This document shows, one piece after another, positions 1-64,000 of a stretch of DNA of 64,000 nt. This DNA is from Thecamonas trahens ATCC 50062 (taxonomy: Eukaryota; Protista; Apusomonadida), in NCBI RefSeq assembly GCF_000142905.1, contig NW_013657616.1, forward strand, positions 1-64,000, given 5' to 3'. Made by a program: the position numbers and the translations under genes. Positions within the stretch are counted from its first letter, which is position 1; each line of letters begins with the position of its first letter. The notes under the pieces are model-generated. The model saw only the letters and a program-made list of their open reading frames with translations. It did no database searches and had not been told where the DNA came from.

Positions 1-1225
1 CCTGCGCCCGCGCCCTGGCCGTAGAGCCAGAGCCCGGACCCACGCCAGTGCTCGTGAGGGGTTGCCCGCCTCGGTGGGTTGGGAGAAGTTGACTGTTTTC
101 ACACATTGTGATAGCAGTTCTCTCCCCACCACGAGTTTGGCCACAGAAATTGACAAACCACTTGGTTTGTGGTGGCTGTGGGGATGGATATTGTGGGTGA
201 GGGCGATGGGGTGCCGGGGTGGCGCACTTGGTCGGAATTGGTTGGTCAGGGTCTGGGGGGTGATTATGGTTATTGCACCACACCCGTCCAGCCTCGACAC
301 GCTTGCCATCACTCGCCAGCCGTCGCGAGGCCGACCACCACCATCATCATCACCATACACATCACACAGACACATGCGCATGCATCCACATCCACTTGCT
401 CGCCATACCCACATCCCCATCCCCCCAGCCAGCCAGCCATTGATCACAAATTCTTACTGATCACGCAACCTCACCACCCACCCCCCGCCATCAACCATCA
501 CACACACACACACACCACCCATCCCAGTCCCAGCCCAAACACCCACATGCACTGGCCGTCGTCCGCGACCTGCCTGCCATCCACACATTACCAGATGGCG
601 CAGCCTGCTCCCTCCAGCTGCTGAAGATGAGACCCAGACACATGCGCCGAGCACAACCATGCCTCGCACATCCGCCACACAACCGTCATCGCTATCCTGC
701 AACCACCACGCCCGACCATCCATCCCGTCAACCCCATCACCTGCTGCTGCTCAACCATCCTAACCCTAACCCCTACCGTCCTCTGCAATCCAATCACCCC
801 TCATCGCGCATCAACACTGTGTCCTCTTTATCCCGATCTCCCCCACACCTCCCCACCTCCTCAGCCAGTCCTCCGGATCGTCCTTGATCAAGCAAGGTCA
901 GCCGGCCAGCTCTTCTTTGCTGGGCGTCGTGCTACCTCTGCCTGACAACGACGTACCTTGCCAACCCCACCCATGCCCCTCGCTCGTTGTCCTCATCGCC
1001 GCCGCCCGCACACGCACCCTGGCTCACGCCCCGCGGCCGCAATCTGATCTCTGCCATCGAGGCGTTGCGCATGCCGACCGCACCCTCGCTCGCAGCAGAG
1101 TGCTGCCTCCAGGCATGGCCACGCGGAAGGTGCTCGCCTCCAGATCTGCTGTCCCAACCTTGCAGTCGAGGCCGATCCACCCCAAGCCACCATTGCCGCC
1201 CGACCCTTTCATCGCCGCATGTGCG

Positions 1226-2547
1226 TCAATCCCGCGATCGCCGCCGCCGCCGCGTCCGACTCCCTCCACTGCTTCGCGACTTTCTCCGCGATGAACGGTG
1301 CCGACTCGACCGGTGCCGCGACGAGCCGTGCCCATGCCGACTCGACCGCCGTGACCGCCTGCTTCGCCGCAACTCGTGACCGCTGTGGTCAACAGTGTCC
1401 AGTACGCCAGCTGCGCCCATGTTGGAGTCGAGCCAGACGTCGAGCGCGTCGCGCCCACTCTCGTGCCGGCCCCCAGCCGTCTGTCCAGCACTTGGTGTGG
1501 CAAAGACAGCCGGTGACTCGATCAACGCGTTCAGCAGCGCGAGATCGTCGGTGACCGGTACACTGACGTGCCGCGTCTCATCGACGCTCCGCATGTGCCG
1601 CAGCGGCAGACCGTCGTCAAACAGCACAGACCGCATGGCTTCTGTCCGCGATGCATGGCGCGCCGACATCTCCGCCAGCGCTGTCTCGTCATGGCCCACA
1701 TCGCCCATCACCCGCCGCATCCGCTGCTGCAGCACCGCGATAAGCTTCTCCTTCTCTGCAATTTGGTCCTTGATCTTGGACAGTGCCGTGCGATACCTTG
1801 TCTCCATGGCCTCGAACTGGGGACGCGGCACCATGCTATCATCGGTGACGGGCCCGGTCCCAGACACGCCGACGGGCTGTCCGCCCTGCCCACCTCGTCC
1901 TCCGCCGCCCGACGCCTGCGTCTTGGCACGGAGCCTCCGATCGACGCCTCCAACTCTTCGATCCGCGCCTCGTACTCGTTCGAGACTCTCAGCAGCTCCG
2001 CCACCAGATTGCTCTTCTCCTCCTCTACTGCCCTAGCCCGACCGCCGCCGTCGCCCTCGGCACCGCTCCCACCAGCGGCGTCAACAAACACCAGGCCCTC
2101 TCGACCGGTCAGCACGTGCTGCTGATCGCACACCGTACGCATCACTGCATCCATCAGCCGCCAGAACTTGTCTGCCCCCTCTTGATCGCGGGGAAACGAG
2201 ACCAGATGCCGCATCACCTGCAGCGCCGGCTGATACAAATCCGTCCCGGTCACCTTTGCCCGCAGTGTCTCAAACGCAGCATACAACGGCGAGCTGTCCA
2301 CACCCACACACCCACATCCTTCGGTCAGTCCACCACCACCAGTCCAGCCCCACCACCACCAGCCCCAGCCCCAGCCCCCCAGCCCCATTCCACCCCGTCC
2401 AACGTACTCGTGCTTGCGGTATGTAGTGTGTGTGTTGTGGCGCGAAGGCGCCGGGTAACCACCCCCACCACCACCCCCACCACCACCACCACCCCCACCA
2501 CCATACTCCATACGCTCACTCATATACGACGAATACACAGACGCCAT
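1226..2547 (-). CDS. Hypothetical coiled-coil protein with Arg/Ser-rich C-terminus (2 exons, one apparent frameshift near 1925)
   Basis: ATG at 2547 (MASVYSSY). A GTACGT..CAG intron at 2407-2294 removes a low-complexity tract in frame. ORF 1708-2589 joins ORF 1226-1867 if one base is added at GTGCCAAG. Heptad-like segments include KIKDQIAEKEKLIAVLQQRMRR. Confidence 0.55.
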
Positions 2548-2695
2548 ACTTGACCAAGACCACCTGCAACCCAGTCCAGCTACACACAATGCCCTGCCCT
2601 CTCTGGCGTCAGGTCATACCGCCACCGCTACCACCGTCGGCCAACCACCACCACCACTGCCGACCAACTCGCACCACCACTGCCACCACCGACTC

Positions 2696-5549
2696 ATGGC
2701 GACACCGACACACCCCCTCCCCCATCCCACCCTGGTTGTGGCCATGGCCATAGACACCCACACCACCACACGTGCGGGGCTTATAGCTGCTGCCACCGCA
2801 TGGGCATGTATCTCGCTCGTCCTTCTTCTGGCTCACCCGGACCGTGTCTTGGCTGCAACTCCCTCTCCACTCGTCCTGCCGTCAGCCACAGCTGCACTCG
2901 TCCTGCTCCTTCTCCTCCTTCTCCTTGCCATCCATCTTCGCTCGCTGCTCCTTCCTCATCCGCCGCTCCATCGCGATTCGTCCCGCCCGCCACCACCTCC
3001 GTCGCTCTCCGTCCGCAGGTCGCTTCGATGGCAGCAAGTTCCGCTGCCGGAGCTTGTTGCCGGCGACGAGATTCTCCTCACACGCGGCGATGTCATCCCG
3101 GCTGACATGCTCGTCACCGCTGCATCGCGACCGCTCCGTCTCGCCCACTTTACCCTCCCGCTGCGGTTTGTGCATGCCCTGCTTCCACATACTCTGCCTG
3201 ATCTGCAGCACGCGAGCTCGTCGCCTCAACCGGATGCGCCCGCCCTCCCGCGCGGCCTGCTCGTCGTCTCGGGCAAGGTCCGCGGGCTGGTACTTCATGC
3301 CCCACCCACTCCTGTACTGTCCAACACAGGAGAGTGGCGCTGGATGCCTCCAGTCCCGCTGCGGCCAAAGGGTCCACTACTCCCGTCGCCAGGCCGGTCG
3401 CTGCCCCGTCCCGATCCGGCATGCGGCTCGCTCCGCTGGGGCCTTGTCATCGCATGCCTTGCCGGTGCTCTTGGGCTCTTCCTGCTGTTTGAAGCACTGT
3501 CTCGATCTCGCTCGCACCAGCTGGCAACGCCTAGTGCCATGTCATTCTGGCTGCTGGCTACCCTGTCGTGGTCCGCCCTCCTTCTCGCCTTCTTCGTCCC
3601 GGCACCCGTCCCGCGAGCAATCGCCGAGGAGCGCAAACTTCGCGCCCTCCTCTCGTCAACCTTTGGCCTGCATGCTGCTCGTCCGGGCCTCCTCACCCTT
3701 GCCGCTTCAGCCCAGGTCCTTGTTGTTGACGACCAGTTTGTCCTCGCCTCCCGCGACACCAGCTCCGTCGCCTCGCTGCGATCGCTTGTCCTCGGCTTTG
3801 GCCTCTCCGTTATCTACGTTTCGGCCTTTCCGCCGGCCCTTGCCCGGGCCCTGTCCGCGTTTTTCTTCTCGGGTGGTCTGCTCTCCGGCTTTGAGCCCGA
3901 GGGCGAGACTTCGTTCCTGACCCCGGTCTCGCCGGCCGAGCTCTCTAGCTTTGCTGCGGGCATCCGCCGCTCCTCGAGCGACCGCCTCCACCCGCGCAAC
4001 CTCCACGGGCTCGCCATACACTCGGTGCCGGGCAGTGACGTCGCCGGCATCATCCGCACCCTGCGGGTCATCATGGTCCGTGGCACAACTGTGCTCGGCA
4101 CCATCTCCACCCTCTCGTCGCTCCCCGCCGCCGGCGTCTTTCACGCCACGATTGCGCTCTCTCCGCCGTGCCAGCTTCCGGCCGCACTCTCCGCCGTGGT
4201 GAACGCCTCGCGCTCAAACCTGGCGCTGTCGTTCGAGCGCTACCCCTCCGCCGGCCCGCGCCCTTCCGCTTCTCGTCCTGGACCTCCGAATCAAGTCCAT
4301 CCGGCGACGGCTGGGACGCTGCTGACGCGCTCTCCGCAGCCTCCGACACGCCCATTCCACTCGACTCCAGCCTCTCCGAGTACGAGTCGTGGGACACGCC
4401 GCTGTGGTCGTTTGACTCATCGTCGTCCCTGGCGTACGCGCCAGTCCAGGGCGCCAGTGTCCCGAGCCTCCAGTGTCTCGCCGCACAGGCATGCGTTGTC
4501 TACGCCGCTCATCGCCGCCGCACCAGTCCGGACGAGCTCGCGTCGTCTGCGCGGGCCTTTCTCGAGCAATTTGCTCCCCGCACCGCGCCTGCCGTCAGCC
4601 ACGCTGCCGACCTTGTCCTTGCACGACCAGCCGGCACCCGGCGCCTCTCCCATGTCGACAAGCTGCGAATCCTCATCGTAGCCGCTAGTGTCCACGCCGC
4701 CCATCACGGCACCGTCCGGGCCATGACGCTTGGCTTCTCGCTCGCCATCGGCGGCAACCTTGTGCTCGGCCTGTTGCTCGGCATGCCGCGGCTGATCTTT
4801 CTGAGCGGCATGGCGCTCTTGTTAGGCACCTTGGTCTTGCCGCTTCCACTATGGCTGGCCGACGAGCTGGACTCGAGCCTCTTGGCCGTCTACGCACAGC
4901 AACCTGGCCTCGCGCTCGCCGGCGGTTTACGGTCGCTGCTGCCATGCCTGGGCGGATGCCACAGGCCATGCTTCCGCGCAGCGTTGATGCTCGCGCCCCG
5001 ATCCGTCTGGCGCTTTACGTCACGCTCGCGACGTGGTCGATGGTGGCCGCGTCGTGGTCGCTGCGGACCCGGCTGCCGCTCGCCAGCCTTCTCGGCGCCA
5101 TCTTCTCGCCAGACCTTGATGCGCGAAATCTGATCATGTACGGAGAGTCTGCGCCACAGCGTGCACTGGCGCTTGCTGGCATGCGCTCGAGCGTTGTCCT
5201 TGCGCTTTTCGCTGTCGGTCTCGCCCTCCTCCTCAGCCGCGCCCACGGCGTGGCGCTCTACGCGCGAATTGCGACCATATCTCTCCTCGCCGTCTTTACC
5301 TTTTCCATGGTCTCGCTCCTCCCTGCCCTCGGGGTCTACCTCGGCATTGCCGCGCCGCACGTCTGGGAACTTGTTCTCACCCTGGCCTTTGCGGTCGTGG
5401 TCTTTGGCGCCGAGCTCGCCCAGAGTACGACCTCGCGCGCACGCACAAATGCGCCTCTGCTTCTGCCGTCCGCCATCCGAGCCAACGATGCTCTCCGCCG
5501 TGCCGTGGCGCCGCCGCCAGAAGCCTCCGCCGCCCACGCCTCAGAGTAG
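2696..5549 (+). CDS. Degenerate, probably catalytically dead type II P-type ATPase-like membrane protein
   Basis: A-domain motif LVAGDEILLTRGDVIPAD, then VVSGKVRGLV, an M4-like segment, HAADLVL and C-terminal TM helices, in P-type order. Spread over ORFs 2696-4681, 4168-5133 and 4851-5549, joined by single-base shifts near 4255 and 4997. TGES, PEGL, DKTGT, TGD and GDGxND are all absent. Confidence 0.7.
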
Positions 5550-6880
5550 CTCAAACTTCAAACACAGCTGGTCAGGGTCCGGCCTCCAGACCATAGCCCA
5601 CGACGCGCTGAGGACGTGGCCAACCCACCCTGCCCACGACGACGCCATGAGCGCAAACAGCGCCGGGCGTGACGATGGCAACTTGGCCACAAGCGAGTCG
5701 TAGACGCCAAGCGAAAGCGCGTCCCACACTCCGGCAGCCCACGGCCCCATCGAGCCGTCAAACGAGGCCTCGTCGAGAACAAACCCAAAGTCAAGATCAA
5801 TCCGGGTGGGGTGCACATTGAGGTACGCCACAATCGGCCGTGCAAGCTGGCCATACAGCGCCGACCACGGCGACCAGATGTCGATGTGCGGCGTCGACGT
5901 CCGCACGTCACGCAGCACGAGATGGACCTTGTACGCCACCCGCCGCGGCGCTGGCAGCTTGTTCTGCGCCGCCAGCGACCGGTTACCCGCAGTGTAGCCA
6001 AACTTGCGCCGGTGCAAAGACTCGCCACGCTCCGGTGGCGGCGGAAACGTGATCTCCATGTGAATGTCGACCTGGCCTGCGTCGAGCCACGCCAGCGGGC
6101 CATGGGTCGTCTCGGTCAGGCGGCGGATGTCCATGTTGCGCAGCGAGATCCGCCACGTGTCCGGCTTGTCGCCAGCGGGGCAATGGCAAACTCGGCAGAG
6201 CTCCCGTCTGGCATGGCATCAAACGAGCCGCGGAACCACGTCGCCCGCGAAATGTCCATGTGCTGCCACTGGTAGCGATACGGCTGGAGTACTGCTGACG
6301 AGACGGCCAGATCGAGCGGGACTCGCCCAGCCTGGTACACCGCCACCTCGCAGTCGTGGACCTCAAACTTGACAAACTCTTGATGGTACTCGTGCGCGAG
6401 GAGAGGCACACCAGACGCCGGGCCGACAGAGTACTCTGCGAGCACATCAGGCAGAACTGCCCGATGCGGCGGCGTCGCCCATGCCAGATGCCGCCGGTCG
6501 AGGGCACCGCGGATGCCCGTGACCTCTGCCGAGTGGACCAAGCCTTTGCCTTCCATCCACCGCAGCGCCGAGAGCCGCAGCCGCGCCTTGCGCACACTCA
6601 AGTTGAGGTGCTGCGTATTGGCATCGGTGCCGAGCAGGGCGATGGTGTCGGGCGTCCGCAGAATGCGCAGCTTGGCCAGCTCGAGCACCAAGCCGTCCCT
6701 TGCCGTAAAGCTCACCTCAACCGCACCCACCACCACCGAGTAGCCAGCATATGCCGTCAGCCGTCGTGAGAGCCAAGCCAGCCTCCTTCGCTCCGCATCC
6801 TCACCGCCCCACCATGTCCACAGTCCAGCGCCCACGCCCACCACCGCCCCACCGCCGGCAATGGCCACCAGTCGCTGCAT
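5541..6880 (-). CDS. MDM31: Mitochondrial distribution and morphology protein Mdm31/Mdm32 family
   Basis: Motifs LRWMEGKGLVHSAEVTGIRGALDRRH, GPLAWLDAGQVDIHMEITFP, LARPIVAYLN and FDGSMGPWAAGVWDALSLGVYD match recalled fungal Mdm31. ORFs 6116-6925 and 5541-6134 join by one extra C at the run 6177-6180. Confidence 0.8.
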
Positions 6881-7010
6881 GTACCTCAGAGCTACCCTTG
6901 TCGCACTCTCGCACGGCACGCACACCTCCCAACAGGCCGCTCAGTGCAGTCCTGATCCAAAGTCGGTAGTGCCTGCTCGCGAGTCGGCGTCAAGTCATAC
7001 AGGCTTACGC

Positions 7011-7064
7011 TGCCACGCGCCGTGCCACGCGCCGTGCCACGCGCCGTGCCACGCGCCGTGCCAC
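7011..7064. repeat. 12-bp tandem repeat (tgccacgcgccg) x4.5
   Basis: Directly visible, about 45 bp 3' of the RPC2 stop. Confidence 0.9.
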
Positions 7065-7106
7065 TCCCACGCTCACAGCTCTCGGTTTCTCTGTGCTACC
7101 TCGTTT

Positions 7107-10100
7107 CTACAGCGGCTCGAGCCGCATCCTCGCCACCACGTTCATCGACGCGAGCTCCTGGACAAGGAGCTTGGCAGCGTATGGCAGCTGTACCGCCGAG
7201 AGTGATGCGGTTGCACGGCAGTACTGGCACCAGTCCTTGTACCCGATGAGGCCGCACTCGCGGCAGACGTGGACGGTAAATGCGTCAGACGAGACCATAA
7301 GCCGCTCGATGAGGAGCGCCGAGGTACCGTGCGCGATGAGGCAGTCGCGCTCCATCTCGCCGAGGCGGAGTCCGCCGGACCGCGACCGACCCTCGGTCGG
7401 CTGACGGGTGAGTACCGCGCGAGGGCCGCGGGCGCGGGCGTGCATCTTGTCCATCACCATGTGCTTGAGCTTCTGGTAGTAGATGGGGCCAAAGAAGACA
7501 TACGCCGAGAGCGGCTCGCCGGTGATGCCGGACGTCAGATAGTCCTTGCCCGAGTACGAGTAGCCTGCGCCGATGAGCGCAGCGCAGAGCTCGCCCACAG
7601 GATCGCCGGCAAAGACCGTGCCATCGTGAAAGGCGCCCTCGATGGCGCCGGCCTTGCCGCCCATAAGCTCCAGTAGCTTGCCGCACGTCATCCGCGACGG
7701 GAACCCGTGCGGGTTCATGACCATGTCCGGCACAATGCCCTCGTCGGTAAACGGCATGTCCTCCTGCTCCACAATGAGCCCACACACGCCCTTCTGTCCG
7801 TGGCGCGATGAGAACTTGTCGCCGACCTCGGGCCGCCGCGTCGACCGCATGAGCACCTTGATCACCACAGACGACGACGCGTTCGACGTGATCATCACCT
7901 TGTCCACCACGTTGGGGATCGAGAGCTTCCACCGGAGCGGGCTCGGCTGGTACAGCGTCGTGTTCTGTGCATCGAGATTGGCCAGGTTCTCAGACGTATT
8001 GACTGGCGACTCCTTCTTGATCATCACGTTGCCCTCCTGGACCGCGAGCCCGACCTCGCAGATGCCGTCCTCGTCGAGGATCTCGTACTGCGAGCCCGGC
8101 TCGACGTCGGCCGGCCGCGCCGAGATGCGGTCGATGGTCTGGTTTGGATACTGGCGAATCGACGCCGCGTACTTACGGTACACGGTGCACCGCCCGTAGC
8201 CGCGGTCGAGGCTCGCCTTGTTCAGCACCGACGCGTCCTCGATGTCGTAGCCAGAGTACGACATGACCGCCACCATGGCGTTCTGCCCGGCCGGCAGCTT
8301 GTGGAACCCGATGAGCTCGATGGTCTTGGTCTGCACCAACGGCCGCTGCGGGTAGACGAGCGTGTACAGCAGCGTGTCGATCCGCGTCAGCTGGTTGTAC
8401 GCAATCGCCCCGATGGCCTGCTTGCCCATCGCGCACTGGTACGTGTTCCGCGGCGACTGGTTGTGGTGCGGGTACGGAATGAGCCCGGCGCAGACGCCGA
8501 GGAGCGTCAGCGGCTCGAGTTCAAGGTGCGTCGTAAGGCCCGGCACAATCTCGCGCTCGTAGAGCGCAATGTGCGCTCCGTTCTCCTCGTTGACATCGAG
8601 AAACTCGATGAGCCCGTCAGCCACAAAGTCGTCAAACGACCGCAGGCCCTGCCGGAGCTCGGCAAGCTCGACAGCGCCCACCCGCGGCTGCCCGCTCGCC
8701 TCGTCGCAAATAATCAGCGGCCGGCAGAGCCGCCCGCCGTCGGTCGCAACATGGACCGTCTCCCGCTCGTCGTTGCGGTAGATCGAGATGAACGGCGAGA
8801 GCCGTCCCACACGCCGCAACGCCCGGAGCCCGGCAACAAGCTCGTTCGGCGCTGCATGGATGCCCAGGATGAGGCCGTTGACAAAGACCAGGTACACGCC
8901 TGGTGTGTTGATCTCAAAGCCCGAGACCATCGAAATCGGCTCGACGCCGAGCCCGTACGCCAGCGCAGCCAGCTCATCGTCCGACGAGTCAGTTGTCACA
9001 TGCGTGAGCAGCGCGAGGTTCTTGACCAGCCCGCAGCTCTCACCCTCGGGTGTGTCTGACGGACAGAGCATGCCCCACTGCGATGGCTGCAGCGCGCGCG
9101 GACCCGAGACCTTGCGCGACTTTTCAAACTGCGACGAGATCCGCGTCATCATGCCCATGGCCGCAATAAACGACAGCCGCGAGAGGACCTGCGTCACGCC
9201 CGCACGCTCCATCTTGAACCGCCGCAGCGACCAGTTACCTGTCGAAATCGCACGCACCATCCCGTTCGTGATGGTGTCGTGCCGGATCCATTTGGTCACG
9301 TCAAACGCCGCAGCCCGGTTCTGCTTGGAGAGCACCGTCTCGGCGTGCTTTCGCAGCTGCGCGTTGAGGTTCTTGAACAGGTCCTCAAACAGCAGCGCGA
9401 GCAGCTGGCCCGCAAGCTCCAGTCGCTTGTTTCCGTAGTAGTCCTTGTCGTCGACCGCGCCTCCGCGCGCAACTGCCTCAAAGATCCGCCGGATCATCAC
9501 CGCGAGGTACACCACCTTGGCGTGGTAGTTGAACGCGCTCACCGGAATGTGCGAGAGGACAACCGAAGCGAGCAGCTCGCGTGCGTCCTCTGTCCGCGAC
9601 TTGCGTCCCGACCCGTACCCGCGCCGCGAGTGAGCCTGCATCCGCGCTGCAATGTACGCCAGCGCCTGCTCTTGTGTCGAGACTCCCGTCGCGCCGGCCT
9701 CCTCCAGAGACGCCGCCAGCGCACGCTGGTGCTCAGAGCCCACAAGCGCCACCACCTCCATGTCCGACGTCACGCCCATCGCCTTGAGCGCCACCACAAT
9801 TGGCACGTCCTCAGACAGTGCGTTGTGGTTGAGGTACAGCTTGTCGTGCTTGAGGTTGATGTTCGTCCGCGACTTGCGCTCGTGTGTCGACGACGTCACC
9901 GTCGCGCCCACATTCCCTTTTTGTCCAGCTGGATGATAATCCGGTTCTTGGACAGCTGCTCCTGGATAAGAATGACCTTCTCCACTCCGCGGATGACAAA
10001 GTACCCTCCCGGGTCCAGCGGGCACTCGCCGAGCTCCGCCAACTCAGACTCGCACTTGCCTGTCAGCACGCACTTGGTCGACCGCAGCATGATCGGCATG

Positions 10101-10746
10101 CGTCCAATGGGCAGGCCCTTCTTGATCACAATCTCGTTGCCGCGCGTAAACTCGACGTCGACCACAATCCGCGCAGAGTAGGTCATGTCACGCAGCCGGC
10201 ACTGATGCGGCGTTACCGACTCCACCGCCATCATCTCCTCGTCCACACTCGGCTCCTCCACACGAATGTCCTTGTACTCGAGAAAGAACGTCTTGTCCGC
10301 CTGAGTCGTCACCCGCGCATTCGCCTTGACAATCTCCTTGATGTCCTTAGTCAGAAAGTAGTTGTACGAGTCGATGTGCTGCTTGACCAGCCCGCGCGTG
10401 GCCAGGAACGCCGGCAGCAGCTGAAACTTGTCCTACACTCGCCGCACCGCCGTCCACAGCATCAACCACCACCACACATTGGTGAGTGATGCCAATATCT
10501 AGCTAGCTAGCTCTATGGCTAGTGCCTGCCGTGTATGGCGGACATCCCTCCCTCCCCCCCCCCCCCCCCCCTCCCCCTCCCTCCCTCTTTGCCCTCCCTC
10601 CCCTGCCCTCCCTCCTTGCCCTCCCGCCCATGACGCGACCATCACACCTCGGCTCCTTCCCTCCCGCTCCCCTCCCTGCCCTCTCACCATACCTCGACAG
10701 ACTTGATAGGGTCGGACAGCTTCTCCTTGTTGAACAGCTCATCCAT
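7107..10746 (-). CDS. RPC2: RNA polymerase III second-largest subunit (RPC2/POLR3B)
   Basis: Exon 1 is 10746-10693 ([18 protein letters not shown]), followed by a GTATGG..TAG intron at 10692-10433. Exon 2 begins [23 protein letters not shown] and contains [35 protein letters not shown] and a C-terminal Zn ribbon. One frameshift at the AAAAAGGG run near 9915-9922. Confidence 0.96.
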
Positions 10747-11349
10747 CCTGGCACAGTCCTCCCACCCAGCCCCGCCGCTACGTCAAGTGGTACCGTGTCC
10801 TGACATGCCCCTCCCCCCCCCCCCCCTCCCTCCTCCAGCCTTGCCCGACTCGTCGAAGCAAAGATGGTGTCGCTGCGTCTTGCTAGTGACCGACCAACTC
10901 GCCGACTTGGCCCCACACAGCCATCGAACCAACGCACACTGTATGTCACCTATACACATCCATATCCCCCACACTATAGTTATTGATCATCACGCGCATG
11001 GCTACTGGAAGAAGAGAGTTGGTCGTCGCCGGCGATGGCCCATGCCGCGCCGCGATGCTCGGAGCAGATCCAGAGTCTTCTTGCTCCAACAACTCCGGCT
11101 TCTCGCGCGCAGCTCGCGCCAATCGCAGCGATGTATGTGTTCTATGTGCTGGCAAATGGTCGACGCTCCGCATCCTGGCTGGCTACCGGCCTGGCTGCCG
11201 CCTGACTACCGGTCTGGCTGCCGCCTGGCCCTTCAACCGCTGCGGACTGCGCCCCGTTGACTGACTCGCTCGCCGCTGGCACCAGGCGACACTCCTCCTT
11301 CTCCTCCTCCTCCTCCTCCTCCTCCTCACCTTGCAGCTGTGGTACGGAC

Positions 11350-11969
11350 ATGGCGGAGAGGGACGATGGAGTGGCGGACGTGCTCACGGCTGCCTCGCTG
11401 GGCGACACGGACAAGCTTCGCTGGCTGACCAAGGAGCTCGGCGTGTCTCTGGTGGTACCTGACGGTGAAGAAGGACCGGTTCTCCGCGCTGTAGCCGGCG
11501 GCCATCACGACACCGTTCGCTTCCTGCTTGCCGCCGGCGTTTCGGTTGATGAGGCCGATGCCGACGGACGTACCGCGCTCCATCGCGCGGCGCGGTCGGG
11601 CGATCTGGCCCTCGTTCAGATCCTGGTCTCGGCCAACTGCGACATCGATGCCCGCGACTCGTCCGGCTCCACCCGCTGCATGCGGCGCTCGAGGGCAAGT
11701 ACCCGCGCATCGTGGCGTATCTCGTGGAGCAAGGCTCTGACTTTGACGCCCGCAATCACGCCGGCATTGTTCCGCTCCACTACGAGTCGGTCCGCAGCCT
11801 GCCCATGGTTGCCCCAGTTGTCGAGCAGCGGCGCCAGGACGAGCTGGATGCCCTGCGCGAGGCTCGCGAGGCCGAGGAAGCCGCCAACACCGCCCGCGTC
11901 CGGGCCCTCCTTGCCCCCGTCGATCAGAAGAAGAAGAAGAAGAAGAAGAAACCCAAGACTCGCCGCTGA
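11350..11969 (+). CDS. Ankyrin-repeat protein with poly-Lys C-terminus
   Basis: GRTALHRAARSGDLALVQILVSANCDIDARD is a canonical ankyrin repeat. One extra C at 11672-11674 restores GSTPLHAALEGKYPRIVAYLVEQGSDFDARN. Confidence 0.85.
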
Positions 11970-12249
11970 CGCCTTGCCCTGCCCGCAACCGCCGCCTGGA
12001 CACCCAGCGCTCGCCGCTGACGCCCTGCGCCCTCCATGATCACTCCATCCTCGCCGACATGACCCACACCAACATAGTCCGCAAACACTCTCACACACAA
12101 CCACACCCTCGACCCATCCGCCTTCTGCATCATACAGACACCCCCCCCCCCTCCCCCCTCCCCCCCCCCCTCCTCCTCCTTCCCAGGGAAGCCCGGTTTC
12201 ACGACCTTTTTTCGGCCATCACCACCTCTCTTGCTCCGCCCACGCCGCC

Positions 12250-13320
12250 ATGGCCACCACACGGTTTGCCACCGAGCTAGCCCGGGCAAACATCCGCGAG
12301 AGTGTGCAAGCTGCACTTGCGTCATCGCCTATGGACGCAGAGCATGTTGTCCGTGCTGTGGCCTGTGGCGAGACCGAGCGCCTTGTCCGTCTCACCGATG
12401 CCGTGCCTGCCGAGCTCACCGCCGCCGCCGCCGCCGCCTCGCGGGTCGTCTTCCCGGATCGGGCTCGGCGGACGAGTGTACTGGCGCTGTGGAAGGCGAC
12501 ACAGGTCGTGCGCATCCCCACGGGCCTCCCTGGCCTCGACCATGTCCTCGGCGGTGGCCTCCCACCCGGCATGGTCACCGAGCTCGTCGGCCTGCCCGGC
12601 GCCGGCAAGACCCAGATGTGCATGGGCCTGGTGCTCGAGGCCCACGCCCTCGCTGCCAAGCATGCCCTCCATGCCGAGCTGGCCGCAAGTCAGTCGTCGA
12701 CCCAGGCCCACCCAGCCGCTGCTGCAGCTGCCGCCGGTGGCAAGACGGTGTACATTGATGCCGAGGCGGCGTTCTCGGCCTTTCGGCTGGTGGAGATGGC
12801 TCGGTTCCGATACCCAGAGGTGTACGCAGGCAACGACGAGGCGCTGCGCTCGCTGACAGAGTCGGTTCTGGTGTACTCGGTGGCTACCTCTGCGGAGCTT
12901 GTGGAGCTGCTGGCCTCGCTGGAGGAGACCGTCATTGCTGAGAGCGTGGGTCTGGTGGTGGTCGATTCGGTCGCGGCCCTCGCCCGCAACGAGTTTGATC
13001 GCGCCTCGCTCCCACAGCGACAGTCGCGGCTCTCCAAGCAAGCATCGCTGCTCAAATGGCTGGCGTCAGTCTTTTCCATTCCGGTCGTCGTCACCAACCA
13101 CGTCTCCAAGCACATTGCGTCGACGACCGACGTTGTGCCGGCGCTCGGCAACACATGGTCGCACGCCGTCAACATCCGCCTCGTCCTCGCTGCTCTCTCT
13201 GACACAACCTCGCAACTCTCCGTAGTCAAGTCGCCGTCGGCGCCGCCCGGTCTTGCCTCCTGCTACGCCATCGGCAAGGCCGGCGTGTACCCGGTCACGG
13301 CCGAGTCGGGCCCGGGCTAA
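12250..13320 (+). CDS. RAD51B: RAD51 paralog B
   Basis: Walker A GLPGAGKT and Walker B LVVVDS, plus RAD51B-like segments VYIDAEAAFSAFRLVEMARFRYP and ALGNTWSHAVNIRLVL. Confidence 0.88.
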   Translation: MATTRFATELARANIRESVQAALASSPMDAEHVVRAVACGETERLVRLTDAVPAELTAAAAAASRVVFPDRARRTSVLALWKATQVVRIPTGLPGLDHVLGGGLPPGMVTELVGLPGAGKTQMCMGLVLEAHALAAKHALHAELAASQSSTQAHPAAAAAAAGGKTVYIDAEAAFSAFRLVEMARFRYPEVYAGNDEALRSLTESVLVYSVATSAELVELLASLEETVIAESVGLVVVDSVAALARNEFDRASLPQRQSRLSKQASLLKWLASVFSIPVVVTNHVSKHIASTTDVVPALGNTWSHAVNIRLVLAALSDTTSQLSVVKSPSAPPGLASCYAIGKAGVYPVTAESGPG

Positions 13321-13327
13321 CGGCAGC

Positions 13328-14988
13328 TCAATGCCGCGCCCGCGCATGCGCCGTCGCCAGCGCTGTCCGCTGCGCGTCGAGCGCCCGACGAAGAGCACGC
13401 AAGCCATCGAGATGGGCTTCCGTCGTGGCCAGTCGCGCCTTGAGTGCGGCCCGGCTGGTTCGCGGCGGTGCTGCCTGCTGCCGCGCCCGCGCCTGCAGCC
13501 GCGCCTCCATCAGCACCGCCGCCATGCGAGTCGTTTGCATGTCGCGCCGCGAGCGGACCGCCTCGGCCATCGACTCGAGTGTCGTCGCCATGGCCCGCCG
13601 CTGCGATACAGCCGTTGGTGGTCGGTACGGCCCCTCGAGCCGCGACGCCGCGTCCGGCCCCAGCGGCAGGTTGGTGTTGTCTGGACCAAGCATCAGTGGC
13701 ACTCTCGCCAGTAGCTGGCCAGGCATGCCTGGATGTGTAGCTGGCTTGGCGGCGGCGGCGCGCTACCGGACGCATGCAGCCTCTCGGCAAGGTGTGATGT
13801 GTACGCTTCCAGCGCATACGTCCGGTGCATCGACCGCTCGAGGTCGTCGTGCATCCGCACAATGAGCCGCTTCATCTCTACGACGTCGGCGGCGTCCACC
13901 GCCACCGACCCGAGGCTCGCCTCCATGCCATGCCCAGACGTGCGCGACATCATCGACTCTGTAAAATGGAACGGCGACGGTGCTGCGTCTGCAATCGGCG
14001 ATGCTGTCGGCGACGTTTGCTGCCTGGGCCGTGTGCGACGGCGGCGGCGGCGACCTTGTGACGGCAGAGTTGGCGGTGACGTTGGCGACGCCGGCAAACT
14101 ATCCGACTCGGTGAACTCAGTGTGCTCCTCGACCTGGTCCGCCTCGGCGCCTACCTTCCCCTCCCCTGCCTCCACTGTCTCCGCCTCATCACCTCCTACC
14201 ATCGACATTTGAGCGGGCGGCTCCTCGTGGTCGCCCACAACGTACTCGACAGCGAGCCGCGGCGCCAGCTCCGGGTGCAGGTCGCGGATGGTGCGGATGC
14301 CGGCAGCCGTCTCCGGCGTGACCAGACCAAGATCAGCATCAGGCCCGAGCGCCTCGGAGATGCGAGCCCACTCGGCAAGCTTTGCCCTCGAGACCGAGAC
14401 CGATCGCCAAGCCGGTATGCCCTCGACCCACTGATCGCGGACCAACGGCGAGGCAAAGGCAAGCAGCAGCGGCGAGTCTATGGGCAACAGGTCTGCATGC
14501 TCCCCGCTGAGCGCAAAATGCACTTCCAGCGCTCGTGCTCTCAGCTCAAGCCCATGCAGCTCATTGATCGAGTCAGCCACGGGCACAACTCGTGAGACGT
14601 CATCGAGCGGAAGCGACAGGAACGGCAGAGGAGCTTCAAAGGCTGCAAACAGCTTGAGCACCCGGCCTTTGACGACAGCATAGACCTCGACCCACTTTGC
14701 CTTGATCTTGGACTTTTTCTTCCATAACTTGCCCCTGCCCTTGCCCCTGCCCTTGCCCTTGCTCCCGCCTGCTGTCCGTTGCCACCGGGCTGCCGACTCG
14801 AGCCCGCCCACATCGACGTACGCCCGGACGTGGGCTTGGAGACGCCGTGGCTGCGAGTGAAGGAAGGTGTGTGAGAAAGTATCTGACATGCGCGTGCGAT
14901 ATGTATGCACATTGTGTGTACATAAGAGTGTGTGTGGCTAGGTCATGGGAATGCTCAGGGGGGTACGTACTCGATGGCCGCCGCCCAT
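13328..14988 (-). CDS. PH-domain protein with C-terminal coiled coils
   Basis: Putative exon 14988-14971 and a GTACGT..CAG intron at 14970-14851. PH-like segment KWVEVYAVVKGRVLKLF...LLLAFASPLVRDQWVEGI. ORFs 13693-14910 and 13328-13726 probably join by a frameshift near 13746. Confidence 0.6.
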
Positions 14989-15138
14989 GACAGTAAGCGT
15001 GGGTGGCGAGTCAGGTGCGGGGCGCGGCGGCGGGGCGGCGGGGCGGCGGCGGCGGCGCTGCGGGGTCACCCCGGGTATGATGCTGGGCGCCAAGCTCGAC
15101 AGCAGCAAAGACTGATCATGCGCATGTCACAATCACAG

Positions 15139-16485
15139 TCACAAGGCATCCCAGTCCGAGTCGTCCGAGTCGACGTCCTCGGGTGCCCAGCCGAGGCGGG
15201 CGAGGTCGTCAGGCGCGTCGGGCGAGGGCGGCGGGACGGCCCAGAGGAGAACGGCGCCTGCGGTGGAAGCCGAGACGAGGATGTGATTAAAGGCAAGGGT
15301 GGTGAGGCCAGTGATGGTGGCAAAGTGTGCGCTGAGCGTGTCGATGTGCTCGCCGGTGGAGGTCTCAAACACGCCGATGCCGTGGCGGGCGACCGGGTAG
15401 TACAGCACGTCGTCGCCCGGCGAGAGCGCGAGCGTCCCGGGAACCGAGTTGAGGGTCAACGAGCCGCCAAAGGTGCCAAAGTTGAGCAGCGTGTTGGCGC
15501 CCGAGGCCATGTCCCACTGCCGGATGGCGCCATCGCGGCCGGCCGAGTACAGACAGGCACCATTGCTGGCCATGACAAGCGACGAGACGCCGTGATGGTG
15601 GGCGAGGCCGGCGACGTAGCCGGGCGGCAGATCGAGAGGCCCGGCGCTTCCGCTCTCTGACGTCAGCGCCAAGTCGAGGGTCATGAGCCGACCAGCCCGT
15701 CGGATGTCGTAGATGCAGATGCTGCCGTCGGCCGAGCCCGAGACCAGGACCGACGCGTCGCCGGATCCAAAGGCGAGCGAGGTGACCACGTCCGCGTGGT
15801 TCGGCATTGAGTGGGTAAAGCCACCGGATCGGAGATCAATGAGCCGAACCTCGCCAGTGCCCGAGCCGACCGCCACCAGCGGCGCCGCCGCCGAGCAATC
15901 TGGCAGTGCAAGCGAGTGTGCCGCCGAGCCCGAGCCGAGCCGGAACTGGGTGGCGACGACCATGTTGGCTGTGTCAAACAGGGCGACTTCGCCCTTGGCG
16001 TCTGCCGAGAGAAACATGCCTGCATCCCGCGGATAAAACTTGACATCAAGCAGCGGTGCTCTCGCCCGTGCTCTCCCCACAACCACCGGCTTCTCCGGCT
16101 CGCCATCGACCGCCACCAGCTCGAGGCCGCCAGTCCTTGCCGCCACCAGCACCATTGCCGTCTCATTGTGACCATCGATGGCCACCGTGCTCTTCTGCCC
16201 GAGCCCTCCTCCTCCTCCTCCTCCTCCTCCTCCCCTCCGCCTTTCCGTCCGGCCACCCATCCCCCGACCTGTGCCCTGCACTCTCTGATCGCGACCTCGG
16301 CTAGGCCCGCCGCCGCCACCACCACCTCCCCCGCCGCCTCCGCTGCCGCTGCCACTCCGCCTTGTCTTGTCGTCCCACTTGGTCTCCACCAGCGCCAGCT
16401 CTCGCCACACCGCACCTTCCATCACCTTGCGCAGCTGCCGAGCACCCACTCTGCCCGACCATGCCACCTTGACCACATCCTCCAT
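15139..16485 (-). CDS. ERCC8: Cockayne syndrome A WD40 protein (CSA)
   Basis: VKFYPRDAGMFLS, VRLIDLRSGGFTHSM and VSGSADGSICIYDIRRAGRLMTLD match CSA. Acidic Trp-containing C-terminus. Confidence 0.85.
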   Translation of the reverse strand: MEDVVKVAWSGRVGARQLRKVMEGAVWRELALVETKWDDKTRRSGSGSGGGGGGGGGGGGPSRGRDQRVQGTGRGMGGRTERRRGGGGGGGGGGLGQKSTVAIDGHNETAMVLVAARTGGLELVAVDGEPEKPVVVGRARARAPLLDVKFYPRDAGMFLSADAKGEVALFDTANMVVATQFRLGSGSAAHSLALPDCSAAAPLVAVGSGTGEVRLIDLRSGGFTHSMPNHADVVTSLAFGSGDASVLVSGSADGSICIYDIRRAGRLMTLDLALTSESGSAGPLDLPPGYVAGLAHHHGVSSLVMASNGACLYSAGRDGAIRQWDMASGANTLLNFGTFGGSLTLNSVPGTLALSPGDDVLYYPVARHGIGVFETSTGEHIDTLSAHFATITGLTTLAFNHILVSASTAGAVLLWAVPPPSPDAPDDLARLGWAPEDVDSDDSDWDAL

Positions 16486-16665
16486 TCCCTGCAGAGGAGT
16501 GCAGCAGTGTCGGGGCAGGGGGGGGGGGGGGGGGGGGGGGGGGCAGCAGCCGAGTCGCATTGGCTCGCGGTTTGGTGGTGGTTGGGAGGGGAGGGCGCAA
16601 GGCGGGCGATGGCGGCGTGTACGATGTGCATGGTATGATACAGCTGGCTGGCTGGGGCTGGGGCA

Positions 16666-18066
16666 TCATTCGAGTGGCGGCACATCGGGGTTGTCGACAA
16701 AGTCCGCCGAGACCGGCTTGGGGCCCTTGCGGCGGCGGCCGGCGGAGGAGCCCGCGGCTGCGGCTGACGACGAGGCGCCATGCTCGGCAATGTCGGCGGC
16801 GGCGTGGTCGGTGACATGGAGCGAGACTGGGCCGGCGAGGCCTGTACCTGCGAGGACAGTGTCGATCGAGTCTGTTGCGCCGTCGGAGCCGTCCGAGTGC
16901 TCGTCCTCGTAGAGGTCGAGGTCGGTGGCGGTGCCTGCGGCGATGCGGGCGGCGCGTGCTGCGCGGCGCTTGGCTGCTGCGCGGGCCGAGACGCGCGATT
17001 TGGCGTGGTGCATGGGGATAATGGCCGCAGTGCGGCCTGCGGCGTCGTGGTCGCCGTGTGAGAGGCGCGAGAGTGAGATGCGGGCGAGCCTGGCATCGAT
17101 GGCGGCCGACGAGGCCGCGCCAGGCGCGGTGGCGGCGAGCACCTTGGGGGCCCACGGCATGGTGACGACGAGGTTTCCGGTCGCCTGTGACCGCTGCGCG
17201 ACAACTTTGTCAGACTGAACCTCTACATCAAGCGCGAGCTGGAGGACCTTGCCCTTGATGGTGACTCGGATGTAGTCGGGCTGGACGTCGACGTCGATGA
17301 GCGAGGTGTCGAGGAACTTGGAGATGCGGACTTCGAGGACTGAGGCGAGGGCCTCGTCGTCGTCGACGAGCTTGAATGCATACTTTCCCCAGTTGCATTG
17401 GTACACGCGGCCGTCGTCCTTGTAGATGGGCACCACGCGGTCGGGCTTCTTCTCGATGGGGAACGGATTGCGCGCCGCCTCCTTCTCGGCCTTCTCGGCC
17501 TCGACCTCTGCGTAGATCTCCTCGCGCTCGTCGGGGGTGAGCTCCTTGAGCTCGCCCGCAGCGCGGGCGGCGAGCCTCTCGGCATAGGCCTGCGCCACGG
17601 CGGCGGCCGCCTCGTCGGCCTGCTGTGCGGCGAGAATGACCTCTTCGCGTGAGACATCGGTACCGTCGAGGCTCTCGAGGCGAGGCAGGACGGAGAGGAC
17701 GTACTCGCGGTACATGGGGTACTTTGCCACCGGGTTGCCGACGAGGAACAGATGGCGCAGCTGCTCGTTAGCGGTGAGGACAGCAATGCACGTCGGGTCT
17801 TCCACAAAGTTACACGTCAGATCGAGCTTGTACAGTGACTCGCAGCCCTCAAGGTTCTCGATGACCGAAACGTTGTTGAGCGAGAGCTGCAAATACCGCA
17901 GTGCGCGCAGCCTGCTAAGGTTCTCAATCTTCCGGATCACATTGTTCTGCAAGTACAAGATCTCTAGCTCGCGACAAACGTTGTCGATGAGCTGCACACC
18001 CTCGCCACAGACACACACATACACATGCGCGCGTGCGCGCGCGCTCTCTCCCTCTCTCGCTGTGAG

Positions 18067-18121
<55 letters not shown>

Positions 18122-18293
18122 CATACACACACATACACACGTGTGCGCGCCACCCAATCGCCCAATCGCCACGCGCACATACCTCGATCTTCTTGATCTC
18201 AAACTGATGGAGGGTGATCTCCTTGAGTGTGGAGAGGACCTTGTCATTGTGCTCGGAGCGCTTGCGGAGGAGTTCCAGGGTGATGCGGGTCAT
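16666..18293 (-). CDS. LRRC6: Dynein axonemal assembly factor LRRC6/DNAAF11 (LRR + CS-like domain)
   Basis: Exon 1 is 18293-18183 (MTRITLELLRKRSEHND..LHQFEIKKIE), then a GTATGT..CAG intron at 18182-17992. Exon 2 has ILYLQNNVIRKIENL and KFLDTSLIDVDVQPDYIRVTIKGKVLQL. Confidence 0.95.
18068..18140. repeat. (CA)n microsatellite in the LRRC6 intron; similar (CA)n/(TA)n tract at about 18487-18550
   Basis: Directly visible. Confidence 0.9.
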
Positions 18294-18485
18294 GACTCAC
18301 ACCGACACACTACACAGCAGAGAAGAGAGAGCAGTAAGGGGAGGTACACACTCGGTGTGTTTGCGGTTCTTGTCCCGGAACAGTCTCTGAGCAAAGTGTA
18401 TCCGTCTCCCGACTGACTGAGGGGCGGCGACTTGGGCGCCAAGTTGAGTCGATTCCGACCTCAGCCGACCAAGCCCGATCCGACC

Positions 18486-18545
<60 letters not shown>

Positions 18546-18916
18546 CACACACATACATACATACATGTACATACATATACTTGCACTCAAGCGTATGAGT
18601 GCACATCCATCGGTCTGCTCATCTCATGCCACATCGCCGCACACTCGCTCAAAGGCACATCGGACCATGCAGAGTCATACGATCACCCCTCCCTATTCCG
18701 ATCACCCCTCCCCCCCCACCCACCCTCATCCTCCCTTCATCCATCCCCCTGCCCTCAATACCATCACCATCGCACCGCCACATCGACCGCCACATCGCAC
18801 CGCCACATCGGCTGTCAAAGCAAACGACTGGCGCAAAGCCACAGGTGCCAACCAACGGCAGCCGAGCCACCACCACCATCACCACCACCACCACCACTCT
18901 ACTACTTTCCCTTCCA

Positions 18917-19448
18917 ATGGCTTCCCAACCCCACTACGTCGCCAGTCTTCTCCGCGAGCGCTGCTGCCTCACCTGCAACCCGTCGTCGTACGCTGTCTCC
19001 GCCCCCCCCCCCCCCCTCCCACCTCGTCCGCCCGTCCAGCCGCCTTGCCCTTTCTTACCCGCACTCACCATGACCCCCACACATACACAGCATACTGCAG
19101 CGACTGCTTCATGGTGCCCGCGGCAAAGGCGAAGAAGAGGACAAGATGCGGCGGTACAAGCGGAACTGTGCGGTAGGATGCGACATTGCGTCGCGGATCG
19201 ATGAGGTGGTTGATGCCGAGGCGCGGGCAAAGATGGCCAAGTGGGGTGATCCTTCTGATGATGGCTACGTCTTCTCTGGTGATGATGTTGACAAGGCTGA
19301 GGAAGAGCTCTCCAAGTGGCTCCGTGTCCTCCGCTCGGCCTGCTATGATGAGTGCCACAAGGCATGTGAAGCCTCGGAGGAGGCAACCAACAAGTGCACC
19401 CGTGCCTGCTCTGCCGGCTGCGACAACTTCTTCAACGATCTCAAGTAA
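18917..19448 (+). CDS. Small Cys-rich hypothetical protein (about 142 aa, 2 exons)
   Basis: ATG at 18917. A GTACGC..CAG intron at 18988-19090 splices in frame to ORF 19146-19448. Motifs CCLTC, CAVGC, CYDECHKAC and CTRACSAGC. Confidence 0.65.
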
Positions 19449-19455
19449 GACTCGC

Positions 19456-19514
19456 CGCCATGTACCCGCCATGTACCCGCCATGTACCCGCCATGTACCT
19501 GCCGTGTACCCGCC
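19456..19514. repeat. 11-bp tandem repeat (cgccatgtacc) x5
   Basis: Directly visible, starting about 8 bp after the stop at 19448. Confidence 0.9.
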
Positions 19515-19813
19515 CCTGCATCCGCCTCACTCCGCCCTTTGCCCACATCGGGTCAATACCCCGCCGCCCATCGCAACCACTGTCTACCCGCATCAGCCAA
19601 CCACCCCGCCTCACCGCCCATCACAACACACCACGCCCTCTCCCTAATCCCATACACTCCACCCATACACTGTGCCATACATATCGTATCACCCCTCCCC
19701 CCCCCCCCCCCCCCGCCCCCCCGTCCTCCCAACACCTCGTCGAACAACACCCCTCTCCCCACCACCACCACCACCACCCACCCCCACCACACACACACAT
19801 ACATACATACACC

Positions 19814-20911
19814 ATGGCAGACGACGACACCCTCCCGGCAACCATCACCATTGCGTTCAAGTACAAGAAGGAGACCTTTACGCTGAGCTTTGAGCCGACA
19901 GACTCGGTCCTTGCCGTCAAGACGCACCTGTTCACACACCTCCACATCCATCCGCACCGGCAGAAGCTCATCGGCCTGCGCCATGCCGAGACCAAAAAGA
20001 TGCCTCAGGACGAGGACTTGCTAGAGGACTTGGTTTTCAAGGCCACAAAGGGCGGCCACAAGGTGTTTGTCTCTGGCACGCCTGACGACGACCTCTTTGT
20101 CGATCCCGTCGATCTCGACGCCGACGACTTGCCCAACGTCGTCAACGACCTCGACTTTGACTACTTTCCCTCGGCAGAGACCTCTTCATCGCTCGCCGAC
20201 TCGCCCGAGGTCCAGGCCAAGCTCGACAAGGCCATCGCCGATGTCGACATCCGTATCCTCAATCCGCCGCGCGAGGGCAAGAAGCTGCTTGTCCTCGACC
20301 TCGACTACACCCTCTTCGACATGAAGAGCACCGCAGAGTCCATCAACGAGCTCAAGCGCCCGTTCCTCGAGGAGTTTATGACTCTCGCCTACCAGCACTA
20401 CGACATTGTCATCTGGTCCCAAACAAAGTGGACCTACCTCGAGATGAAGCTCACCGATCTCGGCCTCCTCACCTCGGACGCCTTCAAGCTCATGTTTGTC
20501 CTTGACATCTCATGCATGTTCTCCGTCCGCTCCATGTACAAGGGCAAGCCGCGGACTCACCAGGTCAAGGCCCTGCCCATCATCTGGGCCCACTTTCCCG
20601 ACCGCTTCGGCCCGCACAACACCGTCCACATCGACGACGTCTCCCGCAACTTTGCCGTCAACCCACAGCAGGGCCTCAAGATCAAGGCCTTTAAGCGTGC
20701 CGCTGTCAACCGCGCCACAGACCGTGAGCTCTTCCGTCTCTCCGCCTACCTCATCCACCTCGCTACCTCGGTCCCGGACTTTCGCTCGCTTGACCATGCC
20801 CGCTGGAAAAAGGTGGTCAAGAAGATCATCACCTCGGCCTCGGTCACCAATCCCGCCGGGGCCTCGTCGTCGTCCTCCTCCTCCAACCCCGACCCCAATT
20901 CCACCTCGTGA
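19814..20911 (+). CDS. UBLCP1: Ubiquitin-like domain-containing CTD phosphatase 1
   Basis: N-terminal UBL (HPHRQKLIGL), NPPREGKKLLVLDLDYTLFD with the DxDxT HAD motif, and DDVSRNFAVNPQQGLKIKAF. Confidence 0.95.
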   Translation: MADDDTLPATITIAFKYKKETFTLSFEPTDSVLAVKTHLFTHLHIHPHRQKLIGLRHAETKKMPQDEDLLEDLVFKATKGGHKVFVSGTPDDDLFVDPVDLDADDLPNVVNDLDFDYFPSAETSSSLADSPEVQAKLDKAIADVDIRILNPPREGKKLLVLDLDYTLFDMKSTAESINELKRPFLEEFMTLAYQHYDIVIWSQTKWTYLEMKLTDLGLLTSDAFKLMFVLDISCMFSVRSMYKGKPRTHQVKALPIIWAHFPDRFGPHNTVHIDDVSRNFAVNPQQGLKIKAFKRAAVNRATDRELFRLSAYLIHLATSVPDFRSLDHARWKKVVKKIITSASVTNPAGASSSSSSSNPDPNSTS

Positions 20912-21111
20912 TCGTACAACTTTGCCCCGCCCCCACATGCCCGCCTCACATGCCCTCGTCAGCCTTGGTGCTACGGTAAACTCACGGCTCATCCTCTAAA
21001 AATATTGGTTGGCCGTCCCCAGTCTCGACACCCGCAAACGTTCCCTGACCCGCACTCCCCTGTCCATTCACCCTCCACCACTCATCGCCACCTCACCCAG
21101 AGCGTCGCACC

Positions 21112-24100
21112 ATGACCCTGATGCGGCTCCTGTCCCTCACTCTGCTGGCAGCACTCACTCTCCCTGCCACAGACTGTCAGGAGACGTACGGCGAGCCCAC
21201 GCTCCGCTTCTTCACCTTCTCCTCGTCCGAGTCGCAGTTTACCTACGTCGCCCTCTCGACTGTCAATGATTACAACAACCATGTCAACCGCACCAACGCC
21301 GTTGAACTCTATCGCTTCGAGCACACGGACATCCTTGATCGATCAGTCTACAAGCGCTGGTTAGACACCCTTGGTGCTCCGGATCTCCTTCCGCTCTACA
21401 CTGGCCCACGTGCGAGAGAGTTTCTCGACGCAGGCAAAATGTCCGACCTGAGCGATGTGTGGGACGAGACCGGCCTCCACGGTGACGTCCTCCCACTCGC
21501 AGACGCTCTCGTTTCGGGCCAGGCCGGGGAAAAGTTCGGCATTCCGCTCCTTGCTACAGGCTCTATGTGCATGTACCGCAAGTCCGTCTTTCGCACCATC
21601 GGCGTCTCCACCCCACCGCAGACCTGGGACGAGCTCCTCGCCCTCTGCCAGGCCTTTGCCGACGTCGGCATCCCCTGCCTCGGCAACGACCTCGCCACTC
21701 TTCCGCCGACTCAGTACTTTGACTCGCTCGCCATTCGCATGCACGGTAACGAGTTTTACGCAAACTTTACCGATGCCGGTATCTCCTTCACAGACCCACG
21801 CGTGCTCGCCGTCTTTGACGAGCTTATTCCGCTCGTCGGCAAGGGCTACTTTGCTCGCACTCCCTCGCCAAGCCCGGGCCTCGATCGCGTTCTCGTCGAC
21901 ATCTCTGCTCTCGCACTTGATCGCGCTGCTGTCATCTGCGGTCTCGAGTCGGTCTCGCCCGTTCTCCTCGCCATGGGCATTCCTAACGACGACATCTCCG
22001 TCTTTGCTTTTCCGGTCGTTGACCGTGCGAGTCACCCACCGCCACTGCCGGGCCAGACACAGACACTTCGGCCTTACTCGGCATCGTCGGCATCGTCGGC
22101 CTCCCCACCAATGCCGCCCATCCACACGAGGCTCGAGACTTTCTACGCCTCGTTGCTCGCGCGTCTTCGATGGCCCGCCATCTCGCCAACTCACCTGGCA
22201 TCGTCCCACTCCGCACCTCGCTTGGCGCCCATCTCACCAGCAACCGCTCGCGCCTTGTCTACAACGCCCTCTCCTCCACTCCCATTCTGTATCAGCGGAG
22301 TGGTCTGGCCGGCTTTGGCTTTACCTCCATTTTTGCCGGCTGGTCCTCCCTCATCCTTCGCATCTTCTCCGCCGCAAACAATGCCGAGGCCTACGCTGTC
22401 CTCGACGCCAGCCTTCCCGAGCTCGAGGCGCTCCGGGTCCGACTCGTTCTCGGTCAAGCCGCACAGCCCGAGTTCTCGCCCCGATCGGGTGCTTTTGCTT
22501 CAGCTGTCACGCTCACGCTCTCCTCGCCCGAGGAAGGTGCCGTCATCTACTTTACCCTCGATGGCTCGGAGCCGTCGTTCACTTCGTCTGTCTACTCTGA
22601 GCCCATCCGCATCGCCACCTCGGACACCGTCACCGTCCGCGCTACTGCCGCCGTCCAGGGCCTCTCGCTCGCTACCCCGGCTTCTGCCACCTACGTCGTC
22701 AACATCCCGCCGGCCACAGACTCGGGCTCAGTCCGCCTCTCGCTCCTGCTCGCCATCGTCATCCCGGTCACTCTCGTTTGCTGCGGCATCTGCGCCGCTG
22801 TCGGCTACGTCATCTACCGTCGCAAGTCGGTCACCTACACCCTCGTCTCGGACGCCGAGCTCGTCATCCCGCCCGAGAACCTCCGCGTCCTCCACGTCGT
22901 CGGCCGCGGCTCGTACGGCACCGTCTACGCCGGGACATGGCGCGCCACGAGCGTGGCCATCAAGCGCATGCATGCCAAGGTGCTCGGCCCACGCGAGCTC
23001 TCCGAGTTTGTGGACGAGGCCCACACGCTGCACCTCCTCCGCCACCCGAACATTGTCATCTTTATGGGTGTCACGCTCGAGCCGCCGGCCATTGTGACCG
23101 AGTTTATGGATCGCGGCTCGATGTACGAGGTCCTCCACACGGCCGAGTTGTTCCTCGACCCGTCGATGGTCTTCAAGTGGCGCACAACATCGCACAGGGA
23201 CTGCAGTACCTCTCGCATGCCGGGATTGTANNNNNNNNNNNNNNNNNNNNNNNNNNNNNNNNNNNNNNNNNNNNNNNNNNNNNNNNNNNNNNNNNNNNNN
23301 NNNNNNNNNNNNNNNNNNNNNNNNNNNNNNATCGCCACCTCGGACACCGTCACCGTCCGCGCTACTGCCGCCGTCCAGGGCCTCTCGCTCGCTACCCCGG
23401 CTTCTGCCACCTACGTCGTCAACATCCCGCCGGCCACAGACTCGGGCTCAGTCCGCCTCTCGCTCCTGCTCGCCATCGTCATCCCGGTCACTCTCGTTTG
23501 CTGCGGCATCTGCGCCGCTGTCGGCTACGTCATCTACCGTCGCAAGTCGGTCACCTACACCCTCGTCTCGGACGCCGAGCTCGTCATCCCGCCCGAGAAC
23601 CTCCACGTCCTCCACGTCGTCGGTCGCGGCTCGTACGGCACCGTCTACGCCGGGACATGGCGCGCCACGAGCGTGGCCATCAAACGCATGCATGCCAAGG
23701 TGCTCGGCCCACGCGAGCTCTCCGAGTTTGTGGACGAGGCCCACACGCTGCACCTCCTCCGCCACCCGAACATTGTCATCTTTATGGGCGTCACGCTCGA
23801 GCCGCCGGCCATTGTGACCGAGTTTATGGATCGCGGCTCGATGTACGAGATTCTCCACGCACCGGACCTCGCCATCGACAACTCGATCGCTCTCAAGTGG
23901 GCGCACAACATCGCACAGGGACTGCAGTACCTCTCGCATGCCGGGATTGTACACGGCGACTTTAAGTCGCTCAACGTGCTCTTTGACTCGTCGTGGGTGC
24001 CCAAGATCTGCGACTTTGGCATGGCGTCGGTCAAGAAAGGCAACACTATTGTTGCCGACGGCAAGCTTGTGGCCAAGGGCCGGGCCATCAAGCACACTGA

Positions 24101-26750
24101 CTCGGGTGTGGTTTCTGCCGCCGGCTCGTCAAGCATTCTCGCTTCGCGGCCGTCGTCGCTGCCGTCAAACGCCGCCTCGCGCTTTCTCGCAGAGTCGTCG
24201 TACCTCGTCACCCAGTCGCTCTCTGGCGACGGCTCGGTCATGCACTCGGCAGCCAACGTGGGAACGGTCTTCTGGGCCGCGCCCGAAGTCCTCACCTCGG
24301 GATCCTGTGCCATGACCACTCAGTCTGACGCGTATGCCCTGGGCATTGTCCTCTGGGAGATTGCGACCCGCGAGGATCTCTATCCTGGCGAGAACGTCCT
24401 CGCCGTCGCCCTCGAGATCCTCGAAGGTCGCCGGCCTGACACCACCTCGATCCCCACCGCGCTCTCGGGCATCATCCCGGTCATTTCCGCTCTTTGGGCC
24501 CAACGAGCCTCGGACCGCCTTGATCTCGACGCCGCCGTCGCCAAGCTCGGCACGCTTTACTCGCCTGAAAATGTGACCTATCCGTCGTCGCTCTCAACGC
24601 CGACCGGCTCGCTCATCGTCGTCCATTGCGTCCTCCGCAACGCGCGCGCCATGCTTCTTGTCAACATCGACGACACCATCGCCCGTCTCCGCATGTTCCA
24701 CGACTCGTTCCCGCATCTCGCCAAGGCTGCCGCTGTCACCATCCTCCAATGGGGGCTTGGTTGGGTCACTCTCGGCGTCCACCGTCCGAGCCAGCTGCCG
24801 GACGTCCTCTTCCTCGTCGAGTCGCTCGCTTCCTCAGAATCGGGTCCCATCGCCATGCTCGTTGCTGAGGGCACCATCGTCTCTTCGAAGGACTCTTTCG
24901 GACACCACACGCTCGGCGGGCCTGTCATCGAAACGCTGCGCGCCAGCTGGGCCACTATGTTTGGCACCAAGGGCTCCGGCTTTGACACCCTCTCCCCGCA
25001 GACTGGCATCGGTACAAACGCCCGCCAGCGTTCACCCCCGCCGCTGGCGGAAGCATGGGACCACGCCGTTCCGGGCGGTATGTTCATCGCCACGACGACT
25101 CTCGCCAACCAGCTCAAGTCCTTGTCCAAAATCCAAGTCATCCGCATCCCTTGGCTCGTCAACGATGAGCCGGTCTTTCAGCTTGTCGACGCCTCGGGCG
25201 TTGCCGTCACAGACGTGGCCAAGCCCATCACTGCTCGCGACTACCGTACCCACTCGGACGAAGCCATCGACAGCAATGCCGATAACGACCTTGGCTCGTT
25301 GGGCTCACGTCCGCCGCTTCCGCCGACCGCCGCCGCTACACCCTCGGCCGTCACCCGCGCCGCCGCCGCCCTCGACGACCTGCTCGTCAACTCGGCAGAC
25401 TTACAAGACTCGGCACTGGTGTGCTCGCTCGACGTTGACGACAACTCGCACTCCCCTGACTCATCGACGTCGTCCCCCGCATACGCCGCCCAGCCGAGCT
25501 CGGATCACCGCCCGGGACGCTCGACCATGGCCGTCACCAAAAGCAATTTTACCGCAGAGTCGAACTCAAACATCTCGCCGTCGCAGCCGCTGGCTCCTAC
25601 CGTCCAATCACCGCCACTCTCGACATCGGGCGGCTCGGTGATGCTCCGGTCGTCCGGCGCGTCAAACCGTCACTCCTCGCCATCCTCGTCATCCTCGTCA
25701 TCCTCGTCATCCGCTCTTGACACTGCCTCGTCGTTGTCGGAAGCAGAGGAGCAGATGGAAAACGCCGTCGGCCGCGAGTTCTCAAGATGGGACCTTCCGC
25801 GCTGGGCCGTCCTCCACATGATGGAGGCGTGCGGCGACGCATGGCTCGGCTCGATGGCCATGGCCTACGAGGCCGTGCTCTCGGGCCAGCCAGTAGTGGT
25901 CAAGGTCCTTCTCCGGCAGAAGATGTCGCCTGGCGACCTGGTGAGCTTTGCCGAGGCCGCCGCCCGTGCTACGCTCGCGTCGGCGGTTGGCGTTGTCGGC
26001 CCCATCGCGGTTTGCCTCGACGCGCCGCTGCTCGCAGTCGTCAATCCGCGCTACGACACCGGCTCGCTTCACGACGCCATGACTGGAGTCTCGCCGCTGG
26101 TTCTCGATCGGCGTGGGTCGTACGCAGTGGCCACGTCGATGACCGAAGCTCTGGCCAAGCTACACGCCGAGACAGGGCGTGCCCACGGAGCGCTGCGCCC
26201 GACCAACGTGGTACTGGTCGGCGCCAACGGCTCCATCCTCTCAGCCCACGTCATTGACTTTGGCTTTGGAGAAGTCAAAACCTCGCTCGGGACGCAGACC
26301 ATGGTTCCGACCGTGGCGTACATGTCGCCGGACGACCTGCGCGGGAGCCTCGACTCGATGCCTGGTGACGTCTTTGTCGTCGGCACACTCCTCTACGAGA
26401 TGCTGACCGGGCTCTCGGCATTTGCTGGCCGCAACGCTATCGAGGTCTCGCACGCCATCATTTCCGGTGAGCGGCCTCAGCTCACCGAAGCAGAAATCGA
26501 GTCGCAGGCCATGCGCCGCCTCATCGCCTCGTGCTGGCTCTCGGACGCAGCTGCGCGTCCGACCATGGCCGAAATCGCTACCCAAGTCGCCGCCCTCGAC
26601 GTCACCGACTTTGTCCAGACCGGTCCCGCTGCCCGTGTCGCCGCCGAATCTGCTGCCCGCGTCGCCGCCGCCACCAAAGCCGCTACTGCCAAAAAGGCCC
26701 GCACACCCCGCCATGCCCATCGCCGCCTCTCATCGGTCTCCGTGGCGTAG
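21112..26750 (+). CDS. Receptor kinase RK1: signal peptide, sugar SBP, CHB_HEX_C-like, TM, TKL kinase, degenerate cyclase, pseudokinase (spans an assembly gap; may be two genes)
   Basis: Signal peptide; SBP motifs APDLL..LSDVW, MYRKSVF..PQTWDELL and FTDPRV; IYFTLDGSEP; TM LLLAIVIPVTLVCCGICAAVGYVIY; kinase motifs GRGSYG, VAIK, HGDFKSLN, DFG and APE. Frameshift at 22035-22037. Gap 23231-23330 is flanked by duplicated sequence. Confidence 0.8.
23231..23330. other. Assembly gap (100 N)
   Basis: N run. Confidence 1.
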
Positions 26751-27048
26751 AGTCTGAAGGCCGTTTGTTGGCAGGTAAGGACTGCGGGTCAAGTATGTCA
26801 CGGCGCACCACCCCCCTCCCCCCTCCCTCCTTCCATCAACCAATGTTCCTCAATTTAACCACCACCACACAAACGCAATCATCTGCACTCCCGCTCTTAG
26901 CCGATGACCCGCAAGCGCACACACGCACACACACACATACACACACACACACACACACACGGCTCGCCATCCCATTCCCCGTCCCCACTCCCCACACAAC
27001 CGAAACCAACTCTCGCAGCATTTGAAATCATTGTGGTTGTGGTCAGAA

Positions 27049-30000
27049 ATGGGTTTGGGCATGGCTATCAGACGTGCAACGTTCGTCTTTGTCGCGGTCG
27101 TGGTCGTAGCGCTTCTTGTGCAAGTCGCATCGGTCGGAGCAGTTGATGACCAGACGGGTCAACCCGATGTGGCAAACCCGACACCATCGACCTTGGCACC
27201 ATCCTCGGCATCGTCCTCGCCCGCATCAGTCAATGCCATGGCCAGTCGATCGTCGTCAACCACACCCGTCGCCCAGTCATACCATCCAACAACGCTCCGC
27301 ATGCACATGCACTCGGCGCCCAACTCTCAATTCACTCTCGTCGGCATCGCCATGGCAGACTACTACAACGCGTACATGAACGGATCGTCGTCGATCTCCG
27401 TCCTCCGCTTTCCCTTCACCAAACTACTGGATCGGTCCAACTTTGCTAGTTGGCTCACAACGCTGGGCGCGCCCGATGTGCTGCCGCACTTTCAAGGCCC
27501 GCGGCCGAACGACTTCTTTGACGACGGCCTCCTAGAGGACTTGACCGACATCTGGGACGAGTACGGCCTCCATGATGACGTCTTGCCGCTAGGCATTGAG
27601 GCGTCCACCGGATCGGATGGCAAGAGGTACCAGGTCCCCATGATAGCGGCCGGCTACATGTGCATGTACCGCGCCTCCATCTTCGACACCTTTGACATCT
27701 CCCCGCCGGTGACATGGATCGAGCTTCTTGCAGTCTGTGCCAAGTTCAAGGCGGTCGGCATTCCGTGCTTCGGCACCGATCTCGACGGCGTGCCCCCCAC
27801 TCAATACTTTGACTCGCTCGCCATCCGCATGCACGGCAACGAGTTCTACGCCGCCCTCTTTGACGCCCAGATCCCGTTTGACGATCCGCGCATCCTGGCC
27901 GTCTTTGACGAGCTCGCCCCGCTGCTTGATCTTGGCTACTTTGGCCTCGAGCCATCGTCGATCCCCGGCGTCAGTCATCAGGTCGTTGGCATTCCCGCCC
28001 TTGCCCGTGGTGAAGTTGCCATTGTCTGCGGCATCGAGTCGGTCTCGGCCTATGTCGGTCTCTTTGGTGTGCCTGACGACGACATTGCTGTGTTTCCCTT
28101 TCCTTCGTTTGATGCCTCCCATCCGGCCGCAACCGCCGGGCCCAAGAGCGATACCTCGGCAGCACTTGGTGTCCTCGGCATTATGGGCGTGCCATGTAAT
28201 GCTGCGTTCATTGACACTGCCAAAGACTTTGCCCGGCTCATGGCCGACAAGTCGGCCATGGCCACTATCCTCGCCAACCGCCCTGGCATCGTCCCACTGC
28301 GGTCCTCGCTCGCGTCTCTTCTCACTACCAACCGCTCACGGCAGGTCTACGAGACCCTGGCATCGGCCCCAGTCGTCCTCCGCAGCACCGGTATCGCTGG
28401 CTTTGGCGAGCCTGCTATCTTCATGGAGTGGGCCAACCTCGTCTTTAGCTTTTATGCCGGTAACAACGCCGCCGAGTCTCGTGCAGTCCTCGACACTACC
28501 CTCGTTGTTCTCGAGTCGCTGCGCCTGAGACTCGTCCTCGGTCAAGCCGCACAGCCCGAGTTCTCGCCCCGATCGGGTGCTTTTGCTTCAGCTGTCACGC
28601 TCACGCTCTCCTCGCCCGAGGAAGGTGCCGTCATCTACTTTACCCTCGACGGCTCGGAGCCGTCGTTCACTTCGTCCGTCTATCTTCGGCCCATCCGCAT
28701 CGCCACCTCGGGCACCGTCACCGTCCGCGCTACTGCCGCCGTCCAGGGCCTCTCGCTCGCTACCCCGGCTTCTGCCACCTACGTCGTCAACATCCCGCCG
28801 GCCACAGACTCGGGCTCAGTCCGCCTCTCGCTCCTCCTTGCCATCGTCATCCCGGTCACTCTCGCTTGCTGCGGCATCTGCGCCGCTGTCGGCTACGTCA
28901 TCTACCGTCGTAAGTCGGTCACCTACACCCTCGTCTCGGACGCCGAGCTCGTCATCCCGCCCGAGAACCTCCGCGTCCTCCACGTCGTCGGCCGCGGCTC
29001 GTACGGCACCGTCTACGCCGGGACATGGCGCGCCACGAGCGTGGCCATCAAGCGCATGCATGCCAAGGTGCTCGGCCCACGCGAGCTCTCCGAGTTTGTG
29101 GACGAGGCCCACACGCTGCACCTCCTCCGCCACCCGAACATTGTCATCTTTATGGGCGTCACGCTCGAGCCGCCGGCCATTGTGACCGAGTTTATGGATC
29201 GCGGCTCGATGTACGAGGTCCTCCACACGGCCGAGTTGTTCCTCGACCCGTCGATGGTCTTCAAGTGGGCGCACAACATCGCACAGGGACTGCAGTACCT
29301 CTCGCATGCCGGGATTGTACACGGCGACTTCAAGTCGCTCAACGTGCTCTTTGACTCGTCGTGGGTGCCCAAGATCTGCGACTTTGGCCTATCGTCGGTC
29401 AAGAAGGACGGCAGTCTCGCCGACGCTCCGCTGGTGACCAAAACCCCGCGAGGCGCAGCAATCGCAGCAGCTGCTTCAGATTCGTTCTCTACTCTCGCAG
29501 CTGGGTCGGCATTGTCGATCGGCTCGGTCCGGCTCGGCTCGGTGCCGTTTTCATCTCACGCACTCTCCGATGGCAGCGAGGAGCAGCTGCAGCTTGCGGC
29601 CAACGTGGGGACAGTGTTTTGGGCTGCGCCCGAGGTGCTTGTTAAGGGCAAGGAAGCGCTGACGACCGAGTCAGATGCGTATGCGCTCGGGATCACCTTG
29701 TGGGAGCTGGCGACACGACAGGACCTCTTCCCGCGCGAGAACGTGCTTGCTGTTGCCCTCGAGGTGGTCCACGGGCGGCGGCCTCCTGTCGAAGCTGTCC
29801 CCGCCTCGTGCGCCGGCATTTTGCCCGTCATGAAGGCACTGTGGAATGGCGATGCCGCCAACAGGATGCGGCTCGACGAGGCTGTCGAAGCGCTTGGTGG
29901 GCTGTACTCTCCGGAGCAGGTCATCTACCCCTCATCGCGGTCGGCGCCGTCCGGAAACATCATTGTCTTGCACTGCGTCATCCGCCATGTTCGCGACAGG

Positions 30001-32064
30001 CTGTTGACTGACATCGACAACGCCGTGACTCAGCTCAGGGTGTTCCACGACGCAATGCCGCAGCTTGCAAAAGCGTCGTCCATCACTATTCTTCAGTGGG
30101 GCCTCGGCTGGGTCACCTTTGGCGTCCACCGCCCGAGTCAACTCCTCAACTTTCACTTCCTCATCGCTGACAAAGTCGGGCCCGTCACCATGCTTGCTGC
30201 CGAGGGCACCATTGTGGCCTCCAAGGACTCGTTCGGTCATGAGGCTCTGGGGGGGCCAGTCATGGCCACCATTGCCACCCGCTGGGCTTCCATGTTTGGC
30301 ACTTGTGGCTCGGGCTTTGATGCCCTCAAGCCCCAGACCAGCACCACGACACAAAGCTCGGCCTCGCCGCTGCTCTCGGACGCTTGGCAGCACGCGGTGC
30401 CCGGTGGGATGTTTGTGGCCACAGAGGGCCTCGCTACTCAGATCCGCGAACTTGGCCAAACCAAAGTGGCCAAGATCCCGTGGCTCGTCGAGGGTGAACC
30501 AGTCTTCCAAGTCGTTGACTCTACCGGTGTCGCTGTCGCCGACGCTGCCAAGCCGCTCACTGCACGCGATCGGTCGAACGGTCCACATGCTGTCGCTCCG
30601 TCCGGCACGACTGCGGTCGGCCACAACGGTGAGCTGGTCATCTCCGCCCCCGACCGTCGCAGCCGTCCACCACCCTCCGGCAGTGAGAGCCATCGGAGCC
30701 ATCGGACAGCAAGTACAGCACGGTCGTCGGCTGCCCTGGACGACCTTCTCGTCGGCTCAACCGAGTTTCACGACTCGGCCATCGCCATGTCCCTCAATCT
30801 GGGTTCGTTGAGCAACACCGCGAGTCGGACAAGTCTGCCACATCCCGACGCCACCAAAATCACGCCGGGTCCGGGCTCATTGTCGACGTCATCATCGTCG
30901 TCAAGCTCTGTGCCGTCGGAGGGCGAGAACAGGACAAACGGTTCGCCGACCACAATCGGTGCCCCTGGCAGTTCCAGCTTGGCCTCGTCGTCGTCGGATA
31001 ATTCATCGTCGTCGGTGGCGGTGTCGTCAGCGTCGACATCGTCGTCATTGTCCGACGAGGAGCAGCTCGAGGCTCAGGAGTCGCTTGAGCTCTCCAAGTG
31101 GCACCTGCCACGGTGGGCAATTGTGGCCATGATGGAGAACTGTGGCGGCGCATGGCTCGGCTCGATGGCCATGGCCTATGAGGCCGTGCTCTCAGGCCAG
31201 CCAGTAGTGGTCAAGGTCCTTCTCCGGCAGAAGATGTCGCCTGACGACCTGGTGAGCTTTGCCGAGGCCGCCGCCCGTGCTACGCTCGCGTCAACGGTCG
31301 GCGTCGTCGGACCCATCGCGGTTTGCCTCGACGCGCCGCTGCTCGCAGTCGTCAATCCGCGCTACGACACCGGCTCACTCCACGACGCCATGACCGGAGC
31401 CTCGCCGCTGGTTCTCGATCGGCGAGGCGCACATGCAGTGGCAACGTCGATGACTGCCGCGCTGACCAAGCTACACGCCGAGACAGAGCGTGCCCACGGA
31501 GCGCTGCGGCCGTCCAACATCTTCCTCGTCGGCTCCAACTCCACCATCATCTCGGCACACGTCACCGACTACGGGTTCACCACCGTCAAGACCACCCTCG
31601 GGACTCAGACCATGGTCCCAACTGTGGCGTACATGTCGCCGGATGAGCTCCGTGGAAACCTCGACTCGATGCCTGGCGACGTTTTTGTCGTCGGCACGCT
31701 CCTCTACGAGATGCTCACCGGGCAAGTCGCCTTCTCGGGGCGCAACGCCATTGAGGTCTCGCAGGCCATGGTTTCGGACGCCCGGCCGTCGCTCACGGAC
31801 GCCGAGATTGTCTCCCCCATCCTACGCCGCATCATCGATGAGTGCTGGGCCTCCAAGCCTGCATCACGGCCCACCATGAGTGAGCTGAGCAAGCAGCTCG
31901 CGGCACTCAAGGTCGACGACTTTGTCCAGACCGGCGCCGCAGCTCGCAACGCCAACGAGACCGCAGCTCGCATCGAGGCTACCCGCAAGAAAAAGCGCGG
32001 CGTCAACTCACTCTCGCAGATGCGCCGTGGCATCCAGAGCGATCCTAGAGCCATGTCCTCGTAA
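27049..32064 (+). CDS. Receptor kinase RK2 (intact single ORF, same architecture as RK1)
   Basis: Uninterrupted ORF of about 1670 aa with N-terminal hydrophobic segment, SBP, IYFTLDGSEP, TM, HGDFKSLN kinase, cyclase-like PSGNIIVLHCV..QWGLGW, Ser-rich linker, and a second kinase fold (HGALRPSN/DYG). Confidence 0.92.
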   Translation: MGLGMAIRRATFVFVAVVVVALLVQVASVGAVDDQTGQPDVANPTPSTLAPSSASSSPASVNAMASRSSSTTPVAQSYHPTTLRMHMHSAPNSQFTLVGIAMADYYNAYMNGSSSISVLRFPFTKLLDRSNFASWLTTLGAPDVLPHFQGPRPNDFFDDGLLEDLTDIWDEYGLHDDVLPLGIEASTGSDGKRYQVPMIAAGYMCMYRASIFDTFDISPPVTWIELLAVCAKFKAVGIPCFGTDLDGVPPTQYFDSLAIRMHGNEFYAALFDAQIPFDDPRILAVFDELAPLLDLGYFGLEPSSIPGVSHQVVGIPALARGEVAIVCGIESVSAYVGLFGVPDDDIAVFPFPSFDASHPAATAGPKSDTSAALGVLGIMGVPCNAAFIDTAKDFARLMADKSAMATILANRPGIVPLRSSLASLLTTNRSRQVYETLASAPVVLRSTGIAGFGEPAIFMEWANLVFSFYAGNNAAESRAVLDTTLVVLESLRLRLVLGQAAQPEFSPRSGAFASAVTLTLSSPEEGAVIYFTLDGSEPSFTSSVYLRPIRIATSGTVTVRATAAVQGLSLATPASATYVVNIPPATDSGSVRLSLLLAIVIPVTLACCGICAAVGYVIYRRKSVTYTLVSDAELVIPPENLRVLHVVGRGSYGTVYAGTWRATSVAIKRMHAKVLGPRELSEFVDEAHTLHLLRHPNIVIFMGVTLEPPAIVTEFMDRGSMYEVLHTAELFLDPSMVFKWAHNIAQGLQYLSHAGIVHGDFKSLNVLFDSSWVPKICDFGLSSVKKDGSLADAPLVTKTPRGAAIAAAASDSFSTLAAGSALSIGSVRLGSVPFSSHALSDGSEEQLQLAANVGTVFWAAPEVLVKGKEALTTESDAYALGITLWELATRQDLFPRENVLAVALEVVHGRRPPVEAVPASCAGILPVMKALWNGDAANRMRLDEAVEALGGLYSPEQVIYPSSRSAPSGNIIVLHCVIRHVRDRLLTDIDNAVTQLRVFHDAMPQLAKASSITILQWGLGWVTFGVHRPSQLLNFHFLIADKVGPVTMLAAEGTIVASKDSFGHEALGGPVMATIATRWASMFGTCGSGFDALKPQTSTTTQSSASPLLSDAWQHAVPGGMFVATEGLATQIRELGQTKVAKIPWLVEGEPVFQVVDSTGVAVADAAKPLTARDRSNGPHAVAPSGTTAVGHNGELVISAPDRRSRPPPSGSESHRSHRTASTARSSAALDDLLVGSTEFHDSAIAMSLNLGSLSNTASRTSLPHPDATKITPGPGSLSTSSSSSSSVPSEGENRTNGSPTTIGAPGSSSLASSSSDNSSSSVAVSSASTSSSLSDEEQLEAQESLELSKWHLPRWAIVAMMENCGGAWLGSMAMAYEAVLSGQPVVVKVLLRQKMSPDDLVSFAEAAARATLASTVGVVGPIAVCLDAPLLAVVNPRYDTGSLHDAMTGASPLVLDRRGAHAVATSMTAALTKLHAETERAHGALRPSNIFLVGSNSTIISAHVTDYGFTTVKTTLGTQTMVPTVAYMSPDELRGNLDSMPGDVFVVGTLLYEMLTGQVAFSGRNAIEVSQAMVSDARPSLTDAEIVSPILRRIIDECWASKPASRPTMSELSKQLAALKVDDFVQTGAAARNANETAARIEATRKKKRGVNSLSQMRRGIQSDPRAMSS

Positions 32065-32354
32065 CAGGCAACCAATTGCAGCCTGAAATTGAGAGGCGCA
32101 CGCAAACAATTTGGACTCTGTTAAATTGGTGATTTAATCACGGCGAGCGGAATATTTGTCATACCTAACCAACCCGCACCCCCCAACACCCGCAACCTGC
32201 CAGCCCAGCGTTGCCAACACCAGGACACCCCTCCTCAGCCGAGTCACTCAAGCCCGGTGAGAACCGAGCAAACAAGCTGTCAATGAGCAGACGCGGCCAC
32301 GGCGAGGGCAGTACAAGATGGAGCAAGGACTCAAGGCGCATCATACACACACCC

Positions 32355-35300
32355 ATGCCTCTTGTCTCCCTCATCCTTGCCATGTTTGTTCTCCTCCTTC
32401 CTATTGGCCAACTCACCCGAGCAAGTGACGCCCCAGTCAGTATGGGTCGCGCCAATTTGCGCATGCATGTCTACTCTGCGCCATCATCTCAATTCACCCT
32501 TGTCGGCGTGGCCATGGCAGAGTACTACAACGCACACGTCAACGATTCAAGTCATATTGACGTCATTCGCTTCCCTCTGCAGCAACTTCTCGATCGATCG
32601 ATCTACTCGTATTGGGTCGACGCGCTCGGTGGTCCAGACGTCTTGCCGCTCTTTCAAGGTGCGCGGGCGAAGGAGTTTGTCGATAGTCACCTCCTCGTCG
32701 ACCTTACTGATGTGTGGGATGAGACTGGCCTCACCGGTGACGTTTTTCCGCTTGTGGATGACGCTGTCACAGACTCGAGTGGCCAGGGCAGGTACGCCGT
32801 GCCCACTCTCGGCTCGGGCTCTATGTGCATGTACCGCGCATCGGTCTTTGCCGCCCACGGCGTCCAGCCTCCGGCGAGCTGGAAGGCCCTCCTCGAGCTC
32901 TGTGCCGTCTTTCATGCTGTTGGCATTCCTTGCTTTGGCACCGATCTCGAGACGCTGCCGGTCTCGCAGTACTTTGACGGGCTCGCGGTGCGGATGCACG
33001 GCAACATGTTCTACGCTGACTTTTTCGACGGTCATGTCTCGTTCACTGACCCGCGAGTGCTTGCCGTCTTTGAGGAGCTCATCGATCTCATCGAACTCGG
33101 CTACTTTGGCATGCAGGCATCGTCGCTGCCTGGCCTCTCCAGCGAAGTGGTGAGCTTTGGCGCGCTCGCCCGCGGCGACGTCGCCGTCATTTGCGGTCTC
33201 GAGTCGCTCTCACCATACCTCACGCTGTTTGGCGTGCCCGACGATGACGTCCTTGCCTTTCCCTTTCCCACTGTAGCTCGGACCCACCCGCGGGCCACTG
33301 CCACGGCTGAGACCGACACCTCGGCAGCACTCGGGGTTCTGGGCATCATGAGCATCCCAAAGAACGCCGTCTATCTGGCCGAGGCCAAGAACTTTGCGCG
33401 GATCACCATGACCAGGGAGGCGACAACCGCCATTCTGGCCAACCGGCCTGGTATGGTTCCGCTCCGTAGGTCGATGGCTTCACTCCTCACCACCAACCGC
33501 TCTCGGCAGGTCTTCGACATGTTTGCCTCGTCGCCAATCCTCCTCCGCAACTCGGCGCTGGTCGGCTTTGGCATCCCCGCGGTCATCGACGGTTGGTGGC
33601 AAACGCTACTTCGATTCTACTCGGCACCCAACGGCGCTGAGGCCCGTGCTGGGCTCGTCAGCGATCTCGCCGCAGTCGACGCGCTCCGAGTCCGACTTGT
33701 CCTCGGCCAGGCTGCGCAGCCCGAGTTTACTCCTCCGTCGGGCACGTTTTCCAACACGGTCAGCGTCGTCATTTCGTCGTCCCAGGACGATGCCGTCATC
33801 TACTTTACCCTCGATGGCTCGGAGCCGTCGTTCACTTCGTCTGTCTACTCTGAGCCCATCCGCATCGCCACCTCGGACACCGTCACCGTCCGCGCTACTG
33901 CCGCCGTCCAGGGCCTCTCGCTCGCTACCCCGGCTTCTGCCACCTACGTCGTCAACATCCCGCCGGCCACAGACTCGGGCTCAGTCCGCCTCTCGCTCCT
34001 CCTTGCCATCGTCATCCCGGTCACTCTCGCTTGCTGCGGCATCTGCGCCGCTGTCGGCTACGTCATCTACCGTCGCAAGTCGGTCACCTACACCCTCGTC
34101 TCGGACGCCGAGCTCGTCATCCCGCCCGAGAACCTCCGCGTCCTCCACGTCGTCGGCCGCGGCTCGTACGGCACCGTCTACGCCGGGACATGGCGCGCCA
34201 CGAGCGTGGCCATCAAGCGCATGCATGCCAAGGTGCTCGGCCCACGCGAGCTCTCCGAGTTTGTGGACGAGGCCCACACGCTGCACCTCCTCCGCCACCC
34301 GAACATTGTCATCTTTATGGGCGTCACGCTCGAGCCGCCGGCCATTGTGACCGAGTTTATGGATCGCGGCTCGACGATACAGGTCACCCGTCATACCGTC
34401 GCAAGTCGGTCACCTACACCCTCGTCTCGGACGCCGAGCTCGTCATCCCGCCCGAGAACCTCCGCGTCCTCCACGTCGTCGGCCGCGGCTCGTACGGCAC
34501 CGTCTACGCCGGGACATGGCGCGCCACGAGCGTGGCCATCAAGCGCATGCATGCCAAGGTGCTCGGCCCACGCGAGCTCTCCGAGTTTGTGGACGAGGCC
34601 CACACGCTGCACCTCCTCCGCCACCCGAACATTGTCATCTTTATGGGTGTCACGCTCGAGCCGCCGGCCATTGTGACCGAGTTTATGGATCGCGGCTCGA
34701 TGTACGAGGTCCTCCACACGGCCGAGTTGTTCCTCGACCCGTCGATGGTCTTCAAGTGGGCGCACAACATCGCACAGGGACTGCAGTACCTCTCGCATGC
34801 CGGGATTGTACACGGCGACTTCAAGTCGCTCAACGTGCTCTTTGACTCGTCGTGGGTGCCCAAGATCTGCGACTTTGGCCTATCGTTGGTCAAGAATGAT
34901 GTGGCTGGTGGTAGGCCTGTGGCGCCTAGTGCAGTGCAGACGTCTGATGCGGCTCTCTCATGGGCAATGCCGTTTACGAGGCATGATTCGGTCAAATCGT
35001 CCCGCGGCTGGGCGACTGGGGCGGTCGACAGCTCTCGTCTGGTATCGGTCGAGGCCGATGATGGCTCCGAGTTAATGACGATGAACACGACCGGGACGAT
35101 GTTCTGGGCGGCACCCGAGGTGCTGATGGGCGGCAAGGAAGATTTGACCACCGAGTCTGATGCGTTTGCCCTGGGTATTACGCTGTGGGAGTTGGCAACG
35201 CGCGAGGACCTGTATGCCGGGGAGAACGCGCTTGCAGTGGCGTTGCAGGTAGTGGGCGGGCGGCGGCCGGAGATTGCGATTGTGCCGTCGGGACTGGTGG

Positions 35301-37284
35301 GGCTGGTCCCGGTCATGACTGCGCTCTGGGCGGCTGAAGCGAGCGAGCGGATCAGCCTTGACGAAGCGGTGAATGAGCTTGCTGGTATGTACTCTGCAGA
35401 ACAGGTGGTGTATCCGTCAACGCCCGAGGTGCCGTCTGGCCGAATCATTGTGGTCCACTGCGTGATGCGCGGGGTGCGCGATGAGCTGCTGCGGAACGTG
35501 GATCGCTCTGTGGAGCGCCTTCGTGCCTTTCACCAGAGCATTCCGTGGATGGCGCAGGTGGCATCGGTGGCGATCTTGCAGTGGGGCCTCGGGTGGGCCA
35601 CGCTCGGCCTCCACCGGCCTAACCAGCTCTTGGACTTGCTGTTGATGCGAACAGTCGAGGTGGGGGCGGTGACAATGATGGCTGCTGAGGGGGTGATTCT
35701 TTCGTCGCGCGACGGGCGTGGGCACAAGCAGCTGGGTGGTCCGGTGATGGAGACGCTGCAGTCGTGCTGGGTGGAGATGTTTGGCCCGAGCGGCTCGGGC
35801 TTTGACGGCTTTCGGCCAGAGACGGCTTCTAATGCGAATGTGTCGGTCTCACGACCGCTGCTCTCCGAGTCGTGGAGCCATGCGGTGCCCGGCGGTCTGT
35901 TTGTGACATCGATGGAGCTTGCGAGTCAGATCAAGAAACGTGACGGCGTGCAGGCTGTCCGGCTGCCATGGCTAGTCCACGGCGAAGTGGTGCACCAGGT
36001 CGTGGTGCATGACGAGGTGTCGGTCTCAGAGGTGGCGCGGCCGTTGCGGGCTGGCGAGTCGTGGAACTGTAACAGCGACGAGTCGGTGGTCCTGGCAGAT
36101 GCAGCGACAGAGGTTGATGCCGGGGATGAGCTTGTGCCTAACCTCATGGCTGTGGCATCGATTCCGCTTGAGGCGCGTGATGGTTCTGCGGCCAAAGTGA
36201 TGTGCTCTCACTCTGTCGGGGCGGTCATGATGGCTGGCCCTGGGACAAGCAGTGTCATCTCACCATCTCCGTCGACGTCAACAGTGTCGTCGTCGTCGTC
36301 GTCGTCTTTGTCATTGTCGTCGTCTTCGCCATCGCTGTCGTCAGGAGAAGAGCAGGTCGAGTTGACCGAGTCGATGGTCCTCCCTGACTCGCCGAGCCGG
36401 TCGAGGCAGCTGGTCAAGTGGGAGCTACCGCGCTGGGCAGTGGTGAGCATGATGGAGTCGTGCGGGGAAGCGTGGCTCGGCTCGATGGCAACAGCCTACG
36501 AAGCGGAGCTCCAGGGCCAGCCGGTGGTGGTCAAGGTCCTGCTGCGGCAGAAGATGTCGCCGGACGAGCTGGTGAGCTTTACCGAGGCCGCTGCCCGTGC
36601 TACGCTCGCGTCGGCGGTCGGCGTCGTCGGCCCGATTGCTGTCTGCCTCGACGCGCCGCTGCTCGCAGTCATTAATCCGCGGTACGACACAGGCTCGCTC
36701 TACGACAGCATGACGGGCATCTCGCCGCTAGTGCTCAACCGCCGCGGCGTGCACACTGTGGCAAAGTCGATGACTGCCGCGCTGGCCAAGCTCCACACCG
36801 AGACAGGGAGGGCGCACGGATCGCTGCGGCCGACCAACGTGATGCTCGTCGGGGCGAACCGGGCGATCATTACAGCGCACATCATCGACTTTGGCTTTGG
36901 AGAAGTCAAGTCCTCGCTTGGGACGCAAACCATGGTCCCAACCGTGGCGTACATGTCACCGGATGATCTGGGCGGCGAGATGGACTCGATGCCCGGCGAT
37001 GTGTTTGTGGTCGGCACGCTCCTCTACGAGATGCTGAGCGGCGAGCAGGCGTTCGAAGGCACAAACGCCATTGAGGTCTCGCGCGCCATTGTGGTCGGGA
37101 CGCGGCCAGCTGTGACCTCAAGCGAAGCCCGTTTGCAGCCGTCCGTGAGCTCATCCGCGACTGCTGGCAGCCGCATGCGCACATGAGGCCATCAATGTCC
37201 GAGCTCGCCTCCCGAATCGCCGCACTTACGGTGAGCGAGTTTGAGCTCTCACCGCGGGCAATGGACAAGTACGGCAGTGGCTGA
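32355..37284 (+). CDS. Receptor kinase RK3 (same architecture; internal kinase N-lobe duplication and a late frameshift)
   Basis: ORFs 32211-34676 and 34031-37186. About 307 bp is duplicated across the junction at 34375-34393. One extra C at 37128-37130 restores ELIRDCWQPHAHMRPSMSEL through TGA 37284. Confidence 0.8.
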
Positions 37285-37414
37285 ATGGGGCATGTGTGTC
37301 GGCACCAGTGCGGCATCAGCATCATCTGTCGTTGTAGATCGGTGAAGTGAATACCGACATGATCGAGATCCCGCCAGCCGATGTGACAGAGATGGCGGCC
37401 GAGGGAGACTGACC

Positions 37415-37597
37415 CAGCCATGGGCGGGTCGAGGAGTGTGAGCCATGGGCGAGCTGACGAGTGAGCCATCAGCGGGTCGAGGAGTGAACCATCAGTGGGC
37501 CGAGGAGTGAGCCATCAGTGGGCCGAGGAGTGAGCCATCAGTGGGCCGAGGAGTGAGCCATCAGCGGGTCGAGGAGTGAGCCATGGGCGGGCCGAGG
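37415..37597. repeat. About 23-bp tandem repeat (gaggagtgagccatcagtgggcc), 7-8 imperfect copies
   Basis: Directly visible between the RK3 stop and the F-box gene start. Confidence 0.85.
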
Positions 37598-37735
37598 ACA
37601 CACTTGACCCCCCCCTACCCCTACCCCTACCTCTCTCTCCCTGGTGTCTGTGTCTGTGCGTCTGGGTCTGGGTCTGTGTCTGGTCTGTCTTGCTGTGTCT
37701 GGGTCCGACTGTTCCGCCTGAGCGACCTGGTCACC

Positions 37736-40587
37736 ATGGACGACATGCCCGATGAGGTACGTAGGATGGGGGGGGGCATGGGCATGGGCATAGGCATAGG
37801 CATGGGCATGGGTGACTCATGGTGATTGTGTTGGGTGGGTGGGTGCTGGGTGGTCGTGGGCGTGGTCATGGCCATGCTGTTCCGTCGGTGGTCGTGGCCG
37901 TACTGTTCCGTCGCCGCCTGCTGGCTGTGTTCGTCATCATCATCGTGCTCGTCACCGTCACTGTGCTCGTCATCATCATTGTGCTCGTCATCGTCATCAT
38001 CATCGTGCTCGTCATCGTCACTGTGCTCGTCATCATCATTGTGCTCGTCATCGTGCTCGTCACCGTGCTCGTCATCGTCACCGTGCTCGTCATCATCATC
38101 GTCACCCTGCTCGTCATCATCACCGTGCTCGTCATCGTCATCGTCACCGTGCTCGTCACCGTGCTCGTCACCGTCACTGTGCTCGTCATCATCATTGTGC
38201 TCGTCATCGTCATCATCATCGTGCTCGTCATCGTCACTGTGCTCGTCATCATCATTGTGCTCGTCATCGTGCTCGTCACCGTGCTCGTCACCGTGCTCGT
38301 CATCATCATCGTGCTCGTCATCGTGCTCACTGTGCTCGTCATCGTCATCATCATCGTGCTCGTCATCGTGCTCATCACCGTGCTCGTCACCGTGCTCGTC
38401 ACCGTGCTCGTCATCGTGCTCGTCACCGTGCTCGTCATCGTCACCGTGCTCGTCATCATCATCGTCACCGTGCTCGTCATCATCACCGTGCTCGTCATCG
38501 TCATCGTCACCGTGCTCGTCATCGTGCTCATCACCGTGCTCGTCATCGTGCTCGTCATCGTGCTCATCACCGTGCTCGTCATCGTGCTCGTCACCGTGCT
38601 CGTCATCGTGCTCGTCACCGTGCTCGTCATCGTGCTCGCCATCGTGCTCGTCACCGTGCTCGTCATCATCACTGTACTCATCATCATCATCATGCTCGTC
38701 ATCGTGCGAGTCATTCTCGTATTGGTACAGATCCTCCTCTCCATCCTGTCCCGCCTCGACTTGGCCTCCCTCGCCGCCGCACGCGCCGTCTCCTCCCGCT
38801 GGCACCGCATCGCCACAGACTTTACCATCGGCCGCGCCCGCTACCGCTCCCTCTTTGGCCGCCGCCAGGTCCTGGCAAAGTCGGCTCTCTGCAAGTGGCT
38901 TGCCAACCCGACGACGCCACAAGCAGCTGCGACGCAGGCCGCGACTCAGGCCGATACGCCTGACGCGCCTGGATCTGCTGCAGCTCCAGTCATTCCGCCA
39001 GCACTGATGCTGATCGATCCGCCCAAGCCGCTCCACAGCGACAACGCTGCCGCCTACGAGCTTGCCATACGAGCGGGCCCGTGGCGATTTGACCTCGCTG
39101 CCGCCTCGCACCGCTCTGGTGTCGATCTTGCCGGGCTTGCCCTCAAGGACCGCGTCCCGCTGGCTGTCAAGCTCGGCTACATGACCTGGATGGACGCCGT
39201 CCGCGCCCGTCTCCGCATCGAGGTCACCAACCGTCCAGACCCGGCCCTCGCCACCATCAACATCCTTTCGTACACCTGCGACTCGCCGATCCTGGGCCAA
39301 CGCTACATGATGCCGTACCTCGACTTGATCAGTTCTCTCGAAAGAACAGCGCACGACGCGCTCTCACGACTGCACGAGGCCGAAGCTGACCCCACGATCT
39401 CAAGCACCGCGCTGGCCGCCGTCGCTACTGCCATCGAGGACCTGCTGTTTGTCATAATTGAGATCGGCTACGACGCCGTCGATGACTTTACTTTCCTCCT
39501 TGCCCGCTCGGACAAAGCCTCGCTAACCTGCCCCGAGTGGGTCGACTCGGCCTCGCCCGACATCCTCCTGCTCGCCTCGGACGCCCACTCGGCCATCGCG
39601 TCGACTCTCCAGATGCTCGGCCGCCTGCTCGCCGATCCCGACGCTGCAGACTCTGTCTTCTCCACCATGGCTGCCCACTGGGAGGCCGCCCTTGGCCCGC
39701 GCTTTTACTGGGTGTGCAACAACCAGGCGCTTGGCATGCGCCACTGGGCCGGCCTCCACGCCCACCTCGACAACACAGCGCGCCGCCGCGAACTCATGGA
39801 GCGCGCACTCAGCCTCCTCGAGACCGCCACCACCGAGCGCCCACACTCGGCCCGGATGCGTCTCAACTACGCGCGTGTTGCCCGTGATACCGCCCTCATC
39901 CTCGACATCGACGACCCGAAGCGGAATGAGCTCCTCCGTGCCGCCCTCGCCATCGGCACTGAGCTCGCTGCAGGCCCCAACCACATGGGCCGCCTCGCCC
40001 GCGATCTGGCCGCCACCATCGAAGACAACGACGAGCGTGCTGCCGCCTTTGACGTCGCAGAGGCCCACTACGCAGAGGCCAACCTCGCCCCGACCGATCC
40101 GGCCTACCACAACACCATCAACAACTGGGCCATCACCATCCTCACTCGCGCCTTATCGCTTCATCCGCTCTCGTCGCCGGCCTTTACTGCCCTCGTCGAC
40201 GACGCCGCCTCGCGCTTTGCAACGCTTGCTCCAGCGGTCGACGACTCGGGAGCCCTCGTCGTCGTGCCCGACAGCGGCAGCAAGTTCGAGTCTTTAGACA
40301 AGGCTGTGGTCTACTACACGTGGGCCTTCTTCTCGCTTGCCCGGCTCCACGCCGTCAAGGGCGACGAGGTGACGTGCGCCAAGTGGCTCCACCTCTTCCT
40401 CCGCCATTGCCGCCCAGCCACCGTCGTCCTCGACGCTATCAACGGCGAGGCGGACGGCTACCCAGACCGTCTCGCCACTGTCCGCCACGCTCCCTTCTTC
40501 TTGGCCTTTATGGACGAGGTCCGCAGCGCGATCGCCGCCGATGCCGCCGCACGCGCCGCCGCGCGCGCCGCCGCTTCCACCACCTAG
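37736..40587 (+). CDS. F-box protein with helical (TPR-like) C-terminus
   Basis: Exon 1 is 37736-37756 (MDDMPDE), then a GTACGT..CAG intron at 37757-38730. Exon 2 begins ILLSILSRLDLASLAAARAVSSRWHRIA, completing a canonical F-box. Confidence 0.85.
37929..38707. repeat. Intronic triplet-based minisatellite (gtgctcgtcatc / gtgctcgtcacc variants), about 780 bp
   Basis: Directly visible, inside the F-box intron. Confidence 0.95.
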
Positions 40588-41984
40588 CCGCGATGCGTCT
40601 CGAGCGCCCGCTGCACCCCACTACAACCACACTGGTCGGCGAGCGCGTCGCAAATGGCGCCCCACTCATTAACCAGGCGCGTCCGCTCTGCGTCAAAGGC
40701 TGCGCGCTCGCGGGCGATGCGAGCGTGTGCCTCGTCGAGCTGCACCGCCAGCGCCCCATAGTTGGCCTGCGCCGCCGTCAACGCGCTCGCCGCGCTCGCC
40801 GCCCGAGCCTCGGCAGCCTCCCGTCCCGCCGCCGCCCGCGACGCCTGCGCCGAGAACTCGCGCGCCTGGCCCGTCAGTGCCTCGTCGCGCGCCGCCGCCG
40901 CCGCCAACGCCTCGTGCGCCGCGTGAAGGCTGCGGTTGAGCGCAGCCACCGCGCCCTGGGCGTCATCGCGGTCGCCGTGCGCCTCGGCCAGCGCCGCCTC
41001 CGCCTCATCCAGCCGCGCCTGCATATGCATCTCGGCTCGCGCCGATTGCTCCACCAGCGCGCGGTGGTTGGCGGCAGAGCGCGCAGCCGCCGCGTCGAGC
41101 TCGCCGCTCGCGGCCACCAGCGCCTGTCGGGCGGCGTCAGCGTCGGCTTGCGCCTGGGCATGACTCGCCGCCAGGCGAGTGTACCGCTCTTGCACCTCTG
41201 ACAAGCTGCGCTGCGCCACCTCGAGTGCCGCCACCGTCTCGGCCTCGCGCGCCTCGTAGCCCGCCACCAGCGCGCCCCACTCGTCGACCAGACGCTGCGT
41301 CTCGGTGGCAAACTGGGCGCGCTCGGCAGCGAGCACGTGCTCCAGTGCCGAGTGCGACGACGCGAGGCTCTCTGCTCGCGACGCCGCCAGCGCGTGCGCA
41401 TGCGCCCGAGACCGCGTCCGCATGGCAGCCCGCAGCGCCTCGAGCACCGCGTCCGGCCCGGCGGCAGCATCCACGCCCACCAGCCCGGCCACCTTGCCCA
41501 CAAACGTCTCAAACACCGCGCCAGCCTCCCCCACCGCCGCCATCCGCGCCCCGCACTCGGCCCATGCCCGCGCAGCCTCGCCCTGCGCCTCTGCCACAGC
41601 CTCCTGCATCGCCCGTCGCTCCGTCACGCCCATCGGTCGAGCGGCAAAGGTCAGCCCCTCGCCGTCGCCTCCCCCGCTCGCGCTCTCTGTCACCGCCAAT
41701 TCGTTCGTCGTCGTGTTGTTCGTCGAGTCGGACTGCCGGCTGACCGCTGTCACCACCGCCTCGGCTCGGGCCGTCGCCGCACCACCACCTCCACCCCCCC
41801 TCGCCGCCGACCACGGCTGGCCGCCTGTTCCGCTTGTTGGTGGCGGGCGGTAGGGCGGGCCGCCTGAGCCGCCGGCTGCCGAGTACCGGGCCGCTGCGCC
41901 ACGCGCTGCCGACTGCTGCCACTCGGAGAGCACGTTGCGTAGCTCAGAGACCTGTGCGTCCACAGAGGCAGAGGGGGCCGACAT
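40584..41984 (-). CDS. Ala-rich long coiled-coil hypothetical protein
   Basis: 466-aa ORF with heptad-like pattern and an internal repeat (AERAQFATETQRLVDEWGA / RERAAFDAERTRLVNEWGA). Confidence 0.7.
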   Translation of the reverse strand: MSAPSASVDAQVSELRNVLSEWQQSAARGAAARYSAAGGSGGPPYRPPPTSGTGGQPWSAARGGGGGGAATARAEAVVTAVSRQSDSTNNTTTNELAVTESASGGGDGEGLTFAARPMGVTERRAMQEAVAEAQGEAARAWAECGARMAAVGEAGAVFETFVGKVAGLVGVDAAAGPDAVLEALRAAMRTRSRAHAHALAASRAESLASSHSALEHVLAAERAQFATETQRLVDEWGALVAGYEAREAETVAALEVAQRSLSEVQERYTRLAASHAQAQADADAARQALVAASGELDAAAARSAANHRALVEQSARAEMHMQARLDEAEAALAEAHGDRDDAQGAVAALNRSLHAAHEALAAAAARDEALTGQAREFSAQASRAAAGREAAEARAASAASALTAAQANYGALAVQLDEAHARIARERAAFDAERTRLVNEWGAICDALADQCGCSGVQRALETHRG

Positions 41985-42033
41985 GGGGCTGGCGTGAAGT
42001 GGTGGGGGAGGTGGGGGTGGGGGGTGGGGGCTG

Positions 42034-42222
42034 CCATTAATCGTTGGCTTGTTGGGTGCTGTAATCGTTGGCCATTAATCGTTGGCTTGTTGGGTGCTGT
42101 AATCGTTGGCCATTAATCGTTGGCTTGTTGGGTGCTGTAATCGTTGGCCATTAATCGTTGGCTTGTTGGGTGCTGCAATCGTTGGCCATTAATCGTTGGC
42201 TTGTTGGGTGCTGTAATCGTTG
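42034..42222. repeat. 38-bp tandem repeat (ccattaatcgttggcttgttgggtgctgtaatcgttgg) x5
   Basis: Directly visible, nearly perfect copies. Confidence 0.95.
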
Positions 42223-42264
42223 CCGGCGGCCGGGCACTGACTGAATGAAAGGCATTCAATGCGC

Positions 42265-43743
42265 TCACCGCGGTAACGTCTCAGGCATGTCGGCCACAAC
42301 ATAGGCCATGGCGGCAAGGACGCCGATGCACCTGTTGAGCTCGACAGGGTCGATCTTGTCGGCGGTGTCAGCCCGGGTGTGGTGGTAGTCAAAGTACACC
42401 CCGCCATCGGCCTGGAGCTCGAGCGTCGGCACGCCAGCGGCGAGGAGTGGCGAGATGTCGGCTCCGGTCTCCAGCGCAGAGGTCATCGCCCGCGCATCGA
42501 CGTGTGTCGGTGGATGGCTAAGGAGTGTGGCAACGGCGGAGAGCGCTGCTGCGGTCTCGCTCGAGCCGCCGGCGGCGTAGAAGCCGCGTGGATCAAAGAC
42601 ACCCGAGTCAGACTCAATCGCCAGCACATGATTGCCGAGCTCGCTTGCGTAGTGCTCGGCGTAGGCCTGGCCGCCGGCCAGCCCGTTCTCCTCGTTGGTG
42701 AAGAGCACAACTCGGATGGTGCGTGCCGGCCGAAGGCCGAGTGAGTGGAGGAGCGAGAGCGCGTGCCAGACGGCGACAACGCCACCGCCATCGTCCATGG
42801 CACCGGTGCCTACGTCCCACGCGTCGATGTGAGCGCCAAGGAGGACAACCTGCTCAGGGTGTGTCCTGCCCGTCAGCTCGGCCACAACGTTGGCCGAAGG
42901 CGCTGGCGGGCCGACAGAGCAGTTGAGGGCGAGCGCAAGCGAGAGCACGTGCCCGCGGTCCTGCATCCGCCGTAGCATGTCCGCATCCTCGGTGGTAATA
43001 GCGCCCGCCGGGATCTGCACCACCCCGGGCTCGTAGTGCATGCCGCCGGTGTGGACCGAGTAGATCGAGTGCGGCGTGAGCGAGCGGACAAGGACCGCTA
43101 CCGCACCCACTCGCGCTGCCTCCACCGCCGCCCGGCTGCGGTACTCGTAGTTCTCGTCGTAGCTCACCCACGCTGCGTCCAACACCACAATCTTACCATC
43201 GGCGCTTCCAATCGCTCCCATCGTCCGCAGCTCCCCGTACGAGCTCACCACCACAGCCTCAGCCTCGAGAGCCTCACCCGGACCAGGTGTCGGCACGCTC
43301 CCGCCCAGCGCCATCACCGCCAGATCGGCGTGACGCGGGCTAATCAACGACGCGTATGACGCCGAGCGCGAACCTCTCCGCCACACCGGTACCGTCACGT
43401 TGATCAGCTCGACCGAGTCCAAGCCATCGGCTCGCATCTCCCGCGCAGTCCAATCGATGGCATCGTCCAGACCTTGACTCCCGCTCAGTCGCGAGCCAAA
43501 GTCATCGGCCAGGGTAGCCAATTTGGCCCATGGCTTTGTGTGCAACTTGGCCGCCGACTCGAAAATAGAGTTAATCCGAGTGGCATAACTTGCCCGCAGA
43601 GCGGCTCGAAGGATATGGGCTGATGGCGACTTGCCGTAGCTCATGTACGCCACGGTGACGAGGAGGAGGACACAGGCAGAGACCGCATAGATGTACAGAA
43701 TACCCGCTCGCGCAGACGGACAGACTCGCTGCACAATACCCAT
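42265..43743 (-). CDS. CPQ: Carboxypeptidase Q / plasma glutamate carboxypeptidase (M28, PA domain)
   Basis: N-terminal TM anchor, FGSRLSGS, and Zn-ligand motifs GAHIDAWDVGTGAMDDGGG, NEENGL, IESDSG and YHHT. Confidence 0.92.
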   Translation of the reverse strand: MGIVQRVCPSARAGILYIYAVSACVLLLVTVAYMSYGKSPSAHILRAALRASYATRINSIFESAAKLHTKPWAKLATLADDFGSRLSGSQGLDDAIDWTAREMRADGLDSVELINVTVPVWRRGSRSASYASLISPRHADLAVMALGGSVPTPGPGEALEAEAVVVSSYGELRTMGAIGSADGKIVVLDAAWVSYDENYEYRSRAAVEAARVGAVAVLVRSLTPHSIYSVHTGGMHYEPGVVQIPAGAITTEDADMLRRMQDRGHVLSLALALNCSVGPPAPSANVVAELTGRTHPEQVVLLGAHIDAWDVGTGAMDDGGGVVAVWHALSLLHSLGLRPARTIRVVLFTNEENGLAGGQAYAEHYASELGNHVLAIESDSGVFDPRGFYAAGGSSETAAALSAVATLLSHPPTHVDARAMTSALETGADISPLLAAGVPTLELQADGGVYFDYHHTRADTADKIDPVELNRCIGVLAAMAYVVADMPETLPR

Positions 43744-44492
43744 ACCTACCGCCCTTGTCTGGGTGCTGGCGTGAGGTATGGCTACCACTGCCGCTACCGC
43801 TGTCGTCCCCCGTGACCGCCTGTGACCGCATAGGGCCGAGCTGTCGGGTGAGTGTGGCTGTGGCTGGATCCGACGACATGGCGTGGTGGAGCAGAGGGGG
43901 TGGGATGGGGGTGGGCGGGGATAGGGTGAGACTGGTGGAGGGGGGATCGGGGGGATAAAGAGCGTGGGCAATGGCTAGAGGGAGGTGGAGAGGGTATGTG
44001 CTATCGTATGAGGGGTCTTACCAAGACGTAGACGAGGCAGAGCTGCCGTTGTTTGCCCAACTGTGTAGAAAATGTCACTGATCAGTGATCGTGAATCCGC
44101 ACCCCATCCTAGACCGCAGCAGTCATTCGCTGCCAGATGCGCCCACCCCCCCCAACCCTTACGCCACCAAGCTGGGCCACCTTAGCCCAAGCGATACCCT
44201 CCCGTCCCTTTCACGTACAGGCACATGCACATGGCGATCTCCCGAGACAGACAAAGACAGCAACTCCAACCCCCCCCCCCCCCCCCCCCCCTCCCCCCCC
44301 CCTTCCCCCTCCAAAAAAAAAAAAAAAAAAAAAAAAACTCCCCAAAATGCCGCACGTTGCTTTTTTTCGTGAGCGTAATCGGCTCAGGTCAGGACGGGCG
44401 GGCGAGTGCCCGTGGCAGGCAGGCAGAGGGCGGGAGGGGGAGGGGGTTGAGGGGAGGCAGAGTGCAAAGACACGTGACACGCGGACGAGAAC

Positions 44493-47400
44493 ATGCACAC
44501 GCCTACGCACGTGCGGTTCAAGGTCTCTGTACCTGTGGGAGCTACTCAATGGGGTGAGTATCTGGCTGTATGTGGCTCGGCCCATGAGCTTGGGAAGTGG
44601 TCGGCGAGCGGGGCTATGCGACTCGAGCTGCTGCCTGGCGGCAGTGTGACCAGCGGGGGAAGCAGTACTGGTGCTGGTGCTGGTGGTGCTGGTGGTGCTG
44701 GTGCTGGTGCTGGTGGGGATGGAGTTGGGCAAATGAGTGGATGCGGAAAAAAGTCGCTCGCCAGTCAATCGCCTGTGGCCGGCAGAGTGGCAGGTGATGG
44801 AGGAGGAGGTGGTGGTGGTGGTGGGGAAGAGTCCGAGGCTGGGAGGTGCATCTGGTGTGGTGACATCGAGCTGGCTCTGCCGCTGCCGGGCGTGCTTCAG
44901 TTCAACTATGTGGTGGTCGGCGAGAACGGAGAGGCCAAGCGATGGGACGTGGCAGGCGTGAGGACCATTCCGCTGGCGCTCGTCGAGCACGCCCTCATCG
45001 TTGACGAGGTGTGCCTGAAGGCTGGTGCTGGCGATGCTGCGGCTGAGGACGGAGAAGGTGCCAACAATGTCGATGATGTAGAAGATGCAGGGGTGGAGGC
45101 CGAGGCCAGGCCAGCTTTCCGGCTCATCTCGTTCTCGGTTGTCCTCCCGTCGCCTCTGGCCGAGTCGCACACGGCGCTGCTGCATACCAACGCGGGGCTT
45201 GCGGGCGCGATGTGGAGCTCGGTGGCGATGGGCCGGCTGCCGCGGCGGGTCGGCGGGCGAGTTGCAGACACGTTCCGGGTGGACATGTGGCTGGCGCCGC
45301 AGATGGCGACGGCAGAGCGGCTGGCTGCGCTGCGGTTCAAGTTTGCGGCGTCGGCGCATCCGCCGGTGCCGCAGATGTGGGAGGCTGTGACCGATCGAAC
45401 GCTGCCCGAGGCGCTCCCGGGTGCAGGCAGCGTGGTGGTTGCGGCCGAGTGGAATGTGTCGCTGCCCAACGTGGCTGGCCTTGTGCTCGAGGCCGCGGTG
45501 CCGGACGATTCCTCGTTTGCGGTTCTGGCCGGCGGACATCCGGTGCTCGGAGCGTGGGACCCGATGGGCGGGGTGGTGCTGGGCAAGAGTGGGACCGGAA
45601 CCGGGTGCGCTGTCGTTGCCATTGCCGCACACGCCGGCTTTGCGCCGCACGGCTTTGAGTACAAGTATGTCAAGGTTGTCGGCGTGCAGTTTGAGTGGGA
45701 GGCGCTCGGCGGCAACCGGTCGTCGGGCGTGCTCCACGGAAGCGAACTTACCGAGCAGTTTGGAGTCATGCCCGCCGGGCGGGCTCTGGTGCACCTCCGG
45801 GTTGACGCGGCGTTTGAGGCCTCGCTTCCTGCGGCAGTCGATGTGGTTGCCTCGCTCGGCACCGGCGATGGGGCTGTGGTGGCGCGGCGGCGGATGTTGC
45901 GTCTGGAGCCTGACGAGGCATTTGTAGCTGTGGTGGTGGTCGAGGCAGCCAGCAAGGAGAACGTTGCTCTACGCTACGTGTTTGTGGCGTGCGAGAGCGG
46001 TGAAGAGACGACGATGCGTGAGATCCCGCTGCCGGGCGCGGGTGAGTACGTGTATGTGCATGACACATGGCTTGCGCCGCCGCCGCTTGTGGGCGTCGCG
46101 CTCCGCGTGAGCGCAACGCCGCACGGAAGCCGGGCGCTGGTGTGCGGGCCGACGCCGCAGCTGGGGCGGTGGGATCCGGCGCGGGCGCCGGTGCTCTCCG
46201 CTGACAACGCTGCTGTGCTGTGGATGCATCCAAACGCTGTGGCCAAGCTGGAGTACAAGCTCGCAGCGCTTGACGAGGGGCTGGGCGGGGCGTATGTGTG
46301 GGAGAACTGCTCGACGCGTAAGGTGCCGCCGACGTGGCGGCCGCCGATATCGGTTGTCCACGCGGTCTTTGACGACGCGCCGGTGCAGGTCGACGTCTAC
46401 CTCGATGTTGTGGCGCCGCTGCAGACCGGCCACTCTGTGGCGCTTGTGGCCGGCGAGGGCGCAACGCCTGTGGCGATGACACGGTCGGCGCCTGCGGTGT
46501 GGAGCACGTCGCTGCGGTTGGACCGCAACTCGAGAGTGAGATACTCGTACGTGCTGCTAGATGGACGGCGGCGCGAGGTGGCGGGCAAGGCTGTGCTTGC
46601 ATGTGCGGCGGAGCGGCGGACGCTGCATGTGGGCGAGACGCCGAGCGTGGTCAACGATGTGTGGGGCGTGGCGAGCGGGCAGTTTGTCCTTGTCAAGTTT
46701 GCGGTGCAGTTACCCAGTTGCGGACCGTCTTCGGGCCTGTGCGTGGCGGTATCTGGCTCGCTTCCGCTGCTGGGCCAGTGGGATCCTGCAGCGGCGGTGC
46801 GGATGCGGCGGGCGGGCGAGAATGAGTATCGTGTGGCGCTCAATCTGCCGTATGAGGCGCTGCGGCAGCTCGAGTACAAGTATGTGATTGTGGACGAGCA
46901 CGCGCCCACTGCGTCGCGGTGGGAAGCGCGAGGTAACCGGAGCGTGGTCCCGGGCATCTACACCTCGCTCTGGCTCCGTGACGCATGGGTGGGCGAGATG
47001 CCGTCTGCGCCGTCGACGCCGCGGATCTCGGCGCTGGACATCGACGTCGACTTTGGCTCACAGTCGGATGTGCTGGTGGTCCCTGTCCACCTAGCATGGC
47101 GGCACGGCGGGCGGAGCGGCTTTGTCCGCGGCTCGTTCACCTCGCCTCCTTTTGAGCGGCGGCTGCCGCTGGGGCAGGCGAGCGACGGCAGCCTCTCGCT
47201 GCGGCTCGGACTTGTGCCTGGGCGGTACCAGGTGGTATTTGAGGTCGACGGCGTGACGCGCTTTGCATCGTATGCGCCGATGGAGTATGTGCCTACGCTG
47301 CAGGCCGTGGCCAACGTCATGGTGGTCGCGCCAGACGCTGAGGCGCAGCCGGAGTTTCCGCCGCCCCCGGAGGATGTGCAGGGTGCGCAGGTGTGGTACA

Positions 47401-47993
47401 CGCAGGAGGAGATGGCCGAGCCGGACCTCCGCGACGTGCGGCAGTACTCGCGGCTGGCCGCACTGGTGGACCGCAACGGCGGCTTGTTCTCGATGCAGGA
47501 CTCGCTTGCGCTTGAGGACGTCATCACCAAGATCTCTACGACCGAGTACGTGGCCTCGCTCTCGGCCTCGCAGCGGGCGTTCAACCGCATCACGCTTGGC
47601 GAGCTCCTCTCGGAGATCGAGCAGCCGTTCAAGACGCCTCAGCTGACGGTCAAGCTCCGCGAGCAGGCTGGGCGCTCGCAGCAGTCGCTTGTCATCCAGG
47701 GCAAGCGCTGGTTCTACTGGACGCCCGAGGAGGAGGCCGCCCGCAAGCGGAGCCTCGTTGCCGCCAAGGTCCTCATCGCCGACGCGGCCGTGGCCTACGG
47801 ATCGGCCGCCGAGGGTGGAAGCGGAGCAAGCGATGCGCCGCATGCTGTCCCACCTGCCGATGGCGGTGATGGCGTCGGCAGCGATGATCCGGTTGCCGCC
47901 GCTGTTGCTGCCGCGCGGGCAAGCATGGCGCGGGTCGACTCGCCGACAGCCGAGCGCAATGCTGTTCTTGCGCGGGGTGCCATGCGGGAGTGA
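44493..47993 (+). CDS. Multi-CBM20 (about 7) plus AMPK-beta-type CBM48 glucan-binding protein
   Basis: Repeated CBM20 motifs (VCGSAHELGKW, GGHPVLGAWDP, GPTPQLGRWDP, SGSLPLLGQWDP; EYKY..WE..NR) and a CBM48-like segment AWRHGGRSGFVRGSF..LVPGRYQVVFEVDG. Confidence 0.85.
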   Translation: MHTPTHVRFKVSVPVGATQWGEYLAVCGSAHELGKWSASGAMRLELLPGGSVTSGGSSTGAGAGGAGGAGAGAGGDGVGQMSGCGKKSLASQSPVAGRVAGDGGGGGGGGGEESEAGRCIWCGDIELALPLPGVLQFNYVVVGENGEAKRWDVAGVRTIPLALVEHALIVDEVCLKAGAGDAAAEDGEGANNVDDVEDAGVEAEARPAFRLISFSVVLPSPLAESHTALLHTNAGLAGAMWSSVAMGRLPRRVGGRVADTFRVDMWLAPQMATAERLAALRFKFAASAHPPVPQMWEAVTDRTLPEALPGAGSVVVAAEWNVSLPNVAGLVLEAAVPDDSSFAVLAGGHPVLGAWDPMGGVVLGKSGTGTGCAVVAIAAHAGFAPHGFEYKYVKVVGVQFEWEALGGNRSSGVLHGSELTEQFGVMPAGRALVHLRVDAAFEASLPAAVDVVASLGTGDGAVVARRRMLRLEPDEAFVAVVVVEAASKENVALRYVFVACESGEETTMREIPLPGAGEYVYVHDTWLAPPPLVGVALRVSATPHGSRALVCGPTPQLGRWDPARAPVLSADNAAVLWMHPNAVAKLEYKLAALDEGLGGAYVWENCSTRKVPPTWRPPISVVHAVFDDAPVQVDVYLDVVAPLQTGHSVALVAGEGATPVAMTRSAPAVWSTSLRLDRNSRVRYSYVLLDGRRREVAGKAVLACAAERRTLHVGETPSVVNDVWGVASGQFVLVKFAVQLPSCGPSSGLCVAVSGSLPLLGQWDPAAAVRMRRAGENEYRVALNLPYEALRQLEYKYVIVDEHAPTASRWEARGNRSVVPGIYTSLWLRDAWVGEMPSAPSTPRISALDIDVDFGSQSDVLVVPVHLAWRHGGRSGFVRGSFTSPPFERRLPLGQASDGSLSLRLGLVPGRYQVVFEVDGVTRFASYAPMEYVPTLQAVANVMVVAPDAEAQPEFPPPPEDVQGAQVWYTQEEMAEPDLRDVRQYSRLAALVDRNGGLFSMQDSLALEDVITKISTTEYVASLSASQRAFNRITLGELLSEIEQPFKTPQLTVKLREQAGRSQQSLVIQGKRWFYWTPEEEAARKRSLVAAKVLIADAAVAYGSAAEGGSGASDAPHAVPPADGGDGVGSDDPVAAAVAAARASMARVDSPTAERNAVLARGAMRE

Positions 47994-48013
47994 ACGTGCA
48001 GTGTGTGAGAGGG

Positions 48014-48225
48014 ACGATTAACTGAACGTGAGTTAATCATAGGTGGGTACAATTACCTGAACGTGAGTTAATCGAGGGGTGGTGGTGGGTGGGGTACGAT
48101 TACCTGAACGTGAGTTAATCGAGGGGTGGTGGTGGGTGGGGTACGATTAACTGAACGTGAGTTAATCGAGGGGTGGGGTGGGTGGGGTACGATTAACTGA
48201 ACGTGAGTTAATCGAGGGGTGGGGT
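48014..48225. repeat. About 49-bp tandem repeat x5 with a 9-bp inverted repeat (cgattaact-gaacgtg-agttaatcg) and a G-rich spacer
   Basis: Directly visible. Confidence 0.9.
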
Positions 48226-48314
48226 GGCACACTGCTCGCAGCTCGTCGTGGGCGCGAAGCAGAGGGAGGTGGACCAGGCGAGGGAAGAGCGGGCGGCTTG
48301 GCGAAAGGAGCGAG

Positions 48315-51300
48315 ATGAAGAGTGGAGGAATTGTATGGGAAGGTAGAGCAGCAGCTGATGACCTTCCCCAGCCATACCGCTATGTGTATAGCATGGTCGA
48401 CGAGCTGGTCTCCTCAGCCATGTCCATTGCCCATGCCAAAGGCCAGCGGACACTCGCCCGCCACTCGGCCGCCCACTACCACGCACAAGCCACTGCCCTC
48501 CACCCCCTCTTCCAGATCTCAGCCCTCGGTCCCATCTCCGCCCTCGCCACCGATGCTGCTCCCTCTGCCCGCCATCTCTCTGTCTCGCCTCGTCTTACCC
48601 GACCCGGTCGAGGCCGAGACGGACATGGTGCGCCTGATGGTCGAGGCCGAGACGGACATGGTGCGCCTGATGGTCGAGGCCGAGACGGACATGGTGCGCC
48701 TGATGGTCGAGGCCGAGACGGACATGGTGCGCCTGATGGTCGAGGCCGAGACGGACATGGTGCGCCTGATGGTCGAGGCCGAGACGGACATGGTGCTGCC
48801 AGTGAGGAGGATGACGGCAGGGAGTGGCCCATACTCGCTATTGGCTCGGTCTCGGGTACAGTCACCTTGGTCGACGCCAAACCAGGTAGCGTGGTCCTCG
48901 CTGGCGTCCTCGATCTCCTCACTCTGCTGCCGGAGCACTTGGTCGAGGCTCTCCGACTGCCTGATGACGACCGCATCGACAACGGGGCTGGGTCAAGTGC
49001 GCAGCGAACTGCGTCCAAGCCTGAGCGGAGTCGTGGACAGCGCTCAGAACGTCCGCCGTCTGCTCGAGCCACAGCATCATCAACGCGAGCGGCGCGGACA
49101 GGGAAGGGCGGAAAGACAGCAGCGTCAGGGAGGACAGCAAAGATGGCGGACAAGAACAAGGCCAAGGGCAAGATGCCGTCCAGCGGCAAGGCTAAGGGCA
49201 AGGCCCAAGCCAAGCGCAAGTCACGGCAACAGCCAGATGATGACGGGTGGCGTGCATCCGCTGAGCTACGCAAGCATCCGTTCGCAGTCAAGGCCTTGGC
49301 GGTGCACGGCGATGTGGTTGTTGTCCGCCTCGCCCGCTGCGTCGTTGTCATCCGTCTCGACCTTGCCGCAGATTATGCTCGCGCTGGCAGAGGGCTGACC
49401 GTCGTCGATGATGCCGGCAATGCCGACGATAGCAGCAGGCGCGGGTCGAGGTCGCGGACAAAGAGCAAGTCTGGCAAGAGCAAATCGACGGGCAAGGAGG
49501 CTTCAGGTGAGAGCGAGCCGCGTAGCAATCGCGTCATTGCTCTCCTCCCCAAAGCAGCGTCGGTCGCCATCGTCGCCACAGGCAGCGCCATCGTTCTCAC
49601 CCACGCCTCGGGCGAGGTCTCAATCTGGCCAATCGCCAGCCTCCCACCCCTCGACGAGAGCGGCTCGGCTAGCGGCCTGGACCTTCCGCGCCATGACGAC
49701 TACCTTCTCGTTGCACCGCCGCTTCCTCGCATGACCGACGTGGCCGTCGCCGTGGTGGCGCGGCCCGCAGAGACGATCCTCGTCTGGTGGCGCGGGTACA
49801 ACACGTTGCGGCGGTTCGCAGCGCCTGCACCGCCTGTCGCCAACAACGACGACGACAGCAACGAGGACAGTGAGAGCGATGCCGGTGGCAAGCTGCTGGT
49901 GGCGCGCCCAGACTATGTCTTTCCAGCGCCGATCACGTCGGTGGCGTCATCACCGGGTAGCGGGCGGCTGACGGCCGTGGGGCTGGCAACCGGTGCAGTG
50001 GTGGTGTACGACAACGAGTACGGGACTGAGCGGTACGTTGTGACGCTCAAGACCGGCGCCGTCAAGCATCTCCTTCTGTTAGGGTCCGAATACCTCGTGG
50101 CTGCCCTCCAGCGCGCCTCTGAGCTCTACCTCTTTTCCCTCGCTCGCGGTTGTGCTAGGACCTGTGTCCCGCTCGGCCACAAGTTGGTCACCCTCTCACG
50201 CATCGGCGCGACACGGATGGTTCTTGCCCACACTCGCGCTGCTACTACCTCGCACTACGTCGCGCTCGATCCGGTCGCCGGTCACGAAGTCGCTGCTCTC
50301 GCCATCGATCCGCTCTGGTCCCCGCTCCGCCGGCTCTGTGCGCCCTACCTCGATACGTCCGGTGCGTATGCCATCGTCGCTCTGCGGTGGACCGGCGAGC
50401 CGCCGCAACCCGCGCCCAAGCTTGCGGTCGATGATGGCGCGGGAGAAGACTCTGGCAGCGATACCGGTGACGCCGCGGGTGGCGAGGGTGAGGACGGCGA
50501 GCAGGCTGTCGATGCCGCTGCCGGCGACAAAGCCAAGGTCGAGGCTTCGCCCAAATCGCGGCTGAAGCGACGGCTCGACATGGGCACGCCGGATATCAGG
50601 GTTGTCCTCAACGGCGCATCCGAGTCTGGCGACGATGATGACGACGACGAAGGCAGCGGCGGGATCAGCGACGATAGCCTCGACTTGAGCCGAAGCAGGG
50701 TCGCACGGATTGGCGGGAAGGCTGCCGACCGGCACTTGCTTCAGGTCCCGCGGCCACAGAAGCGGCGGCGGAAGCGGCGACAACTCAAGGCGTCCGGGGT
50801 CGGTGGGAGTGGCGGAAGTGGCGGAAGTGGCCGCGGACGAGCCGGATCGATACGCGGGCGGCGAGGAGGGCGGCCGAACGGAGGCGTCGGCGGAGGTGTC
50901 GGCGTTGGCGGTGTCGACAAGCACTTCAGTGGGGGCAAGGATAGCGAGGGTTCTGCTGGCGATGACAATGGACTCGACGACGATGACCACGAGGTGGTGG
51001 ATATCGACGCTGGGCCGCGGTGCACACTCGCGCTGTTCTCTGTGGCCGAGGTGGCCGTGGGCCGGCAGGCGGACCAAGTGGTGGCGTACAAGCCTGCGGC
51101 GGCGTTTGCAAGCGCTGCAGCGGTGGCAGCTGCGCGCGATGCGCGGGCGGCAACGCCAAGTGCAAGCGGCTACCTTCGCGCGCCGAGCTCTGAGACGGCG
51201 GTGGTGGCGATCTCGCAGCTGGACGAGGGGCGGAGGAGCCAGGCACTGCTTAGCCGGGCCCAGATGGCAGCGATGGACACGTCGCTGACAGCCGACGATG

Positions 51301-51644
51301 GGCTGGTACCTGATGCTGGGGCTGGTGGGGCGGATCCGCTTGCGGCGCGCAGCGCGCGGCAGCGGGTGGTGCAGAGGGTGCTCTCACGGAGCTCGAGCCG
51401 GACAGCGCGGCGCGCGCGGTCTGTAGCGCGGACGCAGCGGACGAGCGCCGCGCTCGCCCGCGGCAGCGACGAACTCGCAGCGTTTATCGTAGCCATGGAC
51501 GCCGATGGCGGACTACCAGCCGAGTGGCACGCGGCGGCGGCAGCGGCCGAGATGGCTGCGGCGGGGCCGGCACGGAGCGAGGCGGCACGGCGGCGGGAGA
51601 TGGCACGTGCAGCGGCATCAAGCCGAGCGGCGAGGCGACGATAG
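48315..51644 (+). CDS. WDR93-like (ciliary) WD40 protein with low-complexity insertions
   Basis: N-terminal DDLPQPYRYVYSMVDELV resembles the recalled WDR93 motif LPQPYRMINKLV. WD-like strands FPAPITSVASSP..AVGLATGAVVVYD. Confidence 0.6.
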   Translation: MKSGGIVWEGRAAADDLPQPYRYVYSMVDELVSSAMSIAHAKGQRTLARHSAAHYHAQATALHPLFQISALGPISALATDAAPSARHLSVSPRLTRPGRGRDGHGAPDGRGRDGHGAPDGRGRDGHGAPDGRGRDGHGAPDGRGRDGHGAPDGRGRDGHGAASEEDDGREWPILAIGSVSGTVTLVDAKPGSVVLAGVLDLLTLLPEHLVEALRLPDDDRIDNGAGSSAQRTASKPERSRGQRSERPPSARATASSTRAARTGKGGKTAASGRTAKMADKNKAKGKMPSSGKAKGKAQAKRKSRQQPDDDGWRASAELRKHPFAVKALAVHGDVVVVRLARCVVVIRLDLAADYARAGRGLTVVDDAGNADDSSRRGSRSRTKSKSGKSKSTGKEASGESEPRSNRVIALLPKAASVAIVATGSAIVLTHASGEVSIWPIASLPPLDESGSASGLDLPRHDDYLLVAPPLPRMTDVAVAVVARPAETILVWWRGYNTLRRFAAPAPPVANNDDDSNEDSESDAGGKLLVARPDYVFPAPITSVASSPGSGRLTAVGLATGAVVVYDNEYGTERYVVTLKTGAVKHLLLLGSEYLVAALQRASELYLFSLARGCARTCVPLGHKLVTLSRIGATRMVLAHTRAATTSHYVALDPVAGHEVAALAIDPLWSPLRRLCAPYLDTSGAYAIVALRWTGEPPQPAPKLAVDDGAGEDSGSDTGDAAGGEGEDGEQAVDAAAGDKAKVEASPKSRLKRRLDMGTPDIRVVLNGASESGDDDDDDEGSGGISDDSLDLSRSRVARIGGKAADRHLLQVPRPQKRRRKRRQLKASGVGGSGGSGGSGRGRAGSIRGRRGGRPNGGVGGGVGVGGVDKHFSGGKDSEGSAGDDNGLDDDDHEVVDIDAGPRCTLALFSVAEVAVGRQADQVVAYKPAAAFASAAAVAAARDARAATPSASGYLRAPSSETAVVAISQLDEGRRSQALLSRAQMAAMDTSLTADDGLVPDAGAGGADPLAARSARQRVVQRVLSRSSSRTARRARSVARTQRTSAALARGSDELAAFIVAMDADGGLPAEWHAAAAAAEMAAAGPARSEAARRREMARAAASSRAARRR
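48606..48796 (+). repeat. In-frame 33-bp tandem repeat x5.8 (GRGRDGHGAPD)
   Basis: Identical copies of ggtcgaggccgagacggacatggtgcgcctgat. Confidence 0.95.
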
Positions 51645-51661
51645 GCATGTGTGCGGATGCG

Positions 51662-53167
51662 CTAGTACGCGGCGAGCGCGGCAAGCCACTTGTGAACAAA
51701 GTCGGCAGTGAGAGCCAGGTACATGAAGGGATCGTCATCGCCGTCAGCGTTGGTAAAGGTGGCGTAGGCCGAGGATGGGTCGTCGGGCGATCTGCGCTGA
51801 GCGACCGAGGGCTCGATGTGGGTGCCCTCGTGCCACTCGTTGAACGAGGTGATGGAGAGGTAGGCAAGGTGCGGAGAGATGGCGTTGGCGTCGTCAAAGT
51901 AGGCCGAGTAGTAGGCACCGGCAGAGCGGGCCTTTGTGTTTGCGGCGTTCCAGGGGCGGACCTGGACGTCGTCGTAGCCCGGACCGATGGAGGGGACGAA
52001 GAGGAGCGAGTGGGAGGCGGCCCATGCGGCGAGACGCGGCCAGGCCGACGAGCGCGATCCGTCGGTAAAGCCATTGGAGGCAAAGTAGGTGTAAATGCCA
52101 TCAAAGCCTGCAGTGGTGACAAAGGGCTCGGAGGAGCGGTCGAGGTAGAGCGAGAGAAAGATGGCGTCGGCGGGTGTCTTGCGGACGGAGAGATCGCCGG
52201 CTGGGGTGAGGAGGCGGGCCCAGTCGGCGGCGGGCAAGAGGTACGAGTCGTAGACGTAGTGCATGGGCAGACCAGATGCCGGATCCCGGAAGAGAGCCGG
52301 TGAGTCGCCCCATGTGGCGGCGATGTAAGCGAGGTCGGCGGCGAGCGAGTCTGCCGAGCGGCCCTTGTACGGCTCGAGGTGGAGGGCGATGGCCATACCG
52401 GTGGCCTCAGCGACGTCAAATATGAGCGGGAGGCGCGGATGGGAGCCGACGCCCTCGCCATCGGCGCCGGATGTGCCGTGCCAGGAGACGACGACGACAC
52501 CGACGCCTGCGTCAAGGAGCCATGCAAAGTGCTGAGCGATGGTGCTGCGGGAGGAGGAGGAGTACGGGCCGAGGAGCGGGTAGAACGAGGCGCCGATGTC
52601 GTGAGGCGGCGCGTGGCGCGAGCCGATTTCCGGGAAGCGGGCGTTGGTGGCGTCGGTCCAGTGCGGCAGGTACTCGTGGTTCCAGTGCTCCCACTTGCCG
52701 TCGGTCTCCGGCTCTGCGTACCACGGGTAGTAGAAGATGTGGACATTGGTCGAGGCCGTCTCTCCACCGTGGGCGACGTCAGCGTCGTCCCCGATGGTCA
52801 TCTTGTCGGGCTTGACGGGCGGAGGGCGAGCCGAGGGTGTGGGGGTGATTATCCCATCTGTGTCCGCCGGGACATTTGCCGACGCTTCCACCGGGACAGC
52901 ATGTCGCGGTGGTGTTGTAGGTACGGGAGCAACGTCGTCCGGTGTGTGGAGAGAGAGCATGACGAGGCCGAGAGTGACGATGCCTGTGGCGAGGAGGGCG
53001 GCAAAGACAGCGAGTGTCGGCAGGGTGCCCCAGGCGCGGCGACGGGAAGCAGCGGCGGAGCGGCGAGGTGAGGCATGGCCATGAGTACGGGTCGGGGCCG
53101 GGGAGCTCATGGCGGCTTCCACGTCGGACTCGCCAGTCGTGGCTGGAGGCAGCCGGTGGCGGAACAT
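51662..53167 (-). CDS. MANEA: Glycoprotein endo-alpha-1,2-mannosidase (GH99), type II membrane protein
   Basis: TM anchor, HIFYYPWY, HWNHEYLPHW, DIGASFYPLLGPYSS, LHLEPY, and the catalytic ITSFNEWHEGTHIEP motif. Confidence 0.95.
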   Translation of the reverse strand: MFRHRLPPATTGESDVEAAMSSPAPTRTHGHASPRRSAAASRRRAWGTLPTLAVFAALLATGIVTLGLVMLSLHTPDDVAPVPTTPPRHAVPVEASANVPADTDGIITPTPSARPPPVKPDKMTIGDDADVAHGGETASTNVHIFYYPWYAEPETDGKWEHWNHEYLPHWTDATNARFPEIGSRHAPPHDIGASFYPLLGPYSSSSRSTIAQHFAWLLDAGVGVVVVSWHGTSGADGEGVGSHPRLPLIFDVAEATGMAIALHLEPYKGRSADSLAADLAYIAATWGDSPALFRDPASGLPMHYVYDSYLLPAADWARLLTPAGDLSVRKTPADAIFLSLYLDRSSEPFVTTAGFDGIYTYFASNGFTDGSRSSAWPRLAAWAASHSLLFVPSIGPGYDDVQVRPWNAANTKARSAGAYYSAYFDDANAISPHLAYLSITSFNEWHEGTHIEPSVAQRRSPDDPSSAYATFTNADGDDDPFMYLALTADFVHKWLAALAAY

Positions 53168-53344
53168 GGCCCGAGTGGCGAGAGAGAGAGAGAGAGAAGA
53201 GAGGGGTGGCTGGGCGTCGATCATGTCGGCGGCTCGGGCTTTACCTTGGGGATGGATGGTGGCCGTGGGTGGCCGTGATCAGGTCGGGGGGGTATGAATG
53301 ATCAGGGGGGGGGGCGGGGGGTGGGGGCAGACGACGACGACGAA

Positions 53345-53444
53345 NNNNNNNNNNNNNNNNNNNNNNNNNNNNNNNNNNNNNNNNNNNNNNNNNNNNNNNN
53401 NNNNNNNNNNNNNNNNNNNNNNNNNNNNNNNNNNNNNNNNNNNN
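53345..53444. other. Assembly gap (100 N)
   Basis: N run. Confidence 1.
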
Positions 53445-53645
53445 AACATAGTAAACCAACAGAAGACAATTTCATACCATACACAGGCTCACCGGCAGTT
53501 CTCCCTCCCCCGCCCCTCTTCGTGGGTACTAGGACGGCTTCAAACACCCACGATGTGGACGTTCTACTCTTTGAGGCATGGCTTTCTATCTTGCAGGTTG
53601 GCGGGGGCGCGTGGGGCGTGACCCACGCGCAGCAGAGTGGGAAGG

Positions 53646-54219
53646 CGTGATCAGCTTGGAGCAGAACGCGAGGGCGTGATCAGCTCGCAGCAGAGCGCGA
53701 GGGCGTGATCAGCTCGCAGCAGAGCGCGAGGGGCGTGATCAGCTCGCAGCAGAGCGCGAGGGCGTGATCAGCTCGCAGCAGAGCGCGAGGGCGTGATCAG
53801 CTCGCAGCAGAGCGCGAGGGCGTGATCAGCTCGCAGCAGAGCGCGAGGGTGTGATCAGCTCGCAGCAGAGCGCGAGGGCGTGATCAGCTCGCAGCAGAGC
53901 GCGAGGGCGTGATCAGCTCGCAGAGCGCGAGGGCGTGATCAGCTCGCAGCAGAGCGCGAGGGTGTGATCAGCTCGCAGCAGAGCGCGAGGGCGTGATCAG
54001 CTCGCAGCAGAGCGCGAGGGCGTGATCAGCTCGCAGCAGAGCGCGAGGGTGTGATCAGCTCGCAGCAGAGCGCGAGGGCGTGATCAGCTCGCAGCAGAGC
54101 GCGAGGGCGTGATCAGCTCGCAGCAGAGCGCGAGGGTGTGATCAGCTCGCAGCAGAGCGCGAGGGCGTGATCAGCTCGCAGAGCGCGAGGGCGTGATCAG
54201 CTCGCAGCAGAGCGCGAGG
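53646..54219. repeat. 29-bp tandem repeat (gggcgtgatcagctcgcagcagagcgcga), about 19-20 copies
   Basis: Directly visible; variants are a C/T substitution and a 3-bp deletion. Confidence 0.95.
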
Positions 54220-54269
54220 CGCGAGGCGCGAGGGTGTAGAGGCTGGGAGAGCGACGCGACAATAAGACG

Positions 54270-56059
54270 TCAGAGGGTGGGGTCAACGAGGTCGGGCTGG
54301 ACAAAGGTGGCGGTGACGGACGGATCCGGGTAAACGTACTTGCGGTAGTGGAGGGTGACGGCGGCGCGGGCATCGGTCTGCCCGCCACCGGAGAAGAAGA
54401 CGTTCATCTTGTTGGAGGCGCCAAAGCGGCCCTGGATGACGCCGATGCCGCCGTTGGCCGCCGAGACTACCTTGAGCCCGGTGTACACGCCCGGGTCCGT
54501 GCCCTTGGGAAGAGGCCCTTGCAGATGGCCTCGCGCTCGTTCTTGAGCCGGGTGATGTGCCCGACCTTGGCCTTGACACGGAAGATCTTGAGTGCCCACG
54601 GTGTGTCGCTGTCAAACGGAGCCACCAGCGAGCCCGAGAAGGCCAGCCGGCACACGTTTCCGTCGACGTCGCTGTCGAGCCGCGAACCGATTATCATGGC
54701 GTCAGGCGCGCAGAGGACGGGTGACTCGAGCTCAAGCACCGCGTACGTCGTCGAGCCTGTCGGGTATGCCTCGGGACCCTCGAGCTCGCTCACGTCTAGG
54801 TACTCGTCGTCGTAGGAGAAGACGTGCGCGGGATGCGGCGCCGAATCGGCGGCCGACGCAGCATCCGATGAGCTGGCGGCCGACGATGAGCTGGCGGTCG
54901 AAGCGAGGCCGTGCGGGTCCTCGCCCGGGCCGACGGAGCGGAAGAACTGGAGCGTGGCCATGACAGTCTCGTGGCCGACGGTGAGGTGGAACTTAGCGCG
55001 CGACTTGATCTCGCCGCGAAAGTAGGGGATGCGCGAGACGCGGACGACGGCGGCCGAGACGGCGCGGATGGTGCCTGGGGCGCAGGCGAGGCCGCGCTCG
55101 AGGAGCTTGGCGTTGAGCTGGGCCACGCAGATGCCGAGGCGGTCGCCCTGGACGGCTCGCTCGACCGGTGCCTTGAACATCTGCATCGACTTGACCTTCT
55201 TGGACAGGCCGAGCGCCGGGAACTCGATGGTCTGCCCCACGGCAACCGAGCCGCGCTGGATGGTCCCGGTCACAACAGTGCCCTGGCCCTTGACCTGGAA
55301 GCAGTGGTCGATGGCAAAGAGGAACGCGTCCTCGGCTTCGTTGCGGGTCGGGAGGCGGACGGCGGCAGTGAGGGCGTCGACGAGGTCGCTGAGGCCATCA
55401 CCACTCGATGCCGAGACCGGGAGGATGTCTGAATTTGCAAAGGCTGTCGGCTTGAGCGTCGCCGCCACCCGCTTGGTCATCTTGGCCACCTTGCTCGCCC
55501 GCTTCTCTTCGGGAAAGAGATCGATCTTGTTGAGGGCGACCATGAGTGTGTCTGCTGTCAGCTCGCCGATGACCAGACACTCTGCGGTCTGCGTCTGGAA
55601 GCCTGCCTTGGCGTCGACCACCAGGACCATGATGTCGATGATGGAGGCGCCGCCGATGATGGTCTTGATCAGCGAGGCGTGTCCAGGGCAGTCAACGAGG
55701 GTAAACTGAATCTCATCGTACTTGTCGCCGACCGTCAACAAGCCCGACTCGTCCTCTTTTCCGGGATGATCACCGGTATCATTGCCGGATGTAGTACCGG
55801 AACAGATGTCAGGAGTACCATCATCATGCCCATCGAGTCGGAGGCCAGCGAGGGCTGGCGGGAGAGGTACACGAAGGGCAGAGAAGCCGAGGTCGAGGGT
55901 GATGCCTCTGACTTGGGATTGAGGGTGTTTGTCAAAGGCAGCCGTTGAAGCGAGTGTGGAGAGTGCCTTGGCTAGTGACGTCTTGCCCGAGTCGACGTGT
56001 CCGAGAAGGCCCACGTTGACGTTGAGCACACGACTCGCCGTCTTCGATGACGCCGCCAT
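54270..56059 (-). CDS. EEFSEC: Selenocysteine-specific elongation factor (eEFSec/SelB)
   Basis: NVNVGLLGHVDSGKTSLAKALS, RGITLDLGFS, DCPGHASLIKTIIGGA, NKID, DHCFQVKGQGTV and CRLAFSG. One extra C at the run 54507-54509 joins the C-terminal domain (GVIQGRFG..YRKYVY). Confidence 0.95.
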
Positions 56060-56117
56060 GGGTCGCAGCGAGTTGAGTGATGGTGTCATAGCAGGCTGAG
56101 GTGATGCTGGCGAGAGA

Positions 56118-56556
56118 ACGATTAATTGAACGATTGATTGAACGATTATGTGGACGATTATGTGGACGATTAATTGAGCGATTGATTGAACGATTATGTG
56201 GACGATTAATTGAACGATTGATTGAACGATTATGTGGACGATTAATTGAACGATTGATTGAACGATTATGTGGACGTTTATTTGGACGATTGATTGAACG
56301 ATTATGTGGACGTTTAATTGAACGATTGATTGAACGATTATGTGGACGTTTATTTGGACGATTGATTGAACGATTATGTGGACGTTTAATTGAACGATTG
56401 ATTGAACGATTATGTGGACGTTTAATTGAACGATTGATTGAACGATTATGTGGACGTTTATTTGGACGATTGATTGAACGATTATGTGGACGTTTATTTG
56501 GACGATTGATTGAACGATTATGTGGACGATTAATTGAACGATTGATTGAACGATTA
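56118..56556. repeat. AT-rich 12-bp variant minisatellite (acgattaattga / acgattgattga / acgattatgtgg / acgtttatttgg), about 36 units
   Basis: Directly visible. Confidence 0.95.
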
Positions 56557-56627
56557 TCGGGTTAGATCAACGACAACGCACAGCGGTACACACATGACTT
56601 GCCTCTCATCGGCGGGACTGGTCCTGT

Positions 56628-57859
56628 TTACGACGATGGAGACGATGAGGTGGCAGCGGTGGGGCCGACAGAGGCCGAGGTGTCGACGAGGTATTTGACG
56701 ACGTTGGCCTGCTCGAGCACGTCTTGGACCTTTGCGCGCGACTTGGGGTTGAGCATAGCGTACATGGCGCGGAGATCGTGGAGCGAGGCGGCCTGGTGCT
56801 CGATGGGCGGCTGGTGGGCGACGGCGCCTCCGGGAAGCTTGACTTCGAACGAATCTGCGCCCTGGGCGAGGGCGCGGGCGTTGGCATCGAGGTAGGGCAT
56901 GTAGAAGCGGCCGATGTTCTTGAGGAGCGAGAGGACAACCGGCGAGTAGGCCTCCGAGGTCTCGAGCCACTGGCCCTCGATGCCCGACGGCTCGTCGAGG
57001 GCAAAGGTCCACGCGTAGAGTCGCGGCGTGTTCTCGCGGAGCCACTTGGACGAGTCGTAGTCGAGGACAAGCTGTGAGAGCTGCCCAAAGACGGCAAAGT
57101 CAGCTAGCGAGGGGCGCGAGCCAAAGAGGAACCGCTGCCCGTCCTCAATGTGCTGCTCGAGAGCCAGGAGGTCACGCTGGAGGCACGAGACAATGCCTGT
57201 CCCATCACCCACGCCCATCAGTGCCACTCGCAGCCTCTGGCGGGTGAGGAACTTGGTGGCTACCGAGCGGACCTCCTCGCGCGACGCCGGTGTGATCATG
57301 TCTGCCACCACGTGTCGGGCGCTCCACTGCGAGAAGAGATGTGCGTGAGTATCTGGGGAGAAGAGAGGGCAAAGGGCAAAGGGCAAGGGGCAAGGGAGCG
57401 GGAAAGGGAAAGGATGGGGGAAGAGAGAAGGATGAGGGAAGGAGGGCGTACCATGACGGCGTCGTCGTCCTGCAGCAGCCATCGCCAGGCAAATGCGCCC
57501 TTCATGTGCCACTCATCCGTGTAGTCCTCGAGGAGATGGACGAGAAAGGCCAGAGCAGGATCTCTTGGAATGGAGCTCCTTGCCAGGGTAGCCATTCTCC
57601 TCTCCAGATCCAGAGCAATAGAAGTCGATCCTTGAATGAGACCACCATCATCGCCTACTTTGAGCAGAGGCATCCGCTGCGACTCGACAGCACGAACTGC
57701 CGTCGTATCGCCACCTTCTTCCAGCCACTGCCACAATCGTTGCCAAACAAAGGGAACACGTCGATAGCGAAGCAATGCACGAGTCTTGAGCGAGTACGGC
57801 GAGCCATTCGATCCATAGAGTGTGACACGCGCCACGGCGCCAGCAGCACGGAAGGCCAT
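56628..57859 (-). CDS. Glutathione S-transferase-like protein (2 exons)
   Basis: GSPYSLKTRALLRYRRVPF, QGSTSIALDLE, LEDYTDEWHMK..WRW and FLFGSRPSLADFAVFGQL. A GTACGC..CAG intron at 57451-57327 joins the exons in frame. Confidence 0.85.
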
Positions 57860-57962
57860 GACGGTGGAAGGGGGGGTGTGTGTGGGGGGTAGGGGGGGGG
57901 GGGGGGAGGGAAGGGGGAAGGAAGGAGACGACGACGAGGAGGAGGAGAAAACCTAGCTCGTT

Positions 57963-58541
57963 NNNNNNNNNNNNNNNNNNNNNNNNNNNNNNNNNNNNNN
58001 NNNNNNNNNNNNNNNNNNNNNNNNNNNNNNNNNNNNNNNNNNNNNNNNNNNNNNNNNNNNNNNNNNNNNNNNNNNNNNNNNNNNNNNNNNNNNNNNNNNN
58101 NNNNNNNNNNNNNNNNNNNNNNNNNNNNNNNNNNNNNNNNNNNNNNNNNNNNNNNNNNNNNNNNNNNNNNNNNNNNNNNNNNNNNNNNNNNNNNNNNNNN
58201 NNNNNNNNNNNNNNNNNNNNNNNNNNNNNNNNNNNNNNNNNNNNNNNNNNNNNNNNNNNNNNNNNNNNNNNNNNNNNNNNNNNNNNNNNNNNNNNNNNNN
58301 NNNNNNNNNNNNNNNNNNNNNNNNNNNNNNNNNNNNNNNNNNNNNNNNNNNNNNNNNNNNNNNNNNNNNNNNNNNNNNNNNNNNNNNNNNNNNNNNNNNN
58401 NNNNNNNNNNNNNNNNNNNNNNNNNNNNNNNNNNNNNNNNNNNNNNNNNNNNNNNNNNNNNNNNNNNNNNNNNNNNNNNNNNNNNNNNNNNNNNNNNNNN
58501 NNNNNNNNNNNNNNNNNNNNNNNNNNNNNNNNNNNNNNNNN
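57963..58541. other. Assembly gap (about 579 N)
   Basis: N run. Confidence 1.
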
Positions 58542-58793
58542 GCCCGCGTTGAGCCTCTCAACATCGTTAGGGGAAGGGGAAGAGAAGCGAGGAGGGGAGG
58601 GGGAGGGGGCGGGTGCCAGGTGGTCTAGTGGTGGTATTGGTGGTGGTACTGGTGGTGGTGGTGGTGGCGGTGGTCGTCGTCGTCCCCCTGGTCGTGGTCG
58701 TGCGGTGGTCGTGGCTGGTCGCCTGTGCTGCGTGTGACTGACTCACTGACTTTGTTCATGTCAATGTCATCATTGTTCGTTGAAGCCTCTCAA

Positions 58794-58988
58794 CATCGTT
58801 CGCTGGAGGCTCATCCTCACCATCGTTCGCTGGAGGCTCATCCTCACCATCGTTCGCTGGAGGCTCATCCTCACCATCGTTCGCTGGAGGCTCATCCTCA
58901 TCATCGTTCGCTGGAGGCTCATCCTCACCATCGTTCGCTGGAGGCTCATCCTCATCATCGTTCGCTGGAGGCTCATCCTCATCATCGT
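58794..58988. repeat. 27-bp tandem repeat (catcgttcgctggaggctcatcctcaY) x7
   Basis: Directly visible. Confidence 0.95.
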
Positions 58989-59084
58989 CCGCCCGTTTTC
59001 GTCGTCGTCGTCATTGTTCGCTCGTTTTCGCCTTTACTCGATTTGGTGCTGTGCTGGTTGCGGTCGGGGTGCGGAGGATGGAGA

Positions 59085-60279
59085 TCAACGCCGCCGACGG
59101 CGGCGATGATGCTTGACGAATGCCGATGGCATGGGCGACTGCGAGTACGAGGTACTGCTGCCGGCGGTGGCGAGGGTGACATAGCCCCAGCAGCCGCCAA
59201 CCATCGTGGGTGCAAGAGCGCGCGTGCCGTCGGCAAAGCGGAGGCCGACGACTGTGCCGAGCGCGCCGGCGTACAGCACCTCTGCGGCGGCATCGACGTG
59301 GAGGACAACAAGCGGCCAGGCAGATGAGACCGAGGTCGTCCACAAAGTCTCACCGGTGTGCGCGTCGAGGGCAGCCACCGATCCGGCAATGCCAACAAAG
59401 ACAAGGCCGGCCTTGGCGGCAACAGCGACCGAGACTCCGGTCCCGTACCGCAGGCCCTTGAGCGGGTTGTGCCACACAACCTCATCCGGCGCAACAAGCG
59501 AGTGGGCTGTGATCTGGCCCCACGTCCCGCAAAACACAGGCCCATGTCCGGCGCGGCAGCGAGTCCGACAGCAGCGTGCGCGCGCGAGAGCGAGATCTTG
59601 CGCGCCGGGACGGCCGCGTCTGCGGCGGCGTTCACCGGCGTGATAAACATGTTGCTCCGCTCGCCGGCGATCAGGCTGCCGCGGTCGTCGATCGCAAGGG
59701 TGAAAACGTCGTAGCAGCGCATCGAGAAGACGTTGGCGTCAAGGACAGCGCCAGTTGCCGTCGAGAGCGCGTAGATGGAGCCCGAGACCGAGAGGTAGAG
59801 CACGCCGCGGGTGGCGTCGAGCAGCGAGACGCACGCCATGCCCGACACCTTTTTCACCGCCACCTCCCACATCACTGCGCCGAACTCGTCCAGCTCGCCA
59901 TCAAGCCGGATCTTGGCCGCGGCCTTGCCGGACGTGTAGTATCCAACACCTTCTGTCACGTCGACGTGGAGGCAGGCGGCGACGTTGGCGATCTTGGACG
60001 CGCTGCAGATCTTGACAGAGGAAAGCACGGCGCCGCTGTCTTCATCGAGGTGAAAGACCCGCCGCCGGGCGGCAGCATACAGCCCGAGCTTGGTTGTCGT
60101 CACGTGCGGCGAGGCAAACCGCACTCCGAGCTTGGTCGTCCACGCCACGGTGCCGCCGACAAGCTTAGTCACTTTCCGGTCGACCCGGTGTAGACGACCG
60201 AGTTAGGCGCGGCCGGGAGCGGAGCGCGCGGAAGGAGCGGAAGGAGCGGATAAAGCTCTGCATCATCGTCAGTAGCCAT
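59085..60279 (-). CDS. PQQ-like (BamB-type) beta-propeller protein
   Basis: Repeated blades VFHLDEDSGAVL, IYALSTATGAVL and VAALDAHTGETLWT. Three ORFs join by single-base shifts near 60175 and 59535. Confidence 0.65.
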
Positions 60280-60425
60280 GATGTGTGTTTGTGTTGTTCT
60301 GTCTGTGCAATGCAGAAGAGCGATGGCTGTCGCTGCGGCGTGTGGTGCGCGTTTTTCGTAGCGACGGCGCAAAAGTCGCACATGCGGCATTTGCCGCCAC
60401 TGACATACCAGGAAACGAGGCATGA

Positions 60426-62782
60426 TTAGGGCGTGACTTGGGCGGGGCGTGCAAAGTAGAGGCGGATGTTGTGGACGATGTTCTCGAGAAGCCAGGCCGA
60501 AGGCGACTTGAGCCAGAGCTCGCACATGGTGCCGGTGGTGGCGTCGCGGACAGAGATGGCGACGGGCGCGGGCGGCGGGTCGGCCGAAGGCGGGGCGTGC
60601 GAAGAGCCGAGGAGCACATCGCCGAGGGCGGCGTAGGGAATAAGCGCCGGGAGCTCGGTGGCGGTGGTGACGGGCGCGGTGCCGGCACCAGCAGAGGGGT
60701 CGGCCAACGAGTCGATGACCGCAGGCTTGTCGGCGGGGCGGACACGGATGCCGAGCGGCGAGAAGACAAGGGCGATGGCGAGACCCTGGGTGGCAAAGAT
60801 CGAGGTGGAGCCGTCGAGCCAGGTCGACGTGGCGAGGGGCGATGATGTAGAAGACGCGGGTTGGTCCGAGTCTTCAGTGGCGGCGTCGGCGGCAGCATCG
60901 GGGCGGACCTCGGCGCGGATACGGAGGTCGGAGCGTGCGACGCGGCGGATGGTGGCGTCGACGATGGCAGGCTCGACGAGGTGGCGCCAAAAGGAGCGGC
61001 GAGCTGAAGTGGGAAACGCAATGTACATCGAGTGGCCGCGGGGCGAGGCGAGAGCAAAGACGTACTTTTCGCCAAACTTGGGGGCGGAGATGGCGACGAG
61101 CTGCGACTCGGAGAGGCGGAAAGTGCGGGTGGGCGGCCGTGAGCGGCGGCCGTGGCCGGCGAGCAGCATGTCCGAGACGACGGCGAGTGCGCTTGAGTCC
61201 AGAACGGCCTCCTCGGTGAAGGAGAACGAGTCGTCTGTGAGAACGGCAAAGCGCCAGAGCCAGTGCTTCTGCTGCCGGACCTTGAGCCAGCCAACGGCGT
61301 GGACGACGCCCGAGGCGGCGACGGGCGGGTGCGGGAGGGTGAGCGAGTCTGCAATGTCGACGGCGTGGGCGTCGATGGCGGTGACAATGGCGGCACCCCA
61401 AGTAGCGAGGCGGTTGTTGGTGGCGGAGGCTTCGGGCAACAAGAAGCGGTGGTACTTGCCGCGCGAGTAGAGCTTGAAGCCGAGGGCGGTCTTGCGGGTC
61501 TTGGGTACAAAGAGAGCGCCGCGGAGCGGGATGGAGGCGACAACCTTGCGATGGTCTGCCGAGCGGTAAATGACAAAGGCGTCTGCACCGACGACACAGT
61601 GCCGCTCGGCAAGGGAGGGCCCGCCAAAGAGGGCCTTGGAGCGGACGAGGAGCGGGCCCTGGTACGGCGCGAGCTCGGCGCCGAGCGCGTAGATGGTGCC
61701 GAGCATCTTCTCGCGCTGGGACCGCGGCTTGCGCTTGCGGCGGCTCGGCGACGACGACGGCGACGGCACAGGCGATGTCGATGCTGCCGGCGCTGCCGAG
61801 GCCACTGCTGACGGGCCGGTGAGCGCTGCAGGGTCGATGGCAGCAAAAGAGCTCGCTTAATGTCGGAGGCGGCGGGCGCGGGGGTGACGATGACGAGGCC
61901 GGGAGCAGGTCGTCGAGGTCATCGAGTTCGGGCTCGAGCTCGTCAGCGTTGTTGCCCGATTGCGGGTCGTCAGACTGCGGATCGTCGGACGACGACGAGT
62001 TGGCATCGTCGACGTGGTCGACAGGCGGTGAGTCGGTGGAAGATGCCGCTGCCGCGGCTGCTGTTTGTGCACTGGCCGCAGACGGCGCCGAAGAAAGAGG
62101 CTGAGCCTCGAGCGCCTCGATCGCCAACTTGACCGTCATGTACTCTTCGAAGGCTCGCTGGACGGCTGGCTCGGGAGCGCCATCAGCCTTGAGGCTGCGA
62201 ATGGTGGACTTGAGAGCGAGCTTGCGGGCGAGGAGGGCGTCGCGAGAAGCGAGCGGGGCGTAGATGGAGGCGTCCGAGGGCATAAGCGACAGAGGCGAGC
62301 GATCAGAAGAGTTCGGGTTGGAGTTGGGTACGGGCGTAGCGGTAGCAGTAGAGGAAGAGGGAGAAGATGGCGCAGCAGGCTGGAGAGCAGCGGCAGCAGC
62401 TGCCGAGGCCTTGTCCACAAGAGCCGTCAATTGTGCACGTAGAGCTTCATAATGAGCATAGAAATTGGGCAAATCAGGATTGCCCGATGCCTTTGCCTCT
62501 CTCACCACTTCTTTGGCAGCACTTTTTTCGCCTTCAAGATCTCGTGCCCGAGCCACAGCCTCACGTGCCGCCACATACGCTGCGTGCAGTCCTCCCACAA
62601 CGGCGTCGTCTGCCGAAGACTCCTGTCACGCGGGCGGGAAGGGGAGGGCGTGGGAAGAAGGGGTGAGTGGTGGAGGTAGAAGGGGATATTGTTGAAGCGG
62701 AATGGGAAAGCATGTAGAGGGGTACTTTTGCTTGGCGGACAGCTGCTTTGAGGGCGTCTTTCTGCCCTACTAGCTTCTCCAT
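60426..62782 (-). CDS. Protein with three N-terminal helical-hairpin repeats and two PH-like domains
   Basis: Putative exon 62782-62726 and a GT..CAG intron to 62623. ORF 60874-62598 joins ORF 60426-61805 at the T4 run 61845-61848. PH motifs YQGPLLVRSK..ERHCVV..LATWGAAI and GWLKVRQQKHWLWRFAVL..RRSFWRHL. Confidence 0.6.
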
Positions 62783-63460
62783 GGGTGGCCTCGTGGCGAG
62801 TCGGGTGGCGTGCCCTGATCGCCTCCGTGATCGTGATCGATCGTTGGCGTGGACAGGCTGGTCGAGCCCGGCCCAACCGACCGAAATGATCAGGTACGAG
62901 CTCAATCGTCCGCTCGCCACCCACTGTACGTTCTACATGTAATGGACATCGGCAAGGTGAGGTAAGGATACTGTCGCTCGAGGTGTGGGCCATCTCACCC
63001 GCTTGGTACCCTGGCTAGATGATGCGATCGCGTACACATGTTGTCCATCGCATCTCGGCCAACACGATAGCCATGAATCCGCCACTATGTCCCATCTGCC
63101 CATCGTACCCGATCCGTCCAGCTTGTTCGATCCGTCCACATCATCGGCTCGGATTCGCTCGCCTACGTCGAGGCTTTGGCCTCGGTTTCGCTCACTTGCT
63201 GCCTGCAAGCCAACTTCCATGATCGCCACACAACACACACACACATACACACATACATACATGCATACACGCCTACCACCCATCACACACACTCTCTCTC
63301 TCTCTTTCTCTCTCTCCCTTACCGCCATCGCCACCGATCTGCCCATCTTGCCTCAGATCAGTCCACCTTGCTTGGCTGTTGCGACGGCAGCAGCTCACCC
63401 GTACGCCAGCCACCGTCACCTCACTCGGCAGCGACCACGCTCAGGGTGGCGGGCGAGGCA

Positions 63461-64000
63461 GATGGCGAGCAGCACGGCGGCGAGCAGCAAGACGGTCAGC
63501 AGCAAGACGGTCAGCAGCAAGGCAGCGAGTAGCGAGATGGTCAGGAGCAAGACGGTGGCCGAGTTTGTGGCGGCTGACGAGCTCCGGGTCGGCTACGAGG
63601 AGGCGGCGTGGCGTGTGGCGGCGACGACCGAGGCGGTGGCTGGACGATGGTGCGCAAGTTCGAGCGGAACGTGGGGTATCGAGTCTGCAGGGACGAGCAG
63701 GAACGGCGGGCGAATGGCGCTGGGATCGCGTGGGGGCATGTGGCGCTTGTGGATGGCCGATCGGGTCGCCTCATCCATGCCCTCAGCACAAGCGAGGGCT
63801 CAGGGCGGTGGATGACGGCGGTTGCTGTCTCGGACGATCTGGTGGCGGGCGGGGGCTCGGACGGTGTTGTCCATGTCTGGCGGCATGGAGAGGGCGACGA
63901 TGGCGAAGACACACGCTTCCTCGCTCTCATGCCCGCCCACACCGGATGGGTCCATGCCGCTGCGTGGCGGGGCGAGGTACTGGCGACAGGCGGCGGCGAT
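63461..64000 (+). CDS. WD40-repeat protein, 3'-partial, start uncertain
   Basis: MTAVAVSDDLVAGGGSDGVVHVW and AHTGWVHAAAWRGEVLATGGGD run off the window. The upstream frame joins if one G is added at 63732-63736. Confidence 0.7.

What the first reader, a model, noticed from the sequence alone, without database searches (positions are those of the whole stretch)
21112..37284. Tandem array of receptors coupling a bacterial-type sugar-binding domain to kinase, dead cyclase and pseudokinase
Seen: three consecutive same-strand genes share the order signal peptide, ~420-aa ectodomain, IYFTLDGSEP stalk, one TM, kinase, ~200-aa domain, Ser-rich linker, second kinase fold. Established: the ectodomain motifs (APDV, LEDLTDIW, YRxSxF, PxTWxELL, YFDSLAIRMHG, FxDPRV) are those of bacterial carbohydrate ABC solute-binding proteins (SBP_bac_1/8). 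Kinase-cyclase-kinase receptors are known in Acanthamoeba and Mimivirus. Inference: a lineage-specific sugar or glycan sensing receptor family, possibly for prey detection, built from a horizontally acquired binding domain.
Basis: partly seen in the sequence, partly recalled or inferred. Interest (0 to 1): 0.85.

Follow-up and report, generated by a model that had tools for sequence, protein, structure and literature searches.

The report
Sugar-binding receptor kinases, dead cyclase inside
Three neighbouring genes of the marine flagellate Thecamonas trahens encode cell-surface receptors that join a bacterial-type sugar-binding domain to one working kinase, a dead cyclase and a dead kinase. This is an undescribed offshoot of the kinase-cyclase-kinase receptors known from amoebae and giant viruses.

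Summary
Window 21112-37284 carries three same-strand paralogs in Thecamonas trahens ATCC 50062. Each has a signal peptide, a ~420-aa carbohydrate solute-binding fold (Z 38 to AcbH), a CHB_HEX_C stalk and one TM helix. Inside the cell come a non-RD kinase, a class III cyclase-fold domain (Z 14.9) with both metal-binding Asp replaced, a Ser-rich linker and a pseudokinase (HGA instead of HRD, no Gly loop).

The N gap is an assembly artefact. Contigs from three DNA metagenomes and one RNA run join 23172 to 23893 (720 letters, in frame) and carry an extra C after 22034. Read that way, gene 1 is one 1639-codon frame. The two breaks in gene 3 are untested.

The genome holds about 30 genes with this intracellular module, about 21 of them behind this ectodomain. 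A ~750-900-bp core (stalk to kinase N-lobe) is 96-100% identical among the three genes (dS 0.04-0.06, against 1.2-1.5 in the ectodomains), which indicates gene conversion.

True kinase-cyclase-kinase receptors (giant viruses, unnamed metagenome and NCBI proteins) also carry periplasmic-binding-protein ectodomains, so this is a new variant of a known kind. Sugar binding and bacterial origin are inferred, not shown. The scan found this family before on other DNA of this genome.

The parts
21112..26750 (+). Gene 1 (RK1). It reads as one 1639-codon frame once the assembly artefacts are set aside. The NCBI model AMSG_12385 fuses it to the upstream NIF-phosphatase gene.
22034..22035 (+). One-base deletion in the assembly. 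Independent contigs carry an extra C here, which restores the frame of the gene 1 ectodomain.
   Evidence: table 4 (X2 DNA, X5 RNA)
23173..23892 (+). Assembly artefact. It consists of the end of a duplicated stalk-TM-kinase N-lobe copy, the N gap (23231-23330) and the start of the second copy. Independent contigs skip these 720 letters, and the reading stays in frame.
   Evidence: tables 5 and 8
27049..32064 (+). Gene 2 (RK2). It is an intact 1671-codon ORF counted from the first ATG. It corresponds to NCBI 'extracellular solute-binding protein family 1' (P0001, 1653 aa), whose model removes one intron at about 30664-30720.
27061..27144 (+). Signal peptide of gene 2 (N-terminal hydrophobic stretch).
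27295..28551 (+). Gene 2 solute-binding ectodomain (SBP_bac_1/8, carbohydrate type). The equivalents are 21202-22463 in gene 1 and 32457-33716 in gene 3.
28567..28746 (+). CHB_HEX_C_1 / Fn3_assoc stalk carrying IYFTLDGSEP. The equivalents are 22479-22658 in gene 1 and 33732-33911 in gene 3.
28783..28869 (+). The single transmembrane helix, followed by YRRK.
28954..29907 (+). Kinase 1. It keeps the Gly loop, VAIK, HGD (non-RD), DFG and APE, and has a long variable activation-loop insert. The equivalents are 22866-23172 plus 23893-24560 in gene 1 and 34445-35392 in gene 3.
28540..29400 (+). Homogenised core (stalk to kinase N-lobe). It is 96-100% identical in DNA among the three genes, against 55-70% in the flanks. 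dS is 0.04-0.06 here and 1.2-1.5 in the ectodomains. This is a gene-conversion tract.
29944..30576 (+). Dead class III cyclase homology domain. The equivalents are 24600-25241 in gene 1 and 35432-36052 in gene 3.
30577..31191 (+). Ser-rich low-complexity linker.
31204..32001 (+). Kinase 2, a pseudokinase. It has HGALRPSN instead of HRDLKxxN and no Gly loop, but keeps VVVK and DYG. The equivalents are 25893-26624 in gene 1 and 36524-37126 in gene 3.
32352..37284 (+). Gene 3 (RK3). It has the same domain order, but in the assembly it is interrupted by a tandem duplicate and a late frame change.
34056..34711 (+). Two ~326-bp copies of the juxtamembrane and kinase N-lobe segment in gene 3, joined by a 19-nt filler (34375-34393) that is unique in the genome. 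Whether this is real or an assembly artefact is not settled.
37126..37141 (+). One-base frame change near the gene 3 C-terminus. The homologous reading continues in another frame to the stop at 37282-37284. Untested.

Best explanation
The region is a tandem trio, made by local duplication, of type I membrane receptors. They belong to a family of about 30 genes in Thecamonas trahens.

Shown:
- Outside the cell sits a two-lobed carbohydrate-type solute-binding (Venus-flytrap) domain on a CHB_HEX_C/Fn3-like stalk.
- Inside the cell come a kinase with all catalytic motifs (non-RD), a class III cyclase-fold domain without its two metal-binding Asp, a Ser-rich linker, and a kinase fold without catalytic Asp or Gly loop.
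- All domains are under purifying selection.
- The stalk-TM-kinase N-lobe core is kept nearly identical among the three genes by gene conversion, while the ectodomains have diverged to 53-59% amino-acid identity.
- The intracellular module is homologous to the kinase-cyclase-kinase receptors of giant viruses and their relatives.

Inferred:
- A mono- or oligosaccharide closes the binding domain.
- The change is passed through the stalk and TM helix to a dimer held by the dead cyclase domain (class III cyclase domains work as dimers).
- Kinase 1 is the only catalytic output. The pseudokinase acts as an allosteric or docking partner, and the Ser-rich linker as substrate or scaffold.
- Different paralogs read different sugars through one shared signalling core, for nutrient or prey-derived glycan sensing in this bacterivore.
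For: Architecture.

SBP domain:
- Pfam finds SBP_bac_1 in 15 of 19 paralogs and SBP_bac_8 in 13 of 19.
- The ectodomain profile matches PDB AcbH at E 6.7e-31 across columns 6-369. It also matches BxlE, the chitin-oligosaccharide binders NagB1/B2 and xylo-oligosaccharide binders.
- The AF2 model has pLDDT 92 and pTM 0.90. VIA-align gives Z 38.1 to AcbH over 382 of 388 residues, Z 34 to the BxlE-xylobiose complex, and Z 30-32 to glucose/galactose and chitin-oligosaccharide binders.

Dead cyclase:
- hhalign of a 28-sequence middle-domain profile against true cyclase domains of kinase-cyclase-kinase receptors gives probability 95%, E 3.8e-8, 120 columns.
- In that alignment the FTD Asp corresponds to V and the GD Asp to L.
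- No Asp stands at metal site 1 in any of the 28 members.
- The AF2 model has pLDDT 82. All top Foldseek hits are class III cyclases at probability 1.00. VIA-align gives Z 14.9, rmsd 2.5-2.8 Å, over 152-153 of 162-163 residues.

Kinase motifs.

Selection and gene conversion: (dN/dS 0.13-0.33 in every domain).

Family size.

Tandem origin: the three ectodomains form one clade with SH-aLRT 99.

Relatives with live cyclases and PBP-type ectodomains.

Gene 1 is continuous, and its corrected form is present in an RNA library.
Against: - No ligand, kinase activity, dimerisation or expression in culture was measured.
- The binding-pocket residues were not compared with those of AcbH or BxlE, so 'sugar' rests on the ligands of the nearest solved relatives at only 16-22% identity.
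- Gene 3 may really be disrupted.
- The RNA run is a metatranscriptome kept as contigs and may contain DNA.
- The dimer-scaffold role of the dead cyclase domain and the allosteric role of kinase 2 are analogies, not tests.
Confidence: 0.7

Rival explanations
1. The ectodomain no longer binds free sugars. It has been turned into an adhesion, phagocytic or surface-glycan receptor (or binds a non-carbohydrate solute), so the family serves contact recognition of prey or substrate rather than soluble nutrient sensing.
For: - Identity to the nearest solved sugar binders is only 16-22%.
- The family-specific conserved Cys (C125, C150, C160, C247 of the ectodomain alignment) and the long stalk show remodelling for a cell-surface role.
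- Sister receptors in the same genome use TIG or PBP_like_2 ectodomains, so the module accepts many kinds of sensor.
Against: - The whole two-lobe fold is kept with high model confidence.
- Its closest matches are all carbohydrate binders across the full length.
- dN/dS of 0.27 in the ectodomain shows constraint.
Confidence: 0.2
2. Part of the array is decaying: gene 3 is a pseudogene, disrupted by a real 326-bp tandem duplication and a late frameshift.
For: - The assembly shows both lesions.
- The 19-nt filler at the junction is unique in the genome. It looks more like a repair junction than a simple failure to merge overlapping contig ends.
Against: - Both kinds of lesion in gene 1 (a one-base frame change, and a duplicate in the same homogenised core) proved to be assembly errors when independent contigs were laid.
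- Away from the breaks gene 3 has no stops, and dN/dS against gene 2 is 0.13-0.33.
Confidence: 0.25
3. The N gap hides one or more further receptor paralogs, so 'gene 1' is the head of one gene joined to the tail of another.
For: - Both gap flanks are copies of the same core segment and differ by 4%.
- The left flank is 99% identical to a gene 3 copy.
Against: - Contigs from three DNA metagenomes and one RNA run pass directly from the left copy into the right copy, skipping exactly 720 letters.
- The joined reading is a single open frame with the family's normal domain order.
- These contigs come from environmental populations, not the sequenced strain, so copy number in ATCC 50062 itself is not strictly proven.
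Confidence: 0.07
4. The middle domain is still an active nucleotidyl cyclase that uses non-canonical residues.
For: - The fold is intact.
- The domain is under purifying selection.
- A few paralogs have Glu at metal site 1.
Against: - Both metal-binding Asp are replaced by hydrophobic residues in the three window genes.
- Pfam Guanylate_cyc finds none of the 14 middle domains scanned.
- The same genome has at least 50 cyclase domains that do score, and none lies at a receptor locus.
Confidence: 0.03

Closest known systems
Kinase-cyclase-kinase receptor nucleotidyl cyclases of Acanthamoeba castellanii (66-67 genes), Physarum polycephalum (43) and amoeba-infecting giant viruses (PMC4053784, PMC4758236, PMC5804921, PMC5203793)
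   Same: - They share the order: extracellular sensor, one TM helix, kinase, class III cyclase-fold domain, second kinase.
- After the family itself, kinase 1 finds such receptors next (Moumouvirus, Pandoravirus, Diphylleia; 34-38% identity, E 1e-60 to 1e-76).
- The middle domains align profile to profile.
- Several of these receptors also carry bacterial periplasmic-binding-protein ectodomains: PBP_like_2, Peripla_BP_6.
- They form large, amplified gene families.
   Different: - In this family both metal-binding Asp of the cyclase are lost, and Pfam no longer recognises the domain.
- Kinase 2 has lost the catalytic Asp and the Gly loop, whereas the viral and other K-C-K receptors examined keep HRD, DFG and the Gly loop in both kinases.
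- Kinase 1 is non-RD (HGD).
- The ectodomain is SBP_bac_1/8 plus CHB_HEX_C_1. That combination was seen only in T. trahens and unnamed marine metagenome proteins.
Bacterial CUT1-type carbohydrate ABC solute-binding proteins: AcbH (3OO6-3OOA), BxlE (3VXB/3VXC), NagB1/NagB2, xylo-oligosaccharide and glucose/galactose binders
   Same: The full two-lobe fold is shared (Z 30-38, about 380 aligned residues). The profile match reaches E 6.7e-31. Pfam SBP_bac_1/8 scores above its cut-off.
   Different: - The domain is fused in one chain to a stalk, a TM helix and kinases. It does not serve an ABC permease.
- It has eukaryotic-style conserved Cys.
- Identity is only 16-25% and no close bacterial donor was found.
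Animal receptor guanylyl cyclases (GC-A/ANP receptor) and trypanosome receptor adenylyl cyclases (comparison from general knowledge; both structures appear among the fold matches)
   Same: All are single-pass receptors with a periplasmic-binding-protein-like ectodomain outside and a kinase-fold plus cyclase-fold pair inside. The cyclase domain forms dimers.
   Different: The division of labour is inverted. In GC-A the kinase fold is dead and the cyclase is the output. Here the cyclase and the second kinase are dead and the first kinase is the output. The ectodomain also belongs to another PBP class (ANF_receptor type there, SBP_bac_1 here).

Membership tests
Kinase-cyclase-kinase (K-C-K) receptor family | Extracellular domain, one transmembrane helix, intracellular module | tested here: met
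   An N-terminal hydrophobic signal and a single hydrophobic segment at aa ~588-616 of gene 2.
Kinase-cyclase-kinase (K-C-K) receptor family | Order: kinase, then class III cyclase-fold domain, then kinase | tested here: met
   Two kinase regions found by Pfam. The middle domain has the cyclase fold: Z 14.9, Foldseek probability 1.00, hhalign 95%.
Kinase-cyclase-kinase (K-C-K) receptor family | Sequence kinship of the intracellular module with recognised members | tested here: met
   In the exhaustive search, the next-best multi-domain hits after the family itself are Moumouvirus, Pandoravirus and Diphylleia receptors. Most of those scanned carry Pfam Guanylate_cyc between two kinases.
Kinase-cyclase-kinase (K-C-K) receptor family | Catalytically competent cyclase (two metal-binding Asp; recognised by Pfam PF00211) | tested here: not met
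   Asp 1 is replaced by V and Asp 2 by L. There is no PF00211 hit in gene 2 or in the 14 middle domains.
Kinase-cyclase-kinase (K-C-K) receptor family | Second kinase with HRD, DFG and a Gly loop | tested here: not met
   HGALRPSN and no Gly loop, conserved across the paralogs.
SBP_bac_1 / SBP_bac_8 carbohydrate solute-binding proteins | Profile match above the curated cut-off | tested here: met
   The gene 2 ectodomain scores 43 bits for SBP_bac_1 and 39 bits for SBP_bac_8. 15 and 13 of 19 paralogs match.
SBP_bac_1 / SBP_bac_8 carbohydrate solute-binding proteins | Two-lobe periplasmic-binding-protein fold over the full length | tested here: met
   AF2 pLDDT 92. Z 38.1, rmsd 3.6 Å, 382 of 388 residues aligned to AcbH.
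SBP_bac_1 / SBP_bac_8 carbohydrate solute-binding proteins | Works as the free or lipid-anchored partner of an ABC importer | tested here: not met
   The domain is fused in one ORF to a stalk, a TM helix and kinases. The neighbouring genes are a NIF phosphatase and an F-box protein, not permeases.
SBP_bac_1 / SBP_bac_8 carbohydrate solute-binding proteins | Binds a carbohydrate in the inter-lobe cleft | not testable with these tools
   This rests only on the ligands of the nearest solved relatives: galactose, xylobiose, xylo- and chito-oligosaccharides, glucose.
Active eukaryotic protein kinase (kinase 1) | Gly loop, VAIK Lys, catalytic Asp and Asn, DFG, APE | tested here: met
   GRGSYGTV, VAIK, HGDFKSLN, DFG and APE are present in all three genes. 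The Arg of HRD is replaced by Gly, making the kinase non-RD.
CHB_HEX_C_1 / Fn3_assoc domain | Profile match above the curated cut-off | tested here: met
   54.1 bits (cut-off 22) and 37.3 bits (cut-off 23) at aa 516-575.

The most novel reading that the evidence does not exclude
Apusomonads run a repertoire of about 30 surface receptors. Gene conversion keeps one shared signalling core (stalk, TM helix, non-RD kinase), while bacterial-type binding domains (about 21 sugar-type, others phosphate-type or TIG) diversify. This would be a protist chemosensory or innate-recognition system for prey- and environment-derived glycans. It would have been built by turning a cyclase receptor into a pure kinase receptor whose dead cyclase and dead kinase survive as scaffolds.
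Probability: 0.3. Interest if true: 0.75.

Novelty: new variant of a known kind. Interest (0 to 1): 0.55.

Why it matters
It would extend the kinase-cyclase-kinase receptor design beyond Amoebozoa and their giant viruses. The Acanthamoeba genome paper called that design unique for a cellular organism (PMC4053784). Here it appears in an apusomonad, a lineage near the root of animals and fungi.

It shows an evolutionary end state in which two of the three enzymes have died yet remain conserved.

It gives a defined set of natural, diversified sugar-type binding domains wired to a kinase. That set is useful for asking how heterotrophic flagellates sense food, and as parts for biosensors.

It is a clear case of a conserved signalling core with diversifying sensors in a tandem array.

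It also corrects the public assembly and gene models at this locus.

Tried and rejected
- Pfam and a PDB sequence-profile search on the middle domain gave nothing. Only an enlarged profile, hhalign and structure prediction resolved it.
- The search for homologous proteins with the ectodomain, alone or as an alignment, gave only weak bacterial hits (E 1e-13 to 1e-4) and one metagenome fragment. No donor could be named.
The bacterial sampling in the tree is therefore only 9 sequences, and the tree is the quick version, not the careful one.
I could not check whether T. trahens also has K-C-K genes with a live cyclase.
- The protein Atlas was busy.
- The idea of a hidden paralog in the gap was considered and rejected.
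- A viral origin of the array was considered and rejected. GC content matches the genome, and family members are spread over at least 20 contigs.
All searches used single-frame pieces by reference. The joined reading of gene 1 (with N at the missing base) was only checked for stops inside a script.

Full report
**Where and what**

The window is contig C64 of a 28.7-Mb, 131-contig genome. Gene 2's product is identical to an NCBI protein of Thecamonas trahens ATCC 50062 named 'extracellular solute-binding protein family 1' (P0001).

Three + strand genes fill 21112-37284. The flanking genes are unrelated: a NIF phosphatase with a ubiquitin-like domain upstream and an F-box protein downstream.

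**The gap, tested first**

In the assembly only gene 2 (27049-32064) is an intact ORF.

Gene 1 changes frame at ~22034 and at ~23180. It contains the N gap at 23231-23330. The 620 bases before the gap (22611-23230) are 96% identical to the 620 after it (23331-23951).

I laid Logan contigs of three DNA metagenomes (X2, X3, X4) and one metatranscriptome (X5) on 21100-26900.
- X2 and X5 carry an extra C after 22034.
- X2, X4 and X5 join 23172 directly to 23893, and X3 joins 22964 to 23685. Each joint skips 720 letters, which is 3 x 240.
- Nothing lies on 23331-23815 in X2, X4 or X5.

With N at the missing base and the 720 letters skipped, gene 1 is one open frame of 1639 codons with a single terminal stop. 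So the letters on the two sides of the gap are overlapping copies of one segment that the assembler failed to merge. They are continuous and in frame, and no paralog is hidden there.

One caveat applies. The contigs come from environmental populations, not from the sequenced culture.

The NCBI model AMSG_12385 (P0002, 2115 aa) is gene 1 fused to the upstream phosphatase gene. It bridges the breaks with modelled introns.

Gene 3 has a ~326-bp tandem duplicate of the juxtamembrane and kinase N-lobe segment. The two copies are joined by a 19-nt filler (34375-34393) that occurs nowhere else in the genome. Gene 3 also has a one-base frame change near 37126-37141. Both lesions resemble the artefacts found in gene 1, but I could not test them.

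**Ectodomain**

- Pfam finds SBP_bac_8 and SBP_bac_1 above their cut-offs in gene 2 and in most of 19 paralogs.
- A profile of the 19 ectodomains matches the solved bacterial sugar binder AcbH at E 6.7e-31 over nearly its whole length. It also matches BxlE, the chitin-oligosaccharide binders NagB1/B2 and xylo-oligosaccharide binders.
- AlphaFold2 gives a confident model (pLDDT 92, pTM 0.90).
- The best structural matches are AcbH (Z 38.1, 382 of 388 residues), the BxlE-xylobiose complex (Z 34) and a xylo-oligosaccharide binder (Z 33.6).
- Glucose/galactose binders (Z 31-32) and chitin-oligosaccharide binders (Z 30) follow. All are carbohydrate ABC solute-binding proteins.

The fold claim is therefore met.

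Four Cys are conserved across the family. This fits an extracellular eukaryotic domain.

The stalk is a CHB_HEX_C_1/Fn3_assoc domain (54 bits). One hydrophobic helix follows it.

**Kinase 1**

The Gly loop, VAIK, HGDFKSLN, DFG and APE are present in all three genes and in most paralogs. There is a long, variable insert in the activation segment. Kinase 1 is a non-RD kinase and is predicted to be active.

**Middle domain**

Pfam and a PDB sequence-profile search see nothing here. A Pfam Guanylate_cyc scan of the whole genome finds at least 50 true cyclase domains, none at a receptor locus.

The exhaustive protein search supplied the bridge. After the family itself, the next-best multi-domain matches are receptors of Moumouvirus, Pandoravirus, Diphylleia rotans and unnamed sequences. 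Most of those scanned have a Pfam-recognised Guanylate_cyc domain between two kinases.

A 28-sequence profile of the Thecamonas-type middle domain hits exactly those cyclase domains, in the same order of residues. hhalign gives probability 95%, E 3.8e-8 over 120 columns.

In that alignment the first metal-binding Asp (FTD) corresponds to Val (HCV). The second (GD) corresponds to Leu (WGLGW). No family member has Asp at the first site.

AlphaFold2 (pLDDT 82, pTM 0.78) gives a fold whose top matches are all class III adenylyl or guanylyl cyclases. Foldseek probability is 1.00. VIA-align gives Z 14.9, rmsd 2.5-2.8 Å, over 152-153 of 162-163 residues of Ma1120 and Rv1900c.

The domain is a dead cyclase homology domain.

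**Kinase 2**

- HGALRPSN replaces HRDLKxxN, and there is no Gly loop.
- VVVK and DYG/DFG are kept.
- The pattern holds in nearly all paralogs.
- The viral and other kinase-cyclase-kinase receptors I examined keep HRD, DFG and a Gly loop in both kinases.

Kinase 2 is a conserved pseudokinase.

**Selection and gene conversion**

dN/dS between the three genes is 0.13-0.33 in every domain, including the two dead enzymes.

Synonymous divergence is 1.2-1.5 in the ectodomains but 0.04-0.06 in the stalk-TM-kinase N-lobe core. DNA identity there is 96-100%, against 55-70% in the flanks.

A second, weaker tract covers the N-lobe of kinase 2 (dS 0.4-0.6).

A drop of this size at synonymous sites points to gene conversion, not constraint alone. 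It also explains why the assembler failed exactly there.

**Family and distribution**

- The ectodomain finds about 25 places in the genome, and the dead cyclase domain about 30. About 21 loci have both.
- Twenty fetched paralogs keep the full domain order.
- The same dead module also sits behind PBP_like_2 (phosphate-binder type) and TIG ectodomains in T. trahens.
- All named proteins with the SBP_bac_1 architecture are from T. trahens. Others are unnamed marine metagenome proteins with the same Pfam order.
- One such Tara contig has GC 0.59-0.62, and its neighbouring gene is 61% identical to a T. trahens gene. It probably comes from another apusomonad.

In a quick tree the three window genes form one clade (SH-aLRT 99). 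The eukaryotic sequences separate once from the nine bacterial ones (support 88). Environmental sequences interleave with T. trahens paralogs. The bacterial sampling is too thin to name a donor. The best bacterial matches are about 25% identical.

**Literature**

Acanthamoeba has 66-67 receptors with an extracellular domain, one TM helix and a cyclase flanked by two kinases. They were called unique for a cellular organism and shared with giant viruses (PMC4053784, PMC5203793). Physarum has 43 (PMC4758236, PMC5804921). I found no paper on such receptors in Thecamonas, nor on their solute-binding ectodomains.

**Mechanism**

The anatomy above is shown. The rest is inferred.
- A sugar or oligosaccharide closes the flytrap.
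- The signal passes through the stalk and TM helix to a dimer organised by the dead cyclase domain.
- Kinase 1 is the sole catalytic output.
- Kinase 2 and the Ser-rich linker act as regulator and docking or substrate region.
- The paralogs differ in ligand but share one core.

**Verdict**

This is a real, well-defined receptor family and a new variant of the known kinase-cyclase-kinase kind. The scan had already found other members on other DNA of this genome (s1-743405, s1-744796, s1-749603).

Noticed in passing
window 19814-26750: The public gene model AMSG_12385 (P0002, 2115 aa) is a chimera. It joins the upstream NIF-phosphatase/ubiquitin-like gene (19814-20842) to receptor gene 1, and it bridges the assembly errors with modelled introns.
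   Followed up: yes
window 34375-34393: A 19-nt filler sits at the junction of the gene 3 tandem duplicate. It is unique in the whole genome. Its origin is unknown: it could be a repair junction, a chimeric read or a real insertion.
   Followed up: partly
G000, about 9 loci, e.g. C1:268837, C49:27291, C13:550225, C39:42439: The same kinase / dead cyclase / pseudokinase module also occurs behind other ectodomains in T. trahens: PBP_like_2 (phosphate-binder type; P0113, P0125, P0104) and TIG (P0033). In P0113 and P0104 an Asp stands near the second metal site, which may be an intermediate stage of cyclase decay.
   Followed up: partly
G000, 50 places: T. trahens has at least 50 Pfam-recognised class III cyclase domains, many in open frames of 1000-1900 aa. 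I could not check whether any lies between two kinases (a live K-C-K receptor), because no more genome letters could be fetched.
   Followed up: no
P0097, P0102, P0120, P0115, P0080, P0151, P0101, P0149: Kinase-cyclase-kinase-type receptors use a wide set of ectodomains.
- PBP_like_2: Moumouvirus P0097; Pandoravirus P0102 and P0120 (the two Pandoravirus proteins also have EGF).
- Peripla_BP_6: unnamed protein P0115.
- 5_nucleotid_C: unnamed proteins P0080 and P0151.
- DUF4215: unnamed protein P0101.
- Kelch propeller: Diphylleia rotans P0149.

Pfam Guanylate_cyc was found in P0097, P0120, P0115, P0080 and P0101, but not in P0102, P0151 or P0149. The bacterial-binding-protein nature of these sensors does not seem to be discussed in the papers I found.
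   Followed up: partly
window 25562-25755: Contig depth peaks sharply over the Ser-rich linker of gene 1: 86 in X2 and 22 in X5, against about 5 elsewhere. This is probably cross-mapping of low-complexity sequence from other genes or organisms.
   Followed up: no
window 56001-60000 and 40001-42000: Composition outliers in an otherwise ~63% GC window. GC falls to 0.47-0.55 at 56-60 kb and rises to 0.72 at 40-42 kb.
   Followed up: no
L050 (Tara marine metagenome contig, 11.7 kb): An environmental ortholog of the receptor family sits among compact eukaryote-like genes (ubiquitin-like, PhyH, bestrophin). The PhyH neighbour is 61% identical to T. trahens C45:99040-100251, which points to an uncultured relative.
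   Followed up: partly
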